UHGV virus genome: UHGV-1364441
DNA: 64,000 bases
Reading direction: 5' to 3' (one strand)
Source of the DNA: a virus
A program made the translations under genes and the position numbers. A model generated the notes under the pieces. It did no database searches. It had not been told where the DNA came from and was given only the letters and a program-made list of their open reading frames with translations. Shown here one piece after another: positions 1 to 64,000 of this stretch (positions within the stretch are counted from its first letter, which is position 1; each line of letters begins with the position of its first letter).

Positions 1-185
1 GGTGAACCATGGAACGGTTTCAGCTACCAGTCGCGGCGGAAATCCTCCGTGACCGGAACAAAGTGTGTCGCTGGTGGCTATTGCGCTCATTCTTCATCTC
101 CTGGTTATTCGCCTATTGTCATCACTTTGTTATTTCGTCACTCAAAGAGAGAGTGAAATCACGGAACATTTACAATTCCCGTTTT

Positions 186-344
186 GTTCTCAAATTGTTC
201 TCAAATTGTTCTCACTTCTATCCAAGTGCCCAGCAGGCGATTAAAGATATTCTCAAAACAACCTCAATTATGACTCTTATTTATCTCTAATTATGTGGAT
301 TTTCGATGCCTTCTCTTTTAAAATCATGATTTGATTCTCAAATG
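186..344. repeat. parC-like centromere candidate: direct repeats GTTCTCAAATT x3 (186-215) plus related copies near 249-258 and 333-344, upstream of parM
   Basis: Tandem and dispersed TTCTCAAA repeats read directly; position upstream of the ParM/ParR operon is where type II parC sites lie. Confidence 0.45.
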
Positions 345-367
345 TGTCTCAGAAGTGGAGCAAGAAG

Positions 368-1324
368 ATGCGCATTTTTATCGACGATGGTTCAACAAAT
401 ATCAAAATGCTGTGGGAACACGACGGGGAAACTCGCACGCACATCAGCCCTAACAGCTTTAAGCGCGGATGGTCAGCAACATTTGGTGCTGGCAAGACAT
501 TTAACTATGTCATTGACGACGAAAAGTATTCGTATGATTTGATCTCGCCAGATGTTCTGCCGACGAATAACGTTGAATGGCAATACAGCCCGCTTAACGT
601 CCTGGCTGTTCACCACGCCCTGCTGACAAGTGGCATTGAGCCGCAGGAAGTAGAAATTGTGGTTACGCTGCCACTGGCGGAGTTTTACGACGACGACGCG
701 CAATACAATCTCGATAACATCGAGCGCAAGAAAGCCAGCCTTATGCGCCCCGTCACGCTGAATAAAGGCAATGTATTCACGATTAAGAAAGTCACGGTAC
801 GCCCGGAGTCTATTCCGGCAGGAATTGGCCTGTGCGACAATCTGACCCCTGCCCACTCTGTTCTTATCGTCGATTTGGGTGGAACTACCCTTGATGTTTC
901 AATGGTCGCCGGGCAAATGACGGCAGTTTCCCGTGTTTTTGGCGATTCGAATCTTGGCGTCTCTCTGGTTACCAGGGAAGTAAGGCAAGCACTTGCCAGA
1001 GCCAATACCGAAACGTCAAATTACAATGTCGATCAGCTCATTATTAACCGCCACGATGAAGATTATCTGAACGACAATATCAATGACCCATCAGCTATTG
1101 GTGATGTGAAAAAGGCCATTGCTGCAAGTATTGACCGTCTGCGTACCCGCGTTCTTGATGTGATTGGCGATTTTAAAGGATATACGCATGTCATGGTGAT
1201 CGGTGGCGGCGCACCGCTGGTGGCTGATGCAATTCGCGAGCAAGTTAATATTCGCGATGACCGTTTCTTCGTGGCGGATGACCCGCAACTTGCTCTTGTT
1301 CATGGCCTGAAAGCAATCGGTTAA
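368..1324 (+). CDS. parM: ParM/StbA-like actin-type plasmid segregation ATPase
   Basis: N-terminus MRIFIDDGSTNIK and overall similarity to R1 ParM/StbA; start moved from track 344 to ATG 368 (GGAG about 8 nt upstream). Confidence 0.8.
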   Translation: MRIFIDDGSTNIKMLWEHDGETRTHISPNSFKRGWSATFGAGKTFNYVIDDEKYSYDLISPDVLPTNNVEWQYSPLNVLAVHHALLTSGIEPQEVEIVVTLPLAEFYDDDAQYNLDNIERKKASLMRPVTLNKGNVFTIKKVTVRPESIPAGIGLCDNLTPAHSVLIVDLGGTTLDVSMVAGQMTAVSRVFGDSNLGVSLVTREVRQALARANTETSNYNVDQLIINRHDEDYLNDNINDPSAIGDVKKAIAASIDRLRTRVLDVIGDFKGYTHVMVIGGGAPLVADAIREQVNIRDDRFFVADDPQLALVHGLKAIG

Positions 1325-1336
1325 CGAGGTATGTCC

Positions 1337-1675
1337 ATGTCTCAGGAACGTAAGAAAGTGATGATTTATCTTCGCCCAGGGGCTTATGCCAATGAAAAGG
1401 CGGCGAGCGAGAAGATAAAAAAACATAGCGATATGGCAAGAACTGCATTGTTGGCAGGGCTTGCGCTGGGAGAAGTCGATAGCAGGCTTCCTGGATTACT
1501 GGCTTCCCTGCTGACCGAAGTCAATAACCCGGAGCAGATCCGAAAAATGCTGGCATCCTTCCTGGAATTACCTGCTGCTGTTGAGGAGCACCCTGCCGCC
1601 ATTGAGCCAGCGAAGGAGCAAGTTGTTGCCAAAAGCGCGTCGGCGCGTAATCTTGCTGATTCTCTACCTGATTGA
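1337..1675 (+). CDS. parR: ParR/StbB-like centromere-binding partner of ParM
   Basis: Small protein directly after parM with TALLAGLAL segment resembling ParR; ATG 1337 has better SD spacing than 1331. Confidence 0.55.
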   Translation: MSQERKKVMIYLRPGAYANEKAASEKIKKHSDMARTALLAGLALGEVDSRLPGLLASLLTEVNNPEQIRKMLASFLELPAAVEEHPAAIEPAKEQVVAKSASARNLADSLPD

Positions 1676-1695
1676 TGGTCAAAACTCTATTTTAA

Positions 1696-1718
1696 GGCTG
1701 CAAATTGCAGCCTTTTTT
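1696..1718 (+). terminator. Rho-independent terminator after parMR
   Basis: GGCTGCA-AATT-TGCAGCC hairpin followed by TTTTTT. Confidence 0.6.
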
Positions 1719-1734
1719 GTTCCTTTTTGGTGTT

Positions 1735-1935
1735 AAAATGGCATCAAAGCGACACCAAATGGGAGTCGTTAATGTACTGGTGCATACTTGGTGCTAATTT
1801 AGTGCTATTCAGGCGCAAAACGTGTACCAGTATCCATCGGATTTGATGTTATAGTTCCGGCATTAAGAATGGTGCTATTGCTGTACCGTTGATGTGTAAA
1901 TGTGGTGCCGTTTTAGTGTAAAAATAGAGCCAAAA
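1735..1935. repeat. Iteron-like short repeats (GGTGCTA / GTGTACC / AGTGCTAT / GTGTAAA family) upstream of parA; parC1-like centromere candidate
   Basis: Many closely spaced copies of related 6-8 bp words in both orientations, seen directly. Confidence 0.45.
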
Positions 1936-1953
1936 TAAAGCCGAGGTATGGAC

Positions 1954-2595
1954 ATGATTATCCTGGTAGCAAGTCAAAAGGGAGGCTGTGGCAAGTCAAC
2001 CACCAGCGTCAATATTTGTGCCGAGCTGGCCCGAAAAAACAAAGATGTCGTCTTGATTGATGCTGATAAGCAGGGAACGGCAGCTCGATGGGCGTCAGAC
2101 CGTAATTCGTCCGAAGTGACACCAGTTATTCATTGCGTCCAGAAGTTTGGAAATATTCGAGAAACTCTGCTCGATCTTAACAATCGATATGAATACGTGG
2201 TTGTTGATACCGCAGGTCGTGATAGTAAAGAGATGCGCACAGGTATAACGGCGGCGGATATTCTATTGGTTCCATTCAGGCCGTCTCAGCCAGATTTGGA
2301 CACGCTGGCACACTTTGTTGAGGTGTTTGAAGAGGCTTTGGATCTGATGCCTAATCCCAATATTAAGGCGTGCGCAGTCTTAACGATGGCCCCGTCAAAT
2401 CCGGTTGTGAATGAAGCAAATGAGGCCAAAGAGTATCTGGCAGAATATCCGCAACTGAAATTGCTGAAAACCATTATTCGCGATCGCAAGGTTTACCGCG
2501 ACTGCATGGCTGAAGGAAAGGGTGTTGTTGAGATGGATAACGGTAAGGCGAAAGGTGAAATTCAGATGTTAGTTAAGGAGTTGCTAAGTGATTAA
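1954..2595 (+). CDS. parA: ParA-family partition ATPase (small, type Ib)
   Basis: Deviant Walker A KGGCGKST near N-terminus, ~213 aa; ATG 1954 has 7-nt SD spacing. Confidence 0.85.
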   Translation: MIILVASQKGGCGKSTTSVNICAELARKNKDVVLIDADKQGTAARWASDRNSSEVTPVIHCVQKFGNIRETLLDLNNRYEYVVVDTAGRDSKEMRTGITAADILLVPFRPSQPDLDTLAHFVEVFEEALDLMPNPNIKACAVLTMAPSNPVVNEANEAKEYLAEYPQLKLLKTIIRDRKVYRDCMAEGKGVVEMDNGKAKGEIQMLVKELLSD

Positions 2596-2872
2596 ACGTC
2601 GAGAACCAGCTAAAGCGCCTAAGGCTACTGATCCGGAACTTGAGCGAAGAATTGAAGAGTTCGCCAGCAAAGCGGATTTAATCCCGGATGAAATTACAAC
2701 GGGGAAGGTGCTTGATAAAGATGCGCCGCGCGACTTTAAATCCATACGCGTGAGCTTTAATGAATATGAGTACGGCGTACTCGATGATTTAAGCAAAAAA
2801 CTGAACCGCAGCAAATTGAACTTGATTCGGCATGCAATCCTCATGTTAGCGGAGTCTGAGGAAGCAAAATAA
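2588..2872 (+). CDS. Ribbon-helix-helix centromere-binding protein (ParG/ParB-like partner of ParA)
   Basis: Overlaps parA 3' end (GTG start); C-terminal RHH-like segment IRVSFNEYEYGVLDDLSKKLNRSKLNLIRHAILML after a basic disordered N-terminus. Confidence 0.5.
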   Translation: MIKRREPAKAPKATDPELERRIEEFASKADLIPDEITTGKVLDKDAPRDFKSIRVSFNEYEYGVLDDLSKKLNRSKLNLIRHAILMLAESEEAK

Positions 2873-2894
2873 TGTCTTTCAGGTTGGTTTTAGA

Positions 2895-3000
2895 ACTTAA
2901 AAATTCTTGAATCAAAGGTGTACCAATGTAGCACCGATTTGGTGCACCTTTACATCCTTTTTGGTGCCAATTGTGTACCATATAGCACTGGTTTACTTAT
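2895..3000. repeat. Second iteron-like array downstream of the ParA/RHH operon (parC2-like)
   Basis: GGTGTACC, TGTAGCACC, TGGTGCACC, TGGTGCCA, TGTGTACCA, AGTGCTATA words of the same family as 1735-1935. Confidence 0.4.
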
Positions 3001-3140
3001 GAGCAGAAGTGGGCTTGATGAAAAAGCTCATTATTGAAATAACGATAGAAAGCAATTTCTAATCAACTAGTGGTTGTCAGCCTATTCGGCTTATAAGATC
3101 ATACGCTGTTATACGTTTTTTACGCTTTGAGGAATCCACA

Positions 3141-4802
3141 ATGAGTGAGGCAGAAGCCCGCCCGACTAACTTTATTCGTCAGATCATCGATGAAGATCTG
3201 GCAAGTGGTAAGCACACCACAGTACATACCCGTTTCCCGCCGGAACCGAATGGCTATCTGCATATTGGTCATGCGAAATCTATCTGCCTGAACTTCGGGA
3301 TCGCCCAGGACTATAAAGGCCAGTGCAACCTGCGTTTCGACGACACTAACCCGGTAAAAGAAGATATCGAGTACGTCGAGTCGATTAAAAACGACGTTGA
3401 ATGGTTAGGTTTTCACTGGTCTGGTAACGTCCGTTACTCCTCCGATTATTTTGATCAGCTCCACGCCTATGCTGTTGAACTGATCAACAAAGGCCTGGCG
3501 TATGTTGACGAACTGACGCCGGAACAGATCCGCGAATACCGCGGCACCCTGACGCAGCCGGGTAAAAACAGCCCGTACCGCGATCGCAGCGTTGAAGAGA
3601 ACCTGGCGCTGTTCGAAAAAATGCGTGCCGGTGGTTTTGAAGAAGGTAAAGCCTGCCTGCGTGCGAAAATCGACATGGCGTCGCCGTTTATCGTGATGCG
3701 CGATCCGGTGCTGTACCGCATTAAGTTTGCTGAACACCACCAGACTGGCAACAAGTGGTGCATCTACCCGATGTACGACTTCACCCACTGCATCAGCGAT
3801 GCGCTGGAAGGTATTACGCACTCTCTGTGTACGCTTGAGTTCCAGGACAACCGTCGCCTGTACGACTGGGTGCTGGACAACATCACCATTCCTGTTCACC
3901 CGCGCCAGTACGAATTCTCGCGCCTGAATCTGGAATACACTGTGATGTCCAAGCGTAAGCTGAACCTGCTGGTGACCGACAAGCACGTTGAAGGCTGGGA
4001 TGACCCGCGTATGCCGACCATTTCCGGTCTGCGTCGTCGTGGTTACACTGCGGCTTCTATTCGTGAGTTCTGCAAACGCATCGGCGTGACCAAGCAGGAC
4101 AACACCATTGAGATGGCGTCGCTGGAATCCTGCATCCGTGAAGATCTCAACGAAAATGCGCCGCGCGCAATGGCGGTTATCGATCCGGTGAAACTGGTCA
4201 TCGAAAACTATCAGGGAGAAGGCGAAATGGTCACCATGCCGAACCATCCAAACAAACCGGAAATGGGTAGCCGTCAGGTGCCGTTTAGCGGTGAGATTTG
4301 GATCGACCGCGCCGATTTCCGAGAAGAAGCTAACAAGCAGTACAAACGTCTGGTGCTGGGTAAAGAAGTGCGTCTGCGTAATGCTTACGTCATTAAGGCT
4401 GAACGCGTGGAGAAAGATGCCGAAGGCAATATCACCACCATCTTCTGTACTTATGACGCCGACACCTTAAGCAAAGATCCGGCAGATGGTCGTAAAGTGA
4501 AAGGCGTTATTCACTGGGTGAGCGCGGCACATGCGCTGCCGGTTGAAATCCGCCTGTACGATCGTCTGTTCAGCGTGCCGAACCCAGGTGCTGCTGATGA
4601 TTTCCTGTCGGTGATTAACCCGGAATCGCTGGTGATCAAACAGGGTTTTGCTGAACCGTCGCTGAAAGAAGCGGTAGCGGGTAAAGCATTCCAGTTTGAG
4701 CGTGAAGGTTATTTCTGCCTCGACAGCCGCCATTCTACGGCGGAAAAACCGGTATTTAACCGCACCGTTGGGCTGCGTGATACCTGGGCGAAGTTAGGTT
4801 AA
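3141..4802 (+). CDS. glnS: Glutaminyl-tRNA synthetase (class I aaRS), full length 553 aa
   Basis: HIGH motif (HIGHAKS), KMSKS-type motif (VMSKR), and end-to-end resemblance to enterobacterial GlnRS as I recall it. Confidence 0.95.
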
Positions 4803-4819
4803 TAGGTATTTCGCCACAT

Positions 4820-4853
4820 AAAAAAGTAAACGCCGCTACTGCGGCGTTTTTTA
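4820..4853. terminator. Bidirectional rho-independent terminator between glnS and the convergent Dam-like gene
   Basis: CGCCGC-TACT-GCGGCG hairpin flanked by an A-run upstream and T-run downstream. Confidence 0.7.
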
Positions 4854-5756
4854 CTTCATTATTGCAATTATATCGTTAGCAACTACACGTGTTGACGCCT
4901 TGCAGGACACCGACCGTCTGGCTGCCATATGATGTACTTTAAACCCGTTTCCTTCATATAGTTCACGGATGTTTGGCGCACCACTATTTGTTATCACTAC
5001 CTTAGCGCCGCGCTGGTGGGCTTCCACCAATAGAGATACCAGCCGTTTCTGTTCGTCGAAACGGAAGCTATTTCCTGAATAACTGGTAAACCCTTCTGTA
5101 TCCGGCAGCGGTTCATACGGCGGATCGCAAAAAATCACATCGCCTTCACCAGCCGCCTCGATGACGCCAGCAAAGTCACCTGATACAAAGGACGTGTTTT
5201 TGAGTACGTCATCAGCCAAAAATGCCTCCATCTCTGCATGTGGGAAGTAGGGCGCTTTGTATTTGCCATACCCCACGTTGAACTCGCCATTTTGGTTGTA
5301 CCGCGTTACGCCATTAAAACAGTGCCGATTAAGGTACAAAAAGGCGGCAGCATGATGTAGCTGGTCATACTTTCCTCTGTTAAATGCCTCACGCACTTCG
5401 AGGTAAGCGTCAGCGTTGTTGTAATTTTTGAAAAAACTATATGACAGCGTGACGAGCGAATGTCCTTCTCGCTGCAATGTCTGATAGAAGTTAATCAGGT
5501 CACCGTTAATATCATTAAGCAGGTTGTGGCGAAATCCTGCATTCGTAAATACGGAACCGCCACCAACGAATGGTTCTATTAACCGCTTACCGTGTGGTAG
5601 ATGCTCAAGCACTGTAGGCAATTCTGAGAATTTACCACCTACCCATTTGAATATCGGACGCTCATATTCATCCGGAGTCCGAATGGTGCGCATATAGCTA
5701 ATTTCAGCCATCGTATCCTGTTTTTCTATGGCTATGCGTGCTATAGATTTACTCAT
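4851..5756 (-). CDS. DNA N6-adenine methyltransferase (Dam/T4 Dam-like)
   Basis: FKWVGGK, EPFVGGGSV and DPPY motifs; ATG 5756 preceded by AAGGGGG RBS; overlaps the upstream gene stop by 8 nt. Confidence 0.8.
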   Translation of the reverse strand: MSKSIARIAIEKQDTMAEISYMRTIRTPDEYERPIFKWVGGKFSELPTVLEHLPHGKRLIEPFVGGGSVFTNAGFRHNLLNDINGDLINFYQTLQREGHSLVTLSYSFFKNYNNADAYLEVREAFNRGKYDQLHHAAAFLYLNRHCFNGVTRYNQNGEFNVGYGKYKAPYFPHAEMEAFLADDVLKNTSFVSGDFAGVIEAAGEGDVIFCDPPYEPLPDTEGFTSYSGNSFRFDEQKRLVSLLVEAHQRGAKVVITNSGAPNIRELYEGNGFKVHHMAARRSVSCKASTRVVANDIIAIMK

Positions 5757-6501
5757 AGAGCACCCCCTTATTCGCTTCGAAAACTGCCTTTGCGAATCCA
5801 TGTGGAGTAGCACTTCGAAAATTAGCCCTGTCAGGCCCTGGTGGCGCGGCATGGATTCTGTTATCTGGCTTGCCTAATGATTCGTCCATTAGGGCATCAG
5901 GCATGACAAAGCCCTGGCCGCTCCAGAGGCATGTTTTTTTGGTGTAGTTATCTTCCTGACAATATGCAGTGAAGAAGTAAGGGTGAAAGATGTGATCTGG
6001 CTTACGCCAGAATGTCGATATTTTGCTGACCGGATTTTCAATCATGTACGGACAACCGATCATCTTTGCAATGTCATAACACTGCCAGACAACCTGCATT
6101 GCTTTGAACTGGAAAACCGGATCTTTATTAGCCTTGTCCGAAAACCAGCGCGCGCCGGAAACAGCCAGGTCAGTACACGGTGGGAACCCGGCCAGAAACA
6201 CGATGCGCTGCAAATTCTTACGGAGAAAAGCGTATACTTCATCGCTATCGATGATCGCACTAATACGCGTCAGAACGGCACCTGATTGCATCCGCTCGTC
6301 ACTGGTCGATAAGTGCTGTGGATCGACGATAGCGGCATCGACACCGTATTCCAGCCAGGGGGCAACCATTGCCCCCGTAAAATCACAAAGACTCACAACA
6401 AGCGGTCGGTTATTATCGTTCTGCTTCACCGCCAATGGCCTCCACCAGCGCGTTAAACAGTGCAGATAATTCGCCCGTAAAGAGCACGAAATCAGCATCA
6501 A
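5749..6501 (-). CDS. DNA cytosine-C5 methyltransferase-like protein (compact, ~250 aa)
   Basis: AGFPPC (PCQ-like catalytic Cys motif) and ENP (ENV-like) motifs; much shorter than canonical Dcm, so function uncertain; 5' end overlaps the rdgC 3' end. Confidence 0.5.
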
Positions 6502-7318
6502 ATCGTTGTGCTACATCCTCCCGGTCGATATCGTCGTTCTGGTCATAGAGATCATCACAGAATGTCAGGGCTTTGATACTCATATCATCGTTGACTCTGA
6601 ACGACGCACGGTCCATCCAGTTAATTGCAACGGTCGTAGCTACTTTCCCCGCCTCAATGTGAGACATAATCTCGTCGGACTGTAGATCAACTTTGTTGCA
6701 GCGAACGGCACCACCATTATCGAGCAGACCCTTTAATGTGGCGTCTTCACCTGCTGTAAATCCGGCAGGGAAGCCGCTTTTAAACCACTCGGTCATTGTA
6801 ATCTCCAGCGGTTCGCGTGGTGTGAATGGAATGACAGGCAGGCTGCCGAGCGACTTTCGCAATAAAGCCAGCTGGTCCTCTGCCTTTTTGGCGCTGCTTG
6901 CCTCAACGAATACCAGATGGTTGCTGCGGTCGATCAGGATTTTGGCGAGTGATTTTCTCGTGAACGCGCGAGGCAAAAGTGAATGCAGGACTTCATCTTT
7001 AAGACTGTCTCTTTCCGTTTTCTTCAGCTTGCGGGCTTGCTCTTCTTCGAGTTTCAGGACTTTTTTCTGCAACTCTTCCTTGAGCACCTGCGAGGGGAGA
7101 ATTTTTTCTTCTCGCTTATGCTGTATTAGCAGAAAACCCTGGTATTCATGGGTGAGGTTGTCACCAAGAACAGGTGTCCAACCGACTTTAGCTGTGTCCT
7201 GAGAACCGCAAGGAGTAAACACGAATTTGCTAAGAGCATCGGATACTTCTGCGGCACTCCAGTTAACTTCACGTGAAAGACGATAGATGAAGATGTTTTT
7301 GAAAGCGACTGATCTCAT
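6413..7318 (-). CDS. rdgC: Recombination-associated protein RdgC homolog
   Basis: 301 aa with RdgC-like blocks along its length ([32 protein letters not shown]). Confidence 0.85.
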
Positions 7319-7324
7319 GTTTCA

Positions 7325-7368
7325 CCAATTATGTTAGAAAATTCTATTCAATTATCTAACATAATTGG
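7325..7368. promoter_or_regulatory. Palindromic operator-like site: perfect 14-bp inverted repeat CCAATTATGTTAGA (16-bp spacer), upstream of the rdgC operon
   Basis: Read directly; carries the TGTTAGA core that recurs across the window. Confidence 0.55.
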
Positions 7369-7377
7369 ATGTATTTT

Positions 7378-8031
7378 CTATCCCTTCTTGAAATCAAAGT
7401 TGCTTGCGATAGCCTGGAAGGTGCCTCCAGCCTTGAAATCAATATTTTCGTCGGCTGTCACAGTAATGTTTTTGCCATTAACGCTGATGTTATCGGCTGA
7501 TTTGACGTTAACACTCCCTCCCGCATTCACTACTACATCAGCCGGACCAATGATGTATATCTGCCCTGATTCATTCATTCCAATCCTTGAGCCTGCTGCC
7601 GTATTCGCTATTTCATATCCACCGCCAGCCGTTCGCACTTCGAGCACATTGTTGCGGTGAATCACGAAATCTTTTGTCGCCGAAAATTGCGGGCGGGGAG
7701 GCGCTCCGTCTACTTCTGGTGGCGTCCAGCCGCTACCATTGCCTGACGCCTCCGGCGCGACGTTTGGTACTCCGCCAGGCGCATCCTGAGCTGCGCCAAC
7801 TATCATTGGGCGTCTGGTATCAATTCGACCATTAACATCCAGATAAGGAAACTCTACCCATACCAGGTCGCCTTTTACTGTAGGTACAAACGCGTTACCT
7901 ATGGGTAACAGGTATTCTGCCCAGGGTAGATCGTCATCAGGAACGCCATTCCAGTCTGGTAAAACACGGACCTGAGCACGCATAAGCCCTGCCGGGTGCA
8001 CAGTTCCAACAATTTGCGCTCTACGCTTCAT
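7378..8031 (-). CDS. Baseplate central spike-like protein (gpV/gp5 OB-fold plus beta-helix type)
   Basis: N-terminal OB-fold-like region and C-terminal V-x-V-N-G/K repeats (SVNVKSADNISVNGKNITV); ATGA-coupled to upstream gene. Confidence 0.4.
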   Translation of the reverse strand: MKRRAQIVGTVHPAGLMRAQVRVLPDWNGVPDDDLPWAEYLLPIGNAFVPTVKGDLVWVEFPYLDVNGRIDTRRPMIVGAAQDAPGGVPNVAPEASGNGSGWTPPEVDGAPPRPQFSATKDFVIHRNNVLEVRTAGGGYEIANTAAGSRIGMNESGQIYIIGPADVVVNAGGSVNVKSADNISVNGKNITVTADENIDFKAGGTFQAIASNFDFKKG

Positions 8032-9008
8032 TTGTTCGGCACTCCTAATATCATTCGTGTTGTGTAGCCTACGCGGTCTTCAAAGTGCGCAACATTTTTT
8101 ACTATCAGCTTGCGGGGCATTGATTCATCAATGCGGTTTTCCTGGTCATAGCGGTATACGATAATCTCTATTACCATTCCCGGTTTTATATCCGGATTGC
8201 CTGCGACTTCTATATCCATTTTGGGGACGAGAGACAGCTGCATATTGCGAAGAGTTTCCATATCAGAGTCGGATATATAACGCACTGGGAGTGAGCTATC
8301 GCCATATTCGACGTAGCCATCGGTCATGGAATACCCAACAAAACGATATTGATTCTTTGCTGTTGTCGCATGTTCCTGTTGGAGTAGGCGCATTTTGGAC
8401 AAAGTGTATTCTGCTTTAGGGTTATTCCCCTCGTAGGTAAATGATGGCGTTTGCTTCATCAGATCAGCCAGGGTGTAAAAGTTAAATTCCCCCCGGCATA
8501 CCCAACATAATGCACCTTTGTCTCGCGCTATCTGCGAGAGCATTTTTGACGGTTTGTCGCCTGCGTTCAGGTGATATGTAACCGCACGCTTTAAGACACT
8601 GCTGGAAATTTTAAGATTGCCGCTATACGCCTTGAATATGGTGTCCGGCGTTTTGTTCGTGTGTAGATTGGTGCGAGGGGAGGGGATCTTAAACCGATGC
8701 ACGTCTTCACTGACCGCAATAACGGTAACTACATCCCCAGCCAGCATTGCTGACGTAACAAAAAAAGTTGTTTTAAAAGTGCCTGCATTACCGTTTGGAT
8801 CGCCCATTTCAGCCACCAGCGATGCACCGTATTTAGCTTTCCAGTCATCAATTATGGTGCCTGTCATGTCATGAATTTCCAGCTTCAATAACGGCGCTTT
8901 AAGGCTGCTCTTTTCCACGTACACTGCGGTAAAAATCCAGTCTCGTGGCACTTTGTTATCGTTAATTGTGACTGACTGGAGGAAGTATTGTTGTAACTCC
9001 TGGGACAT
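8028..9008 (-). CDS. Hypothetical protein (in operon with spike-like gene)
   Basis: 326-aa ORF, translationally coupled both sides. Confidence 0.5.
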   Translation of the reverse strand: MSQELQQYFLQSVTINDNKVPRDWIFTAVYVEKSSLKAPLLKLEIHDMTGTIIDDWKAKYGASLVAEMGDPNGNAGTFKTTFFVTSAMLAGDVVTVIAVSEDVHRFKIPSPRTNLHTNKTPDTIFKAYSGNLKISSSVLKRAVTYHLNAGDKPSKMLSQIARDKGALCWVCRGEFNFYTLADLMKQTPSFTYEGNNPKAEYTLSKMRLLQQEHATTAKNQYRFVGYSMTDGYVEYGDSSLPVRYISDSDMETLRNMQLSLVPKMDIEVAGNPDIKPGMVIEIIVYRYDQENRIDESMPRKLIVKNVAHFEDRVGYTTRMILGVPNK

Positions 9009-9011
9009 TGA

Positions 9012-9779
9012 TTACCCCATAGCCAGCGAGGTTTCAGTAACAACGCGTTTCGCGTCCAATTCCCAGGCTGTGATTACATCCGCAATGACGCTTACAGGTG
9101 CCTGAGTAGCATAAATCCTCTCTTCTCCCACTGGTGCCGAAACATCCGTAAATCCAACGTCTTTAGCATCCTGAATGGAGCAAATCAGAGGAACAGGAAC
9201 ACGCACCAGGTTAGTGTTTGCCTCAAATTGTGTTCCGGTCATCAGGCGGAGCCGCGCGCCCAGCGAATTACACATCAGACTCATGGTTGCTTTATCAGTA
9301 GCCATTAACGTAACGTCATAAGTCAGGATAGCCTGGGTGTATTCCAGAGTCGCTAAAGGCATTCCAGTATCCGGGTTGCAAAAACTGGCAGTTTGCCTGC
9401 GGTCTATCTGCTGATCATCATTGATATAGCTGATATCCATAGACCGGGAGATGTTGATCAACGGCAAGGCATCGCGATTAATGTTCTGGTTTTCCGGTTT
9501 TCTTCCTTGCCCAGCATTTGCGCGACGAACTGCTTTAAGAAACTCGATCGCATTGTCGAAACGGGCCACATAGACACGCTCTGCTGGTGGACGATTCAGG
9601 AATGACGCAAAGCGTTTTTCTTCCGGCGCGGGGGCCACCAGTAAGATATCAGAAAAGATATTGCTGATTAGCGTAGCAAACGCGTTATCCACGTTTTCAA
9701 AGCCCGTGGTCTGGAATTTCCCTGTGCGTGAGGTTTGCCATTCACCTGTTCGCGCCAGGAGGGTTTTATTTGAAGTCAT
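9012..9779 (-). CDS. Hypothetical protein
   Basis: 255-aa ORF, start overlaps the upstream stop. Confidence 0.5.
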   Translation of the reverse strand: MTSNKTLLARTGEWQTSRTGKFQTTGFENVDNAFATLISNIFSDILLVAPAPEEKRFASFLNRPPAERVYVARFDNAIEFLKAVRRANAGQGRKPENQNINRDALPLINISRSMDISYINDDQQIDRRQTASFCNPDTGMPLATLEYTQAILTYDVTLMATDKATMSLMCNSLGARLRLMTGTQFEANTNLVRVPVPLICSIQDAKDVGFTDVSAPVGEERIYATQAPVSVIADVITAWELDAKRVVTETSLAMG

Positions 9780-10567
9780 TCGATCACTCCGTTTTGAGTC
9801 GTATCAAAATTCCTGGCAGGTATGCAGTAGTAAAGCGAACCAACATGCTGTGTGCCGTAGCTAAAAATACGGTGCACGTACCACCAGCGGCGGGCTACGC
9901 CGTTTACCATCTCTTCATTCCATTCAAGAATTGACCCGACGGGGACGTTATTTGCTGCAATACGCAGAATCAGAACATCATCGGTTAAGCCATCCTGCTC
10001 ACCGTCTGCGTCAATCGCATGGAAAGAGTCACGCCCGTCCGGGTTATCCAGCACATAAACGATTTCAGGTTCCTGGTAAGTCAGTTCGCGCTGGTTGTTA
10101 TCCAGTTCAGTGAATGACTCTTCTCCTGTTTCGTCGCTGACTACCCCATATGTGCCAACATCTGGTCGATATAAGAGAGCCTGAAACGCGTCTGGGCTGG
10201 ATTCAATAATCAGCATCCAGTCTGCGCGGATTTGGTCGTTAAAGGCTTTATGCCCGTTATAGCGCGCTTTTAGCTGTGGAGTTGGTTCTCTGCCTGCCAG
10301 GGAAGGTGGAAGTATGGCTATATCTGATTCGCCAGCATCTGGAGTAAGGCCACCGTTGCTATCAGCAAAATTATCATGGCTATCAGCTTTGGCGGCGGGT
10401 TGCTCTTCCAGAATGCTGAATGAATCCGAACTGGTATTGCCATGTTCCGGCGCGCCTCCTGCATTCGCTTCAATCGGCGCTGGCGTTTCTCTCTGCGTGC
10501 TGTCATGTTCTGACCCCTTACTTGCCAGGTTTGCATCGTCAGAAAACCATTCGTCAAAACGGCCCAT
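9776..10567 (-). CDS. Hypothetical acidic protein
   Basis: Start set at MGRFDEWF (GAGGA 6 nt upstream) rather than track start 10690. Confidence 0.45.
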   Translation of the reverse strand: MGRFDEWFSDDANLASKGSEHDSTQRETPAPIEANAGGAPEHGNTSSDSFSILEEQPAAKADSHDNFADSNGGLTPDAGESDIAILPPSLAGREPTPQLKARYNGHKAFNDQIRADWMLIIESSPDAFQALLYRPDVGTYGVVSDETGEESFTELDNNQRELTYQEPEIVYVLDNPDGRDSFHAIDADGEQDGLTDDVLILRIAANNVPVGSILEWNEEMVNGVARRWWYVHRIFSYGTQHVGSLYYCIPARNFDTTQNGVIE

Positions 10568-10873
10568 AAGCATCCTCAAAGGTCGATTTATCAGGTATCG
10601 AGGGGCATTGTCTGGAGATTGTGATTTCACATGAACAAGCTCAAGTTGCACTTGCACTTGCGCATGGTGAATTGGGTTACAATTCATCACAAAGCCATCT
10701 TTTATGCTACATTTGCATTTTTTTATTGTTATTATATCATTATTCGTGTCTTAGGCTGATTGTTGTACTATTGCTTGTTGCGAAGTGAATTTGTGCATAA
10801 GTAACCAGTTGAGTAGAGAGACACGTCGCTCAGAGCGTGGAAAGTATTGAGTGCAATAGAGAGATAATACAAA

Positions 10874-11074
10874 ATGAGGAAGATTCTTTTGACATCAGAG
10901 GTCAAGACCTTGCTACGCATCAAGTCTGATCGGACCCTGACGAAGATGATTAATAGAGGCGAGTTCCCCAAAGGATTCCGTATCGGGCTGCGTCGCATTG
11001 GCTGGTATGAAGACGAGGTGCTAGCTTGGTTGAAAGAGCGTGAGGAAGAAGCTCGTGGCGGAGAGATGTCATAA
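10874..11074 (+). CDS. AlpA-family small HTH regulator / excisionase-like protein
   Basis: 66 aa, EVKTLLRIKSDRTLTKMINRGEFPKGFRIGLRRIGWYEDEVLAWL matches the AlpA pattern. Confidence 0.7.
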   Translation: MRKILLTSEVKTLLRIKSDRTLTKMINRGEFPKGFRIGLRRIGWYEDEVLAWLKEREEEARGGEMS

Positions 11075-11131
11075 TCTCCAACCAGAAGAACTGGAATGAG
11101 TTCATCCCCGCCCAGAAGGGCGGGGATGACG

Positions 11132-12334
11132 TTAAGTTTTAGCATTGTTCTTCACATATTCCACAAACATCTTTTCTGCTTGTGCTGGTGGCGTGCCCGT
11201 CATGATAAGAGCATCAATAAACGCCTGCTTCTTCAGTGCGAACTGATCAGCAAGGCGTTGCTGAAGTTCCTTGTTTTTCTGTTTCTCTCGTTGCAAAGCT
11301 GCTTCTTTTGCCTCCGCCCGTTTTTTCTGTGCGTCTGACAACTTTCTGGCCCTGGTCAGTTGGTCACGTAGCTTGTCGATCTTGCCGTTGTCCTTTGCCA
11401 GTTTTGTACTTAAAGCGGTCTGGCGCTTCTGATAGAGCCTCCATTCGCGCTTGGCGGCGTCAACGTTCGTTTTACTGCTACGATTGCGATTAAACTCCTT
11501 CTCGTCTTCTTTTGAGAAGTGTTTGGTTGTACGGCGCCGATCGTCACCAAATGCAATTTGCGTTGCGGCCTTTTGTAACGCACGAGCAATACTCATTTGC
11601 CAACTGGCGGACTGTAACCGCGTCATTGAGTGGATCACGTGTTTACAGGCGACGCCTTGTAGCTTAGGGTTACGAACTTTTGGATAGGCGTATTCTTTTG
11701 GCGGGGCCAGGGCAAAGTTACCCGCAGTAGCAATGTAACGATACCAGTATTGATGACGACCACAGTCACAATCGAAAGACACTCGCCCGGCGCACAGTGA
11801 TTTAGTGATTTTGAGAGCTGATTTATCGTCTTCTGCGATGTCATCAACCATCTGATCCCATTCTTCAAAGCGTATACGGACGATATGGTGCTGGTGGACG
11901 GATATATCCGATGCTTCTACGCGGATATTAATCACATTGTGGCGAAGAGATACGGGTGTAGCTCTTTTGATACCAGATCCGTCATCCACGGCGTTATTTG
12001 CACGCTTAATATCGATTGCCTGGCTGGATGCCACCAGCTGGGCGTATGTGATGCCAGCCGTCTTGCTGTCATATTTTTCGCGCGTTTTACTCCGTAGCTT
12101 TTCGAAACCTTTCAGGTCGTCTCGCGTGAAGAACGTGCCGCCTTTTTTCTTCCCTAACTTGAGAATATCTTCGGCGGATTTGTTCCTCAGTCTACCTGGC
12201 GTCAGCGTCCGGTGAGCTTGTCGGCGCTTACGGGTTTGTTCTTTCCTGATAAGCTCGAATAAACGCGTGAAGTCCTTAGAGGACAGGCCGTCAGTGATAT
12301 AGCGCCCGTCCTGGTTTTTCAGGAAATCAGGCAT
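11132..12334 (-). CDS. SWIM zinc-finger protein with basic coiled-coil C-terminus
   Basis: CDCGRH...CKH (CxCx(n)CxH) motif; K/R/E/Q-rich tail. Confidence 0.55.
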   Translation of the reverse strand: MPDFLKNQDGRYITDGLSSKDFTRLFELIRKEQTRKRRQAHRTLTPGRLRNKSAEDILKLGKKKGGTFFTRDDLKGFEKLRSKTREKYDSKTAGITYAQLVASSQAIDIKRANNAVDDGSGIKRATPVSLRHNVINIRVEASDISVHQHHIVRIRFEEWDQMVDDIAEDDKSALKITKSLCAGRVSFDCDCGRHQYWYRYIATAGNFALAPPKEYAYPKVRNPKLQGVACKHVIHSMTRLQSASWQMSIARALQKAATQIAFGDDRRRTTKHFSKEDEKEFNRNRSSKTNVDAAKREWRLYQKRQTALSTKLAKDNGKIDKLRDQLTRARKLSDAQKKRAEAKEAALQREKQKNKELQQRLADQFALKKQAFIDALIMTGTPPAQAEKMFVEYVKNNAKT

Positions 12335-12656
12335 TTTCTATCTCCGGTTCCGCGCTCGCGTAATCACGGATCTTGTTCCTCAGCCATGCGACATCAGGAA
12401 GAGTTAACGTGGTCCCGGCGGGCATTTCTTCCATTTCTGACTCATGGCCCACCAGCACCCGGAATACCCAGCGCAAATCTGCATTGCCATACGCCCTGTA
12501 GGCTGCAAGGTCTGAACGATATACTTCATCAATCTTTATCGTGTACTGGAAATTATCAGAGTGATACTCCGATACCCGCTTAATCATTTCCTGGTGAAAC
12601 AGCGCACGAAAAATATCGTCTTCAATGTACCTATCGTCGAGTCTGCTATAGCCCAT
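12327..12656 (-). CDS. Hypothetical protein (coupled upstream partner of the SWIM gene)
   Basis: 109-aa ORF overlapping the SWIM gene start by 8 nt. Confidence 0.45.
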   Translation of the reverse strand: MGYSRLDDRYIEDDIFRALFHQEMIKRVSEYHSDNFQYTIKIDEVYRSDLAAYRAYGNADLRWVFRVLVGHESEMEEMPAGTTLTLPDVAWLRNKIRDYASAEPEIENA

Positions 12657-12747
12657 AACAAAGCTCCTCAGTCATAACCTGGGGAAACTTTATGGAGGAT
12701 GTGAAATGCGAGAAAGCAGCGTCACCAGGGCGGGTGACGCTGTGAAA

Positions 12748-13041
12748 TTAAGCGTGGAAAAATAACGGGCGGATATTTGGGCGAGCGGTTTGTGAAGCGA
12801 CCCAAAGCTCATACTGGGATTGCATACCAGTCCACATCTCGGCACTGGTTCCCAGAGCAGATTCCAGACGAAGCGCCATATCAGCAGAAATCCCTGCTTT
12901 CTCGTTCAGAATCCGAGAAAGCGCCGTGCGAGTAATGCCTAATGCGGCAGCTGCATCTGTGACTGATATGTCTCCCAGATACTCACGAAGAACCGCGCCA
13001 GGATGCGCGGGATTATGCATACGACTCATAGTGTTCCTCAA
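12748..13041 (-). CDS. higA: HigA-like HTH antitoxin
   Basis: XRE-type HTH ([22 protein letters not shown]); ATGA overlap with the toxin gene stop. Confidence 0.75.
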
Positions 13042-13319
13042 TGATAATCCTGATAGTCAACAAGAATTGCGTCTTCGCCTTCAAATCGGAAGGTAAGTCG
13101 CCAGTTACCGTTTACTGATATTGCCCAGTGACCTTTAAGGTCTGCCCCCTTTAGTGGGTGCAATTCCCATCCCGGCGCAGACATATCGTCCGGGCGTTTA
13201 GCTGCATTAAGAGCAGTCAATTGAATGCGTAGCTTAATCGCATGTTTAGCTTGAATGCCTGCTGTTGATCCTGTCTTGAAAAATCGTTCAAGCCCTTTAT
13301 GGCGAAATGACTTAATCAA
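13038..13319 (-). CDS. higB: HigB-like toxin (RelE/ParE superfamily)
   Basis: (M)[13 protein letters not shown] ... HPLKGD ... YQDYH; start proposed at in-frame TTG 13319 giving 93 aa. Confidence 0.7.
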
Positions 13320-13655
13320 AATAACTTCATCCGTGCCTGTATCCTGTGTATACACAGTACACACGGAGAGGGCAAAGTGCAAGCACTATTCGGATGAACA
13401 GAGTTAGTTCGTTGTTCTGGAATTTATTGATTGTCAACAAGTGACTTTCATTAAACTTAAGGCATGGACCAGCTCGATAGTGAGCTGGTTGTTATCTACA
13501 GATCGAAGGGATTCGACAAGATGAATACTTTTAATAAGCTGATTGATTTATTGAATAAATTCATTAGCGCCTCTTTAACTAAGCAGGTGTCCACGTCAGT
13601 GTTTTTGTTACTCTTCTACCTGGTATTGCGGGAGTTAACAAAGCTACTGATGTGA

Positions 13656-14309
13656 TCAAAGTATCACTGTATCTTCATCAACTTCTTTCCCAGCCAGTGA
13701 ATTTGGCTGGGGACTGCCTGCTTTAACCTTTTCATGCCCAATAATGGACAGGAACGAAGCGAGGATGCCTGTTTTGTGCTCTTTCTCGACTGTACCTGTC
13801 ATCTGTTCCACGTAATCCGCACTGGCAACGTTGTGGTATACGGTCGCGTAGCAACACAGGATCATAAGAATATGTTCCGGCCTGATGTCCTGCCAGTTCA
13901 CCCGGTAGACTTCTTCTCCGTTACCGTTGTATTCGGTGTCAACGATGGAGTCGGGGATTTCGAAAGCACCTTTGTTATTTTGCGGCAGGGATAATAGCTT
14001 CTGGAGTTTTAGCTCTCTGTATCTTTCCATCCCGACGATGATCGCAGCTCTGCCGTCGGCATGACGTGTCTTGAGTGTTACCTGGCTTGCTCCGGTGCCA
14101 GCGGAGATCGTTGGCGTAATTTCGTCTACCAGCACCTTAAATTTGCTTTTCCGCAGGGCTGCTATAGCTGGAGGAATTTTTTGCTTTTGTTCCAATGCTG
14201 ACGCGGGAAGGGGTTTTACTTCGTTAATCACGAGAGCGCCGTCTTTCAGTATTGCAGTGAGCATTTGCGGTTTGCTGGTGGTCAGGCTGAATATTGCGAT
14301 CTTTTCCAT
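13656..14309 (-). CDS. Hypothetical protein
   Basis: Start at MEKIAIFSL with strong GGAGGAAGG RBS. Confidence 0.55.
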   Translation of the reverse strand: MEKIAIFSLTTSKPQMLTAILKDGALVINEVKPLPASALEQKQKIPPAIAALRKSKFKVLVDEITPTISAGTGASQVTLKTRHADGRAAIIVGMERYRELKLQKLLSLPQNNKGAFEIPDSIVDTEYNGNGEEVYRVNWQDIRPEHILMILCCYATVYHNVASADYVEQMTGTVEKEHKTGILASFLSIIGHEKVKAGSPQPNSLAGKEVDEDTVIL

Positions 14310-14334
14310 TGTCCTTCCTCCACGGATGACGGAT

Positions 14335-14360
14335 ACAAAAAAAGGCCGCACATGGCGGCC
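14335..14360 (-). terminator. Terminator-like hairpin plus T-run about 30 nt upstream of the 13656-14309 start
   Basis: GGCCGC-ACATG-GCGGCC followed on the minus strand by TTTTTT. Confidence 0.45.
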
Positions 14361-14577
14361 TGCTTTGGCGTTATGACTCCCTACCGCGCTTCGGCTGAAA
14401 GTTAATCGTCAAAAGAACCTTCAACGGGAGCCGTTAGCGCGATGGATTATGTGCAGTTTGTGATTTCCAGAATAGTGTCAACTACTTTTTTGTGGATTTT
14501 TTATTTGCCTGAAATTTGGCCTAAATCATGTTGATGTAGCTTGTTGTTTTTATAACATAAAACTTCATTTTGTTTAC

Positions 14578-15201
14578 ATGAAGGACGGTGTAGTGAAGTT
14601 AAGGGTTTTGGGGGCCGCGCTCGCGGCTATGCTGGGATGTGTATCTGTAAATACAGCCACTGCAACTGCGTTACCCGCACAATTCAGGGCAGGGAAGCAG
14701 GTTATGAATAATGCTGGCGGGGATCGTTCGCAGGCGGCGATATTGGACTTTTGCAAGAGGGAGGGCATCCCATTGCGGCCTGTTGGCACTCAGTTTGTTG
14801 GCAATTCTGACTTTTGCGTTTTTGCATATACAGCGTATCTGACTGATAAAGCTATAACAAAAACAGGTTATTCAACTAAAGATACTCTTGCCAGATTAAG
14901 TCAGGGATGGCAGCAATTCGAAGTGTATCGCCAGCAAGGATTAGGTGAGCTATTGCAGCCACTTTTTATGCTTGCCTTGGTGCCAGAAGGGCAGCAATTT
15001 TTGGTTAAAAAGAGAATGCTTCGCCAAAGCGATGTTGCCGGGTTCGATAGCATGATGGCTTATGAGCGCCAACTAACTGAGCAGCGCAATAAAAAACCAT
15101 CTGCATCATGTGTGCAAAGTAAAACAGCAGAATACAGTGCAGTGGCTGGTCCTTTAGCCAAACAAATGGCAGAGCAATGGTGTAAAAAGTACGGGCAATA
15201 A
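14578..15201 (+). CDS. Secreted or lipoprotein-like hypothetical protein
   Basis: N-terminal signal peptide (LRVLGAALAAMLGC...); true start may be the GTG near 14593. Confidence 0.5.
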   Translation: MKDGVVKLRVLGAALAAMLGCVSVNTATATALPAQFRAGKQVMNNAGGDRSQAAILDFCKREGIPLRPVGTQFVGNSDFCVFAYTAYLTDKAITKTGYSTKDTLARLSQGWQQFEVYRQQGLGELLQPLFMLALVPEGQQFLVKKRMLRQSDVAGFDSMMAYERQLTEQRNKKPSASCVQSKTAEYSAVAGPLAKQMAEQWCKKYGQ

Positions 15202-15221
15202 GTTACGTAGCGGAGGCAAAA

Positions 15222-15614
15222 TTGAAAAAATTAGCTATTGCTTTATTGGCTGCTTTTCCTTTGCTGGCAGACGCTGGGAATCTGCAAGTGAAATGCGGTC
15301 AGTTTGATATAAAAATCTATCCAAACGCTATATTTCTGAACGGGAATAAGGTCGATAACGCACATCGTAAAACTGAATCTGACGTAATGAGTTATGTGTT
15401 CCAGGAATATGCAGAGATGGGAGGCACTTATACGCTGTACTCGCTTGATGTTCCTTCTCGCGGTGATATGACATTATCCCATCAATGGCAGAATGCCGAT
15501 GGCGAAGCTCTGCGCGAGGTGAAGACAGAAAAATGTGGCACTTTCCATTCTTTTGAGGGTAAAGCGCCAAATGTTAAATCTGTGCTTGAAAAACAGCGTG
15601 CAGGTGAGTTTTAA
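15222..15614 (+). CDS. Secreted hypothetical protein
   Basis: Signal peptide MKKLAIALLAAFPLLADA; GGAGG RBS; TTG start. Confidence 0.6.
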   Translation: MKKLAIALLAAFPLLADAGNLQVKCGQFDIKIYPNAIFLNGNKVDNAHRKTESDVMSYVFQEYAEMGGTYTLYSLDVPSRGDMTLSHQWQNADGEALREVKTEKCGTFHSFEGKAPNVKSVLEKQRAGEF

Positions 15615-15671
15615 CCAGTATTAATTATGCCGCCCCACCTTATAGCGGAGTGGGGCGGATTGTTCCCATTG

Positions 15672-15839
15672 TTATTTTTTTCTTTTCATTTTCATGGATT
15701 GTTTACAGGCATAAGCCAACGCCTTAGCTTTCACTTCATCCAGTTTCCCTGTAATCACTTCTTTTCCGAGAGTGACAAACCAGTCATAGCAACCGCCAGT
15801 GATGTTCTGGATTTGATAATTCAGGTAGCGAACGGTCAT
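15672..15839 (-). CDS. Small protein, 55 aa (MTVRYLNYQIQNITGG...KRKK), not in ORF track
   Basis: Own translation; ATGA-coupled to an upstream 31-aa ORF. Confidence 0.4.
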   Translation of the reverse strand: MTVRYLNYQIQNITGGCYDWFVTLGKEVITGKLDEVKAKALAYACKQSMKMKRKK

Positions 15840-15931
15840 TTTGATACTCCCTCCAGTTTTGATGGGAGCAAAGAACGCAGGTTATTGCGTGAGTAGACGG
15901 TGAGTGATGGGAAAAGTTTGTAATTGTTCAT
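15836..15931 (-). CDS. Tiny ORF, 31 aa (MNNYKLFPSLTVYSRNNLRSLLPSKLEGVSK)
   Basis: Canonical AAGGAG 6 nt upstream; stop overlaps the next ATG. Confidence 0.3.
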   Translation of the reverse strand: MNNYKLFPSLTVYSRNNLRSLLPSKLEGVSK

Positions 15932-15979
15932 AGTGACTCCTTGCTTTCGAAGCCGTCACAGACTGTTCCACGGTCTGGT

Positions 15980-16046
15980 GGCGGCGCAATACAGGTTGGA
16001 ACACCGTGAGTCAACGGGGGCTTTTAGCCACCTGTATTGCGCTGCC
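15980..16046. repeat. 17-bp inverted repeat (GGCGGCGCAATACAGGT / ACCTGTATTGCGCTGCC, 1 mismatch) with 33-nt spacer
   Basis: Read directly; lies between the Ref-like gene and the small ORF pair. Confidence 0.4.
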
Positions 16047-16156
16047 ATAACTATGACATTGGCAATCATACGAAATCCTTGAGGATTTGTCTCGTTGCGT
16101 CGAGCGGTGAACCAATCTAATCAAAATGTACAATCAGTAAATTTCAAACTCAACAT

Positions 16157-16177
16157 AAAATGTTAGAAAATTAATTC
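16157..16177 (+). promoter_or_regulatory. Operator-like motif AAAATGTTAGAAAATTAATT overlapping the Ref-like gene stop
   Basis: Instance of the recurrent TGTTAGAAA motif. Confidence 0.5.
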
Positions 16178-16749
16178 ACCATTTCTTGCACCGTCTGATA
16201 GAGCGTCATCTCTTCGGCATTGTGCCGTATAAAATCTGCTTTCCCGCCTATTTTTCCATCAGCATGAACAGGAACCAACCAGGGATATTGTTCGCGGATC
16301 TCTGCTGGCGCTGCGTGCTGGTGGTGCCATTTACACAAAGGGAGAACGTATTTATGGGCATCTTTAGCCGTTCTGCCAAATATGTGGTGGAGAGATACGA
16401 CAGGGCTATGCTTCCCGTGAAGATGGCAGGCAATACAGGGGAGTTTGCCTATAGCGTCCTGTATCCGGCGCTCTTCTGCTGTGAGTGATCTCCCTTTTAA
16501 TCCGCGTGACGGGCGCGTTTTTTTGGGGAGGGCTGACGCCGCCCTCTCTCTTCTGCGCTGTTCACTTTGCCTCACTTTTTCAAGTTTCTTTTGACGATAT
16601 TCAGGCGATGCGGCTTTTTCCCTTGCGCGTTGCTGCTGGCGTTGAGCCTGCTGAAGACGTTTTGCCCTTTGCTCTTCCCGCCATTCCGGATCAGCCAGTT
16701 TTTGCATGGCTTTTTGTCTCTGTTTCTCCCAATAACTCTGTCTCTGCAT
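16171..16749 (-). CDS. Ref-like HNH endonuclease (P1 recombination enhancement function type)
   Basis: Highly basic, K/R/E/Q-rich N-terminal half; C-terminal Cys/His cluster (CIACHLHG ... HHIFGR ... LPLCKWHH). Confidence 0.6.
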   Translation of the reverse strand: MQRQSYWEKQRQKAMQKLADPEWREEQRAKRLQQAQRQQQRAREKAASPEYRQKKLEKVRQSEQRRRERAASALPKKTRPSRGLKGRSLTAEERRIQDAIGKLPCIACHLHGKHSPVVSLHHIFGRTAKDAHKYVLPLCKWHHQHAAPAEIREQYPWLVPVHADGKIGGKADFIRHNAEEMTLYQTVQEMVN

Positions 16750-16795
16750 GTTGGCTGCCTCTTACTTATCAGCGATTTTTTTATGATTGATCATC

Positions 16796-16830
16796 TTTGT
16801 TAGATATTCAAAATTGATTTTCTAACATAA
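16796..16830. promoter_or_regulatory. Operator-like inverted pair TTGTTAGA-N15-TCTAACA upstream of the Ref-like gene
   Basis: Read directly, 45-80 bp upstream of start 16749. Confidence 0.5.
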
Positions 16831-17022
16831 AACATTAATATCAGTCGCTGTTTACTGTTTGGAGGACATGATGCTTATAGCCTTAAGTGCGATCCACCAG
16901 CCACCTGTGAATGAGATCGGCCTGTTTTATGTGCTGTTTTTCGGCGCGTTGGCGCTACTTGAGCTTGGTATTGAGCTTTTTGCAGTGCTTATGTTTTGCG
17001 TCACGATGCTGGGGAAATTTTG

Positions 17023-17646
17023 ATGGTGAAACGTGTTTTGAAAATTTACATCGCGGGTCCGATGACTGGTTATCCAGATTACAACCGCGCGGCGTTTAAT
17101 GCGAAGGCGAGTGAGCTGACGGCTGAAGGGCATATCGTTCTGAATCCAGCGGTGTTACCTGGTGGCCTTTGTCAGAGTGAATACATGGATATTTGCCTGG
17201 CAATGGTGCGTTCTGCTGATGCTATCTATCTGCTTAAGGGCTGGGAAGCGTCCGCAGGAGCACGAGCAGAACACGCCCTGGCTGAAAAACTGGAGCTGAC
17301 GGTAATTTATGAAGCGCCATCTGACACAGATTGCAGAATGGCAGCGCATATTTACCGCGAACTGGTCGATGCGTTACGTGATGTTGCTATTGAATGTCAC
17401 GGCACGGATCAGCTTCGCGCTCGCTTAAGCAATACCCTTTCCAGTTACCTGTCTTTAGCCGAAGGATACAACCTCCGACAGCGGAGAATGGTCAAATTAA
17501 TCACGCGTTTATCTCAATCCCTGGCAAATGCCGAACCAACTAATCCGCTACCTAATGACGCAATGAATTATCTGAAGTCATGCGGCGTTGTTTCTGAAGA
17601 TGCAGTTCGTTTTGTGGAGTTTATGTCTCAGAGGATGTCGGCGTGA
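17023..17646 (+). CDS. DUF4406 / nucleoside 2-deoxyribosyltransferase-like protein
   Basis: KIYIAGPMTGYPDYNRAAF ... NPA ... AIYLLKGWEASAGARAEHALA pattern; ATG 17023 preferred over track TTG 16996. Confidence 0.65.
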   Translation: MVKRVLKIYIAGPMTGYPDYNRAAFNAKASELTAEGHIVLNPAVLPGGLCQSEYMDICLAMVRSADAIYLLKGWEASAGARAEHALAEKLELTVIYEAPSDTDCRMAAHIYRELVDALRDVAIECHGTDQLRARLSNTLSSYLSLAEGYNLRQRRMVKLITRLSQSLANAEPTNPLPNDAMNYLKSCGVVSEDAVRFVEFMSQRMSA

Positions 17647-17960
17647 GCTGGCGGGGATGGGGAAGGGCGGAAATCATGATACTCCGCCAGTGCGCCGGAA
17701 CTATGACAGTCGAGACTATTGGGAGACTGATCGGACGTACCGGTGGCGCAGTCAGGACTAAAGCGCGGCAACTGCGGATCAGCATGATTCTGAAAGGAGA
17801 CTTTCACCAGTCAGCCAAATACCGGCAGAGCGATATAGAACTGGCGCGGCAGCTTCATCAGTGTGGTGTTCCCCGCCGTGAGATCGCAGAAAAACTCGAA
17901 ATGCCCCTGGGAATGATTAATCAGTACGTTTATTTCGAAAGGAGAGTGCATGAAGTCTGA
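17643..17960 (+). CDS. Small HTH DNA-binding protein
   Basis: Two HTH-like segments; GTG start overlapping the upstream stop. Confidence 0.45.
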
Positions 17961-18312
17961 AGGTTTAACGCCCGCACAACTGGCAGAGCGTAACGCTGAA
18001 TTACCCAGGATTACCCAGGAAAAAGCCTTCCACATACTCGAACGATTAGAAACGCTCGCTACGGAGGAGAAGATATCCCCGGAGATGCTGGTCGAGTGCA
18101 GCCGTGTGATATTGCGTCGCAAGAACGACATCGCGCGGCTGACATCTGGCGCACCATCCGTATCAGCCAGTCCAACGCTTTATTGCAGCTTCTGCAACAA
18201 ATCCCAGCACACCGTTAAAAAGTTAATTGCCGGGGACAACGTTTTCATCTGCAACGAGTGCGTGAAAGATTGCAACAACATTATCCAGGAAGAGCAAAGG
18301 GAATCAGCATGA
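17950..18312 (+). CDS. Protein with C-terminal ClpX-type C4 zinc-finger domain
   Basis: [39 protein letters not shown] closely parallels the ClpX N-terminal zinc-binding domain; no AAA+ module follows. Confidence 0.65.
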
Positions 18313-19025
18313 AATTTTCCAAATTTTCTGAGTTGGTGAATCGTATTTTGTCCAACAACCACAGCCATCGTCGCGATATGGATGTAACGATCGTTGTTCA
18401 TTCGCCTGGCAGCATTGGTTCAACACCTTCAGTTGAGGTTCAGTCAATTCACGCTGGTTTTGATTGGGATTCCGGGAAAGTGCTGATTTTCCCAGCACAG
18501 CCACTGACCACGCTAACACCAGAACAGATTACTGATATCACGGATAGTGTGCGCAAAGGTCAGTCTTGGCACGCATATCAGGAATACAAGAAGCATAAAG
18601 AGCAGTTGGAAAAATTATCGATTGAACTTGATGCCGCAAAACAGCGCATTGCAGAACTGGAGAGCGAACGCGTGGTGCTGGCGGCGGAGAATGTGGAGCT
18701 GAAGTCTGTGCACCCTCAACCATTCGGAGCTGAGATGATGAAGGCTCTTGATGCGTATGAGAAGCATCAGGATGAAGTGCCAGAGACAGGAATGCTCAAT
18801 GCATTTTTCATCTTGCGCGACAGCATCCGTGTTGAAACCCCAGCCACCGACGCTTTCCTGGCTGAAGTGCGTGCGCAGGGGGTAGAGATGTACGCAGATA
18901 ACCTCGACAACGCAGCAGACGACGCAGAACGAGGTGGTTTTGATTATGCCGTTAAGTTTCTACGCAGTGAAGCGTCTGGTGTACGTTTGTTCGCCGACCA
19001 GCTTCGCAAAGGAGGCAACCAGTGA
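18309..19025 (+). CDS. Coiled-coil protein sharing a C-terminal [11 protein letters not shown] block with the 22301-22999 product
   Basis: Start at ATG 18309 (ATGA overlap with upstream stop). Confidence 0.5.
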
Positions 19026-19297
19026 ATATCGACACGACAATAACGATCGATACGCTCCTAAATACCGGTCTGGCACTTCTCGGTTGGTTTTACATCATGT
19101 TCAGTGCGGGGAAGTGGGCGGCCTCTGTTTTTCTAAAGCAGTGGGGAAAGCGCCGCAAACAGGAAAAACGCCAGAAAGCGTTGGAGGCGTTCTATGACGC
19201 ATTTGAACTTAGCCGCATTGAACCAGGCACAACAGCGAGGATAGCGACAAAAGGCGACCTGATGATAGTGATGTTCAGACAGGAGAAAACCAAATGA
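19022..19297 (+). CDS. Small membrane protein
   Basis: One predicted TM helix; GTG start. Confidence 0.4.
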   Translation: MNIDTTITIDTLLNTGLALLGWFYIMFSAGKWAASVFLKQWGKRRKQEKRQKALEAFYDAFELSRIEPGTTARIATKGDLMIVMFRQEKTK

Positions 19298-19518
19298 CAG
19301 AACAGACGATGACAAATCGCGAACTTGTTGATGCCGCGATTGAACTTGCTGGCGATTTTTATTCCATGATGGGTTACGAGCATCGACCTGGTTTTAAGTA
19401 TTGGGAGTCACCGCATCCGCAAGAACAACAGGTGTTTGAAATGGCCTGCCGTGCTTTTGAGGTTATTCGCGGTTCTGATGTGATGGATGCCGTTGCCGAC
19501 TTGGAGGATGAAGAGTGA
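19294..19518 (+). CDS. Hypothetical protein (74 aa)
   Basis: Coupled ORF in same operon. Confidence 0.45.
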   Translation: MTEQTMTNRELVDAAIELAGDFYSMMGYEHRPGFKYWESPHPQEQQVFEMACRAFEVIRGSDVMDAVADLEDEE

Positions 19519-19826
19519 GCATCATTAAAGAAATGCCGGTAGAACGTGATGAATATGGCTGCTGGACACATCCGGAGTATGAAAAGTTTTGCGCAGGTCG
19601 TGAATATATATCCACTGAGGAATTTGACGCCTGGATGAAGGAAAATAATCTTCAGTGGACTATTCGCAGTATGGATGAAGATGATTTTGATCTGGACGCA
19701 GCTGGTCCCGATATTGCCGCCTGGGAACCGGAGCGACCAGAGGGTGAAGGCTGGTTTGTTGGCTCTATTCATGACACTGAAGATGGTCCAGTTTGTATCT
19801 GGCTGCGGGAGAAGGTTGCCGCATGA
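19515..19826 (+). CDS. Hypothetical acidic protein (103 aa)
   Basis: Coupled ORF in same operon. Confidence 0.45.
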
Positions 19827-20515
19827 TCCAGGCTCTGCATGAAGTGAATTTATATAGCCGTATTGATGGTTCAGGCTACAGAAACATATGGGTTGTTGGT
19901 GATTTGCACGGTTGCTACACCCTACTTATGAATGAACTCCATCGTGTGGATTTTGACCCGACACAGGATTTACTGATATCGGTTGGCGACCTTATCGATC
20001 GCGGCGCCGAAAATGTTGAATGCCTGGAGCTATTGCAGATGCCCTGGTTCAGGGCAGTAGTGGGGAACCATGAGCTGTTGATGCTCGATGCGTTAAGTCC
20101 TGATGGCAACGTGAATAACTGGCTAATGAATGGCGGTCAATGGTTCTTCATGCTGGACGCTGATCAGGAAATATTAGCCAGGGCGCTGGTGGAGTTGGTA
20201 AGACGACTGCCCTATATCATTGAGTTGAACACCGGGCAAGAAACTATCGTTATAGCCCATGCCGACTATCCGGATAATGAATATCAATTCGGTAAGGAGG
20301 TGCCGCTTTTCAACGTTGTCTGGGCGCGCGAGCGTATCAGTGATTCGATAGATGGCATTGGTGGAGAAATCACAGGCGCAGATCGCTTTATCTTTGGGCA
20401 CACACCGGTACGAAGACCAAAAGCATACTGGAATCAGCACTACATAGACACGGGCGCGGTTTTTTGCGGAAATCTGACGCTAATGCAGGTGAAGGGAGGA
20501 CAGCTTAAAGTCTGA
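19823..20515 (+). CDS. Serine/threonine protein phosphatase (lambda PP / PrpA-like metallophosphatase)
   Basis: GDLHG, GDLIDRG, GNHE motifs; ATG 19823 overlaps upstream stop. Confidence 0.85.
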
Positions 20516-20535
20516 TCAAATCATTTACGCACTCA

Positions 20536-20574
20536 AAATGTGTTAGAACATTGATTTTAGTTTTCTAACATATT
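20536..20574. promoter_or_regulatory. Operator-like inverted pair TGTTAGA-N16-TCTAACA between the phosphatase and DUF968-like genes
   Basis: Read directly. Confidence 0.5.
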
Positions 20575-20612
20575 ATTTTACCGCTCGGAACAAAACAGAG
20601 TCGGTATACATT

Positions 20613-21608
20613 ATGAGTGCAATAATCACACCTCATTTCGTAAACGGAGCTGGTGTGGCTGTCTTTCCGGTAGACAAGCCCACCAGTAACTACATTGGCG
20701 TAGGTCGCCGTTTCATTATCTCCCCACTTCCGCGTGAACAGGCTGAAAACACGCCAGATGGCGTAGTGGATCTGAATTATTCGCTGGTTGCCAACCAGTC
20801 TCTGAAACCGTTTTTTCAAAGCGAGCGCGTATTTAACGCGTTGGGCGGTGAAGATTCGCTTGTTCATTGGGTAAGTTCCAATATCCACGATTGCCAGGCG
20901 CACGATAAGCGCGATTGCAGCCACCAGCTAACCACTCATTTCTATAACGGCTCTGCCGTTCGCCTGTGCTGGAAGCATGATGCGGAATACATGATGAAGG
21001 GGTACAGCAAGCTGGACGACCAGTTATCCCTGAATCGTGCCAACTGGGTTATGAACTGGGCTGCGAGCGAGTTAAAACTACCGCCAGAACGCGATCTGAG
21101 CATGGTTGAACTCACTTTTTGGGCCATTCGCCGGAATCTGAAAGATGAGCTGCCAGATGAAGCCGGTCGCATTGCATTTTGTCAGCCAAAAACTGAAATC
21201 CCTACCGGTACGCTGAAAGAATCAGATATCACCTGGGAGCACAGTACCCGCGAGCTGGTGGACATAACCGCAGAGCAGATCGTCAACCTGTCTGTAGATG
21301 AGGATTCCGGCCTGCTTTATATGCGCCGACCAAAAGCGGTCCTCGGTAAAAGCCCGGCTTATCTCCGGTTTGTGGTTTCTCGTCCGTGCATCGGATGCGG
21401 TGGCAAAGTTAACCACCCGTTCATATACCGCGCCCGCTCGTTAAACGAACACGACCGCTGGGCTGTTCCTCTTTGCGATGACTGCGCCAGAAGCGCAGAA
21501 AACGATGTCCGGGCATGGGAAAAAGCACATGGCATACGCCTTTACGTAGCCGCTAACCAGCTTTTTGACTTCGCCATCGAGCGCGGAGTGATCACTTTCA
21601 ATAACTGA
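20613..21608 (+). CDS. DUF968-like prophage protein with C-terminal Cys/His (HNH-like) cluster
   Basis: CIGCGG ... H ... CDDC motif; general resemblance to YdfU-type lambdoid proteins. Confidence 0.5.
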   Translation: MSAIITPHFVNGAGVAVFPVDKPTSNYIGVGRRFIISPLPREQAENTPDGVVDLNYSLVANQSLKPFFQSERVFNALGGEDSLVHWVSSNIHDCQAHDKRDCSHQLTTHFYNGSAVRLCWKHDAEYMMKGYSKLDDQLSLNRANWVMNWAASELKLPPERDLSMVELTFWAIRRNLKDELPDEAGRIAFCQPKTEIPTGTLKESDITWEHSTRELVDITAEQIVNLSVDEDSGLLYMRRPKAVLGKSPAYLRFVVSRPCIGCGGKVNHPFIYRARSLNEHDRWAVPLCDDCARSAENDVRAWEKAHGIRLYVAANQLFDFAIERGVITFNN

Positions 21609-21624
21609 TGAGGTGGATCAAAAA

Positions 21625-22314
21625 ATGAAAGAACGCGGGATGATTTTTAACGATGAGATGGTCAGGGCCATCCTCGAAGGAGGGAAGACGCAGACTCGCC
21701 GACCTGTAAAAAATGTCAGGGCCGATAACTGCCTGGTTATCCGTAAACCGACAAAGAAACGCAATGGTGTCTATACCCACGTTATGGATGCACCTGAACA
21801 TGGTTTATGCCCGTTCGGTAACGTTGGTGATCGCATATGGGTCCGTGAGGCGTGGGCGATATTAGGCAATGAGGATGGTTGCAGTGTGGACTGGAACGAC
21901 AACCTTTGTCGTGGCGATGAGAAGAACGCAGCAAGGATTTATCGGGCCAGTTGTGAGCAAAAGCCGGGTGATTACGGCTTGTGGTCGATACCCGATGATG
22001 CCGACTGGAAACCTCACACTGTGAATGAAAAATTTGATGGCGGGTGGTGTCCATCAATTCACATGCCGCGCTGGGCATCGCGCATTCTTCTGGAAATTAC
22101 CAACGTGCGCGTTGAGCGGTTGAACGATATCAGCGAATGCGATGCAAGGGCTGAGGGCGCACCAACAGAATCGACCCTCATTGGCGATAAGCATTACCCA
22201 AGTTTCCGTAGCCTATGGAAATCAATTTATGGCGAAGATAGTTGGAACGCTAATCCCTGGGTGTGGGTAATCGAGTTTAAGCGTATTCAGGGGGCAACCA
22301 GTGAGCAAAATTAA
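21625..22314 (+). CDS. Conserved prophage hypothetical protein
   Basis: EMVRAILEGGKTQTRR N-terminal pattern; ATG 21625 with GAGGTGGA RBS. Confidence 0.5.
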   Translation: MKERGMIFNDEMVRAILEGGKTQTRRPVKNVRADNCLVIRKPTKKRNGVYTHVMDAPEHGLCPFGNVGDRIWVREAWAILGNEDGCSVDWNDNLCRGDEKNAARIYRASCEQKPGDYGLWSIPDDADWKPHTVNEKFDGGWCPSIHMPRWASRILLEITNVRVERLNDISECDARAEGAPTESTLIGDKHYPSFRSLWKSIYGEDSWNANPWVWVIEFKRIQGATSEQN

Positions 22315-22999
22315 CTATCAAGAACTGCGCGAGGCGGCGGAACAGGCAACGCAAGATGAATGGGTAGCATATATTTTGCCGGGTCATAACGGCATTTATC
22401 CTGCGCGCACGTCTGAGGGTAGGCATTGCGGATACTTTATTGACTGGCCTGGCATTGATGGACAAAGGAATGCTGGTGCTAATGCCCGTTATATCGCGGC
22501 CATCCCACCAAAAGTTGCGCTGGCACTCCTGGGCGAAATTAAGCGCCTGGAGGACACAAATATTGATGCTATGTGCCGAATAGCACCGCTTGAGACTAAG
22601 CTCGCGGCTCTGGTGGCAGAGAACGCCGGGCTGAAACTCGCAATGGCTGTAACTCTTGATCATGTGTCGGTCACGGATGCAGGGCAGGCCGGAGTTGCTG
22701 CAATGATTATCAACGATGCTCTGCACCACAGCGAAACCCCAGCCACCGATGCTTTTCTGGCTGAAGGGAAGACTGAAGCACGCAAGGAAGGCGCTTATTT
22801 TGTGGCGAACAGAATGTTGGCAGCCTGGAAAGCTGGTTTTATTGATGATACTGCGAAGAACGCTGCGGATATTGCCCGGATGATCCTTACCTCTACTGAG
22901 TTTATGACTAATGCGCCGGAAAGCCATTTTGATCGCTCATTCTCTGATGGCGTTCTCGAAGATATCGCCGAACAGCTTCGTAAAGGAGTCATCCAATGA
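22301..22999 (+). CDS. Ea22-like prophage protein (paralog 1)
   Basis: N-terminus MSKINYQELREAAEQATQDEW; coiled-coil middle. Confidence 0.5.
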   Translation: MSKINYQELREAAEQATQDEWVAYILPGHNGIYPARTSEGRHCGYFIDWPGIDGQRNAGANARYIAAIPPKVALALLGEIKRLEDTNIDAMCRIAPLETKLAALVAENAGLKLAMAVTLDHVSVTDAGQAGVAAMIINDALHHSETPATDAFLAEGKTEARKEGAYFVANRMLAAWKAGFIDDTAKNAADIARMILTSTEFMTNAPESHFDRSFSDGVLEDIAEQLRKGVIQ

Positions 23000-23499
23000 G
23001 CAAGATTGACTATCAGGCACTGCGTGAGGCGGCAGAGAAAGCAACGTGGGGAGACTGGGACTCATATAAACCACACCGTGGCGCACGTGGTTATGAGGTC
23101 CGACTAAGTAGTCAGGCCATCGCGCAACACGTTCTGAAAAACAACGCTGAATTTATTGCTGCCTTTAATCCAAAGATTGCATTGGCACTACTGGATGAAC
23201 GGGAAAGGAACCAGCAATACATCAAATCCCGCGACCAGGAGAACGAGGATATTGCGCTAACGGTAGGGAAGCTGCGCGAGAAGCTGGAAGCCGCAGAGAA
23301 GCGCATTGCAGAGTTAGAAAGTGGTTCTCAGGCACAAAAGTTAGTTGAAGCAATCATTGTTGCGATAGAAAACGAACAGGAAAGGCTTTTTGATGAAGAT
23401 TACCTAATGGATTCGAAAGAATGCATTGACGTAATTCGTGAAGAAGTAAAGCGATGGAATGATTCCCGTGCCGCTGGCATTCGCATCAAAGGAGAGTGA
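22996..23499 (+). CDS. Ea22-like prophage protein (paralog 2)
   Basis: N-terminus MSKIDYQALREAAEKATWGDW, nearly identical to paralog 1. Confidence 0.5.
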   Translation: MSKIDYQALREAAEKATWGDWDSYKPHRGARGYEVRLSSQAIAQHVLKNNAEFIAAFNPKIALALLDERERNQQYIKSRDQENEDIALTVGKLREKLEAAEKRIAELESGSQAQKLVEAIIVAIENEQERLFDEDYLMDSKECIDVIREEVKRWNDSRAAGIRIKGE

Positions 23500-23500
23500 T

Positions 23501-23695
23501 ATGGCAACCAACAACCGTAAAGCAAAGATTCTGTTAGTTCGTAGAAACGCTCCTGGCGTCTGGCAGTGGGTGAGACTCAGCAACCGACGGATGGGGTTGA
23601 TGAAATATTACGGGATGATGGATTGTGGTTTTTGCAAAAAGCCCAGCGCGGCGCAAAACCGCTGGAAAAACCATTTGCGCACTAAAGGAGAGTGA
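23501..23695 (+). CDS. Small hypothetical protein (64 aa)
   Basis: ATG preceded by AAAGGAGAGTGAT RBS block that is duplicated at 23697. Confidence 0.35.
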   Translation: MATNNRKAKILLVRRNAPGVWQWVRLSNRRMGLMKYYGMMDCGFCKKPSAAQNRWKNHLRTKGE

Positions 23696-23696
23696 T

Positions 23697-23906
23697 ATGG
23701 CTATTGCCGCAAGTTACACCATGCATCTCTATTGTGACTGCCGCCAGTGTACGGAAGGTGTATATCCAGTGCCAGACTTCGGTGAATATATCGGTACGTC
23801 ATGGGCTGGCTGTGCAAAAGAGGCACGTAAGGATGGCTGGCGAATAAGCAAAGACAAAACACGTGCTTTTGCGCCCGGGCATAAAGTTTTGAGGATTAAC
23901 AAATGA
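23697..23906 (+). CDS. Small Cys-rich protein (69 aa)
   Basis: CDCRQC ... C motif; same duplicated RBS block upstream. Confidence 0.4.
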   Translation: MAIAASYTMHLYCDCRQCTEGVYPVPDFGEYIGTSWAGCAKEARKDGWRISKDKTRAFAPGHKVLRINK

Positions 23907-24592
23907 CCACTTTAACCGACAAAGAACTGATTAAAGAAATCAAAGAGCGTATCAGCAGCCTGGACGTTCGAGACAATATTGAACGCCGGGCTTATGAAAT
24001 TGCACTGGCATCGCTGGAAGCAGATCCAGTTGCTTATATTTTCAAACATCCGGCCGGGAAATTATTCTGGGCTTTAACGGATGAAAGCAATAAAGAGCAA
24101 CCGGACGTTATTCCTGTTTATGCTGCCGCGCCTGCGTCGGTTGTGCCGGATAATGCATCAGAGCCTCTTGCTTATGCTTACAAAGAGCTTACGCCTGAGA
24201 TTATGCGCAACCAGGCTGCCGAATCCAATCGCGGTAATGAGTGGACCGGCAATCCTGATATTGATAACGCCATCATCATGCTCGACCGCATAGATACGCT
24301 GGAAAATTGCGATGATGACCGTATTGAGGCTGTTAAGGCTGTTTTGCGTAGACTGGCTGGCAACTCTCCGGTAACTCCGGATGGTTGGATAAGCTGTAGT
24401 GAGCGAATGCCGGATAGCAAAACAGCCGTTCTTGTTGCCAGGGAGTTTGACAGGAAAGGTGACTGGCGAATGAAATGGGCGACTTACATCCCGGGGCATC
24501 CTGACGCTAATGATGGGTGGATAATTCCAGGTGCGTCGTGGATACCATCACACTGGATGCCGCTACCAGAACCGCCGCAGGAGGCGAAATGA
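23903..24592 (+). CDS. DUF551-like prophage protein
   Basis: C-terminal W...HWMPLPEPP pattern. Confidence 0.5.
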   Translation: MTTLTDKELIKEIKERISSLDVRDNIERRAYEIALASLEADPVAYIFKHPAGKLFWALTDESNKEQPDVIPVYAAAPASVVPDNASEPLAYAYKELTPEIMRNQAAESNRGNEWTGNPDIDNAIIMLDRIDTLENCDDDRIEAVKAVLRRLAGNSPVTPDGWISCSERMPDSKTAVLVAREFDRKGDWRMKWATYIPGHPDANDGWIIPGASWIPSHWMPLPEPPQEAK

Positions 24593-24849
24593 TGGATGTA
24601 AAAGAGAAGGTTTTGCAGGTGATGCGTTCCCGGGCTGCCCTGCAAGATAAAGCTCTCGGCGGGGAATATCCATTCAGGATGGCAACCTGGAATTTGCGGT
24701 TGGCAATGGAGAAGGAATTTCCTGATGAAGAATGGCGCTCGGCAGATTTGCGCAAAATTCTTATGGAGCTGGCTAAAGACGGAACAGTATCCAAAGATAC
24801 CCATGCCAGCCGGATTGGTCAGGCGGTATGGAGACTGGAGGTGAGGTAA
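24589..24849 (+). CDS. Hypothetical protein (86 aa)
   Basis: ATGA-coupled start. Confidence 0.4.
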   Translation: MMDVKEKVLQVMRSRAALQDKALGGEYPFRMATWNLRLAMEKEFPDEEWRSADLRKILMELAKDGTVSKDTHASRIGQAVWRLEVR

Positions 24850-25130
24850 TGGCTAACCTGCAACTTGCCGTCAAAGGTGAATACTTCGATGACATGATTC
24901 GCGGGGAGAAAACGGAAGAGTATCGCCTGTGTAATGGCTACTGGAATAAGCGAATCATGTTCCGGGAATATGACCGCCTGATTATCACAAAGGGATATCC
25001 GAAGCGCGACGATTCCAGTCGCAGAATAGACGTCCCGTATAACGGATATGAAATCAAGACAATCACACATCCGCACTTCGGTGATAAACCGGTAAAGGTG
25101 TACGCGATAAAGGTGAATATCAATGGCTAA
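24849..25130 (+). CDS. Hypothetical protein (93 aa)
   Basis: TAATG-coupled start at MANLQLAVKGE. Confidence 0.4.
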   Translation: MANLQLAVKGEYFDDMIRGEKTEEYRLCNGYWNKRIMFREYDRLIITKGYPKRDDSSRRIDVPYNGYEIKTITHPHFGDKPVKVYAIKVNING

Positions 25131-25575
25131 ATTTCAAAGAGCTATTATTTTTCTGGCTATGTTATCAGCCAGTCATTTATCCCACGCGTCAGTTATTGCC
25201 GCTGGAGCGGCGGCAACAGCGGCGGCAACAGCGGCGGCAACAGCAGCGGCAACAGCAGCGACCACGGCGGCAGTAAATGCTTCTATCGCCAGCGAGCAAG
25301 CGCGGCGTGCTGCAACCAATGCTTCCGCAAACACCACCACGGTATCAGTCACACAATCAAAACCGAATATAGGCTTTGTTACTTGCGGAAAGAGGAATAG
25401 CGAAATGGTTGGTTCTCTTGGTTGTGTAATGTGGCAAGAGGACGATAGACCTGAAATCCCGTGGAACTCATGGCCTGGTTACATTCTTGGTAAGAAGATA
25501 CCCACCAGCTATGAAGTAAATGCTATTTCATTCGACCAATATAACGGTGTTGCAACGGTGTATTTTCTGTATTAA
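25123..25575 (+). CDS. Secreted protein with Ala/Thr repeat (AAAT)n
   Basis: Signal peptide then AAATAAATAAATAAAT encoded by a 12-bp tandem repeat. Confidence 0.5.
   Translation: MAKFQRAIIFLAMLSASHLSHASVIAAGAAATAAATAAATAAATAATTAAVNASIASEQARRAATNASANTTTVSVTQSKPNIGFVTCGKRNSEMVGSLGCVMWQEDDRPEIPWNSWPGYILGKKIPTSYEVNAISFDQYNGVATVYFLY
25207..25260 (+). repeat. Tandem 12-bp repeat GCGGCGGCAACA x3 plus GCAGCGGCAACA and a partial unit
   Basis: Read directly inside the 25123-25575 CDS. Confidence 0.7.
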
Positions 25576-25587
25576 CACGGAGTAATT

Positions 25588-25881
25588 ATGTGGCGTGGTA
25601 ATAGTCATGGCAGAAGCCAGATGATACTTACCGAATATACGTTAGACCACAAAACCAATAAATCACGCTCAGTATATTTGCTTCGGCACAATAGCCGCGT
25701 AAGGAATACCGTGCTGGAGCAAAATCTGACCGTTGAAATGGATAATTTTGGGAACTTCAAGCCAACAATAGCGCTTGATGATTTTCCGCGTGGTTTAAGC
25801 GAAAGAGAAGCAATGCTTAAATTAGCAGAATGGCTACAGAGATTAAGTATTGCTATTGAAGATAACTGGAGCAATCCGTAA
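25588..25881 (+). CDS. Hypothetical protein (97 aa)
   Basis: ORF with downstream coupled small ORF. Confidence 0.4.
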   Translation: MWRGNSHGRSQMILTEYTLDHKTNKSRSVYLLRHNSRVRNTVLEQNLTVEMDNFGNFKPTIALDDFPRGLSEREAMLKLAEWLQRLSIAIEDNWSNP

Positions 25882-26039
25882 TGAAAAATAAAAAGTTTTG
25901 GTCTACGTTTTTATTTGTCTGTGTTTGTGGCTTTTTTGTTGCTTTAGCTGGTGGCGTAGAATGGGGAACGGAGAACTGCGGCGTAATGGTTGGTGACACC
26001 TTATTACTCGCGGGCATGTTAGCTTTTATTCGTTCATGA
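25881..26039 (+). CDS. Small membrane protein, 52 aa (MKNKKFWSTFLFVCVCGFFVALAGG...), not in ORF track
   Basis: Own translation; TAATG overlap with upstream stop. Confidence 0.35.
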   Translation: MKNKKFWSTFLFVCVCGFFVALAGGVEWGTENCGVMVGDTLLLAGMLAFIRS

Positions 26040-26121
26040 GAAAGATTCAAACCACCAGCAATATTATTACCCCTGTCGTTACGGCAGGGGGCTGCAACAC
26101 TGTGTAATTGAGTAATTTTAT

Positions 26122-26496
26122 ATGATGACATTCAAACATTTTCTTGACCGTCCATTATGGGCGGCAGCCGCAGGCTATGACTTTAATTATATGGATTGCA
26201 TGTCTTATACCGCCAATGCATACGACCATTCCTTCAGTCTGCTGTTTAATTCTTTAAGAATATTGCCGCAAACAGAAGTTGGAGAGCTTCATTTATGGCT
26301 ATTGGGCTTTATCGCGGCTGGAGTTGGTATTGCTGTATGGCCTTTTATTTTCTGGCTGGTGGCTGTTGTAGTGTGGTTTAAGTGCAAGGCATACCGGAAT
26401 AAGTATTTCTTAGGTGATGGAATGACTGATATTGCCAAAAGGAACATTGAAAATTGGACCAAAGAATGCGAAAAGAAATGGAGCAACAAGAAATGA
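26122..26496 (+). CDS. Membrane protein
   Basis: Hydrophobic segment LHLWLLGFIAAGVGIAVWPFIFWLVAVVVWF. Confidence 0.45.
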   Translation: MMTFKHFLDRPLWAAAAGYDFNYMDCMSYTANAYDHSFSLLFNSLRILPQTEVGELHLWLLGFIAAGVGIAVWPFIFWLVAVVVWFKCKAYRNKYFLGDGMTDIAKRNIENWTKECEKKWSNKK

Positions 26497-27209
26497 CCAG
26501 AATCACTAAATTGCGCATATCAGAGATTATTGCACGCATCGAAATGTATGGACACGGTGCTGGATATACGGCAGATGAGGTGTTGGAGCTTGCCAAAATA
26601 GCGTTAGCAACCTGCAAGGATGGTGAAACCATAAAGCTGATTGACTTGTTGGTGCAGGAGCTGCCAAAGCGTGGAGGGTGGCCTGATGATGTGCTCGATT
26701 GTCGCATGGTTAGAGAGGACGAGTATGAACCATCATATGGCCTCTTTGCTTTTGGCTCTGACCCAGCAAAAAGCCTGCGAGGACGCCATTTTTGCCTTGA
26801 GGTCAGACTCCCGATAAGTAACCTTGATCGTGAGGAATACACGGAAATAATTTCGCGCAAACAATACGAAGAGGCTCTAGAAGCATCCAGTAAGTTAAAT
26901 TTTGAGCAATGGCTGGAACAGCAACGCGGGAAAATCGATGTGGACTGTGGTTGTGTGTCCACTGAAACATTCATGCACTGGCTGCGGGTAGCTTACGAGG
27001 CTGGCAACCATCCGGATTTTCCGGATAGTTCCCAACAATCGCCCAAGAAAAGCGTAAAAACCACTCTGGAAAGAGGCTATCTTGAGGCCGCATTAAAGAT
27101 TAAGCCGGGCCATACGCTAGGCGTCATTGATGCCATGTTGGTTCATGAAATGGCGAAGGCTTTATTGCCGCTGGTGGCTGATAAAATTCCGAATAAAGCC
27201 GATATCTGA
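26493..27209 (+). CDS. Hypothetical protein (238 aa)
   Basis: ATGA-coupled start at MTRITKLRI. Confidence 0.5.
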   Translation: MTRITKLRISEIIARIEMYGHGAGYTADEVLELAKIALATCKDGETIKLIDLLVQELPKRGGWPDDVLDCRMVREDEYEPSYGLFAFGSDPAKSLRGRHFCLEVRLPISNLDREEYTEIISRKQYEEALEASSKLNFEQWLEQQRGKIDVDCGCVSTETFMHWLRVAYEAGNHPDFPDSSQQSPKKSVKTTLERGYLEAALKIKPGHTLGVIDAMLVHEMAKALLPLVADKIPNKADI

Positions 27210-27248
27210 TCACCATGCTAAAATCCCCTCAATTCACAGAGGGGATTT

Positions 27249-27521
27249 TTGTATATGTTGCATAGAGTTTTATGGAAAAGCGTTATTGTCGGCGCGATCT
27301 TGGCTATGTCTGGGTGTGCTATGGTGCAATACAATGACGGAGAAAAGGTTAGCATCCAGTCAGATGGTTGGTATGGCCTGGATAGCCTGCAAAAAACAGC
27401 GGATAAAGCCTGCCAGCAATACGGAAAGTCTAAAGCCGTATATCAGCATAGTGCTAACGCTAATCCTCATCTTGCGCCCGGAACAGGCGTTCAGAATACC
27501 ATCTGGAAATGTGAGCCTTAA
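27249..27521 (+). CDS. Small lipoprotein
   Basis: Signal peptide with lipobox-like LAMSGC. Confidence 0.5.
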
Positions 27522-27523
27522 AT

Positions 27524-27775
27524 ATGAGCGACTGGAATATTGCAGCTAAAAGTCAGGAAGAACGGGATAAGGTTAACGTTGATCTGGCTGCCAGCGGTGT
27601 GGCGTACAAAGAGCGATTGAACATACCTGTCATAGCTGAACAGGTAGCCCGCGAGCAACCAGAGAATCTGCGCACCTATTTCATGGAACGGCTACGGCAC
27701 TACCGGCAGTTAAGCCTCCAGTTGCCAAAAGGGAGCGATCCGGTGTATCAGAACGAGGATGCACCAAAAAAATAA
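27524..27775 (+). CDS. Hypothetical protein (83 aa)
   Basis: ORF directly after the lipoprotein gene. Confidence 0.4.
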
Positions 27776-27860
27776 CGGCAAGATGGGGGAGAAATGTGAT
27801 TAGCCCCCAGCGTGGCGCGCCTACAAACCCAGCTTTCACAAACTATGCCTTTTCAATGTA

Positions 27861-27880
27861 TACTGTATGAATAAACAGTA
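27861..27880. promoter_or_regulatory. LexA (SOS) box TACTGTATGAATAAACAGTA
   Basis: Perfect CTGT-N8-ACAG palindrome about 20 bp upstream of the HumD-like start. Confidence 0.7.
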
Positions 27881-27898
27881 TCATTAAGGTAAAACGCT

Positions 27899-28288
27899 AT
27901 GGGCTTCCCTTCTCCTGCGGCGGATTATGCAGAGAGCCGCATTTCTCTTGATCAGCAACTAATCAGACATCCTTCCGCGACCTACTTCATGCGGGCGGCA
28001 GACAGCCATCACCGTGAGGGAATATTGCAAGGTGCTTTGCTGGTGGTTGATTCCTCACTTACTCCGGTTGATGGTTCACTGCTTATATGCGCTATGGAGG
28101 GTGAATATCGCATAAAGAGATACAGGAAATATCCGCGCCAGCACCTGGAGGATTTAAGCACCGGGAAGAAAGAGGCGTTACCAGTAGATGACGATGGATG
28201 CACGGGCAGTAATGCTGTTTTTGGTGTGATCACTTATGTCATTAATGATGCCAGAAGTGGGGAGTTTGATTATAGACCTGTGATTTAA
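27899..28288 (+). CDS. humD: UmuD'-like protein (P1 HumD type, S24 LexA/UmuD fold)
   Basis: FPSPAADY ... SATYF ... LLVVDS ... EYRIKR pattern parallel to UmuD without the N-terminal cleaved tail. Confidence 0.7.
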   Translation: MGFPSPAADYAESRISLDQQLIRHPSATYFMRAADSHHREGILQGALLVVDSSLTPVDGSLLICAMEGEYRIKRYRKYPRQHLEDLSTGKKEALPVDDDGCTGSNAVFGVITYVINDARSGEFDYRPVI

Positions 28289-28333
28289 GGCGCATAAAGA
28301 AGCCCGCCAGACCAGGCGGGCTTTTTGTTGATA

Positions 28334-29428
28334 TCATTCAATGATTTTTTCGGCTGTCAGCCAGCTAATTTCATGCCTGTCTTTCGGCGGTTTTAGCATG
28401 TGAGCATATTCAGCGACATGCTCCCACGGAATTGTTTTTGCCCACTCAACGATAGCATTGTGATCTGCAGTGAAGAGTGGAATAGTGTGCGATTTCAACC
28501 ATTCTAATGTCGTGACGCCATGTTTTTTGGCGTGGTGCTGCGCATGATGCCGGGCTATCACTCGTAATGGCATTGTCCATTCACTACCATCAGGCATCGA
28601 AAAGCGCATTGTCTTCGGCATATCTGATTCAAGAACAGCCTCCCTAATACCAGGGAACTCACCAAGAATCATACGACGATAGTCATCACTATTTCGCCCG
28701 CCATACCTTTCGGCAAAATGATCAAGATATTCTTGGGTAATAAATGGTGAATCCTCCGCACTCAGCTTAATGGCTTTATATACACCACTCGTATTATCTT
28801 CAGCTAAAGCACGTCCATGATGTGAATCATAAAAAAAGCCTATTTCCTCTGGTGACGGAATTGAAGTGAGCAATATGCGTGAATCACCACTAGTCATGCT
28901 TGCCCACACAATGCTGTATGCCCGATCGCTGATATGTGCGGAATCCACAATAATGAATAAAAGATGGTCGGCGTAGTGACCTGCAATGCTATCTTCATAG
29001 TTAAGGCGGTAGTTACAAAAGCACATTCCCCAAAATTCATTGAACATCAGACCGCTATCACCGACCTTAAAATACTCAATGATAAAAGGTTGTTTTTTCA
29101 GCAATGCCTCCCAACATTGCCACACATATGCAACAATTCCTCTTTTGCAAGCATTTGATTTTGGATAAACAATTACTGTCCGGGAATCAGGATACATAAT
29201 CGTATAAAGGGTACTAATAACAGCAAGCACTTGCGGTCGTCCGATCCCATACGGAGTGGTGACAGTAGCTTTTGCATTATTGGGCTGTATAGCTTCAACA
29301 ATTTGTTGTTGCTGGTGGCTTAAATCAATATCAAACAATTCTTTTGCTGCCAGTACCCAATTGTCTTTATATTTCTCCACCAGCGACAGCCAGCGCGGAT
29401 CTTTATAAATATTGCTCTTAGTCGCCAT
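28334..29428 (-). CDS. Terminase-large-subunit paralog with degenerate ATPase motifs
   Basis: Resembles the PacB-like protein at 34728-36236 (shared FYDSHH block), but Walker A is TTPYGIGRPQV (no GKS/T) and Walker B is IIVDSAH. Confidence 0.55.
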   Translation of the reverse strand: MATKSNIYKDPRWLSLVEKYKDNWVLAAKELFDIDLSHQQQQIVEAIQPNNAKATVTTPYGIGRPQVLAVISTLYTIMYPDSRTVIVYPKSNACKRGIVAYVWQCWEALLKKQPFIIEYFKVGDSGLMFNEFWGMCFCNYRLNYEDSIAGHYADHLLFIIVDSAHISDRAYSIVWASMTSGDSRILLTSIPSPEEIGFFYDSHHGRALAEDNTSGVYKAIKLSAEDSPFITQEYLDHFAERYGGRNSDDYRRMILGEFPGIREAVLESDMPKTMRFSMPDGSEWTMPLRVIARHHAQHHAKKHGVTTLEWLKSHTIPLFTADHNAIVEWAKTIPWEHVAEYAHMLKPPKDRHEISWLTAEKIIE

Positions 29429-30185
29429 CTGCCACTTCCTTAACTTCTTCTTTGGCCTGTTCTGCAATCGCCGCACGGCATTTCGCCCTGGCTGTAGCGA
29501 TTGCTTCAGCTCGCACATCGTCTGGAATCGTTGACGTGATATACATATCCAGTTCTTCGGCACGGAATACTGTTTGGTCCAGATATTCGCGTAGCATCCA
29601 GGTAAATTCGAAATCACACGCGATAATCTCTGCGCTACCTTCTGCACCATTTGGGAAATGAATAAATGCCTGTTTAGCCAAACCGATAACACGACATGCG
29701 GTTGCCAAAACAGCGACAACCAGGTTTACATTTTCACACGCTACGGGCTGATTAACGCCGGAGATTACTCCATTTAACTGTCGGTTATATGGAAGGTAGT
29801 TTGAGATGCGTTCTACGCGCCATGTGCCAGTCAGGCTGCCATTTTTAAATATAATTGGTGTAACGGATAGCCCAAGCTCGCGTATAAGTCGTTGCGCTAT
29901 AGCAGGATCATTAAACAGGTCTAATGCTACACATTCGAAAGACTGCGCAAGGGCAAACAGTTCTTCCAGAGAGTAGTCTTTGCCCCTGGCGGTGATGTAA
30001 CGACGAACGCCGCTGTCTGCATCACTCCATATAGCTACGCCATGCTCTTCATTCAGCTCTTCATTAAAGCCGAGATACGTCATGATAGTGCGTTCAATCG
30101 TGTCAAACGGCAGTGACATGTCGGCGTTAACAGCCACCAGCAGGCCATTACGCAAGCGGTATTGAATTGTTTTAGTGCTTTCCAT
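29418..30185 (-). CDS. Hypothetical protein (255 aa)
   Basis: Stop overlaps the start of the terminase paralog. Confidence 0.5.
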   Translation of the reverse strand: MESTKTIQYRLRNGLLVAVNADMSLPFDTIERTIMTYLGFNEELNEEHGVAIWSDADSGVRRYITARGKDYSLEELFALAQSFECVALDLFNDPAIAQRLIRELGLSVTPIIFKNGSLTGTWRVERISNYLPYNRQLNGVISGVNQPVACENVNLVVAVLATACRVIGLAKQAFIHFPNGAEGSAEIIACDFEFTWMLREYLDQTVFRAEELDMYITSTIPDDVRAEAIATARAKCRAAIAEQAKEEVKEVADGD

Positions 30186-30191
30186 GTCAAA

Positions 30192-30854
30192 TCACTCCAC
30201 AACAAACCAGTCACAGGCCAGCAGGTCGCCAACTGAAGGCACCCACGGAACAACTACACCTTGTGCATTTTTTAAGGCGAAATAAGCACCATACGGAACG
30301 AGGTCGCCGGGGAAATATCCCTTAATGGCTTCCATTCGTGCCGGGTACTGTCCTTCGGGAACCAGCCAGCAGAATTGGTTTTCGCCGTTCCACCCGCGTC
30401 GAGCAACTTTCTTGCCATCCTTCAACCACATCAGCGCGTCAGAAAAGTCGGCTGCTTCAAGGTCGATTTCTTCTTGTAGAGTAGCGATACCGCCAGCAGA
30501 AATAGTTACGTCCCTGGCTGTAATGAATGTCACCCCATTGTGACCTTCAATGCTGAGCGATACCCCATTTTCGGAGGCGTCGTTAACCCGGCTATAGCAT
30601 TTTTCAAATGCTTTCTCTGGCACATAGACCAGATAACCATTTTCAGCAGTGACGAGATATCCTCCTATTTGCGGTCGGAACTTTTCCAAGAACACACCAT
30701 CAACACGAAGCGTCATTCCTTTTGGCTCCACGACTTCGATGCTGCCAAAAATGGGCGCATAAGCTTTGCCGACAATAACAATATCTTTGATTTTCGATGC
30801 CCGAATGATGCTGTGGCATTTGTATTTGGGGAACACCTGAAAAGTGCTGGCCAT
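30192..30854 (-). CDS. Protein with C-terminal DUF2829-like domain
   Basis: ALMWLKDGKKVARRGWNG ... PWVPSVGDLLACDWFVVE pattern. Confidence 0.5.
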   Translation of the reverse strand: MASTFQVFPKYKCHSIIRASKIKDIVIVGKAYAPIFGSIEVVEPKGMTLRVDGVFLEKFRPQIGGYLVTAENGYLVYVPEKAFEKCYSRVNDASENGVSLSIEGHNGVTFITARDVTISAGGIATLQEEIDLEAADFSDALMWLKDGKKVARRGWNGENQFCWLVPEGQYPARMEAIKGYFPGDLVPYGAYFALKNAQGVVVPWVPSVGDLLACDWFVVE

Positions 30855-30868
30855 AATCCTTCCTCTAC

Positions 30869-31363
30869 TTAAAACTTTGCGTACTGAAGCGGTGTACGCT
30901 TGATTTCAACGCGGCCTTCCGATGTGCTACCAAAGCCACCAGCACCACGCTCCGTTTCGTTGAGTTCCTCAACCTCGACTAGTGAGACTTGTTCAACACG
31001 CTCAAAAATTCCTTGCATGACAGCCATTCCAGGCTTGAGACAAACGCCTTCCCCGCCTGGATCAGTAATCAGTTTTGCCATGATTTCGCCGCGATAATCG
31101 GAGTCGATAATTCCTACGCAGTTAGCCAGGCGAGTATGTTTTTTGCAGCCCAATCCTGATCGCGGATAGAGTTTCAGACACCAGCCGGGCGGGATCTCCA
31201 TAGCCAGTCCGGTATACACCCACCAGCTTGAGGAAATTGCACCATTGCTATCGACGCATGGTTTTATTTCAACAGCCTCAAAATCCATCGCCGCCGATCC
31301 GGAGGTGGCATAAGCTGGAAGTTTTGCTGCCGGATGTAGGCGTTTCACTTTTACGTAAATCAT
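30869..31363 (-). CDS. dut: dUTP diphosphatase
   Basis: dUTPase motifs RSGLG, GIIDSDYRGE, GFGSTS. Confidence 0.85.
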   Translation of the reverse strand: MIYVKVKRLHPAAKLPAYATSGSAAMDFEAVEIKPCVDSNGAISSSWWVYTGLAMEIPPGWCLKLYPRSGLGCKKHTRLANCVGIIDSDYRGEIMAKLITDPGGEGVCLKPGMAVMQGIFERVEQVSLVEVEELNETERGAGGFGSTSEGRVEIKRTPLQYAKF

Positions 31364-31836
31364 TGTTTTTTAGCTCTCTGCGTGAAGGTGTAAACCCGAC
31401 GTTTGATATGTGGAACGGTAGGAACAGGAAGACAGGAACTTTCAATAACTCCTTGCTCCTCCAGCGATCGCACCGCCCGCAAGAACTGCGACGTGTCGCC
31501 GCCAAACTGGCGGGCATAGGTGCTGCCGTTATGAAGTATTTGAGCTATTACCCGAGCTTTTGTCTGGCTGTCACGATATGCGAATAGCCGCACGGCCTCT
31601 TCTGGCGCAATCGCTAACTGATAGCCTTTCCCGGCACGGTGTCGAATGAATCCATGCGCCAGTAGGTTTTTGAGTTCGTTACGAGTGCGAACAGATCCGT
31701 AATCCAGGAAGTGTGGATTGATAACGACTGGCTTAAACCATTCCGTAGGTGCTTTAGCTAATAGAGCTAACAGCTTCCCGGACAATTCTGGATAGGAAGA
31801 CGGGTAACAATTCAGAGATGGGTAATAAGTTTTCAC
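31360..31836 (-). CDS. Hypothetical protein, possible winged-helix DNA-binding
   Basis: 158-aa ORF coupled to dut. Confidence 0.45.
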   Translation of the reverse strand: MKTYYPSLNCYPSSYPELSGKLLALLAKAPTEWFKPVVINPHFLDYGSVRTRNELKNLLAHGFIRHRAGKGYQLAIAPEEAVRLFAYRDSQTKARVIAQILHNGSTYARQFGGDTSQFLRAVRSLEEQGVIESSCLPVPTVPHIKRRVYTFTQRAKKQ

Positions 31837-32177
31837 CGACGCCCCCTTGCCGGATATCGACCTGCATTAGTATCCGGTGCAATAAAGCCGGTAGTGGGGC
31901 GAGTGAAAGCGAGATTAATCTTCTCGACCATAGTGCGATAATTTTCCTGATAGTGGGCCAGGAGTTTTTCGGCGGCAATGATGGTTACTTTCCGGACGTA
32001 GCTTTCTGCTTCCTCCAGATTTCGCCAGTTTTTTTCGAGGGTAAACACAGGGACGGCCTCAAGCCCGGTCATGATGCCGAACACAACGACAGCATGACTG
32101 TTCTTAACACCAGCGGCGAAGGTTACGGTGTAACCATCCACCTTGAAGCGTCTTGATTCCGTGATTTGACTCTGCAA
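31833..32177 (-). CDS. Hypothetical protein (114 aa)
   Basis: First gene after the operator-like site at 32233-32252. Confidence 0.45.
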   Translation of the reverse strand: MQSQITESRRFKVDGYTVTFAAGVKNSHAVVVFGIMTGLEAVPVFTLEKNWRNLEEAESYVRKVTIIAAEKLLAHYQENYRTMVEKINLAFTRPTTGFIAPDTNAGRYPARGRR

Positions 32178-32232
32178 AGCACCCTCCTAAATAGGCGAGG
32201 GTACTTTACAGCAAAGGCGTTAATCTAAAAAG

Positions 32233-32252
32233 ATGTGTTAGAAATTTAATTT
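32233..32252 (+). promoter_or_regulatory. Operator-like motif ATGTGTTAGAAATTTAATTT at the 3' end of the recombinase gene
   Basis: Instance of the recurrent motif. Confidence 0.45.
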
Positions 32253-33279
32253 ACGAATCCATCAGGCGGCTATTAGCCCCCACAGACACGCCACCACGGC
32301 GAAGATACCGCATAAGTGTTTCCGGTTTCTTCCAGGTTCCTTCCTGCATGATCTCCACCATAGACACCTGCTTTTCAGCCATATCAATAGCGGCCCCGAC
32401 GCGTGCACTATGCCCGGTCCACGTCCGGTATCTTCCTTTGTTTGGCGTAGCATCTCTTTTATTCAGCAACACCCAGGCGTCGCTGAATATTTTCTCCATT
32501 GCAGGTGCAGTAAGGGGCGTTGTCGTGATCCTGGCCTTATTGCTACGGTGTATCGGCGGGAACAGCACTGCGTCAGGATGTTCGCGAAGCCCGGAAACAT
32601 CCAGCCAGTCATTCAGCACAGCGGTAGTGCGACGGGAAAGCACCTTATCAAGCCCGGCGGCGGTCGTTATTGTCTTCGTGTGTGAAATATGTAGCGTGAC
32701 AGTGTCACCTGTTTGGTCCAGATCTCCTACACGAATACGCGAGATTTCCGACATACGCATCAGCGTATTGTATGCAACAAAGAGAAAAGCCCGGTTGCGC
32801 AGATCCACCAGCCGTTCTGACCTGGACAACAGGACGTCGAGCAGTTTCAGATCGTCCCACCGCAGCGGTATAGCCTGGCCTGTTCGTTCGCCTTTTTCAG
32901 TTGCCGCTTCGCGCCGGATGCGCCGCATAGCCAGAGAAACACTTTTATCATCCGAAAGTGGCGGAAGGCCACAATGCGAAAGCAGCATGTTCAGCATGGC
33001 GTAGTGCTTATCAATGGTGGTCGAAGCCAGATCGGCATCATGCAGCTGAAGAAAATACTCGCGGGCCATTTCTGGTGAGATCGGAAACCAGGCAAGCTGG
33101 CGAGCGTGACACCAGCGCGCCCAGGAATGAAACACCAAACGGAGGTCGCGCAGAGTATTCGGCGCATAAGCTCCCTGGTCATTCATGAACCGCATAAAGT
33201 TTTCTGCGGCTTCCTGGTACTCTTTGCCAATGTTGCGCAGAAAACCACCGGAACTGCCAGAGATAATTAATTCACTCAT
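32251..33279 (-). CDS. dre: Cre-family tyrosine recombinase, Dre-like
   Basis: 342 aa, colinear with P1 Cre (WFP, LSxxGLP, VSLxMRRIR, YNTL, WxGHSARVGAA, EIMQ blocks); adjacent rox-like site. Confidence 0.85.
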   Translation of the reverse strand: MSELIISGSSGGFLRNIGKEYQEAAENFMRFMNDQGAYAPNTLRDLRLVFHSWARWCHARQLAWFPISPEMAREYFLQLHDADLASTTIDKHYAMLNMLLSHCGLPPLSDDKSVSLAMRRIRREAATEKGERTGQAIPLRWDDLKLLDVLLSRSERLVDLRNRAFLFVAYNTLMRMSEISRIRVGDLDQTGDTVTLHISHTKTITTAAGLDKVLSRRTTAVLNDWLDVSGLREHPDAVLFPPIHRSNKARITTTPLTAPAMEKIFSDAWVLLNKRDATPNKGRYRTWTGHSARVGAAIDMAEKQVSMVEIMQEGTWKKPETLMRYLRRGGVSVGANSRLMDS

Positions 33280-33431
33280 GAAACTATTTAACCTCTATAT
33301 ACAGATGACGCTACGCGAAAAATATAAAAATGACAGGGTAGCTATAAGTTAATTTTCAAGATTCAAGCCTTTGATTCGAGGCACGTATTTTCAGTGATGT
33401 CAATACTGATCATCTACCCATGATTATAGCC

Positions 33432-33463
33432 TAACTTTAAATAATGCCAATTATCTAAAGTTA
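33432..33463. other. rox-like recombination site TAACTTTAAATAAT-GCCA-ATTATCTAAAGTTA
   Basis: 14-bp inverted arms (1 mismatch) around a 4-bp spacer, about 150 bp upstream of the recombinase start; 31/32 identical to the rox site as I recall it. Confidence 0.75.
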
Positions 33464-33634
33464 GAAATTTAGGAATTTTTTTTCTTTCCGCGCAGATGGG
33501 CAATGCATTGCTGGTGTGGGCTTTAAGTTATGCCTGGCAGTTTTTAAGCAGAATTTTCTAAATTGGATGATAAAAAAATGCATCTTGATCCTTTACTCAC
33601 CCTGTTATTCGGCATAGATTTGTCATAGTAATTT

Positions 33635-33652
33635 TATGTTAGAAAACTAAAT
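33635..33652 (+). promoter_or_regulatory. Operator-like motif TATGTTAGAAAACTAAAT about 15 bp upstream of the 33665 start
   Basis: Instance of the recurrent motif. Confidence 0.45.
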
Positions 33653-33664
33653 CGAGTAGGAATA

Positions 33665-34702
33665 ATGAGTAAGAAGTCGATCGAGAAAGAGTACAAACGG
33701 TTCCTGCAAACCGCTGAACGGTGGAAAGAGCTGGTGGTCGCAAACTCTGTTTTCCATGATACCAGTTATTCCGGCGAGGAATTCCGCCATGTTGCACTAA
33801 CACATGATCAGAATGTGCTAGAAGAAGCTGAAAAGTGCCTCACAGAATGGAAAGCCTTTGTTGACTTGTGCCGTAACGCTGACGGCAAAGCGTCTAACAT
33901 TGTTGAGTCTGTATATTCTCCGATCCCATTCATTATCGAGGACACAAATCAAAGCACGCATATTGTTGTGCAAAGCGCGACCACCACCCGCTCATTTACG
34001 CGCGAAAATCTGCTCAAAAAATATGATGCAATTATAAAGAAAAGCCTGAAAAACAAGATATTTTCGCAGATTGTTGGTGCACTTGAAGAAGAGCGCCGTT
34101 TTTTCGCATCAGAACCTGAAGGGGAAGTTTACCGGGCGCGCAAAGATGGATACACAGATGTAGTGCTTACAACAAACATTGAAGGCAGCAATGCTCTGTC
34201 ACGATTCAGGGTAGGCGCACACGGAGCCTTAGTGTTCGCAAAACTTCCGAACACCACAGTGCCCGTTGTTAATAATGTCGGCGAACGTCGCAGCATTACT
34301 ATTTATTCTGGGGTTGAGTCGATACCTTGCGGCCTGCTTGGTGACTTTAGTCTCTATCGCGTTCGCGATCTGGAGAAACACCAACCAAGCTATGTTGCGA
34401 AGTCATACATCTTGCGAAACATCGACATCCGCAATGAGAGCTTAAAGAACAAATCAGCCAAAATGCTTGAGGAAGCCGATCCGGCTATTCGCCATATCAT
34501 TGAGCGTAAAATACAGACAGCACGCGAAGCGATGGCGCGACTGAATAAAATGGATCTGGAGTTGTTAGACGTAATGATGACATCCGGAGATGACCTGACA
34601 GGCATAAAACTGACAGACGCGCGGAAAAGATACGGTAAAACCATAGAAGAACGTTACGGGTTCACTTTCTCCCAAACACAGCACGCCGCTAAACTCTGGT
34701 AA
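33665..34702 (+). CDS. Hypothetical protein; candidate C1-like master repressor (by position only)
   Basis: Sits between the rox site and pacB, convergent with pacB, as c1 does in P1; operator-like motif just upstream; no sequence-level assignment made. Confidence 0.4.
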   Translation: MSKKSIEKEYKRFLQTAERWKELVVANSVFHDTSYSGEEFRHVALTHDQNVLEEAEKCLTEWKAFVDLCRNADGKASNIVESVYSPIPFIIEDTNQSTHIVVQSATTTRSFTRENLLKKYDAIIKKSLKNKIFSQIVGALEEERRFFASEPEGEVYRARKDGYTDVVLTTNIEGSNALSRFRVGAHGALVFAKLPNTTVPVVNNVGERRSITIYSGVESIPCGLLGDFSLYRVRDLEKHQPSYVAKSYILRNIDIRNESLKNKSAKMLEEADPAIRHIIERKIQTAREAMARLNKMDLELLDVMMTSGDDLTGIKLTDARKRYGKTIEERYGFTFSQTQHAAKLW

Positions 34703-34727
34703 TCATAAGCCCCGCATTGCCGGGGCT

Positions 34728-36236
34728 TTATATATCCAGATCTGGCATTTCCACATCTGCAAGAACCTGATCGCGGAAGGTAGCCATTTCAGCGCCGATA
34801 TCTTCATTAGCAGGAACATAGTCCACCAGCATTGTAAAGCAGTAGGTATCCCATCGGTCAGGTGATTTGATGTTCAGCTTTTGCCGCATGTGCTCCTTGC
34901 GCATCATCGCCATCTTCCCTTCTTCATTAAGTAAAAAGGGGATTTTTGACGCTTGCTCTGCCGTTTTAGGGTCACTGTCTATTCGCATACGACCTGACTT
35001 TATGGCATCACGAGCCATAATATTTGCGTAGGCACGCTGGTTAACAAAACGCTCCTTGTCTTTGTTCGAAAACATGGGTTTCCCCCACCGAATCCGTACC
35101 GGATTAGCCCCACGGCGCACCAGCTGCGCACAGGTATCTGAACCAAAACCGTCTGCGTCAACCGCGATTGTAATATTCGGGTATTTATCCGGCGTGCATT
35201 CGTTGTATATAAAGTCAGCAAAAGCCAGCGGGTCCATAGTCCCTGGCATTTCCATTACCTTAAAGTTAACAACACGCCGCTTTTCCCGGTGACCAGACAC
35301 TTTACAGATATTAAGAACTGACTTGTCTCGCCCGTTACCAACGTCAGCAGTAGCCACCCATCCCCAGTTTTTCTCCAACAACACCTTGCGCCGCGCAGCG
35401 CGATCGCATTCATCACGACCAAGCAAATAGCCGTTAATCTCCCGAGGAAACTGACCAAGAACCTTGACCATGTACTCAATAGAATCGCGCCCGCCATATT
35501 CCAGGAGTTTCTGCCTGATGAATTGTGGTGTGACGAACGGTGATTCTTCTGAGTTAAGAACAATTGCTGTCCAGATCCCTTTCGGGTTGTCTGGGGTTTT
35601 AGCTTGAGAATGGTGCGAATCGTAGAAATAACCACTTGGCCTTGTTGGCTGGGATAGCATCAACATTCGGTTATCTTCTTCAGTCAGAGCGCCAGTCATT
35701 ACGCCGATCGCTTTATCAGATATACCTGATGCTTCATCCAGAATTAGAAGCAAATGTGCCGCGTGCTCCCCCGCCAGAGCTTCTTCGTTACCGAGTCGAT
35801 AGCCTTTGCAGAGAACTTCCCAGATCCCCTTTCGAGAGCGTTCATAAAACATGGTGTCAGACAGGACAAAATAGGTCTGTAACCACCCATGACGCTTAAC
35901 GGCATTCGCCCAATACTGTTTAACGTATTTAAATACACCTGTCTTAACCTGACCTATTTTGTTAGCAACAATGATGACACGGGCATCGGGGAACAGAATC
36001 AAATAAATCAGCAACAACATAGCCGTTAGCGACGATTTCCCTGTACCGTGACCAGAGGTAACAGTGGTTCTGCTCCCTTTTTGCTGTACGGACTGGATAA
36101 TCTCCTGCTGCTGGTGGGAGGGAAACATCCCGAATATATCAACAACAGCCTGGGTAAAGTTGTAGCGGTATTTGATTACCATATCGCGCCAGCGTGGATC
36201 GCTGGTGACGCATTTAATCTTGCGCCCACCAGCCAT
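34728..36236 (-). CDS. pacB: Terminase large subunit (PacB-like)
   Basis: Walker A TSGHGTGKSS and Walker B LLILDEASGI; 502 aa; coupled to upstream small-subunit-like gene. Confidence 0.7.
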   Translation of the reverse strand: MAGGRKIKCVTSDPRWRDMVIKYRYNFTQAVVDIFGMFPSHQQQEIIQSVQQKGSRTTVTSGHGTGKSSLTAMLLLIYLILFPDARVIIVANKIGQVKTGVFKYVKQYWANAVKRHGWLQTYFVLSDTMFYERSRKGIWEVLCKGYRLGNEEALAGEHAAHLLLILDEASGISDKAIGVMTGALTEEDNRMLMLSQPTRPSGYFYDSHHSQAKTPDNPKGIWTAIVLNSEESPFVTPQFIRQKLLEYGGRDSIEYMVKVLGQFPREINGYLLGRDECDRAARRKVLLEKNWGWVATADVGNGRDKSVLNICKVSGHREKRRVVNFKVMEMPGTMDPLAFADFIYNECTPDKYPNITIAVDADGFGSDTCAQLVRRGANPVRIRWGKPMFSNKDKERFVNQRAYANIMARDAIKSGRMRIDSDPKTAEQASKIPFLLNEEGKMAMMRKEHMRQKLNIKSPDRWDTYCFTMLVDYVPANEDIGAEMATFRDQVLADVEMPDLDI

Positions 36237-37600
36237 TAGTCATCCTCCGGCGGTTCTATCGCAATATCATCATCTCCGGCGTCATACCCTGCATCTGATG
36301 CATCATAATCACCGTAAATTTCAGCCGTTGCCGAAGGGTCAATGTCCAACTCTTCATCGTTGGCCTCGAATTCCCCAGCCTTACGCTCGCCATTGTGGTC
36401 GTAATCTCCGCACCCCAGATCTTCAACAATGGTTGCCACATCCGCCCGGCGCTCTGCCAGCCATTGCGGATGGTTAGCCTGAAGCGATGCAAACTCCTTC
36501 GCTTCTTTGTCCAGCTGTTCATCATCAACATCATTGATGTCAGAAACTGGAGGTTCGAGAAGAGTGATAGCTTTCGCCGCGCGCGCCGCGAGGATAGCCG
36601 GGACACTGACACCCTGACGCTCGATGTATTCAGCAACACCGATATCGTCCAGCTCCTCGCGCTCACGCATACGTATAGCGGCGGCGATAACTCTGGCTGC
36701 GCGTGCGTCAGCGCCAATGCGATATTCAATCTCTTTGCCACGCTGTTCGGCCTGTAGGCGTGCTAATTCGAGTTTTTCTCTGGCCTCGGCCTCTCTGAAT
36801 GCTTGCTGGCGAGCACCCTGACGAAGTTTTTCATCACCCTGTCGCAGCTTTTGTTCGGACTGATATATCGCTGCCAACCTACTGATAAAATCGTTCATGT
36901 AGTAGGCCGCGTCACTGATTAGACCGAGAAGTCGCTGCCCAGGGTGCATTCCTTCTGGCTGTTCATCACCCAGGGCGTCTATCTCCGCCTGTAGGCGTTC
37001 GGCCTCCTGATCAACAATGCTTTGGTACTGAAGTGCGCGTTCTTGCGCCATTTGAATTGCTAACCGCAGGTGCTCTTCTGCGCCGTTCTTCATCATGTCG
37101 CGAGCCACACTCGTAGTGGGCAACGTGGCACGCTGCACAGCACCGCCAGGGATCATTGCTGAAGATCCCTCGATTTTTGAGGCGCATTTATCTTCGGTGG
37201 GGATCATTTTCGCCATTTTTTCGCGCAATGATCTCCTGACAGATTCTTTTATCTCATTGTTATTATTTGCATTATTTTCATGATCCGAAGTTTTCTTTCT
37301 CGGCATACTTCGGAAAGAACCTGTGCCCTGTGAATTGTCAATTTCTGTAAATTTTGTTGTTTCTGTACCCTCTTCTGGTCTTTTTTTTGCTCTTCCTGCC
37401 CGTTTTTTTTGAGGTGATTTGGTGCTTTTTTTTGTAGTCTTCACCTGCGACCGCACCTCATTTTTTTTCATATTGAGATGCTTTCTGGCGGTATTGAAGC
37501 TAAGGTCGTGTTGCTCGCAGTATTCCTTTACGGTGATCCCTTTTTCTTCACGCAACGCTATAAATTTGGCGCGGTGCTCTTCCCAATTAACCAGACTCAT
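36236..37600 (-). CDS. pacA: Terminase small subunit / pac-recognition protein (PacA-like)
   Basis: N-terminal HTH (ITVKEYCEQHDLSFNTARKHL), acidic C-terminus, immediately upstream of pacB-like gene. Confidence 0.55.
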   Translation of the reverse strand: MSLVNWEEHRAKFIALREEKGITVKEYCEQHDLSFNTARKHLNMKKNEVRSQVKTTKKSTKSPQKKRAGRAKKRPEEGTETTKFTEIDNSQGTGSFRSMPRKKTSDHENNANNNNEIKESVRRSLREKMAKMIPTEDKCASKIEGSSAMIPGGAVQRATLPTTSVARDMMKNGAEEHLRLAIQMAQERALQYQSIVDQEAERLQAEIDALGDEQPEGMHPGQRLLGLISDAAYYMNDFISRLAAIYQSEQKLRQGDEKLRQGARQQAFREAEAREKLELARLQAEQRGKEIEYRIGADARAARVIAAAIRMREREELDDIGVAEYIERQGVSVPAILAARAAKAITLLEPPVSDINDVDDEQLDKEAKEFASLQANHPQWLAERRADVATIVEDLGCGDYDHNGERKAGEFEANDEELDIDPSATAEIYGDYDASDAGYDAGDDDIAIEPPEDD

Positions 37601-37989
37601 AAAGCAACACCACGCTTTTTAACGGCGGCATTCCACAGCTTATTCGCCATGTCCACCAGCTCTCGTTGCTCTTTTCGCGCCTGTTCGACTGATTTCCTGC
37701 TACAGTTTTTAACCAGTAAGCTACCGTATTCAGGGGTGCGCCCGCGCACCTTGAACTGATATCCGTTCAGGCCATGCAACCAGTATTTCCGTGGGTAAAC
37801 ACGATCATCAAGCTCACAAATAGCTCGGCTTGACCGCACAAAATGCCGAATGATGTTGGTTACACTTACTCGTGAAACATGAAGGTGAGGATATTTTTCT
37901 TTAGCTAGAGTGGTGATTTCGGTGACTGTCAGATAGCAGTCAGCCCTAATCATGATATCCGCAATTTCTGCGCTGCTGATATGCTCCAT
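37597..37989 (-). CDS. Hypothetical protein (130 aa)
   Basis: ATGA-coupled to the pacA-like gene. Confidence 0.45.
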   Translation of the reverse strand: MEHISSAEIADIMIRADCYLTVTEITTLAKEKYPHLHVSRVSVTNIIRHFVRSSRAICELDDRVYPRKYWLHGLNGYQFKVRGRTPEYGSLLVKNCSRKSVEQARKEQRELVDMANKLWNAAVKKRGVAL

Positions 37990-38065
37990 TAATCCCCCAG
38001 GCAGGAAATGACCGAGGGGATGATAATGAGAATGTTATTTCTGTATAGACTGGCAAAAAGTTGGT

Positions 38066-38097
38066 TATATTAGAAAATTAATTCCATTCATCTAACG
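38066..38097. promoter_or_regulatory. Operator-like pair TATTAGAAAATTAATT ... TCTAACG (degenerate)
   Basis: Variant of the recurrent motif between two minus-strand genes. Confidence 0.4.
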
Positions 38098-38490
38098 CTA
38101 CCAGCGAGATAAGCGAACGACGTGTTTTACCTTAGCGATCCACTTACCACGTGAGTTATTAATTACGGCCTGCGCCACCTTTAAGCTGACTTCAAAATCA
38201 GCCTTACGACCATCAGAATCCACCAGCGTTGCACCGTCTATTTCCGGCAGGCTTAAATAATCCTGTTCTACCTCTAATGGCATTGACGGCTCTCTGAATG
38301 GTGTCAATTGCCGAGCTTTCCAGATAAAGCGAACTCTCAATCCCCTATAAGCCATTACCATGTAGCCTGTTATCGTGCTCTTATGGCCTGCATCAGTACG
38401 CGCAGCATTACACGATACAATCTTACAGGTGACGATATTCCACTCCACGTTGGAGACTTCGTGAATGCTTAATTTTGTTGTCTCGTACAT
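38098..38490 (-). CDS. Hypothetical protein (130 aa)
   Basis: ORF coupled to the upstream gene. Confidence 0.45.
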   Translation of the reverse strand: MYETTKLSIHEVSNVEWNIVTCKIVSCNAARTDAGHKSTITGYMVMAYRGLRVRFIWKARQLTPFREPSMPLEVEQDYLSLPEIDGATLVDSDGRKADFEVSLKVAQAVINNSRGKWIAKVKHVVRLSRW

Positions 38491-39065
38491 CAGAATGCCT
38501 CCCAGTCAGTTGCGATAATATCCACGCCAGTTGCGAACCAGTCTGTCTGCGCCTGTAAATCCCCATTCATCATTACCAGGCGAGGCATAACCATCACATC
38601 GCACCCTTCCACAATATCGAATGCCTCTTCCGGCAAGAATTCGAAGAGCTTTTCTTTGCTGCCAATGCTGCCACGGAACATCGATAAATAGCTCCCTTTA
38701 GGCCATGATGCCCGGCGGGCATCCAGCCCCTTCATCATCCAGAACATGGCGGCAGAAAAATTGATGTTCTTTTTGGCGATGAAAACATTATTGGCTTCTG
38801 TTTGCTTCAGAAACTTAATTAGCCTTGCCATCGACTCGGATAACGCTACGTATGGCTCATGATTGGCTGCGGACACGCTCACACCATGTAATCCAACACT
38901 GACTACCGTCATATCGCCGCTTTGAGCGGTTTCAATGTTGACACCTTTGCGAACTAACGAGGCATAAAGTTCCTCTCGCTTTTGTGTCCAGCGTTCCCGC
39001 TGACCGATGAAGTCACTCAATATGAGGTCTGCTTCTGCATACGCGTTATCGTTCGCCGTTAACAT
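38490..39065 (-). CDS. Hypothetical protein with DUF2829-like segment
   Basis: AAMFWMMKGLDARRASWPKGSYL resembles the DUF2829 pattern of 30192-30854. Confidence 0.4.
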   Translation of the reverse strand: MLTANDNAYAEADLILSDFIGQRERWTQKREELYASLVRKGVNIETAQSGDMTVVSVGLHGVSVSAANHEPYVALSESMARLIKFLKQTEANNVFIAKKNINFSAAMFWMMKGLDARRASWPKGSYLSMFRGSIGSKEKLFEFLPEEAFDIVEGCDVMVMPRLVMMNGDLQAQTDWFATGVDIIATDWEAF

Positions 39066-39519
39066 AACGTCTCCTTTTTACACGCGCGACCATCCCTCGG
39101 TTAAACCGATAGAGATGTCGAAACTTCGTATTAATTAAGGGTTACAGCCTGAGCGGCTATATGATGAATTGAAAGGAGTTGTGGCGGTGGTGCCTCCACC
39201 TGCCAGGTCAGCCACGCCCGGCGACGACACTTATCAGAACCGCAATTAATGAAAATGGCTTCGTCACGAGCGCATAGCCGCAATTACCACAACGGAAACG
39301 GTGCTCACGCTAATTAAACGCCTTTTCCTGTTGTGCGCCGTGCTCTTCCGGCTGTCACACCGAATCGCCAGGGTGGTGAGTCCTCGGTCCGACGATATGA
39401 ACGGGGCTTGCACATTCCGGCTACCTGGTTTGTTGCCTGAGCTAGGGGAAAAGGTAACCCCTTTAACGTCACCAGACCGCTAACGACGCATGTGCCATAC
39501 GCCGTGTTACAACCAAATA

Positions 39520-39595
39520 TGGTGGCCCCTACCGGACTTGAACCGGTGACCGTGCGATTATGAGTCGCCAGCTCTAACCACTGAGCTAAAGGGCC
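39520..39595 (-). tRNA. tRNA-Ile2 (anticodon CAU, lysidine type) or tRNA-Met-like
   Basis: Manual fold: 7-bp acceptor stem, CCA encoded, anticodon loop CUCAUAA; close to E. coli ileX; one mismatch at the base of the anticodon stem. Confidence 0.75.
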
Positions 39596-39604
39596 AGATT
39601 ACTG

Positions 39605-39733
39605 TTAATTCCGCTTACGCTTTTTGCCAGAACCGCGTAAGGCTTTTGCCGCTTGCTCGATCCCATATGCAACCACCAGCAGAAATAAAAATGTCCAACC
39701 AGGGTTCTTATCGGCAAAGGCCCAAAAATCCAT
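39605..39733 (-). CDS. Possible 42-aa membrane peptide (MDFWAFADKNPGWTFLFLLVVAYGIEQAAKALRGSGKKRKRN)
   Basis: Own translation; one TM helix plus basic tail; weak RBS. Confidence 0.25.
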   Translation of the reverse strand: MDFWAFADKNPGWTFLFLLVVAYGIEQAAKALRGSGKKRKRN

Positions 39734-40007
39734 CACTTGCAGCTACCTTTTAAGACAAAACGCCATTGCTGTTAGATTGCGGTGCCTGGTGCCTCCAGGT
39801 GACGTTAACCAGTTAACAATTAACGCCGGGATGTTTGACTTCACTATTGAGGAAAATTGTTTTAACTGTTCCGCGTGCGCTTAGCCGCATTCACCGCAAT
39901 GGTAAGAGCACTTGGCTGGCTGGGCGGCGATGACGCCTGTACGCATTTGGTGATCCGGTTCTGCTTCCGGCATTCGCTTAATTAGCCAAATACTCTTAAC
40001 GTTGCGC

Positions 40008-40094
40008 TGGCGGAGAGTAATGGAATCGAACCATCATCGCTTGCGCAATGGGACGGTTTTCAAGACCGCTTGAGCACCATGCTCCCTACTCTCC
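40008..40094 (-). tRNA. tRNA-Ser (anticodon UGA), type II with long variable arm
   Basis: Manual fold: 7-bp acceptor, 3-bp D-stem, anticodon loop CUUGAAA, variable-arm hairpin with GCAA loop, T-loop TTCGATT, CCA encoded. Confidence 0.65.
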
Positions 40095-40478
40095 GGCCGT
40101 TGTGGTGGCCGGTACTGAATCTCCGGCATACGGTGCAGCCAATTAGGACTACGGACGATCACCGCTCGCGAAAGGGAAGGTTTGCGGCCGCATTTCCCTA
40201 ACATCCAAGAAAGCTATCGCATCAGTCTGCGAATCCACCACAACGTTGAGAACACTGGTTGTCACGCTGCAACGCAACATTTATTCGTAGATTGGGATAT
40301 GACCCCGTTACGTCAGTGTTCTCAACGTTGTAGTACCGGTTACGGTTCCGGCCAGGCCTCTTCCTCAACGGGGTATTCTCCATACGGACTACCGTTTATT
40401 GGTCGTTCCTGCGGTTTATGTTGTGAAGCCAGATGCTTATCTTCTGGTTGCTTCAAAGAGCTGCACTTCATCACAACG

Positions 40479-40552
40479 GTAAGGGTACTTCGTAGGGATT
40501 CGAACCCTCTGCCAAGCACGGCGATCTCCGACGTCGCAAAATACCCTTACCT
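40479..40552 (-). other. tRNA-like fragment or structured element (T-arm-like GGGTTCGAATCCC inside a 10-bp closing stem)
   Basis: Does not fold as a canonical cloverleaf (no D or anticodon arm in register, no CCA). Confidence 0.3.
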
Positions 40553-40559
40553 GTTGTGT

Positions 40560-40635
40560 TGGTGCCGATTAACGGACTCGAACCGCTGACATCCTGCTTA
40601 CAAGGCAGGCGCTCTACCAACTGAGCTAAACCGGC
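40560..40635 (-). tRNA. tRNA-Thr (anticodon UGU)
   Basis: Manual fold: canonical cloverleaf, anticodon loop CUUGUAA, CCA encoded. Confidence 0.85.
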
Positions 40636-40637
40636 AT

Positions 40638-40714
40638 TGGCGATGGTGGGTGGATTCGAACCACCGACCGACAGCTTAGAAGGCTGCTGCTCTATCCTAC
40701 TGAGCTACACCATC
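40638..40714 (-). tRNA. tRNA-Arg (anticodon UCU)
   Basis: Manual fold: canonical cloverleaf, anticodon loop CUUCUAA, CCA encoded; 2 nt from tRNA-Thr. Confidence 0.85.
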
Positions 40715-41220
40715 ACTTGCCGGGTACGTCTCCGGCGAGGGCTTCCACCTCCGTATGCTTTTCGGCGCACCGCGCCCTGGCTGCAATTCAGTAACAGGGG
40801 ATGCATAACCCTGGCTTCCAGCGTGATAAGCGCCTTCAGCATGACGGGATATACCCGTAACCAACAAACTTTCCCATATACCATCAAACAATGGCTGTTA
40901 CGCGGGAGGGACGTAACAGGTAAGGGCGCTGACCAGAAAGACCTGACCCTTCTCATTCATCTGGTTAATCACACCAGCGCCCTTGCCTGTTATGCCTCCC
41001 CGTTCCCTAATACACAGACGGGGTCACTCTGCGGTCGATTTTTTGACGGGGGACGACTCATACCCCGTGGCGTCTGGCTTCTTAGGCCGCTACCATCATC
41101 AGATCATCGTTTGCATTTACTTTAATGGTCGGTTTCTAAACCGCCGCAAAGCCGCTAACCATGACGAAAACCCTAAAAAAGCCCACCCGAAGATGGGCAA
41201 ATACGCTACATCTCACACAA

Positions 41221-41293
41221 GAAAGAAGCCGACTGCCTGAGCTGGATTCACTTTCAAATGCCCGCAGAAAGGGAACACAAGTCGGCTTCTTTC
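41221..41293. repeat. Perfect 14-bp inverted repeat GAAAGAAGCCGACT / AGTCGGCTTCTTTC with 45-nt spacer
   Basis: Read directly in the non-coding stretch. Confidence 0.5.
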
Positions 41294-41512
41294 TTGATGC
41301 GGCACTCTCTCCGCCCGTCACCGCTCTGTCTCGGTTGTCGCGTTTGCCACGCCAGCCATAACGAGGTTTAAAGTCTTTGCACGTTTCCATCACTCGACTG
41401 CCGTCTGTGGCTGTTCGTTGCAGCGGGGGTGCCTCCCCCTGGGGATATCCCCGGCCTTACCCCATTCTTTCAAGACACAATGCAAGGCCGCATCCGCATA
41501 GGTGCATTACCG

Positions 41513-41579
41513 CAACATTAAGGAGACTTAGGGCAAAAGGTAATCGCCACAAAAAAATCCCTATGCCTCCTTAATGTTG
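41513..41579. repeat. Perfect 13-bp inverted repeat CAACATTAAGGAG / CTCCTTAATGTTG with 41-nt spacer
   Basis: Read directly; spacer contains a nested TAGGG/CCCTA pair. Confidence 0.5.
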
Positions 41580-41783
41580 AGGATGTGCATTGATGATGAT
41601 TCGATGCGGCGAGTCCCGTTACTCTCTGCCGGACCATCATCAATGAACATCTTAAAAAGACCTTCCGTGGCTCAACATGTCTTGTCGTTTACTCCGTAAA
41701 GTGCTCTCTCTGAAACCACTTTACGCACTAAACCTGCTGAACTTTGGCTTGCTCGGTGCCAAAGCAAATCCCTGTATGCATGT

Positions 41784-41805
41784 AATTTTCTAACACTTTA
41801 ATTTG
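41784..41805 (-). promoter_or_regulatory. Operator-like motif (minus strand GTGTTAGAAAATTAC)
   Basis: Instance of the recurrent motif. Confidence 0.45.
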
Positions 41806-41937
41806 TTATTTGCTGGTGGGCGAACAACAACCAATAAGTGACTATCAAGCCCAGCAAGCGAAATGTGGCAACGCTCCACCAGCAAGGAAAATTCTAAGTT
41901 AAGTTACTCTCACAATCAATATGTTCGTTTGGTGAAA

Positions 41938-41960
41938 TTAGATTTCTAACACATTATTTC
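41938..41960 (-). promoter_or_regulatory. Operator-like motif (minus strand GTGTTAGAAATCTAA) overlapping the 41954 stop
   Basis: Instance of the recurrent motif. Confidence 0.45.
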
Positions 41961-43174
41961 CCATAAAGATCTTCTACGCCCCCATTCTTCTTGTCCCATT
42001 CGTTAGCCCACACCCGGCAGGCATCAATAATTTCTTGACGACGGTCGCCCTGCATAAAGGGGATGCTTTCATGAAAACTACTTGGGATACAGGCCACGCT
42101 GAATACGGTATCAAACGCAGTCTGTTTGATAGCTTCCAACGTCTCTGGGCGCATTTTCAATTCATCGATCGGCGCATCCTTAGAGTCCATAATCCGGCGA
42201 TGCAGGCGCGGGAAATCAGTCTCCAGGTACGCCATAATTTTATCTGCCAGGCATTCGTCTATATCGGTATTCCAGTCCGTTTCGAAGCCGGGCAGGCGAT
42301 AGTAAAGCGGCGTTCCCCATACTGATGGGATCACATCCATCGTCAGCAGGCGGTTGGTTCTAATTTGTTGATGGTAATTAGCCGTCAACAGAGCTTCACC
42401 ACGCTGACCAGTCTCCGCAACCAGACCATGCGGGTACTCATGGATATAGGCAATAGCATCCACCCCGTCATACATGAGCGGGAATGTCTCTGGCCTTTGT
42501 CCCATACCACAAGCGCGGTTCAGATCATGACCAAGCTGTGAGCACTCTCGTTTCAGCGTTTCAATAATGTTCTGCGCTGCTGCTAACTTTTTACGCAGTG
42601 TGACGCCTTCGCCTTGATACTTAATGCATTGCTGATTCAGCTCTGTTAAACGCTCTTTTAGTTCCCGACGCTCTCTTTTCAGCGCACGGTTATCCTTCTC
42701 CGCAACATCCAGTCGTTTTGACAGACTGGCTGGATAGTCTTTTTTGTAACGACTCAAATCGGCTTCTGCGGATTTGCGCAGTGTGTTTGCCTGTTCAAGA
42801 CGCGCTTCCAGATTGCCGATCTCACTACGCATATTCGCGGCAAATTGATTAACAGCATTGCCAAGACTTTCAACTGTCGCTGATACGCCTGTGACTTGTG
42901 AAAAACGGATCAAGCCATCATTAACGGCTTGTTGATATTCCTCAAACTGATCCACCAGCTTGTTGTAATCAACCGTCCCTTCCTCAAGTAGCTGGTTGAT
43001 CTCCGCGACCAGGTTATCAGTAGTGGCAATGACGCTCTCATGTAGCCGTCTAGACAGGTCATCCCCCGGATTCCGCTTTTGAATAAGGGCGATCTGTGTC
43101 CGCAGCGTTTCAATCGCGGCTGAGATGATTTCCAGATTAGAAGTATCAGTTTGTTGACTCATTGCAGTTCCCAT
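41954..43174 (-). CDS. Coiled-coil hypothetical protein (406 aa)
   Basis: N-terminal coiled coil, C-terminal globular region; start could be ATG 43162. Confidence 0.5.
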   Translation of the reverse strand: MGTAMSQQTDTSNLEIISAAIETLRTQIALIQKRNPGDDLSRRLHESVIATTDNLVAEINQLLEEGTVDYNKLVDQFEEYQQAVNDGLIRFSQVTGVSATVESLGNAVNQFAANMRSEIGNLEARLEQANTLRKSAEADLSRYKKDYPASLSKRLDVAEKDNRALKRERRELKERLTELNQQCIKYQGEGVTLRKKLAAAQNIIETLKRECSQLGHDLNRACGMGQRPETFPLMYDGVDAIAYIHEYPHGLVAETGQRGEALLTANYHQQIRTNRLLTMDVIPSVWGTPLYYRLPGFETDWNTDIDECLADKIMAYLETDFPRLHRRIMDSKDAPIDELKMRPETLEAIKQTAFDTVFSVACIPSSFHESIPFMQGDRRQEIIDACRVWANEWDKKNGGVEDLYGK

Positions 43175-43183
43175 TGTTTTTGC

Positions 43184-43207
43184 AAAATTAGTTTTCTAAC
43201 ATATTTT
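43184..43207 (-). promoter_or_regulatory. Operator-like motif (minus strand ATATGTTAGAAAACTAATTT), 10-25 bp upstream of the 43174 start
   Basis: Instance of the recurrent motif. Confidence 0.5.
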
Positions 43208-43276
43208 ATTAGTATGAGAACAAGATCGAAAGATGTGATAAACAAAAAACCCGCTAATCGGCGGGTTTTTGAGCGG

Positions 43277-43591
43277 TTATTGTGTCATTGCCTGGTAGAT
43301 AAAATACACGATGCATACCGGTACGATAGCCCATTGCAGCAATGAAAGCAGCCTCATGGCTGTCATTGGAGTAACTCCGTCTACGTATTCCTTCTCTGAC
43401 ATTTTCCCTAACCAACTAACCGACAAAAGGGTCGAGTTCTCCCCCATTTCCAGCTCCCTGAGGGCTTCCCGGATTAAAGGCGCTGTTACCACCTTGCGGG
43501 CAGTGTTGAGCGTAATGCTCCGCGTCCTCCCGGCGTCATCGGCAAACGCCAGGTTCACATGATATTTTTTGCTCAATGTACAAACTCCCAA
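43277..43591 (-). CDS. Small membrane protein (104 aa)
   Basis: Hydrophobic C-terminal segment. Confidence 0.4.
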   Translation of the reverse strand: MGVCTLSKKYHVNLAFADDAGRTRSITLNTARKVVTAPLIREALRELEMGENSTLLSVSWLGKMSEKEYVDGVTPMTAMRLLSLLQWAIVPVCIVYFIYQAMTQ

Positions 43592-43773
43592 TCATCAGCG
43601 CCTGTACTTTCCGGGGTAATGTGAACCTTATCACCAGTGACAATATTCCGAGCCTCTATTGTTCCATTGCTGTGTTTCAACAACTCAACACACAATGGTT
43701 GCTGCCAGGAACGACGGCGAGCAACAACGTTAGCACCAGCAGGGATAAGTTCAGCCACGTTAAGTAAACGCAA
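43573..43773 (-). CDS. Hypothetical protein (66 aa)
   Basis: Overlaps downstream gene start. Confidence 0.35.
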   Translation of the reverse strand: MRLLNVAELIPAGANVVARRRSWQQPLCVELLKHSNGTIEARNIVTGDKVHITPESTGADDWEFVH

Positions 43774-43787
43774 AACGATTTCTCCGT

Positions 43788-44252
43788 TTAATCAAGACAA
43801 ACATATTCCGTGATAGCTTTTATGGCTTCAGCGGCACTGCGCGCCTCAAAGCAGTAGTAACCCGCTTCGGTGAGGCGAGTCATCCAGACGAGTTGTTCGG
43901 GAGTCAGGCGATTTCTCCCATGTTTCATCTCAATGCGCATTCCGTGGTATCCACCGCAAGCAAGGTCTATAGAAAGATCGGGATATCCCTTCTTTTGCCC
44001 TTCTGCCACCATCTTTATTGCCGTCCTTATGCCTCGCAGACCGCCGTTTGGAGTGGCGTGTGTATGCTCATACACATAGCGCATATTGCGATACAACCAA
44101 TCCAGGACGCGTACCTGCTCGTAATGCTCATGGTTCCTTTTTATTAGATCTGGGTTTTTCTCCAGTTCTCTGAGAGCTGCGGCATGTGGGGATGTTTCAG
44201 AATATTCACTGCGACGCCTTCTTTTTCGCGCTATTTTTTCTAACACACCCAT
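43788..44252 (-). CDS. VRR-NUC domain nuclease
   Basis: Q..V..WL ... NGG ... GYPDL ... E.K pattern. Confidence 0.6.
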   Translation of the reverse strand: MGVLEKIARKRRRRSEYSETSPHAAALRELEKNPDLIKRNHEHYEQVRVLDWLYRNMRYVYEHTHATPNGGLRGIRTAIKMVAEGQKKGYPDLSIDLACGGYHGMRIEMKHGRNRLTPEQLVWMTRLTEAGYYCFEARSAAEAIKAITEYVCLD

Positions 44253-44420
44253 TGATAGTAAATAAGCGAAATAATAACAACTGCGTTAGATTTGTAAAAC
44301 AAGAGAAATACTACTCAAGGCTGGGCTATATGCAACAGGTCGGATTTGCTTTTAGAGTAAAGAGTGACCTTAATCAACAAGGAGGGTAAATCGCATGGTA
44401 TTTACCCAACTTGTTATTTT

Positions 44421-44681
44421 TTAAATGTTTATTTTATCCGGTTCGGATATTTCTGTGATTGTCTTGTCGATTGCGATCAACCACCCTTCATAGGTTAAAT
44501 CGTCAACAAGCTCTACCAGTTTGTCTTCTGTATGAGGGAAGTATACCCAGCTCCAGCTCGCCGGGTTTTCTGCTTTTCGCAGCGTAAAAACCTTCTTGTA
44601 ACGGTGGAACTCAAGGACATACCCCTTCGATATGGAATATTCCTTTAGGTCTTCGAGCGTAAACCGACGGTTCTTTCGCAT
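44421..44681 (-). CDS. Hypothetical protein (86 aa)
   Basis: ORF adjacent to the next gene. Confidence 0.4.
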   Translation of the reverse strand: MRKNRRFTLEDLKEYSISKGYVLEFHRYKKVFTLRKAENPASWSWVYFPHTEDKLVELVDDLTYEGWLIAIDKTITEISEPDKINI

Positions 44682-44683
44682 GA

Positions 44684-45118
44684 CTACCCCATAATTCGAT
44701 ATTTCTCTATAGACTCATCGTAGCTTGTGTATACATATGGCTCTGTATCATCGGCATAAGCCGCGACTTCCAGAGCATGAACGGGATTGTATACCGCGTC
44801 ATTTTCCAGGCGATCGCTCGAATACAGATGTCCAGCTAAAACCGTAAGCGCCGGGCGACTCATTCTGTAGATCTCTGCCACATCGCTATCTACAACCTGT
44901 CCAAATGATGTGTCGCCGCGCTCCAGCAATATCGTTTTAAGCGCAGGCCACCACGGACCATAAAGGTGATAAAGCTGTGGATCTTTCTTTAGTCTTTCAA
45001 CCATCCCAGCGAGATATACTGTCAGGAACTCGTCTTCACTCCTGCCATTGAGCGCCTGCGGCAAAATTTCTTCAAGGTAAGATTCTGTCGGTTTAACTGT
45101 ATCAATTAATGTCGTCAT
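44684..45118 (-). CDS. Hypothetical protein (144 aa)
   Basis: ORF immediately downstream of the DarB-like gene. Confidence 0.45.
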   Translation of the reverse strand: MTTLIDTVKPTESYLEEILPQALNGRSEDEFLTVYLAGMVERLKKDPQLYHLYGPWWPALKTILLERGDTSFGQVVDSDVAEIYRMSRPALTVLAGHLYSSDRLENDAVYNPVHALEVAAYADDTEPYVYTSYDESIEKYRIMG

Positions 45119-45154
45119 TCAAATTCGGCCCCGGCTGGGGCCGCTCCTTATCTG

Positions 45155-48100
45155 TTAAGCCGCATCGGCGATTATTTTACGTAGTTCATCTACCGAGTAA
45201 CGAGTAGATACCATCCATGCCGGACGGTCAAAGTTCACATCAGCAACCGGGTTTGCTTCAAAATTCCAGAAACGCCCGCCAATCTTCTTAATCGCGTCCT
45301 TGGCGTTCCGTATTGTCGAGGAACCTGGCTGATCGGCAATGAGATAAACGGCACCCACATCTTCACTGACACTCCACCAGCGCCCGCGAACACGGGCTTT
45401 AGCGCGAATCGGCTTATCATTAACCACAATGATATAATCATCGTTCGCAGCTTCTTCAGCTCTGGCTTCAGCCACTGCCGCCTGCTCTTCTCTTTTGCTT
45501 TCAGCCTGCTCAAGTCTTTCTGCGATCTCTGATTCGGTGGCTCCGCCGTTTTTCAGCGATACATAGTCTTGCCACGTTGCCGATTTGAGCGCATCTGGTA
45601 ACTCATTCACATAGTCCCCGTCTTTCAAAGCTCGAGCACGGCGGACAGCCATTTCGACCAGGCGGTTAACAGAAACAGCATCAGCAAAATCGTCCTTACT
45701 AATGTGTTTTTCATCAAATGCATTGATGACAGCCCCCACCTTAATCCACTGTGCTGCTGGCGAATCCAGAGGATTATCGGCCTGAACAATGGCTAATTTC
45801 GCTCCATCGACACCATTATTAGCCAGCTGCTCCAATGCCGACCAGCCATCGGCATCGCTGAGTGATTTATATTGCTCAAACAATGCATCGCGCCAGGCCA
45901 CCAGCGCAGCTCGTGTTTTCTCAATTTTCGCCGTAATTTTCGCGGCCTTCACCTGATTAAACATCCGTTCAATGTCATCAGTGTTGCTAAAGGCTTTCAT
46001 CCTGCCCTGGAATAAACGGTATGCCACCACGGTCTTCCAGAAAGATTCCAGCCCTTCTCCGGACGGTTTACGGAACAGGCTAAGAATATCTTCAGAAGTA
46101 ACTTTATTAAGTGAGCGACCGGACAAACCACGCCCTGCCATCCAGTTTTCAAACTCCTGGGAAACATCATCCATCGTGGCCTGTGACCCCCATGCCTGCA
46201 TTCCCTGGATGTAATCATATCCATACAATGCCTGGAGGAATCCCTCGCCGTCCACGACATTCAGCGGGTTATCACTGGCTTGTATTTTTGCCACTTCACG
46301 CTTCAGCGCCTCATCGTTGCCATCAGGGTAAATCCACCGCTCAGGCGCTATATCCGATGCTCGCCCGATTTTTTGACCTATTACGCCATCATAAGCCGAT
46401 GACAGTGCAATCTGACCATCATCGGTGCGATAAGCCCAGTATTTAATAGCTGAACCACCGCCCCATACTCTACCAGGCTTCCCGGCAGTGACATTCATTA
46501 CCCCATTGCGAATAGCATCATAGAACTGATCGCGCGTAAGTGTTGTTGATAGCTGGTGGCATTGAACACCACGTGCAGCTGTTTCACGCGATTCTGCAAC
46601 TCCCTCTTCAAAGGTTACCGATTCAATTATCAGGTTAAAGGGCAAAAATAATGCCGTCCCCGGAGAACGAGAGTAACGACTAGCCACATCCAGCCAGGAT
46701 ATGCGGCACGTACACCCGCCCCTTTCCGCATCAATGGCGGTAACACGAACAATTGCTGTCGTATTGTGATTCTCATCGATGATCGCGCGATAATGGCTGC
46801 CCTTGTGCAACAAGATATTTTTCTCAGTGCGTACATACTCCTGTGGGTTCTGCAATACATCGGCATCAAGCTCCAGAACCCCGGCTTTAATCGCACGTTC
46901 CAGATCACCACGAGAACGTTTCATAACGGTGTCAGCGTCTTTAGCTCTGGTGATCGCAAAGCGTAGCTCCCGCACACGTTTTCTGTAGTCTCGCAACTGT
47001 TCCAGAACATATTTCTGCCCGTTCCTGTTCGTCCCCGCTTTAATCAGGTCGTCAAGATTGCGCTGGTAATGCTCTACCTGCTCCATCGCGCTTTTCAGTT
47101 CTGTCTCCATCATGCCGATATCTTTCCCGGCAGCATTCGCCGCTTTCAGGTAGTTATCGAGAGCATTATTGGCTTCGCGTAGGGCTTTCAGTTTCAGACG
47201 TTCTTCACGCTCTTGCGCCTGACGACTCATGATTGCACGGCGTTCTTCCGGATTTGCCGCCAGCATAATGGCGCGTTCATCTGCGTCATCCGCATCACCA
47301 TTGGCGATCTCTGACATGTCGGAGGTCATCACCATATTGATCCAGTCCTTCTTACGTTTCAGCGTATCCAGACGGAAGTCATCAAATGTGCCTTTGCCAC
47401 AATAGTAGTGAACATTGACCTTTTCTTGTGGTGAGCCTACCCGAGCGCCGCGCCCATTACGTTGGTCGATACTGGCAGGAGTCCAGGGTAGTGTCAGATG
47501 GTGGATATCGGTTGTCCCGATGTGCAAGTTAATACCTACTTCAGCCTTCTTGTTACAGATTATGATGCGCGTGCGACCTTCGTTATAGTCGGCGGCAATA
47601 CCTTCCATGCCCTCAAGGCCAGCATCATTTTTAGCTGAGAGATAATCCTCATATTGGGCAAGTTTGCTGTAGTAGGTTTCCCATGCACCTTCTTTGTATT
47701 CACCGTTTTTATTTGGCGTAGGTTCAGTCGGCTTATTCACCTTCTTCAGCTTGACGCCGCCAGCCTGGCTAACTGTCGTCGCATTGATAATGCCTATCTC
47801 CTGCTCCGGCATTTGCAGTGCACTGGCAATAATACGGCGCAGCTTCTGGTGCTGGGCTTTTTCATCAATGAAGACGATTTGTTTACCGTTCTTCAGACCT
47901 TCACGAAGGTTTTCGATCAGCGCGGCATACTTCGGCGGGATGGGGTGTGATACCTGCTGCATATCAATACCGGCAGCCGCAATGGCCTTCAGTATTTCAG
48001 CTTCCAGTTCAATGCCAGCACGTATTTCAACATGCGACGGATGTTCGCTAAAGGTGGTCTTCACTACCTTGCTGGTACGCGTACTGACCAGCCCACCAGC

Positions 48101-51100
48101 GCCATCTTCTTCGGCCTCGTCTACATCATCTGCCACTTTACCGCCAGCTACTTTTGGCAGGGCATCAGCAATAGCTTTTACCTTGTCTGCAAGCTCAACG
48201 GGGAACTGGAATGTAATCGCACTGGCATACAGATCAGGATCTATAGCAACCTTATCCATGTCGCGGATGATGGAGAAGATGAAATCATCCGGTTTTTCGT
48301 TTGTGATATGCCCGTTTTCATCGACCGTCAGCGCATCTTTACTACTTAACTCCTGTGCACGCTTACGAAGTTCTTCGTAAATGGCCTCTTGCTCTCCTGT
48401 CATCGGGATCTGCAAGGTATTCTCGACAATATCAGGGATTTTTACCGTCGCCCCGACGTCCGCAGCAGTCTTCAGAGTAGTCCAGCGATGGAAAATACCA
48501 CGCAGACCATCCAGGTTCTGGAAGCCCACCAGTCCCTGCTTCTCTTCCACCTCACCGGAAATTTTCTGAACCTGAACTGTGGCTGTTTTACCGAACACGC
48601 GAACGAAATCATCCGGCGTAACAATACCCATGCGCATCCACTCTTCCTGCGGAATGACAGTAGACAGCATGTTGAAAGCATCAATCGGGCTGTTCACCAG
48701 CGGTGTTGCCGTCAGCATAACCACACCACGCCCGTTGTTGCGTTTCATCATGTACGCAGCTTTTACAGCCATGTCGCGGGCCATTTTGGATACTGCCGGG
48801 TTAGGCAAATATGCCAGTTGCCCCGCTTCGCGCCCGGCGCTAAAGGAGTTGCGGTAGTTATGCCCTTCGTCGGCAATTACGCTATCGAAGTTCATATCCT
48901 CAAAGTACGGGATATTCTGCTTCTTCGTTGTACCGGTATTTGCGGCCTGGTCCTTAATCTTGTTCTTCTTCTGCGCGTCACGGTGTTTGCCAGATGCCAG
49001 GTCAAGACGCCCCATTTCCACAGCATTAAAGACCGCTTGCTGTGAGTTTTCCTCAATGGTTTCTTCTCGTAGCGGGATAGACGCGAATTGCTCTTTTGTC
49101 ATGATGACCGTTCGCCAATTTGACGACGGGATCATGTTCATGCGCTGAACGATAACGGCGCTGGCGGACTCTTTCACAACATTTCTGGTAAGAGCCTGCC
49201 CGTTACTGTCGAGGCGTGGTTCGCCATTTTCATCAAGCACCGGCGCGGTCAGAATATTTCCGCTGTCATCACGAACTTCATCCAAACCGATAAACATCAT
49301 ATTGGCGAAGGCATCAGCACTGTAGAAACTCTGTGCCTCGTGATACCAGTTCTGATAAACCGCCTTCGGAACAACAATACACGTGCGTTTAGTGCGACCT
49401 GTTTCGAAGTTATACGCCTCAAGCGCAAGCGCGGTCGTGGTTTTACCCAGCCCGGTGCCAAATCCCATGATGCCGCGCCCATCTTCTGATAAGCGACGAA
49501 CTTCTTCATTCTGATAAGTCAGAGGAATGCGCTTCCCACTAATCCCCTCCAGGCCAAGCGGTGCGTCAGAATGCGTAAACGGGATGAAGCCATTAAATGC
49601 GTCGTTATAGTCGCGGGCTATCTGATCAGCCTGCGGGTGAGTGCGTAACCAGTCGTTGAAGCTAATTTCCAGTTGAGCAATCTTATCCAGGTACTCGTTA
49701 GCGTTCTGCCCACGCGGTTTAATGCCGTTCAGGTAGTTTTCTAACTGGTTCAGGAAGCCGTCTTTATTGTTGGCCTTCTTGAACTCATTCCCGTTTTTGC
49801 CGTTTACGGTTCGTAGTTGATAGCCAGTAAATACCCCGTCCTTACCTTCGTAATCGTCCGGAGATACCAGAATGCCGTCCTCAACCTTAAGGTCGGGTTC
49901 TGTATACTTAAACTCGTCATAGCCTTGCTCTGCCAGGAACTCTTTTATCAAGCGGCGATCCAGCCAGCGGGCGTTCAGATTAACGGTGACTTTATTTAGT
50001 GGCGTGAAAATGCGTTTCTCTTCGATTTTCGCCAACTGACGCTCAAAGTTCGCTTTCTGCTCACCTGTTGACGCATCACGCCAGCCCACCAGCAATGCTG
50101 TTTTGGTTGCAATATCGCCGCTGGTGGCGCGGTCCATAGGCAGCAGGCAGCCATACCCATCAATAGCGATATCATCAAATTTCGCCAGGTATTCCAGAGC
50201 AGCATCGTCGTCTCCTGGCAGTTCGCCAGCAAACGCCTCACGAAAATAGTCCAGTGTGATTGGATTAAGTGCCACGTCACTGAAAAGGTGGGTTACAACT
50301 TGTTCCGGGCGTGTAAAGTCAATACCGGCAGCACCATCCGTTACATCAAGTCGTCCAGCAAGGAGGTCAGAAGCAGAGCCGTCCTGTTTCACGTTGCCAG
50401 TGAAAGTCATCCAGTTTTTAGCGCCAGCTTCAGCAATCCCATTCAGCTTAATCGCGTGCGGCGGACCATACTTCGCAATTTCGGCTTCCGCCAGGCGCGC
50501 GGCATCAGCAAGTTCATCATCAACATTTTCCCCCAGATTACGCTTATCAAGCGCCTTGTTGATCAACTGCCCTATCAGTGCGCCGCGCATAACGCGTTCT
50601 CTGTCTTTTTCTCTCTGCTTGCCAGCAAAGCGAATCATTGCCGCTACTTCATCACTGATAACCGACGGATAGTCGGACGCGATCGCCGATATCTGGTCCC
50701 ATGACAACGCCAGAATGCCATTTGTTGACTGAAACGCGATCTGCAGATCACCAAACGTCGTAACACCATATCGATTTACATCAAGCGCGGAGGATTTGGT
50801 TGTCGCGTCCTTGACCCATTTCAGACCATCAAACTCATGCCAGATGCCGCCTACAAGGCGTTTATCGCCCACTTTCGCGCCCTGCCATGCCTGAGTAGTT
50901 ACGCCAAGCAAATCCCAATTAATGCGGCTTTCAAAGCGGCGCGATAGAGCGGTTTTCATCGACTCATTGGATACACGACCGTCCTTTTTCACCACCAGGG
51001 TATTGCGGAAGCTGGTACGCTCCATATCGCCGTAAACAAATCGCTTCCCTTCGGTTGTAAACCATTTCCCTTTGAGGAAGGTATCCCAAAGGACGTTTGC

Positions 51101-51994
51101 CGACTTGAGCGTTGCATCATCCGTGTCGGGGATCATCTCCAGGAAGGTTTCCGGGTGTTTACGCAATACCCATACGTCCACCACTGTATCTGTACCGGAT
51201 TCGCTGAACGTACCAGAAGGCATACGATGTGCGCCCAAAAATTCCGCTTTACGGCTGACTTTATCGCGCAATTTTTTGTATTTCGTACCATCGGTCATGC
51301 CATTCGGCACCACCAATACAATTAGTCCACCAGGCTTAACCTTGTCGATCGTGCGCAGCACAAAATAATTGCCAACGTTCTTCTCGTTTGCATATGCCGG
51401 ATCAAGCCCGGCGACACCGGAACGCCCTTCGCCAAACGGTACGTTACCAACAGCATGGTCATACATTGCGTCTTTCGCCGCCAGAGCTTCAAACGCCCCG
51501 ATATTCACATCGTCTTCCGGGTGCAAAAGCTGGTTTATTCGACCGGAAATCGGAGACAGTTCGGCGCTGGTCATTATCATGCCCTGCCGTTTTGTCTCCT
51601 GGAAAATACCTGTGCCCGCTGATGGTTCCAGTACGTGCCCACCATCAATACCGTAGTCAGCAAACAGATCCCATATACCTTCAGCCATAAACTGTGGCGT
51701 GTAGTATTCGTATTGGCTGCCCTCACCATCTGTCAGGCCACCTTCACCGGTATACCCGGCAAGAATCTGACGTTGTTCGTCAGTTAATTTCGCCCCATCG
51801 AAGCCGGGCGGAAGGGAATTAAGAAGATTTACTGCGGCATTGTTTGCTGCCCGGCGTGTTTTCTGAATACTGACGCCATCGGCTTTCCTGACGCCAAAGG
51901 TCGCAACAGCACGTAATTTATGCAACCGACTAACAATTTCAATCAGTTCGCCTAAGCTGGAGGCTTCACTGATTGAATGAAGTAGTTTGTCCAA
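45155..51994 (-). CDS. darB: DarB-like giant anti-restriction protein: N6-adenine methyltransferase plus SF2 (DEGH/SNF2-like) helicase, 2279 aa
   Basis: SAM-binding LEPSAGTG, NVPFG motif, helicase Walker A GTGLGKT, DEGH box, LTATP, QRNGRGAR; size matches P1 DarB. Confidence 0.8.
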   Translation of the reverse strand: MDKLLHSISEASSLGELIEIVSRLHKLRAVATFGVRKADGVSIQKTRRAANNAAVNLLNSLPPGFDGAKLTDEQRQILAGYTGEGGLTDGEGSQYEYYTPQFMAEGIWDLFADYGIDGGHVLEPSAGTGIFQETKRQGMIMTSAELSPISGRINQLLHPEDDVNIGAFEALAAKDAMYDHAVGNVPFGEGRSGVAGLDPAYANEKNVGNYFVLRTIDKVKPGGLIVLVVPNGMTDGTKYKKLRDKVSRKAEFLGAHRMPSGTFSESGTDTVVDVWVLRKHPETFLEMIPDTDDATLKSANVLWDTFLKGKWFTTEGKRFVYGDMERTSFRNTLVVKKDGRVSNESMKTALSRRFESRINWDLLGVTTQAWQGAKVGDKRLVGGIWHEFDGLKWVKDATTKSSALDVNRYGVTTFGDLQIAFQSTNGILALSWDQISAIASDYPSVISDEVAAMIRFAGKQREKDRERVMRGALIGQLINKALDKRNLGENVDDELADAARLAEAEIAKYGPPHAIKLNGIAEAGAKNWMTFTGNVKQDGSASDLLAGRLDVTDGAAGIDFTRPEQVVTHLFSDVALNPITLDYFREAFAGELPGDDDAALEYLAKFDDIAIDGYGCLLPMDRATSGDIATKTALLVGWRDASTGEQKANFERQLAKIEEKRIFTPLNKVTVNLNARWLDRRLIKEFLAEQGYDEFKYTEPDLKVEDGILVSPDDYEGKDGVFTGYQLRTVNGKNGNEFKKANNKDGFLNQLENYLNGIKPRGQNANEYLDKIAQLEISFNDWLRTHPQADQIARDYNDAFNGFIPFTHSDAPLGLEGISGKRIPLTYQNEEVRRLSEDGRGIMGFGTGLGKTTTALALEAYNFETGRTKRTCIVVPKAVYQNWYHEAQSFYSADAFANMMFIGLDEVRDDSGNILTAPVLDENGEPRLDSNGQALTRNVVKESASAVIVQRMNMIPSSNWRTVIMTKEQFASIPLREETIEENSQQAVFNAVEMGRLDLASGKHRDAQKKNKIKDQAANTGTTKKQNIPYFEDMNFDSVIADEGHNYRNSFSAGREAGQLAYLPNPAVSKMARDMAVKAAYMMKRNNGRGVVMLTATPLVNSPIDAFNMLSTVIPQEEWMRMGIVTPDDFVRVFGKTATVQVQKISGEVEEKQGLVGFQNLDGLRGIFHRWTTLKTAADVGATVKIPDIVENTLQIPMTGEQEAIYEELRKRAQELSSKDALTVDENGHITNEKPDDFIFSIIRDMDKVAIDPDLYASAITFQFPVELADKVKAIADALPKVAGGKVADDVDEAEEDGAGGLVSTRTSKVVKTTFSEHPSHVEIRAGIELEAEILKAIAAAGIDMQQVSHPIPPKYAALIENLREGLKNGKQIVFIDEKAQHQKLRRIIASALQMPEQEIGIINATTVSQAGGVKLKKVNKPTEPTPNKNGEYKEGAWETYYSKLAQYEDYLSAKNDAGLEGMEGIAADYNEGRTRIIICNKKAEVGINLHIGTTDIHHLTLPWTPASIDQRNGRGARVGSPQEKVNVHYYCGKGTFDDFRLDTLKRKKDWINMVMTSDMSEIANGDADDADERAIMLAANPEERRAIMSRQAQEREERLKLKALREANNALDNYLKAANAAGKDIGMMETELKSAMEQVEHYQRNLDDLIKAGTNRNGQKYVLEQLRDYRKRVRELRFAITRAKDADTVMKRSRGDLERAIKAGVLELDADVLQNPQEYVRTEKNILLHKGSHYRAIIDENHNTTAIVRVTAIDAERGGCTCRISWLDVASRYSRSPGTALFLPFNLIIESVTFEEGVAESRETAARGVQCHQLSTTLTRDQFYDAIRNGVMNVTAGKPGRVWGGGSAIKYWAYRTDDGQIALSSAYDGVIGQKIGRASDIAPERWIYPDGNDEALKREVAKIQASDNPLNVVDGEGFLQALYGYDYIQGMQAWGSQATMDDVSQEFENWMAGRGLSGRSLNKVTSEDILSLFRKPSGEGLESFWKTVVAYRLFQGRMKAFSNTDDIERMFNQVKAAKITAKIEKTRAALVAWRDALFEQYKSLSDADGWSALEQLANNGVDGAKLAIVQADNPLDSPAAQWIKVGAVINAFDEKHISKDDFADAVSVNRLVEMAVRRARALKDGDYVNELPDALKSATWQDYVSLKNGGATESEIAERLEQAESKREEQAAVAEARAEEAANDDYIIVVNDKPIRAKARVRGRWWSVSEDVGAVYLIADQPGSSTIRNAKDAIKKIGGRFWNFEANPVADVNFDRPAWMVSTRYSVDELRKIIADAA

Positions 51995-52145
51995 AGGATT
52001 TCCCCCTCTAAACCGTAAAAATTTCCGCTATGCGGTACGGTTGAGAGGGTATGGAGAATGTTATTTTCATGGGGACGATACTACCGTCAAAATCACATAC
52101 TCCCCATAGTTTGCCTACTTATTAACCCATGACCGGGAGAAAAAT

Positions 52146-52631
52146 ATGGCAAATATTGAACCTCGCTGGCTAATTGAAGCCCGTAAGCACATTGGCCTGA
52201 CTGAAATAAAAGGCGCTAAACACAACCCTGAAATCGTTCAGTTCTGGCGCGACATCAAGCGCGGCGGAATTAAAGACGATGAAACGCCGTGGTGCGCAGC
52301 ATTTGTCGGTGCAATGCTGGAACGTGTAGGCATCCGCTCAACAAGATTTGAGTCGGCAAAATCCTATCTGGATTGGGGCGAGAAATTAGATACACCGGCA
52401 TACGGATGTATCGTTGTATTTACCCGCGTAGGCGGTGGGCACGTAGGCTTCGTTGTCGGACGCCGTGCCAATGGCGATCTGCTTGTCCTGGGTGGGAACC
52501 AGGGGGATGCGGTTAATATTCGCGCATTCCCAACATCAAGAGTGTCTGGCTATCGCTGGCCTGCTGGCGAACCACGCAATACCGCTCTGTTACCAGTCGG
52601 AGACGCAGCAACCTCAACTAATGAGGCATGA
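52146..52631 (+). CDS. CHAP/NlpC-P60-like cysteine peptidase (putative cell-wall hydrolase)
   Basis: Conserved Cys (TPWCAAFV) and His (GGGHVGFVV) arrangement; divergent from DarB-like gene. Confidence 0.55.
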   Translation: MANIEPRWLIEARKHIGLTEIKGAKHNPEIVQFWRDIKRGGIKDDETPWCAAFVGAMLERVGIRSTRFESAKSYLDWGEKLDTPAYGCIVVFTRVGGGHVGFVVGRRANGDLLVLGGNQGDAVNIRAFPTSRVSGYRWPAGEPRNTALLPVGDAATSTNEA

Positions 52632-52663
52632 AAAAAGCCCCGGCTTGGCCGGGGCATCACGCT

Positions 52664-52864
52664 TCAAGTCACGATCCAATCATTACCGACTATATCAGCC
52701 GTCGATAAATCAACTTCCCGGATCTGGAGTCCATTAATACAAAACCATCCGGTAGTAGAGTAATTATCAGGCCAGGCCCATACACCAACACTCCATGCTT
52801 TACGGCGGCACACTTCAGCCTGTTCTTCCCTGATTTTTTTTACCGCCTGCATGATGTCCATCAC
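52664..52864 (-). CDS. Hypothetical protein (66 aa)
   Basis: ORF coupled downstream of the Rha-like gene. Confidence 0.35.
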   Translation of the reverse strand: MMDIMQAVKKIREEQAEVCRRKAWSVGVWAWPDNYSTTGWFCINGLQIREVDLSTADIVGNDWIVT

Positions 52865-53553
52865 TCACCTCCCCAACCGATCACCTGGAATTGCCCCATT
52901 TTTGGGTGATACCAGCGTTTTCCTCGGTGTTCAGCCTCCGACATCATCCGGTTAAAAGCATTCATGAAGGGAGATAAGGCCACGATGGATCGACGCGACA
53001 ATACCCCCTCTGGAGTTAAAAACTCATGTGTATCGGTGGGAATCCGGTAAGCGTTGACCAGGTTGCGACATTTGGCTTTGGTCAGGCCGCATTTTGCCGC
53101 CAGCTGGCGGTAGCCAATGTAGCCTTCCGGCATATTGCCTTTCTTGATTTGCTCAACGGTTTCAGCGACCTGGCTAACCTTTGACTCAACAGCATGAAGC
53201 CGCTTTTGCTGCTGAACTGCATTTGCAGCCATTGCGGCGATCTTCTCTATTTCGGTCAACGGCTGGCGTACTTGTTCTTCCAGTTCGCGCCAGCGGTCCA
53301 CCAGCCGGGCGGTGAATTCCGGAGAGAGCTGCGCAACGACAATAATGCTGTCTCGTTTGCCTTGCTCGCCTTCGAAGACGTAATAGCTCGCCGGGCGGCC
53401 TGCGGTGGGCTTTTCCTCAATTTGAGGAAAAGATATTACGCCCCGTTCCGCTAGGTGTTCAATGGTGCGTTTAACGTTATCAGGGCGCTTACCTACCAGT
53501 TCCGCGATCTCAATGCTGGTCATTGATGGCTTTTCAAGAATGCAGATATCCAT
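52861..53553 (-). CDS. Rha-family phage regulatory protein (antirepressor-like)
   Basis: N-terminal Rha/Bro-N-like HTH region; ATG 53553 with GGAGG RBS, ATGA overlap with upstream ORF. Confidence 0.65.
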   Translation of the reverse strand: MDICILEKPSMTSIEIAELVGKRPDNVKRTIEHLAERGVISFPQIEEKPTAGRPASYYVFEGEQGKRDSIIVVAQLSPEFTARLVDRWRELEEQVRQPLTEIEKIAAMAANAVQQQKRLHAVESKVSQVAETVEQIKKGNMPEGYIGYRQLAAKCGLTKAKCRNLVNAYRIPTDTHEFLTPEGVLSRRSIVALSPFMNAFNRMMSEAEHRGKRWYHPKMGQFQVIGWGGE

Positions 53554-53975
53554 CAGTGTGCCTCCGCAATTCCGGAATTGGTAATATTGCGATACCAAGG
53601 ATTAGTGTTTGGTTGTGATGAAGAAGAGAAACGGCCAGTAAGGACGCCATGTTGATCAGGGATCAGAGAACGGGCTTCTTTTTCAGTTGCGGCAATTGCG
53701 AAGTGATCACAGTGTTTTTGCAGGGAGTGGAAACGCCAGATAAATTCCGGGCGCGAGCAAGGATTGGCATTAACCATAGTTACGGCCTCATTCGTAGGTT
53801 TAACAACCTGCGCCCCGCTGCTAAACGGGTGGCAGGACGTGACGGGGTTAGCAGACTGGCACGAATGAAACCAGCAGGCCGAAGCCTCCCCATCACGCCC
53901 CACCATAATTCGGGCGTAACGTGGTTTTACGGACACAAAAATACCGCAATATCGGATATCTGCGGTTGTCCGCAT
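53553..53975 (-). CDS. Hypothetical protein upstream of the Rha-like gene
   Basis: Coupled ORF; an antisense ORF 53649-53993 competes, so the coding frame is uncertain. Confidence 0.3.
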   Translation of the reverse strand: MRTTADIRYCGIFVSVKPRYARIMVGRDGEASACWFHSCQSANPVTSCHPFSSGAQVVKPTNEAVTMVNANPCSRPEFIWRFHSLQKHCDHFAIAATEKEARSLIPDQHGVLTGRFSSSSQPNTNPWYRNITNSGIAEAH

Positions 53976-54120
53976 TCGTATTCAGGCTGCTAAACCCGGT
54001 CGCAGAATTTGCTACGACGACATGAATATAAGCCTGAAAACATGGAAGATCAACTAAAAATTTCAGCAATGGATGACTTCAGTCGATGATGCAGATCATA
54101 CATTCCGATTTAGAAACGGC

Positions 54121-54144
54121 AAATTAATTTTCTAACACAAAATG
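54121..54144 (-). promoter_or_regulatory. Operator-like motif (minus strand TTTTGTGTTAGAAAATTAATTT), ~150 bp upstream of the 53975 start
   Basis: Instance of the recurrent motif. Confidence 0.5.
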
Positions 54145-54191
54145 TCGAGCGAGCATTTTCCGATCATTGGGATGTTTTGTAGACGCACAGG

Positions 54192-55154
54192 TCATCCCCT
54201 AAAGCCAGCCGGGATTGACCAATCCTCACGGTCAAATTCAGACCGATAGCCACGCTGTTTCATCAGGTCAAAGGCTTCACCAATGGTTGCACACCCCTGG
54301 GAGCCAGAATAATCCATTGAGAAATCCAGGGCACTGGATTGTTTAGGCTTATTCACTGCGGTAGCGGCACTACGTATCCATGCAAATTTTTTTGCCAGCT
54401 TTTCAGCGGTACGATACAGAGCCTGCCGTTTTGTGTGCCCCTCGTCTGAACGACGCTTTGCAGCTCTCGCTTTTGCCGCCGCCAGGCAGTGGTTGGTCTG
54501 TTCTTCCCTGATTACTGTTTTTTTATCCAGTACCCCGTTATCCGTTTGAGAACTATCTGCTGGTGAAGCCTTTGGCTGAACCGCGCATGATCTTTCTCTT
54601 CTTTTGGCTATAGAGTGACTCTTATTTTCTATTGGCTGTTCATTTTGAACATGGGGGGACTTGTTCAATTTGAACAGGGGGTTCCCAGTTTCAAAAAAAT
54701 AACGAACCTTTGAAATCAACTGCTTAACCAGTTTTGTGGCGTTGGCAAATTTGATGCCCTGCTTACCCCCTATCTCCATTGCTACATGAATGAAGTGGAG
54801 AAATTGTGTCGTAAACCGATATACGTTACACACCTGGGCATTGTTATTCGCTACCTGATGTTGCTTAACAAGCATTCCGCACTTCGTCGCTTCAGCAAAT
54901 GCCCGGCGTACAGTAGAAATACTGCGTCCTGTAATCTCGGACATATCAGCATATGAGCGACGGATCATGTATTCATCGGTAGACCCTGCCAGGTTGGCGA
55001 ACTCGGCAATAATGGCGCTATGTGAAGGGGAAAGAAGACCGCTATGACGAGCAAAAAAACTCAACTGATGACCTTTGATTTTTTTGTGGTATTCAGTGTT
55101 GTTTTTATACTCAGAAGTGTTGAAAGTTACTGAAACTGAATTTAAAATATTCAT
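54192..55154 (-). CDS. Hypothetical DNA-binding protein, possibly replication-associated
   Basis: N-terminal HTH-like segment ITGRSISTVRRAFAEATKCGMLV; 320 aa. Confidence 0.45.
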   Translation of the reverse strand: MNILNSVSVTFNTSEYKNNTEYHKKIKGHQLSFFARHSGLLSPSHSAIIAEFANLAGSTDEYMIRRSYADMSEITGRSISTVRRAFAEATKCGMLVKQHQVANNNAQVCNVYRFTTQFLHFIHVAMEIGGKQGIKFANATKLVKQLISKVRYFFETGNPLFKLNKSPHVQNEQPIENKSHSIAKRRERSCAVQPKASPADSSQTDNGVLDKKTVIREEQTNHCLAAAKARAAKRRSDEGHTKRQALYRTAEKLAKKFAWIRSAATAVNKPKQSSALDFSMDYSGSQGCATIGEAFDLMKQRGYRSEFDREDWSIPAGFRG

Positions 55155-55214
55155 CAGATAGTTCCGTGCAAAAATCTATCTACCGTATAAATCTATGCCA
55201 GTGGATTTATACAC

Positions 55215-55249
55215 CAAAAAGCCGCTTCTCAGCGGCTTTTGCTTTTTTT
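55215..55249. terminator. Bidirectional rho-independent terminator
   Basis: GCCGC-TTCTCA-GCGGC hairpin with T-runs on both strands. Confidence 0.65.
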
Positions 55250-55324
55250 GGCAGTCGCTACCGGAGCAGTGACCGCGATCCTACTCGATCACATCGGACA
55301 GGATCAACAGTGTATATAAATACA

Positions 55325-55345
55325 CTATGTTAGAAATTTAATTTC
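55325..55345 (+). promoter_or_regulatory. Operator-like motif CTATGTTAGAAATTTAATTTC
   Basis: Instance of the recurrent motif between the late-operon end and the terminator. Confidence 0.5.
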
Positions 55346-55354
55346 ATGCAGCGG

Positions 55355-56353
55355 TTATCCCCGTCGCGAAACGAAGAGTAATGGGGTAGTATTTTTGCTC
55401 TCCTTCGGCGATAACTCCGGCTCTTTCTTGCCTGATATCGGCAAGCCATAAGTCGCATTTGCCCCCAGAGATTCAAGCATCGCAGCCACTATGCGAGCAT
55501 CATCTTCAGACTGCATACGGCAGAGCGCCCGACGCTGTTCTGCGCTGATAAAAACAGGCAGCTCCTGGATAGCATCACGCAAAATCCTACGGCATTTCTT
55601 CGCATCTTCGCCCTGGCTTTCCATCATTGCGGCCTGGTTGCGTAATTTGTCGCGAAGTTGCATATTTTCCACTTCAAGGAGCATCAATTCTGACTCAAGG
55701 GCTTCACGCTGTGCTGACTCGAAAATAGCCTGCTGATTCTTCATTGCTGAAAAGTGGTGAACAAGATCCGTAGCCGCGTTATCGGTAAAACCTTGTTCGA
55801 TAAGTGCCGCATGAATAGCCGCGTCGCGCTCTTCTGCTGATTCAAGCATCAGGCTTTTCTTGTCGAGGCTGATATAGTTAGGAACAGTTACGTAATCAAA
55901 GCCGTGGAAAGACTTTACCAGGGATACCGATGAATCTGGACCAGATGTAGCCCACGACCAACCACCAGCACCAGAGTTAATCATGCCCTGAACAATACGC
56001 CCGGTGTCTGTATCCAGTATTTCCTGCGTATGAGTAACAATGCCGTTGTCGTCAATCGAAATGTCGATAGTCCTGTTTGACGGCACGTTCTCCAATACAA
56101 CAGGCTTCCCATCTACCATCACAACAGAGACTTCCGGCAAGTTCAGGCTTTTCGTTTTGTTATAGTGCATCGCCCGGCGACCATGACCGTAATAACCATA
56201 CATCTCACCCAGCGCGATACGCTCTTTTGTTTCTGGCGAGTTGAATGTGTCTCGTACCGACTGAATGACGTAATTTCGGTTGTTCTGCGGTGTGTGTTTG
56301 CGGATTTTCTCTACCAGGGAGAAGCGATCCGTAACAGTATTCAGTGATTGCAT
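55355..56353 (-). CDS. Hypothetical protein (332 aa), last gene of a long minus-strand operon
   Basis: Coiled-coil C-terminal half; possible head-assembly role is inference only. Confidence 0.45.
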   Translation of the reverse strand: MQSLNTVTDRFSLVEKIRKHTPQNNRNYVIQSVRDTFNSPETKERIALGEMYGYYGHGRRAMHYNKTKSLNLPEVSVVMVDGKPVVLENVPSNRTIDISIDDNGIVTHTQEILDTDTGRIVQGMINSGAGGWSWATSGPDSSVSLVKSFHGFDYVTVPNYISLDKKSLMLESAEERDAAIHAALIEQGFTDNAATDLVHHFSAMKNQQAIFESAQREALESELMLLEVENMQLRDKLRNQAAMMESQGEDAKKCRRILRDAIQELPVFISAEQRRALCRMQSEDDARIVAAMLESLGANATYGLPISGKKEPELSPKESKNTTPLLFVSRRG

Positions 56354-56366
56354 TATTTCCCTCCGG

Positions 56367-58049
56367 TTAATTGCTCATCACAAATTTTGCAAAGTTTATT
56401 AACTGTTCTGGCGTCCAGTTTTCCGGATCGTCACCGGACGACAACGGCGCGGATTCGTACATACCATGCTCGTTGTTTTGCTCTGATTCATTCGCCTTAA
56501 ACTCTTTGATCATGGTGTTGAGAGTGTCATCGTCGATGTGCAACTGCTCAGTGAACAGATAACGCATAAACGCGTCGCTACCAGCCAGTTTCGGGTTGTT
56601 CTGGATCTGGTCCATAATTTGGGAGATGACAGCAACAAAGTTGGCGCGTGCATCCAGTTCTCGGTTTTCCTCTTCCTGGATAGCAGTGTTCATTGAGTTG
56701 AATTGCACGTCATAAGGGCGGTTTGTTTCGGTGTAAACCTTGCCGTATTTATAAGCGAGGTGAATGTCCAGAAGCCGATAAATAGTTCGCTGGGCGGCCT
56801 GTCTGATCCAGTTCGCACGCAATGCAGCCTGGATAGCAGTTTGCTGCCAGCCGCCTTCTCCAAGCCCTCCGCTCATCTGATCAGCCCAGCCAAGCATTGT
56901 TGCGTCAATGCCGAGGCTTGCAGCAAGCTGCCGGAGGTGAAACATAACGTCTTCGATACCACTGATATCTGCGGGTATGGATTGCGTATCAATGGTGATG
57001 CCGTTCTTCCCGTCTCCCATAACAGGTATCAGATGGTTAAGCACAGTCGGAATAGCGTTGGCATTAATCGACCTTTGCGCCACCAGGTCACTATGACGCT
57101 TCAATGCCTGGCTGACGCCACGCGTATAGTTCGCCGCATTAACCGGGTCCAGTGTGTTCGTCGTAAGAGCAATCAGGCGGTCAATTTTGGCTGCATTATT
57201 TCGCGTTGATTTCAGCGCGGCGAGCGAAGCACATAAATTAAGGTAAGGTTCATAGCTGTATTCCAGGAATGAAGTTCCGTAATTCTGCGTCTCCATTAAC
57301 GGCTTATCAGCCTGATCACTTAACAGTGAGTACCCTTTTGTGCCGTAGCTAACCGGAATAACTTTATGCTGTGGCGTCCAATAGGGATTTTTCATGGAAA
57401 CCAGATTCCACGGTTCGGTTATTACTCTGCGCAAACTATGCGTATCCAGAATGTAATCACCACTGAAACCTACCAGCTGGCTACCACGATAAAACTCCTG
57501 GACGAAGTGTGGCAGAGTGTAATAACTGGACTCAATGCCTGTTATCCCCCTGCCCTGTTCAGCATAAGGTCGGACATAAGACACCCCAAAGATAGCCATA
57601 ATCATGGCCCATGAAGGAAGTCCGTCATTAATCATCGCCCCCAAATCAGCGGTTAACTCTTCACATCTACTTACTGCCTCAGCATCGGAACCATCCTTTG
57701 GCGAAAGGATGAATGCTTGTCCGGTTTTTTTTGAAGGCGCAAGCGCATGTGCAATGTGAATGTTTAAAGCCGTCGAGATAGTCGGGCTTTTAGCCATCGT
57801 TTCCAGGATGTTGTACTTTTGCAGGCGCTCGCCGGGCAGTTCAGCGGATAAAGAAATTGAATCTGCTGCACTCGTCATGCCATCGCTGTTGCTCCCCAGT
57901 ATACCTGGACGTAAAGCAGACAGGCCGGAACGAGCAACGACACTATGCCCGCTCGTAAAAACGACCGGATCGGCGGGCGTAACATCACCACCGTTGAAGG
58001 CTTTCTTCAATGCTGACAGAAAGCCTTTGTTTTTGTCTTTCGTTGCCAT
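56367..58049 (-). CDS. Hypothetical protein (560 aa), possible virion or portal-class protein
   Basis: Size and operon position only. Confidence 0.45.
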   Translation of the reverse strand: MATKDKNKGFLSALKKAFNGGDVTPADPVVFTSGHSVVARSGLSALRPGILGSNSDGMTSAADSISLSAELPGERLQKYNILETMAKSPTISTALNIHIAHALAPSKKTGQAFILSPKDGSDAEAVSRCEELTADLGAMINDGLPSWAMIMAIFGVSYVRPYAEQGRGITGIESSYYTLPHFVQEFYRGSQLVGFSGDYILDTHSLRRVITEPWNLVSMKNPYWTPQHKVIPVSYGTKGYSLLSDQADKPLMETQNYGTSFLEYSYEPYLNLCASLAALKSTRNNAAKIDRLIALTTNTLDPVNAANYTRGVSQALKRHSDLVAQRSINANAIPTVLNHLIPVMGDGKNGITIDTQSIPADISGIEDVMFHLRQLAASLGIDATMLGWADQMSGGLGEGGWQQTAIQAALRANWIRQAAQRTIYRLLDIHLAYKYGKVYTETNRPYDVQFNSMNTAIQEEENRELDARANFVAVISQIMDQIQNNPKLAGSDAFMRYLFTEQLHIDDDTLNTMIKEFKANESEQNNEHGMYESAPLSSGDDPENWTPEQLINFAKFVMSN

Positions 58050-58113
58050 GAATCACCGCAAATTGTTTCCAGTTTTGCGGCAGCATAATCAGTATGTGAT
58101 TTCAGCGGTTGGC

Positions 58114-59511
58114 TTAGTTTTCCATACTGCAATTATTTAGAACTGTAGAATTTTCAAACATAGCAAAGTTCAGACCTTTCCCTTCGCCAAATTCACCCTC
58201 AATTTCATCAGAAACGGCAGATAAAATGCTACGCAGATCGACATCTCCGCCGCCGAACATATCGCCTAACGCTTGTTGTTGGTGAATAAGTTCATCGTTA
58301 ATTTTTTGCGCCAGTTTCTTGAAAGCGGCCCCCATTCGCTTAGCGCTTCGGTTGTTGGCAACAATAAACAGAGCAAGCGCTTCTGCTTCCGGAGTGCTAT
58401 CTCCAAACAATCCACGCTGTGCGATCACCTCTTCTACTGCCTGACCGTTATCTTTTGCTTCACGAACAAGGTTAATTGCTTCCTGTAGCGCTGCAATAGC
58501 CTGTTTATCCAGGCCATTAACCTGCTCTATACCGTCCACTAAGCCTGTTACTGCGTCATGGTGAGCGTCGCCAGACAGCGACTGCATTTGCGCAAAATCG
58601 CTGGCTGCCGTATTTAATGCGGTCAGGATATTACGCATTTCCGGATCTGGCTCTTCCGACACTAGCCGAACAAGCCTTTCATCCTTGTACGCTTTGGCAA
58701 AAATTGCATTCTGGATGCGATCGATAAGCTGTTTCGTGGGACGCCCATCGGCAGTAAGCAAGCCTGCCGTCGCTGTATCGCCAATTTCGCGCAAAAACGC
58801 ACGAATAAACGCATCATTGGACCGCGCCAGCAGATTTCCATCATCTGAAGGATTAAATAGCGCCATGACGCTCTCAGTGAGAAATTGCGCATCCGCATAC
58901 GCTTTTTCACTTGCTGCCATCTCTTGCAGATCGCTAATGTTTGAATCGCGGGCAAATTGAGCGCGGTCTACATCTGTGAGTCTTTCTCGCACTAGTACGG
59001 GCATAGACATTTGCGAAATTTCGTCAGGATTCAGACCAAACTCTTTCGCATGGTCGATCAGGTACTGGCGATACTCATCCGCCTGTCCTTGCTCATAGGC
59101 ACGCCAGATACCCATACTCCTTCCGTTGCCGGATTCAACAACGTTGTCCGGACCAACTATCGGCGCTCCGTGGCTGCTCATACCGGAATCCGTTAATTGT
59201 GCCGGGCGTAAATTGGAGGCAATACGGTTAACCTGGAGTTTGCTGGATAGCCGGGTACGATCTCGTGGTTGGAGTTCTTCCGGGAAGGCCGGGTTAATCA
59301 TACCGTCAAGGTTGTTCGAAATGATCAGACTGCTGGCATCAACGACCTTAAAAGCCGTCTTTACCTCTGCACCTTTGCTGGTGACTACGTAGCTACTTCG
59401 CCCCAGGCGTGTTTCTTTCCTCTCTAATGAAGAAACCAGAGCAATGACGCTGTTAATATCTGCGGCCTCGGAAAGCGCAGAAGTAACTGATTTGTTCAAA
59501 ATACACTCCAA
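58114..59511 (-). CDS. Hypothetical protein (465 aa) with possible ParB/Srx-like N-terminal motif
   Basis: ELQPRDRTR segment resembles the ParB-like nuclease-domain QPR motif; weak. Confidence 0.4.
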   Translation of the reverse strand: MECILNKSVTSALSEAADINSVIALVSSLERKETRLGRSSYVVTSKGAEVKTAFKVVDASSLIISNNLDGMINPAFPEELQPRDRTRLSSKLQVNRIASNLRPAQLTDSGMSSHGAPIVGPDNVVESGNGRSMGIWRAYEQGQADEYRQYLIDHAKEFGLNPDEISQMSMPVLVRERLTDVDRAQFARDSNISDLQEMAASEKAYADAQFLTESVMALFNPSDDGNLLARSNDAFIRAFLREIGDTATAGLLTADGRPTKQLIDRIQNAIFAKAYKDERLVRLVSEEPDPEMRNILTALNTAASDFAQMQSLSGDAHHDAVTGLVDGIEQVNGLDKQAIAALQEAINLVREAKDNGQAVEEVIAQRGLFGDSTPEAEALALFIVANNRSAKRMGAAFKKLAQKINDELIHQQQALGDMFGGGDVDLRSILSAVSDEIEGEFGEGKGLNFAMFENSTVLNNCSMEN

Positions 59512-59593
59512 CTATAGAGAAAGCTGTGAGTGTAAAAAGAGTGTGATTTATGTGAGAACAGAGAAGTGAAAGGGGCATTTCGCCCCCTTTTGA

Positions 59594-59968
59594 TTACCCG
59601 GCATAACCGTTGGCTTTCACCCAGCTTATGGTCTGTTCTTTAGCCTGCTCCAACGTAAGGAACTCGCCAACATAGTTTGAGATCCCACGCAGCGCATCAA
59701 TAAATTCCATTTGTGTGGACTTTGTGAACACGCCGCCCAGGAAGTCAGTCACTATCTTAGGAACTTCATCTGCAACAGGATCAGACTGTGGTTGTGGTTG
59801 CGGTTCCGACATCGGTTGAGCGGCAGTACCCAACCCCAGTTTAAGCATCAGATCAACAATCTGCTTACCAATGGCGACGCGTTGTAATACTGGCGCGGTT
59901 TTCTGCGCCTGCATTAAATCTGATAGCTCTTTACCCAATTTCAGACGGTCTAAAACAGAGATAGTCAT
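59594..59968 (-). CDS. Hypothetical protein (124 aa)
   Basis: Coupled ORF in same operon. Confidence 0.45.
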   Translation of the reverse strand: MTISVLDRLKLGKELSDLMQAQKTAPVLQRVAIGKQIVDLMLKLGLGTAAQPMSEPQPQPQSDPVADEVPKIVTDFLGGVFTKSTQMEFIDALRGISNYVGEFLTLEQAKEQTISWVKANGYAG

Positions 59969-61905
59969 TAAGCACCTCCCTGCTGAATTTCAGCCAGAAT
60001 GTTGATCAGGTAGTCAACTGCTGCGCCAACCGTTGATTCGTTCTCGTCGTATCGACCAGCACTGATAAGAGCGTTTGCAGCTTCCTGCACATGGTCAAGT
60101 TCGGCACTGATTACCGTCAGATCGCGAGATGTAAACTGCACCGGGACGGATTTAAGGTACTCCAACGCTTTATCTGCTTCCTGATCAGCTTCAGTTGCCG
60201 CTTCTTCAGCGTCTTCCGGCGTTGGCTGTTGCTCTGGTGCTGTTTGTGGGTGTGATTCTGGCTCAACTACAGGTGCTAATTCAGGCTCTGGCGTTACTTC
60301 GTTTGAATGATTTTGAAGGGCGTTATATACGTCCATAATGAAAAGGTTCTCCCCATCACCAAGTGGATACGCCACGTTTGGAAACGCTTTGCGGAAAAGA
60401 ATTTTCACTTGCGCCTTGAATGTTTTCAGGTCACTGCCAAACAGGTCTACATAGCCATCAATATGTTTCGACATGCTGGACACAACCAATTGGCCTGCAA
60501 AATCTTTCAGCTCATCTTCATCAGGAAGATAGAGCAACTCGTACTGGCTGACTTCTTCATCTGTCAGTTTACGGTCATACGTAATGATACCGTGACGAGC
60601 ATATTCGTAATACTGATCAGCCTGGTCAGGACGATCAAGCACGGCTTTATTTCCATCCGGCACAGCACCAACACCAGCCGGGCGAGATTGAAGTGCATAG
60701 TGGTATTTACCTACATCTTGGCTCTCTGGTTGTGATACTGGGTTCGTCTCGGGGTCTGTCTGTGGTGGTTCGGAGTCTTCCTGCTGGCCTGGTAACACAT
60801 CAACTTTATATTTATCTGCGTTATGCTCTCGGTAGGCTTTAAGTAATTTGGTTGCAGCATCTGCCAAACTGCCTCCTTTGACAGCACTGACATCAATACT
60901 GAATTTACCTTCAGGTGCTACTATCGTAACGAAATTGTCACTGCCGGACGTGACATAATTAACTTCAGCGCCATTATCCAGCACTGTTTTTCCGTCAATG
61001 GCAAGATTATGTTTTACATGTCGCAGCTGGTCACTAAACGCTCGTTCCTTCGTTTTTTTACCTTTAGCAGACAACAATTTATCGCGTTTTTCTTGTAATT
61101 CCTCGTTGATGGCTTTCTGGGCATCAAGTTTTTTTTGCATCTCCGTAAGAGCAGCACGCTTTTCAGTCAGCCCACGTTGCGCAACGTCCACCTGATCAAT
61201 CATTATTGACCGTTCTTCTGCCAGTTTATCTGCTTCATTGAGATAACTCTCAATATCTGCCTTCATTTTGTCCTGGCGCTCTTTTGCTTTCTTAAATTTT
61301 TCGCTGTTACGCTCAATCAAATTAGATAGCGCCTGGCATACCTGGCTTAAAGAAACATCTCTCCCACCAATCGGGGCGACAACGTGAGTTACGTTACGCT
61401 TATTAAGTAAAAACTGAAATGCAACAAGCTCGTCGTTACTCTTTATTTTTGCCCCGTCAGCTGTTGGAGAGTGGAAAATTATGCTTGTACTCTGCCCGTC
61501 AGTAAGCGGTATCTGCGCGGTCAAAACAGGGATATTAGCTACCCGACGTACACGACCGATAATCGCACCACCAATACAATTACGTCCATTTTCATCGGTC
61601 CCGGCTTCATCAGTCCCTGCCATAATATTCGTACCATTCAGGCCACGATTCAGCGCACGGACGAAAGCTCGCATTGTTTGAGCTAACCGAATTCTGGTTG
61701 TAGTTATGGACTCAAACATAGCTTCGTCAGACACAACCAGAATTTCATTGCCCATATAGGCAAGCTCAATATCTTCTAAGGTCGCCGCCTCAAAAATCAG
61801 GTCATCTTCGCTTAATTCTTCTGAAGACCAGCGACTTGGCATATAGCCGGGGATCGTATCAGCAAAAGTAGACTGAATATTAATTCGTAAAGGATTGTTA
61901 ATCAT
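59968..61905 (-). CDS. Large hypothetical protein, possible DarA-like internal head protein
   Basis: Size close to P1 DarA and position after LydA/LydB-like genes; start set at ATG 61905 (GGAGG 6 nt upstream). Confidence 0.4.
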   Translation of the reverse strand: MINNPLRINIQSTFADTIPGYMPSRWSSEELSEDDLIFEAATLEDIELAYMGNEILVVSDEAMFESITTTRIRLAQTMRAFVRALNRGLNGTNIMAGTDEAGTDENGRNCIGGAIIGRVRRVANIPVLTAQIPLTDGQSTSIIFHSPTADGAKIKSNDELVAFQFLLNKRNVTHVVAPIGGRDVSLSQVCQALSNLIERNSEKFKKAKERQDKMKADIESYLNEADKLAEERSIMIDQVDVAQRGLTEKRAALTEMQKKLDAQKAINEELQEKRDKLLSAKGKKTKERAFSDQLRHVKHNLAIDGKTVLDNGAEVNYVTSGSDNFVTIVAPEGKFSIDVSAVKGGSLADAATKLLKAYREHNADKYKVDVLPGQQEDSEPPQTDPETNPVSQPESQDVGKYHYALQSRPAGVGAVPDGNKAVLDRPDQADQYYEYARHGIITYDRKLTDEEVSQYELLYLPDEDELKDFAGQLVVSSMSKHIDGYVDLFGSDLKTFKAQVKILFRKAFPNVAYPLGDGENLFIMDVYNALQNHSNEVTPEPELAPVVEPESHPQTAPEQQPTPEDAEEAATEADQEADKALEYLKSVPVQFTSRDLTVISAELDHVQEAANALISAGRYDENESTVGAAVDYLINILAEIQQGGA

Positions 61906-62518
61906 GCTCATCCTCCAGGCGCGCGATTTCTTCTTTAAGAGCACGTGTCTTAGCTACTTCCTGAGACAAGGCAGCTTTAACATTACCCGTATCTTGCATT
62001 ACTTTGTCTGACTTGCTCTGGAGTTTAGACAGTTTGTCGTTAGCATTAGCGATATCTTCACGGAGTGCATCACGTGATTCTTTCGCTTCAGCTAATTTCT
62101 GAGCGTTAGATTTAACTCCCTGCCGCTTCTTATTTCCGTCATCAATATTTTTTGCTGCACGAGCAAGTTTTCGAGCTAATGACTTCTGGAAAGAAGTTGC
62201 TCCACGATTAAATAAAGCCGCAAGAGATTGCCCCAAAGCCGACATTGTTTTTACTGGCTTGAACGGTACTGTTTTACCATTCAGTTTGATCCCAGATATA
62301 TCACCGGTATCGTTAACCTGAACTTCCATTGTCTGTTCATCAATACCAATAAGGGTAAACGTGCGCGTCATGATCCCATCTTTCTTCCTGCCATTACTTG
62401 CAGGGATCACCCTCGCTATCTTGTAACCACCTTTGCTGATTTCTTTGACGAGTTTTGACAGCCCCTTTTCGTTTAACTCATCATAATTAAGAAGAACATA
62501 ATTATTCTTATTTGACAT
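61898..62518 (-). CDS. Coiled-coil hypothetical protein (206 aa)
   Basis: Start at ATG 62518 with AAGGAG RBS. Confidence 0.45.
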   Translation of the reverse strand: MSNKNNYVLLNYDELNEKGLSKLVKEISKGGYKIARVIPASNGRKKDGIMTRTFTLIGIDEQTMEVQVNDTGDISGIKLNGKTVPFKPVKTMSALGQSLAALFNRGATSFQKSLARKLARAAKNIDDGNKKRQGVKSNAQKLAEAKESRDALREDIANANDKLSKLQSKSDKVMQDTGNVKAALSQEVAKTRALKEEIARLEDEHD

Positions 62519-62954
62519 CCCAGTCTCCTTCACGCTTTTCGATCGTAAACTGGCGCTCTATGCAGTCATTGATAGGGAAAATGCGATAAAGCGGATTCAG
62601 TCGACAGTTACCGTTAGTCAATGTGACTTTCAGATCCCACTTCGTTGGTTCAAGATATTTCGTATCGATGAGCAAATACTCTTCTCTCTCACCGCGTTTT
62701 GAGGCGTCAACTGGTCGCGTTTTCCCTGAAATAACCACAGATGGATTTTTCAGGTCTTGCAACCAATATTCGATTTGAGCATTGCTGACCCAGCTTCGCT
62801 TAACACGTAGCGAAACAGGAAATGCTATAGCGGATTCTTTCACTACAGCGTCACCAATACTCAAAATCTCAACACTCTTGCGACGAAAAATGAAACGGTC
62901 AATGATGGCAACAAATGCCATGATAAAAATGAAATAATTTCCAAAGTTACCCAT
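62508..62954 (-). CDS. Membrane-anchored protein, possible LydB-like antiholin
   Basis: N-terminal TM helix; 148 aa; follows a holin-like gene as lydB does in P1. Confidence 0.35.
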   Translation of the reverse strand: MGNFGNYFIFIMAFVAIIDRFIFRRKSVEILSIGDAVVKESAIAFPVSLRVKRSWVSNAQIEYWLQDLKNPSVVISGKTRPVDASKRGEREEYLLIDTKYLEPTKWDLKVTLTNGNCRLNPLYRIFPINDCIERQFTIEKREGDWDVK

Positions 62955-63280
62955 TATTTCTCTCCACCTTTTCCCCCATTCGCTATTACGCTTAAGAGAT
63001 TCAAGACGTTACTAGCTCTGGACTTCAAGCCCTGTAAAATTTCACTACCGTTGTTACTGGCAATCAGAACAACGCAGAAAATGATACCTTCAGGCCATTC
63101 TTGGCTAACCGCCACCCCATACCCCGCAAGCCCGGCTGTTACCGCAGTAAACAATTCACTCGCAAGATTGAGCAGGGACGCAGAAATGCGCCCGTCTCTA
63201 ACTCCGAGAAGGAATACGCCGGTTCCACTTAGTAGGGATGTTATGACTACTACAGCCAGATTTTCATAATCTGCAAACAT
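62954..63280 (-). CDS. Holin-like small membrane protein, possible LydA-like
   Basis: 108 aa with about three hydrophobic helices; first gene of the operon. Confidence 0.4.
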   Translation of the reverse strand: MFADYENLAVVVITSLLSGTGVFLLGVRDGRISASLLNLASELFTAVTAGLAGYGVAVSQEWPEGIIFCVVLIASNNGSEILQGLKSRASNVLNLLSVIANGGKGGEK

Positions 63281-63384
63281 ACCCCTCCAGAAATAACATC
63301 TAATGCGCCACTAACTTAGCCAGTTTGTTATTTCCTTACAGGACATCTTCTAGAATCTCCTTCCTTAACATACAAGGGGGACAT

Positions 63385-63945
63385 ATGCTTATTGGATACA
63401 TTCGCGTATCAACTAATGACCAAAACACTGCTTTACAACGAAACGCTCTTGAAAGCGCAGGATGTGAGCTAATTTTTGAGGACAAGGCGAGCGGCAAAAA
63501 GGCTGAGCGCCCTGGGTTAAAAAAGGTACTCCGTATGCTTTCCAGAGGTGATACCCTGGTCGTATGGAAGTTAGACCGTCTTGGGCGCAGCATGCGTCAC
63601 TTAGTTGTGCTGGTGGAAGAGCTGCGTGACAGAGGCATTAACTTCCGGAGTCTCACTGACTCCATCGACACCAGTACACCAATGGGGCGCTTTTTCTTTC
63701 ACGTAATGGGGGCGCTGGCAGAAATGGAACGTGAGCTTATCGTTGAACGTACACGCGCTGGACTTGATGCAGCTCGCGCAGAAGGTCGTATAGGTGGGCG
63801 TCGACCTAAATACCAAGAAGAAACATGGCAGCAAATGCGGCGATTGCTGGAGAAGGGCATCCCCCGTAAGCAGGTTGCAATCATCTATGATGTGGCTGTT
63901 TCCACGCTTTATAAGAAGTTTCCGGCGTCATCCTTTCAATCCTAA
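63385..63945 (+). CDS. cin: Cin/Hin/Gin-family serine DNA invertase
   Basis: MLIGYIRVSTNDQN ... LVVWKLDRLGRS ... GRRPK, near-colinear with P1 Cin; 186 aa from ATG 63385. Confidence 0.85.
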   Translation: MLIGYIRVSTNDQNTALQRNALESAGCELIFEDKASGKKAERPGLKKVLRMLSRGDTLVVWKLDRLGRSMRHLVVLVEELRDRGINFRSLTDSIDTSTPMGRFFFHVMGALAEMERELIVERTRAGLDAARAEGRIGGRRPKYQEETWQQMRRLLEKGIPRKQVAIIYDVAVSTLYKKFPASSFQS

Positions 63946-64000
63946 ACCTTGGTTTAAGAGAACTCGGTACCAGCGGTGAAAAGATCCCCCTGTTGAGTAC

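What the first reader, a model, noticed from the sequence alone, without database searches (positions are those of the whole stretch)
53976..55346. Operator-controlled leader regions that may encode small RNAs
An operator-like motif at 55325-55345 is followed on the minus strand, about 75 nt later, by a strong terminator (55215-55249) that precedes the 320-aa gene start; this fits a short operator-controlled transcript or attenuated leader. A second operator at 54121-54144 lies about 150 nt upstream of the ORF preceding the Rha/Ant-like gene, the position where P1 encodes the c4 antisense RNA ahead of icd-ant.
Basis: inference. Interest (0 to 1): 0.5.

Follow-up and report, generated by a model that had tools for sequence, protein, structure and literature searches.

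The report
P1-type immunity and replication control RNAs
Both flagged regions are the phage-D6 versions of two known phage P1 control regions: one encodes the known C4 antisense RNA that holds an anti-repressor in check, and the other most likely makes a short antisense RNA against the lytic replication gene repL, so this is largely ordinary.

Summary
The window is a D6-like plasmid prophage, 96% identical to phage D6. The 17-mer AAATTAAWTTTCTAACA occurs 13 times against 0.55 expected, at 54121-54137 and 55328-55344 among other places, and a G+C hairpin sits at 55217-55250.

Region 2 is the P1 immI operon. It runs operator, P51a- and P51b-like promoters, an a1/b1 leader (Rfam c4-a1b1, 52 bits), C4 RNA (Rfam, 72 bits, about 53828-53904), a2/b2, icd, then a Rha-like anti-repressor. 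The C4 loops (CUGCUAA, AUUCGU) match all four targets. This is one recurring allele among at least 12 loop combinations.

Region 1 is the repL control region, equivalent to P1 Op53. The hairpin scores as a terminator in both directions. Facing it from inside repL is the best sigma-70 promoter match in the 64 kb (55120-55148, + strand). This pairing of a strong antisense promoter and a hairpin recurs in four D6-like clades and in P1, where it makes the known P53as antisense RNA. I infer a roughly 95-nt countertranscript at 55156-55250. An attenuated sense leader is not excluded.

No transcript data exist. Verdict: known kinds, new member, modest interest.

The parts
54121..54137 (+). Monovalent D6-type C1 operator, the counterpart of P1 Op51/Oc4. 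It overlaps the -35 hexamer of the P51a-like promoter by 2 nt.
   Evidence: Perfect match to the 17-mer, which has 13 sites against 0.55 expected. Its position relative to the promoter is the same as in P1.
54095..54122 (-). P51a-like promoter, TTGCCG-16-TATGAT. This is the operator-controlled promoter.
   Evidence: Promoter scan, own position-weight-matrix score 10.2, and alignment with the annotated P1 P2c4 promoter.
54025..54053 (-). P51b-like promoter, TTGATC-17-TATATT. No operator overlaps it. The predicted transcription start is near 54018.
   Evidence: Promoter scan. It is the 4th best sigma-70 match in the window at 12.4. Its -10 hexamer aligns with the annotated P1 P1c4 -10.
53937..54018 (-). 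IsrK-like leader. It carries a1 (53987-53993) in a hairpin loop, b1 (53973-53979) in a single-stranded stretch, and a terminator-like hairpin (53943-53966) followed by a U run.
   Evidence: Rfam c4-a1b1 at 53979-54031, 52.2 bits against a gathering score of 46.7. Rfam isrK matches full length at 46.5 bits against 50, E 3e-9.
53828..53904 (-). C4 antisense RNA, 77 nt by homology with the P1 c4 feature. Loop b' is CAUUCGU (53861-53867) and loop a' is CUGCUAA (53848-53854).
   Evidence: Rfam RF01695 at 53825-53910, 71.9 bits against 45, E 5e-12. Alignment with P1, P7 and D6. Coordinates.
53788..53824 (-). C4 target sites a2 (53818-53824, TTAGCAG) and b2 (53788-53795, ACGAATGA). Site b2 abuts the icd Shine-Dalgarno sequence GAGG.
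   Evidence: Exact complementarity to a' and b'. The same positions are annotated as a2 and b2 in P1.
53553..53777 (-). icd, a 74-aa cell-division inhibitor. Its stop codon overlaps the start of the next gene.
   Evidence: NCBIfam phage_ICD_like, E 3e-10. D6 annotation. Translation aligned with P1 Icd.
52861..53553 (-). Rha/Roi-like putative anti-repressor, sitting where P1 has ant1/ant2. The start coordinate is approximate.
   Evidence: Pfam Phage_pRha, E 2e-7. The D6 annotation reads 'putative anti-repressor, similar to HK97 Roi'.
55328..55344 (-). Monovalent D6-type C1 operator, the counterpart of P1 Op53/OrepL. It begins 10 nt after the pro stop codon.
   Evidence: Perfect 17-mer match. 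The core TTTCTAA is conserved in four clades.
55278..55336 (-). Two candidate sense promoters for repL. Pa is TTTCTA(55331-55336)-16-TACACT(55309-55314), with its -35 inside the operator. Pb is TTGATC(55302-55307)-18-TAGGAT(55278-55283). Three GATC sites lie at 55277, 55287 and 55302.
   Evidence: The hexamers and spacings are conserved in four clades while the spacers vary. Scores are Pa 5.5 and Pb 9.5, against 5.7 for the real P1 P53. Coordinates.
55217..55250 (.). Bidirectional intrinsic-terminator hairpin. The core is GCCGCT-TCTC-AGCGGC. The + strand tail is TTTTGCTTTTTTT and the minus-strand tail is TTTTTGG.
   Evidence: The hairpin is kept in four clades with different stem sequences (GCCGC/GCGGC versus GTCGCC/GGCGAC).
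55120..55148 (+). Antisense promoter TTGAAA-17-TAAAAT, inside repL codons 3-12 and pointing at the hairpin.
   Evidence: 10 of 12 consensus positions in the scan. It is the best sigma-70 match in the whole window on either strand. Both hexamers are invariant in 18 distinct sequences. In repL codons 1-20, all 10 conserved residues keep the same codon, against 57% gene-wide.
55156..55250 (+). Predicted countertranscript of about 95 nt, antisense to the repL 5' UTR and ribosome-binding region. It folds into three hairpins (55156-55181, 55185-55212 and the terminator).
   Evidence: Inferred from the promoter plus the terminator. Fold energy is -32 kcal/mol, z = -5.5. The alignment-based consensus fold is slightly better in this orientation. 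No transcript data exist.
54192..55154 (-). repL, the lytic replication initiator (320 aa).
   Evidence: The D6 annotation reads 'lytic replication protein, similar to P1 repL'. Relatives carry PF26868 Phage_P1_RepL. It is 28% identical to the RepL of P1-like plasmids.
33665..34702 (+). c1-type prophage repressor, the presumed protein that binds the operators.
   Evidence: tblastn with P1 C1 gives 20% identity, E 5e-6. NCBIfam phage_rep_C1 gives E 4e-5, far below the family cut-off. It is 83-84% identical to the D6 gene annotated c1/prophage repressor.

Best explanation
The two flagged regions are the D6-lineage versions of two C1-repressor-controlled regulatory regions known from phage P1.

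(A) Region 53553-54137, minus strand, is the immI operon. A C1 operator overlaps the -35 of a P51a-like promoter, and a second, operator-free P51b-like promoter follows. The transcript begins with an IsrK-like leader that displays target sites a1 and b1 and ends in a leaky terminator-like hairpin. Next comes the C4 RNA, which in P1 is cut out of the transcript as a 77-nt RNA. Its loops a' and b' pair with a2 and b2 at the icd ribosome-binding site. This blocks translation of icd and, through translational coupling, of the downstream Rha-like anti-repressor. The homology, the layout and the complementarity are shown here. The processing and the repression are inferred from P1.

(B) Region 55120-55344 is the control region of the lytic replication gene repL. 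A C1 operator sits at the upstream promoter or promoters, which carry Dam (GATC) sites. A strong, probably constitutive promoter inside the first codons of repL fires in the opposite direction. Its transcript stops at the 55217-55250 hairpin, giving an RNA of about 95 nt complementary to the repL leader and ribosome-binding site. By analogy with the P1 P53as RNA, this countertranscript damps repL expression through pairing, convergent transcription, or both. The same hairpin, read in the sense direction, probably also stops late prt-pro transcripts and partly attenuates repL transcripts. All of (B) is inference from sequence and comparison.
For: (A) The region is 96% identical to D6 and 86-88% identical to P1/P7 over c4-icd. 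Rfam C4 scores 71.9 bits and c4-a1b1 scores 52.2 bits, both above the gathering scores. The operator, both promoters, a1/b1, c4, a2/b2 and icd are collinear with the annotated P1 features. Loops a' and b' are exactly complementary to a1, a2, b1 and b2. The same holds in all 111 of 119 IMG/VR c4 copies that have complete flanks, across 2 a' types and 7 b' types. The isrK model matches the leader over its full length, including the terminator. The experimentally studied Gifsy-1 IsrK is exactly such a leaky-terminator leader RNA upstream of an anti-repressor (PMC4825925).

(B) The + strand promoter at 55120-55148 is the top sigma-70 match in 64 kb. The consensus scan calls the hairpin a terminator on the + strand. 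Operator core, then 17 nt, CACTGTTGATY, then 18 nt, TAGGATC, then a hairpin, then a strong antisense promoter: this layout is found in four clades whose RepL proteins are as little as 34% identical. The stems and the antisense promoters differ in sequence between clades. The same scoring recovers the annotated P1 P53as promoter as the top hit. P1 also has a hairpin with an antisense-oriented U tail about 180 nt from the annotated antisense start site. Synonymous sites under the promoter are frozen. Substitutions within the D6 clade fall in the spacer, not in the hexamers.
Against: No RNA data exist for either region in D6-like elements.

(B) In this window the hairpin scores slightly better as a terminator in the sense direction (19.8 against 14.4). 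Promoter conservation inside repL could reflect protein constraint or translation-initiation constraint. G-U asymmetry in hairpin 2 favours the + strand in the D6 clade but the minus strand in the L003 clade. In the two distant clades the antisense promoter lies 60-90 nt upstream of the ribosome-binding site, so masking of that site cannot be the conserved mechanism. Which sense promoter the operator controls is unresolved. The better-scoring candidate lies 20 bp downstream of the operator.

(A) The isrK match is just under Rfam's gathering score.
Confidence: 0.65

Rival explanations
1. Transcripts from the operator-controlled promoter end at the 55217-55250 hairpin on the minus strand. That would give a short RNA (about 57 or 88 nt, depending on the promoter) made only on derepression, or an attenuated repL leader. 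The hairpin would also terminate the late prt-pro operon. This rival can coexist with the antisense RNA, because the terminator is bidirectional.
For: The sense-direction terminator score is positive in every clade and is 19.8 in this window, with tail UUUUUGG. The hairpin lies downstream of both candidate sense promoters in all four clades. It is the first terminator after pro.
Against: The sense tail has only 4 U in many D6-clade members and in the L003 clade, where sense scores are 0.5-7 and antisense scores are 10-14. No conserved alternative (anti-terminator) pairing was found in the leader. An efficient terminator there would block the essential repL gene. The consensus scan lists the site only on the + strand. 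This reading does not explain the top-ranked opposing promoter.
Confidence: 0.25
2. The hairpin and the neighbouring inverted repeats (the 18-bp palindrome at 55309-55326 and ATAAATC-N10-GATTTAT at 55187-55210) act at the DNA level as protein-binding or replication-origin elements, not as RNA signals.
For: The palindrome and the inverted-repeat arms are invariant within the D6 and L003 clades while their centres vary. Dam sites cluster here. Arm-like similarity exists between 55200-55214 and 55312-55326.
Against: The palindrome and the ATAAATC repeat are absent from the two distant clades, whereas the G+C hairpin with flanking A and T runs is retained there with a different stem sequence. That pattern is what an RNA terminator predicts. 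The P1 origin lies inside repL, and a better origin candidate exists inside repL in this window.
Confidence: 0.07
3. The + strand promoter-like site is only a by-product of repL coding sequence and makes no RNA. On this view the hairpin's + strand T run is merely the A run that accompanies a sense terminator.
For: The site lies in codons 3-12, where the residues ILNS and TFN are conserved. Promoter-like hexamers are common in A+T-rich 5' coding regions.
Against: It is the best match in 128 kb of scanned strand, where sites scoring 12 or more occur about once per 25 kb. Distant clades have different but equally strong antisense promoters outside the coding region (TTGCGY-16-TATAAT). P1 has an annotated, experimentally derived equivalent.
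Confidence: 0.1

Closest known systems
Phage P1/P7 immI operon: Op51, P51a/P51b, c4 antisense RNA, icd, ant1/2 (Rfam RF01695 and RF03163)
   Same: The DNA is homologous, at 86-88% identity over c4-icd. The order of operator, two promoters, a1/b1, C4, a2/b2 and icd is the same. Both have a monovalent operator overlapping the -35 of the upstream promoter, and in both b2 sits at the icd ribosome-binding site.
   Different: The operator has the D6-type sequence (TGTTAGAAAATTAATTT) rather than the P1 consensus. The anti-repressor is a Rha/Roi-like protein unrelated to Ant1/2. The recognition loops are a' of the P7 type (CUGCUAA) and b' AUUCGU, which differs from P1 (ACUAAC), P7 (ACAAUC) and D6 (GUAAGU).
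P1 lytic replicon: Op53, P53, kilA, repL with the P53as (PaskilA) antisense RNA (Heinrich et al. 1995, NAR 23:1468; features in GenBank AF234172)
   Same: Both have a C1 operator and Dam sites at the promoter and a RepL homologue. Both have a strong opposing promoter at the 5' end of the first gene, and a hairpin whose U tail is better in the antisense direction.
   Different: There is no kilA here. There is no sequence similarity in the control region. The hairpin lies downstream of the operator and promoter instead of upstream, so the predicted RNA is about 95 nt and does not cross the sense promoter. In P1 the RNA is about 180 nt and does cross it. The upstream neighbour is the late prt-pro operon rather than ant.
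Salmonella Gifsy-1 IsrK sRNA/leader (Rfam RF01394; PMC4825925)
   Same: Both are leader RNAs with two hairpins, a single-stranded stretch and a leaky intrinsic terminator. Both lie upstream of a processed stable RNA, a small ORF and an anti-repressor. The model matches over its full length.
   Different: The score is 46.5 bits, under the gathering score of 50. Trans-activation of translation by the short form has been shown only for Gifsy-1. The a1/b1 sites here are exact C4 targets.
Countertranscript control of plasmid replication genes (R1 CopA, ColE1 RNA I, pT181 RNA I)
   Same: Both involve a short, structured, probably constitutive RNA made from the opposite strand of the leader of a replication-initiator gene, ending in an intrinsic terminator.
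   Different: The genes are unrelated. Here the replicon is a phage lytic replicon that is also under repressor control. Attenuation of the pT181 type is unlikely, because the sense hairpin is transcribed before the region that the antisense RNA would pair with.

Membership tests
C4 antisense RNA (Rfam RF01695) | Covariance-model score at or above the gathering score | tested here: met
   71.9 bits against 45, E 5e-12, full-length match at 53825-53910 (-).
C4 antisense RNA (Rfam RF01695) | Two loops (a', b') complementary to paired target sites upstream (a1, b1) and at the ribosome-binding site of the downstream gene (a2, b2) | tested here: met
   Exact 7-8 nt complementarity at all four sites. 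Three-way covariation holds across 12 aligned variants and in 111 of 111 IMG/VR copies with complete flanks.
C4 antisense RNA (Rfam RF01695) | Located between a C1-controlled promoter and icd plus an anti-repressor | tested here: met
   The operator, promoters, icd and Rha-like gene are collinear with P1.
C4 antisense RNA (Rfam RF01695) | Processed 77-nt RNA that represses anti-repressor synthesis | not testable with these tools
   Needs Northern blots or RNA-seq and reporter fusions.
c4-a1b1 motif (Rfam RF03163) | Covariance-model score at or above the gathering score | tested here: met
   52.2 bits against 46.7 at 53979-54031 (-).
IsrK sRNA (Rfam RF01394) | Covariance-model score at or above the gathering score | tested here: not met
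   46.5 bits against 50, though full length with E 3e-9 in the local search. P7 scores 43.7 and P1 scores 35.1. The leader resembles IsrK but is not a member by Rfam's threshold.
P1-type C1 operators | Asymmetric 17-bp site repeated around the genome at promoters of immunity and replication genes, with a cognate c1 gene | tested here: met
   13 sites against 0.55 expected. They lie at c4, repL, next to c1 and elsewhere, and some are inverted pairs. A c1 homologue is present.
P1-type C1 operators | Match to the P1 consensus ATTGCTCTAATAAATTT | tested here: not met
   The window consensus is AAATTAAWTTTCTAACA. Only the TCTAA core resembles P1. The repressor is only about 20% identical to P1 C1. 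This points to a distinct D6-type specificity.
P1-type C1 operators | Bound by the repressor | not testable with these tools
   Needs footprinting or gel-shift assays.
P1 P53as-type antisense RNA of the lytic replicon | Strong promoter at the 5' end of the first lytic-replicon gene, opposite in direction to the C1-controlled promoter | tested here: met
   TTGAAA-17-TAAAAT at 55120-55148 (+) is the top score in the window. The method recovers the P1 P53as promoter.
P1 P53as-type antisense RNA of the lytic replicon | Intrinsic terminator in the antisense direction within about 100-200 nt | tested here: met
   The hairpin at 55217-55250 is a + strand terminator call with score 14.4. It is conserved in four clades.
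P1 P53as-type antisense RNA of the lytic replicon | The RNA crosses the sense promoter and operator | tested here: not met
   The terminator ends at 55250, and the candidate sense -10 hexamers are at 55278-55283 and 55309-55314.
P1 P53as-type antisense RNA of the lytic replicon | Sequence homology to the P1 kilA leader | tested here: not met
   Sensitive blastn of 55080-55360 against the phage collection finds only D6.
P1 P53as-type antisense RNA of the lytic replicon | A transcript is detected and it inhibits repL expression | not testable with these tools
   Needs RNA mapping and promoter-down mutants.

The most novel reading that the evidence does not exclude
In the D6 lineage the lytic replicon is wired differently from P1. 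Two convergent promoters, one C1-controlled and Dam-sensitive in the sense direction and one strong in the antisense direction, are separated by a single bidirectional terminator. Both would therefore make mainly short RNAs. Expression of repL would then need regulated read-through of the terminator, for example by a phage antitermination function or by the methylation state of the GATC-bearing promoter. That would add a control step not described for P1-like phages.
Probability: 0.15. Interest if true: 0.5.

Novelty: new member of a known kind. Interest (0 to 1): 0.3.

Why it matters
The analysis supplies RNA-level annotation that the D6 GenBank record lacks in the 9-kb stretch examined. This covers C4 and its targets, the C1 operators, and a candidate countertranscript controlling lytic replication. 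D6-like elements are a common family of E. coli, Salmonella and Shigella phage-plasmids, with 118 plasmid records matching the repL control region.

The C4 loop and target alleles form a combinatorial set of 2 a' types by 7 b' types, always matched. These should define immI heteroimmunity groups among co-circulating P1- and D6-like plasmids.

None of this changes the known principles. It extends them to a sister lineage and gives precise coordinates for experiments.

Tried and rejected
1. The papers that would settle what is already known were not held in the library: the D6 genome paper (PMC5800970), the P1 genome paper (PMC523184) and Heinrich 1995 (PMC306884). Knowledge of P53as therefore rests on the GenBank features, the paper title and my memory of its abstract. 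One paper search was wasted on the ambiguous term 'P53as', and several calls failed on terms that were too short.

2. A genome-contig scan with a RepL alignment found nothing. Distant relatives came instead from the protein search, contig look-ups and IMG/VR.

3. I could not fix the sense promoter from sequence. A -10 of TAACAT inside the operator was rejected because it reads TAACAC in other clades and has no usable -35. A promoter downstream of the hairpin (TTGGTG-16-TAGATT) is weak and absent from the distant clades.

4. A DnaA-box reading of ATAAATCCAC was rejected, since it matches only 6 of 9 positions and is not conserved among variants.

5. Countertranscript-driven attenuation of the pT181 type was rejected, because the sense hairpin is 5' of the region the antisense RNA would pair with.

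6. G-U asymmetry as a strand test gave conflicting answers in different clades.

7. The weak Rfam matches in 55077-55285 (rnk leader, sar, an IRES) have E values of 0.2-0.9 and were ignored.

8. The 55-aa + strand ORF 55166-55333 spans the terminator and was treated as spurious.
Full report
**What the window is.** The region 53457-56400 is 96% identical to Escherichia phage D6, a P1-related plasmid prophage. A 373-nt stretch (53666-54038) is 86-93% identical to the c4-icd segment of P1, P7 and their relatives. The D6 annotation gives the gene order on the minus strand: portal, head protease (pro, 55355-56353), repL (54192-55154), icd, and a Roi/Rha-like putative anti-repressor. These are followed by a peptidoglycan hydrolase on the other strand and a darB-like giant gene. 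In the 9-kb stretch of the D6 record that I examined, only protein-coding features are annotated. No RNA or operator features are listed.

**Checking the observation.** The 17-mer AAATTAAWTTTCTAACA, allowing up to 3 mismatches, occurs 13 times in the window. Shuffles give a mean of 0.55, and none of 100 shuffles reaches 13. Perfect copies lie at 54121-54137 and 55328-55344. Several other copies form inverted pairs of the form TGTTAGA...TCTAACA. This recalls the bivalent C1 operators of P1, whereas the two flagged copies are single, like P1 Op51 and Op53.

A gene 83-84% identical to the D6 gene annotated c1/prophage repressor lies at 33665-34702, next to one copy. It is distantly related to P1 C1. 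The hairpin AAAAGCCGCT-TCTC-AGCGGCTTTT at 55217-55240, with T's running to 55250, is real.

**Region 2 (54137 down to 53553) is the immI operon.** Rfam finds C4 antisense RNA at 53825-53910 (-), scoring 71.9 bits against a gathering score of 45. It finds the c4-a1b1 motif at 53979-54031 (-), scoring 52.2 bits against 46.7. Alignment with P1 places every annotated P1 feature in the window:

- The operator (54121-54137) overlaps the -35 of a P51a-like promoter (54122->54095).
- A P51b-like promoter follows at 54053->54025. It is the 4th best sigma-70 match in the window.
- Target sites a1 (53993->53987) and b1 (53979->53973) come next.
- The 77-nt C4 RNA maps to 53904->53828.
- Target sites a2 (53824->53818) and b2 (53795->53788) follow, with b2 next to the icd Shine-Dalgarno sequence.
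- icd occupies 53777->53553, and its stop codon overlaps the start of the Rha-like gene.

The true Icd protein is 74 aa.

**C4 specificity.** In the window, loop a' is CUGCUAA and loop b' is (C)AUUCGU. Both a targets read UUAGCAG and both b targets read ACGAAU(G). P1 has CUGUCAA/ACUAAC, P7 has CUGCUAA/ACAAUC, and D6 has CUGUCAA/GUAAGU, each with matching targets.

These carry 2 a' types and 7 b' types in at least 12 combinations. In all 111 copies with complete flanks, the four targets are exactly complementary to the loops of that copy. The window's combination occurs in 9-11 of the 119 copies. It is a recurring allele of a known recognition system, not a novelty.

**The leader upstream of c4.** In E-value mode the isrK model (RF01394) matches 54018-53937 (-) over its full length, at 46.5 bits. 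This is just under the gathering score of 50, with E = 3e-9 in the local search. The match includes a terminator-like hairpin (53966->53943) and a U run. P7 scores 43.7 and P1 scores 35.1 against the same model.

Gifsy-1 IsrK has been shown experimentally to be a leader RNA with a leaky terminator. It lies upstream of a processed stable RNA, a small ORF and an anti-repressor (PMC4825925). A published description of a D6-like Salmonella plasmid already notes an ImmI-like region with c4, icd and an anti-repressor (PMC6799933).

**Region 1 (55344 down to 55120) is the repL control region.** RepL belongs to the P1 RepL family. Its relatives carry PF26868, and it is 28% identical to the RepL of P1-like plasmids.

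I compared four clades:

- the D6 clade, represented by 18 distinct sequences;
- a clade about 75% identical in DNA, from Shigella, E. fergusonii and E. coli plasmids;
- an Enterobacter clade and a metagenomic contig whose RepL proteins are 34% identical to the window's.

All four keep the synteny prt, pro, intergenic region, repL. All four share this layout: operator core TTTCTAA, then 17 nt, then CACTGTTGATY, then 18 nt, then TAGGATC, then a G+C hairpin flanked by A and T runs. The stems differ between clades (GCCGC/GCGGC versus GTCGCC/GGCGAC) and so do the loops, so it is the structure that is conserved.

Two hexamer pairs have conserved sequence and spacing but variable spacers. These are candidate sense promoters:

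- Pa is TTTCTA-16-TACACT, with its -35 inside the operator. It scores 5.5, comparable to 5.7 for the genuine P1 P53.
- Pb is TTGATY-18-TAGGAT, scoring 9.5, with both hexamers carrying GATC.

Scores are and coordinates. I cannot tell which of the two the repressor controls.

**Which way does the hairpin work?** The consensus scan reports it only as a + strand terminator. It also reports a + strand promoter, TTGAAA-17-TAAAAT at 55120-55148, inside repL codons 3-12 and 70 nt upstream of the hairpin. With a simple position-weight matrix, this promoter is the best sigma-70 match on either strand of the whole 64-kb window. Sites scoring 12 or more occur about once per 25 kb of strand.

The same matrix finds, as the top antisense-strand hit in each distant clade, a different but strong promoter (TTGCGY-16-TATAAT) that again points at the hairpin. 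In P1 it recovers the annotated P53as/PaskilA promoter as the top hit. P1 also has a hairpin with a strong antisense-direction U tail, lying between ant and Op53. It is about 180 nt from the annotated antisense start site. This agrees with the 180-base antisense transcript I recall from the abstract of Heinrich et al. 1995, whose title is cited.

Both hexamers of the window promoter are invariant in all 18 distinct sequences, while the spacer takes substitutions. In repL codons 1-20, all 10 conserved residues keep identical codons between the window and the 75% clade, against 57% gene-wide.

The predicted RNA (55156-55250, about 95 nt) folds into three hairpins with z = -5.5. The alignment-based consensus fold is slightly better in this orientation. 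I therefore read the hairpin mainly as the terminator of a countertranscript to the repL leader, functionally analogous to P1 P53as.

**Caveats on region 1.**

- A terminator score of the d'Aubenton-Carafa type is positive in both directions in every clade. The antisense direction wins in four of six cases, including P1. In this window the sense direction is slightly higher, 19.8 against 14.4.
- The element is thus best called bidirectional.
- I found no conserved anti-terminator pairing.
- In the distant clades the antisense promoter lies upstream of the ribosome-binding site. Masking of that site therefore cannot be the conserved mode of action. Convergent-transcription interference or duplex formation are the alternatives.
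- There is no sequence homology to the P1 kilA leader. Unlike in P1, the predicted RNA stops short of the sense promoter.
- No transcript data exist for any D6-like element that I could find.

**Verdict.** Both loci are members of known regulatory kinds. The first is the P1/P7 immI C4 system, established here by homology and covariation. The second is the C1-controlled lytic replicon with an opposing RNA, inferred here by conserved architecture. Novelty is limited to a D6-lineage variant layout of the repL control region and to one more allele in a combinatorial C4 specificity series. Interest is modest.

Noticed in passing
window 53848-53867 and its targets; loci L037-L155: C4 recognition loops come in at least 2 a' types and 7 b' types (ACAATC, GTAAGT, ACTAAC, ATGTAC, ATTCGT, ACAAGT, TTGAAC), mixed in at least 12 combinations among 119 IMG/VR copies. 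The four target sites always match. This looks like a combinatorial immunity barcode reshuffled by recombination between the a and b sites.
   Followed up: partly
window 54637-54681 (inside repL): Two 20-nt direct repeats, TGTTCAWTTTGAACAKGGGG, lie 25 nt apart, each with a palindromic core, and a third half-site lies at 54684-54696. They fall in repL codons 141-200, where 36 of 41 conserved residues keep identical codons between clades, against 57% gene-wide. This is a candidate lytic origin or RepL-binding site.
   Followed up: partly
window 55309-55326: There is a unique perfect 18-bp palindrome, AGTGTATTTATATACACT, between the repL operator and the GATC-bearing hexamers. It is invariant in the D6 clade and the 75% clade apart from its centre, but it is not palindromic in the distant clades. 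Its function is unexplained.
   Followed up: partly
window 55185-55212: The inverted repeat ATAAATC-N10-GATTTAT in the repL leader has conserved arms and a variable centre. It could be hairpin 2 of the predicted antisense RNA or a protein-binding site. The strand test based on G-U pairs was inconclusive.
   Followed up: partly
loci L003-L005, L028, L030, L032-L034: Relatives outside the D6 clade have repL directly next to the CHAP/peptidoglycan-hydrolase gene, with no c4-icd-anti-repressor module and no Rfam C4 match in the loci searched. The immI module of D6-like phages therefore looks like a mosaic insertion shared with P1.
   Followed up: partly
window 7332, 16811, 20541/20554, 38068: Several operator copies are inverted pairs of the form TGTTAGA-N-TCTAACA, which resemble the bivalent C1 operators of P1. 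The pair at 20541-20570 overlaps itself.
   Followed up: no
window 39523-39595, 40563-40635, 40641-40714 (minus strand): Three tRNA genes score above the Rfam gathering score.
   Followed up: no
window 33400-34800: The c1 repressor region is only about 83-84% identical to D6, whereas the repL/immI region is 96% identical. The operator consensus nevertheless appears the same. This may indicate a diverged repressor allele or recombination.
   Followed up: no
PMC6799933 (pYU39_89): A published D6-like plasmid is said to carry a second region homologous to c4 and icd. Only one C4 match is present in this 64-kb window.
   Followed up: no
L003 2700-2760 (43-nt insertion in the repL leader): The 75% clade carries an extra 43 nt containing GATATACCA...GCATTGATAT. 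This resembles the TATACCAT...GCGCAATAT antisense promoter of the distant clades and may be a decayed older promoter.
   Followed up: no

What the first reader, a model, noticed from the sequence alone, without database searches (positions are those of the whole stretch)
55355..63280. Eight-gene minus-strand late operon with holin-like, antiholin-like and large uncharacterised proteins
The operon opens with a three-helix 108-aa membrane protein and a 148-aa membrane-anchored protein (sizes match P1 LydA and LydB as I recall), then proteins of 206, 645, 124, 465, 560 and 332 aa, and ends at a bidirectional terminator. In P1 lydA-lydB precede darA and other internal head proteins of the Dar anti-restriction system. 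None of the six downstream proteins could be assigned by eye, so this may be a divergent capsid-delivered anti-defence module.
Basis: inference. Interest (0 to 1): 0.55.

Follow-up and report, generated by a model that had tools for sequence, protein, structure and literature searches.

The report
Phage D6 lysis, anti-restriction, head genes

Summary

Refinements:
- The string is probably three late transcription units (lydA-ddrA, ddrB, prt-pro). Each is preceded by AAAT[C/A]ACA-N7-TAnnnT, which has 5 copies in the window against 0.07 expected.
- Placing prt-pro right after ddrB is a D6-lineage rearrangement. All 24 loci from other species have the P1 layout.
- DdrB lacks the C-terminal half of P1 DdrB.
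- D6's orf23/orf24 insert between ddrB and prt is absent here.

At least 114 sequenced plasmids carry the cluster. Verdict: already known, low interest.

The parts
63313..63333 (-). Late-promoter-like motif AAATAACA-N7-TAAGTT, 33 nt upstream of lydA. Proposed promoter of transcription unit 1.
   Evidence: One of 5 exact matches to AAATMACA-N7-TANNNT in the window against 0.07 expected. The box is conserved upstream of lydA in Enterobacter, Pantoea and Citrobacter relatives despite diverged flanks. Function is inferred.
62954..63280 (-). lydA: holin, 108 aa, three hydrophobic segments.
   Evidence: 43% identical to P1 LydA, E=3e-23. PHROG holin family, 8e-39. The Pfam LydA family hit is below its cutoff (18 vs 28.4 bits). 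100% identical to D6 orf30. Hydropathy.
62508..62954 (-). lydB: holin antagonist, 148 aa, N-terminal membrane anchor.
   Evidence: Pfam LydB 1e-24, above its cutoff. 34% identical to P1 LydB, E=5e-29. Hydrophobic segment at residues 4-22.
61898..62518 (-). hdf: DarA-N-domain paralog, 206 aa, partner of DarA inside the capsid.
   Evidence: Pfam DarA_N 6e-18. PHROG Hdf-like 2e-76. 40% identical to P1 Hdf. Matches PDB 9ukm_H at E=2e-25.
59968..61905 (-). darA: internal head, anti-restriction and head-size protein, 645 aa.
   Evidence: Pfam DarA_N 5e-40 and DarA_C 9e-19. NCBIfam NF052326 anti_RE_DarA equivalog, 1137 bits against a cutoff of 350. Matches PDB 9ukm_I at E=8e-121 over residues 35-644.
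59594..59968 (-). ddrA: 124 aa Dar component.
   Evidence: PHROG DdrA-like 3e-49. 33% identical to P1 DdrA, E=2e-20.
59572..59586 (-). GC hairpin GGGGCGAAATGCCCC just after ddrA, followed by TTTCACTT. Possible weak terminator or attenuator ending unit 1.
   Evidence: Sequence. The tool lists the same hairpin on the + strand only. Relatives have a stronger hairpin with a T-run at the same place. Function is inferred.
59529..59549 (-). Late-promoter-like motif AAATCACA-N7-TACACT in the 94-nt ddrA-ddrB gap. Proposed promoter of unit 2.
   Evidence: A one-mismatch copy lies upstream of ddrB in Citrobacter locus L010.
58114..59499 (-). ddrB, short form: 461 aa from the TTG at 59499 (465 aa from 59511). 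ParB-like domain plus a helical region.
   Evidence: Pfam ddrB-ParB 2e-42. 64% identical to P1 DdrB residues 2-442 of 995 and collinear until its end. No match to the P1 C-terminal half.
58082..58102 (-). Late-promoter-like motif AAATCACA-N7-TATGCT in the 64-nt ddrB-prt gap. Proposed promoter of unit 3.
   Evidence: The breakpoint of D6's orf23/orf24 insert lies immediately upstream of it. P1 prt likewise has its own late promoter, LPpro.
56367..58049 (-). prt: portal protein, 560 aa.
   Evidence: 50% identical to P1 Prt. Matches PDB 9ums_C at E=4e-170. PHROG portal 7e-230.
55355..56353 (-). pro: prohead (capsid maturation) protease, 332 aa. N-terminal assemblin-fold domain plus a long C-terminal helix.
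55217..55240 (.). Bidirectional intrinsic terminator: A-run, 10-bp stem, T-run. Ends the cluster.
45155..51994 (-). darB: 2279-aa methyltransferase/helicase Dar effector, outside the finding's coordinates, with its own motif at 52046-52066.
   Evidence: Pfam N6_Mtase (just below cutoff), SNF2-rel_dom, ResIII and Helicase_C. Collinear with D6 orf15, annotated 'similar to P1 darB'. Motif.
44684..45118 (-). ulx homolog, 144 aa.
   Evidence: ORF. Position is collinear with D6 orf14, annotated 'similar to P1 gene ulx'. No family hit of its own in Pfam or NCBIfam.

Best explanation
The region is the late-gene cluster lydA-lydB-hdf-darA-ddrA-ddrB-prt-pro of a phage D6-type member of the P1 family of plasmid prophages. 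By homology with P1, it works as follows. LydA is a holin and LydB is a membrane-anchored antagonist that delays it, together setting lysis time. Hdf and DarA pair on the inner capsid surface at penton-hexon junctions, favour normal-sized heads, and are required for loading the other Dar proteins. DdrA, DdrB, and then DarB and Ulx (encoded about 6 kb downstream) are loaded into the head and ejected with the DNA, protecting it in cis from type I restriction. Prt forms the portal vertex. Pro is an assemblin-fold serine protease that trims the capsid protein and the DarA N-terminus. Transcription most likely starts at three lineage-specific late promoters, in front of lydA, ddrB and prt, and stops at the terminator after pro. 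What is shown here: gene content, homology, domain content, the Pro fold, the non-random motif and the synteny. What is inferred: virion incorporation, anti-restriction activity, lysis timing and promoter function.
Against: No experiment on the D6-type Dar proteins was found, and identity to P1 is only 33-40% for LydB, Hdf, DarA and DdrA. DdrB lacks the C-terminal half that P1 has, so its processing must differ. The P1-type late-promoter box is not significantly present, and the D6-type motif has no transcript evidence behind it. One copy lies upstream of the lpa homolog; from memory, P1 lpa is not a late gene, which would be odd for a late promoter. The LydA Pfam hit is below its cutoff. The candidate catalytic residues of Pro were not superposed on the gp21 active site.
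Confidence: 0.88

Rival explanations
1. The eight genes form one operon driven only by the promoter upstream of lydA, and the internal motifs are not promoters.
For: All genes are on one strand. No strong terminator lies inside the cluster; the hairpin after ddrA has a poor T-run. Read-through from lydA is therefore likely in any case.
Against: The two internal gaps each hold an exact copy of a motif expected 0.07 times in the whole window. P1 prt has its own annotated late promoter. All 24 other species keep prt-pro as a separate, oppositely oriented unit. Insertions of 1-2 kb sit between ddrB and prt, including an IS with an opposed tnpB, which would be polar on an essential portal gene without its own promoter.
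Confidence: 0.2
2. In the D6 lineage, Hdf and DarA serve only as capsid-size and scaffolding factors, and the cluster no longer provides anti-restriction.
For: In P1, DarA and Hdf have a morphogenetic role (PMC12810830). Identity to P1 is low at 38-40%. DdrB is truncated.
Against: The full Dar set is retained and intact: hdf, darA, ddrA, ddrB, darB (2279 aa) and ulx. The DdrB ParB-like half is the best-conserved protein of the cluster, at 64% to P1 and 77-79% to Enterobacter, Pantoea and Citrobacter relatives. DarA passes the curated equivalog threshold.
Confidence: 0.1
3. The region is a decaying remnant of a defective prophage, and the ORFs are not functional.
For: Many P1-like plasmids carry insertion sequences, and the ddrB-prt slot is hit by IS elements in some relatives.
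Against: All eight ORFs are intact, have Shine-Dalgarno sequences, and are 97-100% identical to those of the viable phage D6. At least 114 plasmids hold 80% or more of the region.
Confidence: 0.02

Closest known systems
Escherichia phage D6 orf30-orf21 (MF356679 / NC_050154; Gilcrease & Casjens 2018, cited in PMC9024508)
   Same: Same genes in the same order and orientation. DNA is 98.7% identical and proteins 97-100% identical. Same flanks: cin upstream and repL downstream. Same promoter-like motifs.
   Different: D6 has a 1.1-kb insert (orf23 and the DUF4145 protein orf24) between ddrB and prt that this window lacks, and the last few codons of ddrB differ as a result. The insert-free junction is the commoner form, seen in 93 of 115 plasmids.
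Phage P1 darA operon (lydA-lydB-hdf-darA-ddrA-ddrB) and Dar anti-restriction system
   Same: The same six genes in the same order next to cin. Same domain content. darB and ulx are encoded elsewhere in the genome.
   Different: Identity is only 33-64%. There is no lydC between lydA and cin. DdrB is 461 aa against 995 aa and lacks the C-terminal half predicted to be a metallopeptidase (PMC5512222). There is a 94-nt gap with a hairpin and a promoter-like motif before ddrB, against 12 nt in P1. The late-promoter box is different. prt-pro follow directly, whereas in P1 they are about 4.5 kb away, on the other strand and divergent from darB.
Phage T4 gp21 prohead protease and herpesvirus assemblins
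   Different: Sequence identity is about 12%, and there is no Pfam or PDB sequence match. Pro has a roughly 170-residue C-terminal helical extension.
Phage T4 internal protein IPI* (capsid-packaged anti-restriction protein)
   Same: Same strategy: proteins packaged in the head and ejected with the DNA to defeat host restriction (PMC12810830, PMC5512222).
   Different: Unrelated proteins. From my own knowledge, IPI* inhibits a type IV enzyme directly, whereas Dar acts against type I systems.

Membership tests
P1-type Dar (defence against restriction) system | DarA with DarA_N and DarA_C domains | tested here: met
   Pfam 5e-40 and 9e-19. NCBIfam equivalog 1137 bits against cutoff 350. PDB 9ukm_I at 8e-121.
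P1-type Dar (defence against restriction) system | Hdf, the DarA_N-only paralog, encoded immediately upstream of darA | tested here: met
   It overlaps darA by 8 nt.
P1-type Dar (defence against restriction) system | DdrA homolog immediately after darA | tested here: met
   PHROG 3e-49. BLASTP to P1 DdrA 2e-20.
P1-type Dar (defence against restriction) system | DdrB with an N-terminal DdrB-type ParB domain | tested here: met
   Pfam PF18763 2e-42. 64% identity to P1 residues 2-442.
P1-type Dar (defence against restriction) system | DdrB C-terminal half (predicted metallopeptidase, P1 residues about 450-995) | tested here: not met
   The protein ends at the equivalent of P1 residue about 440. 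The short form is also seen in L007, L008, L016 and L018. This is a feature of the P1 protein rather than of the system.
P1-type Dar (defence against restriction) system | DarB (methyltransferase plus helicase, more than 2000 aa) and Ulx encoded in the same genome | tested here: met
   A 2279-aa ORF with SNF2, ResIII and Helicase_C domains and a borderline N6_Mtase hit. ulx is assigned by collinearity with D6 orf14 only.
P1-type Dar (defence against restriction) system | Transcription from an Lpa-dependent late promoter with the P1 box AAGTGAYTT-N4-TAnnnT | tested here: inconclusive
   The P1-type pattern is not enriched: 15 matches against 11.6 expected. A different, highly non-random motif occupies the equivalent position. 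The activator was not tested.
P1-type Dar (defence against restriction) system | Proteins packaged in the virion and protecting DNA from type I restriction | not testable with these tools
   Needs virion proteomics and plating on EcoA, EcoB and EcoK hosts.
LydA/LydB holin-antagonist pair | Small multi-helix membrane protein homologous to P1 LydA, followed by a LydB homolog | tested here: met
   The LydA Pfam hit is below its cutoff, but BLASTP gives 3e-23 and PHROG 8e-39.
LydA/LydB holin-antagonist pair | Holin activity, and premature lysis when lydB is removed | not testable with these tools
   Genetic test needed.
Assemblin-fold prohead proteases (T4 gp21 / HK97 gp4 / herpesvirus) | Assemblin fold | tested here: met
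   [not shown]
Assemblin-fold prohead proteases (T4 gp21 / HK97 gp4 / herpesvirus) | Catalytic Ser and His at the active site | tested here: inconclusive
   His57 and Ser133 are invariant and His108 nearly invariant in 45 homologs. Their superposition on the gp21 active site was not examined.
Portal proteins | Homology to a structurally solved portal | tested here: met
   PDB 9ums_C (P1 Prt) at E=4e-170. The Pfam Portal_T4 hit is weak and just below its cutoff.

The most novel reading that the evidence does not exclude
The D6 lineage may have rewired late transcription and Dar assembly relative to P1. It would use a distinct late-promoter box (AAAT[C/A/T]ACA-N7-TAnnnT), presumably read by its diverged Lpa homolog, that splits this cluster into three units. 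An inversion brought prt-pro behind ddrB. The gap between ddrB and the prt promoter acts as a recurrent landing slot for accessory cargo (D6 orf23 and the DUF4145 protein orf24, IS200/IS605, IS100). A half-length DdrB without the predicted autoprocessing peptidase would have to enter the head by a different route. I could not read the D6 genome paper, so some of this may already be described there.
Probability: 0.35. Interest if true: 0.25.

Novelty: already known. Interest (0 to 1): 0.12.

Why it matters
The finding matters little as a discovery. The genes are annotated in phage D6, their P1 counterparts are well studied down to cryo-EM structures, and more than a hundred sequenced E. coli, Salmonella and Shigella plasmids carry the same cluster. 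There are three practical points. First, the RefSeq and PHROGs label 'tail fiber protein' for Pro should read prohead protease. Second, the D6-type promoter motif and the short DdrB give simple handles for comparing Dar assembly between P1 lineages. Third, D6-type phage-plasmids are common in livestock and human E. coli, so a working anti-restriction system bears on how readily they spread between strains.

Tried and rejected
- **P1-type late promoter upstream of lydA.** I first read AAGTTAGTG as the P1 -22 box. A relaxed P1-type pattern is not enriched in the window, with 15 matches against 11.6 expected, and an earlier pattern of mine missed the site altogether. That sequence is better explained as the -10 part of the D6-type motif.
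- **Sigma-70 promoters and other terminators in the region.** Counts are at or below chance: 10 against 13.4, and 12 against 9.8. Only the terminator at 55217-55240 stands out.
- **Sequence searches for Pro and DdrB against solved structures.** Nothing meaningful. Pfam and NCBIfam gave nothing for Pro or DdrA.
- **PADLOC scan of D6 orf23/orf24 and the Dar proteins.** Only weak coiled-coil noise, so there is no evidence that the D6 insert is a known defence gene.
- **Strict D6-type and P1-type motifs in 24 loci from other species.** Each occurs only in its own lineage, so neither is a family-wide signal. A looser version of the D6 box is shared by the nearest relatives.
- **Papers not held.** The D6 genome paper (PMC5800970) and Piya et al. 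2017 (PMC6011833) could not be read. Their content is cited only through PMC9024508 and PMC12810830.
Full report
**Observation.** For three of them the longest ORF starts slightly upstream of the likely start. The starts used here are those annotated in phage D6, and each has a Shine-Dalgarno sequence. For the sixth gene this gives 461 aa from the TTG at 59499. The first protein has three hydrophobic peaks and the second a single N-terminal hydrophobic segment. Downstream of the last gene, at 55217-55240, is a 10-bp stem flanked by an A-run and a T-run. That is a terminator in both directions by form.

**Identity of the element.** A megablast of 55000-64000 against phage genomes finds Escherichia phage D6 at 98.7% identity over 99% of the query. 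P1, P7 and other P1-like phages match only the cin gene at the edge. The whole 64-kb window is collinear with D6 at 85-99% identity. In the plasmid collection, 548 records match and at least 114 hold 80% or more of the region. Nearly all are non-mobilizable plasmids of about 90 kb from E. coli, Salmonella and Shigella. The window is therefore a D6-type, P1-family plasmid prophage.

**Identity of the genes.** The depositors of D6 annotate the same eight genes as similar to P1 lydA, lydB, hdf, darA, ddrA, ddrB, prt and pro. I tested this directly.
- BLASTP of the window proteins against P1 proteins translated from the P1 reference gives these identities: LydA 43%, LydB 34%, Hdf 40%, DarA 38%, DdrA 33%, DdrB 64% (P1 residues 2-442 only), Prt 50% and Pro 43%. 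E-values run from 2e-20 to 0. Identity to the D6 proteins is 97-100%.
- Pfam finds LydB, DarA_N (in Hdf and DarA), DarA_C and ddrB-ParB above their cutoffs.
- PHROGs gives holin, lysis determining protein, Hdf-like, DdrA-like and portal.
- NCBIfam's equivalog model for 'antirestriction phage head protein DarA' scores 1137 bits against a cutoff of 350.
- DarA, Hdf and Prt match the chains of the recently solved P1 virion: 9ukm_I at 8e-121, 9ukm_H at 2e-25 and 9ums_C at 4e-170.
- The other two Dar genes are also in the window. A 2279-aa darB at 45155-51994 carries SNF2/helicase domains and a borderline N6_Mtase hit, and ulx is at 44684-45118.

**Pro.** Pro had no Pfam, NCBIfam or PDB sequence match. 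RefSeq and PHROGs call it 'tail fiber protein', while the D6 depositors and the P1 literature call it the head processing protease (PMC9024508).
- I collected 275 homologs. Nearly all are on contigs of 80-100 kb, and NCBI names them 'head processing protein'.
- I aligned 45 of them. His57 and Ser133 (in GGWSW) are invariant, and His108 is nearly invariant.
- The predicted structure has pLDDT 79 overall and about 87-96 across most of residues 31-160.
- Foldseek agrees, with 5jbl at probability 0.99.
Pro is an assemblin-fold prohead protease, and the 'tail fiber' label is an annotation error.

**How it most likely works.** This section is inferred from P1. In P1, 55 DarA-Hdf pairs sit on the inner capsid surface at penton-hexon junctions and contact the DNA. 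Deleting either one shifts assembly towards small heads and excludes all other Dar proteins. DdrA, DdrB, DarB and Ulx are then loaded in order, and the proteins leave with the DNA and protect it from type I restriction. DarA's N-terminus and the capsid protein are cut by Pro (PMC12810830; PMC9024508). DdrB carries a ParB-like domain and, in P1, a C-terminal metallopeptidase predicted to self-process it (PMC5512222). From my own knowledge of the P1 literature, LydA is the holin and LydB delays it. The cluster here has every one of these parts, so I expect the same mechanism. No experiment on the D6-type proteins was found.

**Differences from P1, and refinements to the finding.**
1. **Probably three transcription units.**
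   - The first five genes overlap by 1 to 11 nt. There are gaps of 94 nt before ddrB and 64 nt before prt.
   - Looking at the upstream regions of D6 structural genes, I saw a recurring AAAT[C/A]ACA-N7-TAnnnT. In the window it has 5 exact matches against 0.07 expected, and 0 of 100 shuffles reach 5.
   - All five are intergenic, on the coding strand, and directly upstream of lydA, ddrB, prt, darB and the lpa homolog. With one mismatch there are 14 matches against 2.6 expected, including sites upstream of the upfC, gene 7 and mat homologs and a CHAP-domain lysin.
   - The motif differs from the P1 late-promoter box AAGTGAYTT-N4-TAnnnT, which I derived from three annotated P1 promoters. That P1 box is not enriched here.
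   - The nearest relatives in Enterobacter, Pantoea and Citrobacter keep the D6-type box upstream of lydA despite diverged flanks. The Serratia and Erwinia relatives have the P1-type box.
   - A GC hairpin follows ddrA at 59572-59586. It is a stronger hairpin with a T-run in those relatives.
2. **The contiguous string is a D6-lineage rearrangement.** In P1, prt-pro lie elsewhere, divergent from darB and with their own late promoter. All 24 loci recovered from other species have that P1 layout, with the lydA-ddrB operon converging on pro from a few kb away. An inversion of the prt-pro(-repL) block explains the D6 order.
3. **DdrB is the short form.** It is collinear with P1 DdrB up to about residue 440 and then ends. 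Short forms also occur in four other loci.
4. **The D6 insert is absent.** D6's 1.1-kb insert (orf23 and the DUF4145 protein orf24) between ddrB and the prt motif is missing here. The insert-free junction is the majority state, in 93 of 115 plasmids. Other plasmids carry IS200/IS605 or IS100 at the same spot. PADLOC does not recognise the D6 insert.
5. **No lydC.** There is no lydC between lydA and cin.

**Verdict.** It is divergent from P1 but not new, because it is essentially the annotated D6 cluster and is widespread in sequenced plasmids. Novelty: already known. Interest: low. The side observations are minor and may be partly covered in the D6 genome paper, which I could not read. They are the lineage-specific promoter motif, the three-unit structure, the inversion, the short DdrB, the insertion slot and the Pro misannotation.

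Noticed in passing
window 38020-38040, 52046-52066, 58082-58102, 59529-59549, 63313-63333 (all minus strand); one-mismatch copies at 115, 10607, 14446 (minus) and 52090 (plus), among others: The promoter-like motif AAAT[C/A]ACA-N7-TAnnnT has 5 exact copies against 0.07 expected, and 14 against 2.6 with one mismatch. Many copies lie upstream of structural or late genes. It differs from the P1 late-promoter box. One copy precedes the lpa homolog itself, which is unexpected for a late promoter.
   Followed up: partly
window 58103-58153; D6 (NC_050154) 25241-26352; L031 (CP057763) 3204-4893: The short gap between the ddrB stop and the prt promoter motif is a recurrent insertion slot. It is empty here and in 93 of 115 plasmids, holds orf23 plus the DUF4145 protein orf24 in D6, and holds IS200/IS605 tnpA-tnpB in CP057763. 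In CP066033 an IS100 lies within the matched operon region, but its exact position was not checked. The D6 cargo has no PADLOC match.
   Followed up: partly
[not shown]
   Followed up: yes
loci L007-L030 compared with window 44684-63280: All 24 relatives from other species have darB divergent from prt-pro, which is the P1 layout. Only the D6 lineage has ddrB-prt-pro-repL...darB all on one strand, implying an inversion of the prt-pro(-repL) block.
   Followed up: partly
window 52146-52631 (+): A 161-aa CHAP-domain protein (Pfam 3e-7) is divergent from darB and has a one-mismatch late-promoter motif at 52090-52110. The D6 annotation lists no homolog of the P1 endolysin Lyz, so this may be the endolysin that works with LydA. 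RefSeq calls it 'baseplate hub subunit and tail lysozyme'.
   Followed up: no
window 55309-55326 and 55186-55211: Two palindromes flank the terminator between pro and repL: AGTGTAT-TTAT-ATACACT, and TATAAATC-N10-GATTTATA just upstream of repL. They could be operators or part of the lytic origin control region. Not examined.
   Followed up: no
window 58056-58080 (minus strand): A hairpin CCGCAAA-N11-TTTGCGG lies between the prt promoter motif and the prt start codon, in the predicted 5' leader. prt is the only gene of the cluster without a clear Shine-Dalgarno sequence.
   Followed up: no
L007, L008, L016, L018 versus L010, L011, L019-L023: DdrB exists in a short form (about 455-465 aa, no match to the P1 C-terminal half) and a long form with that half, in different P1-family lineages. 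The N-terminal ParB-like half is the most conserved protein of the whole cluster across genera.
   Followed up: partly
window 63325-63945 (+): The longest cin ORF (206 aa, TTG start) over-extends. By comparison with D6 and P1 the invertase is 186 aa and starts at 63385. The invertible tail-fibre segment begins just past the end of the window.
   Followed up: partly
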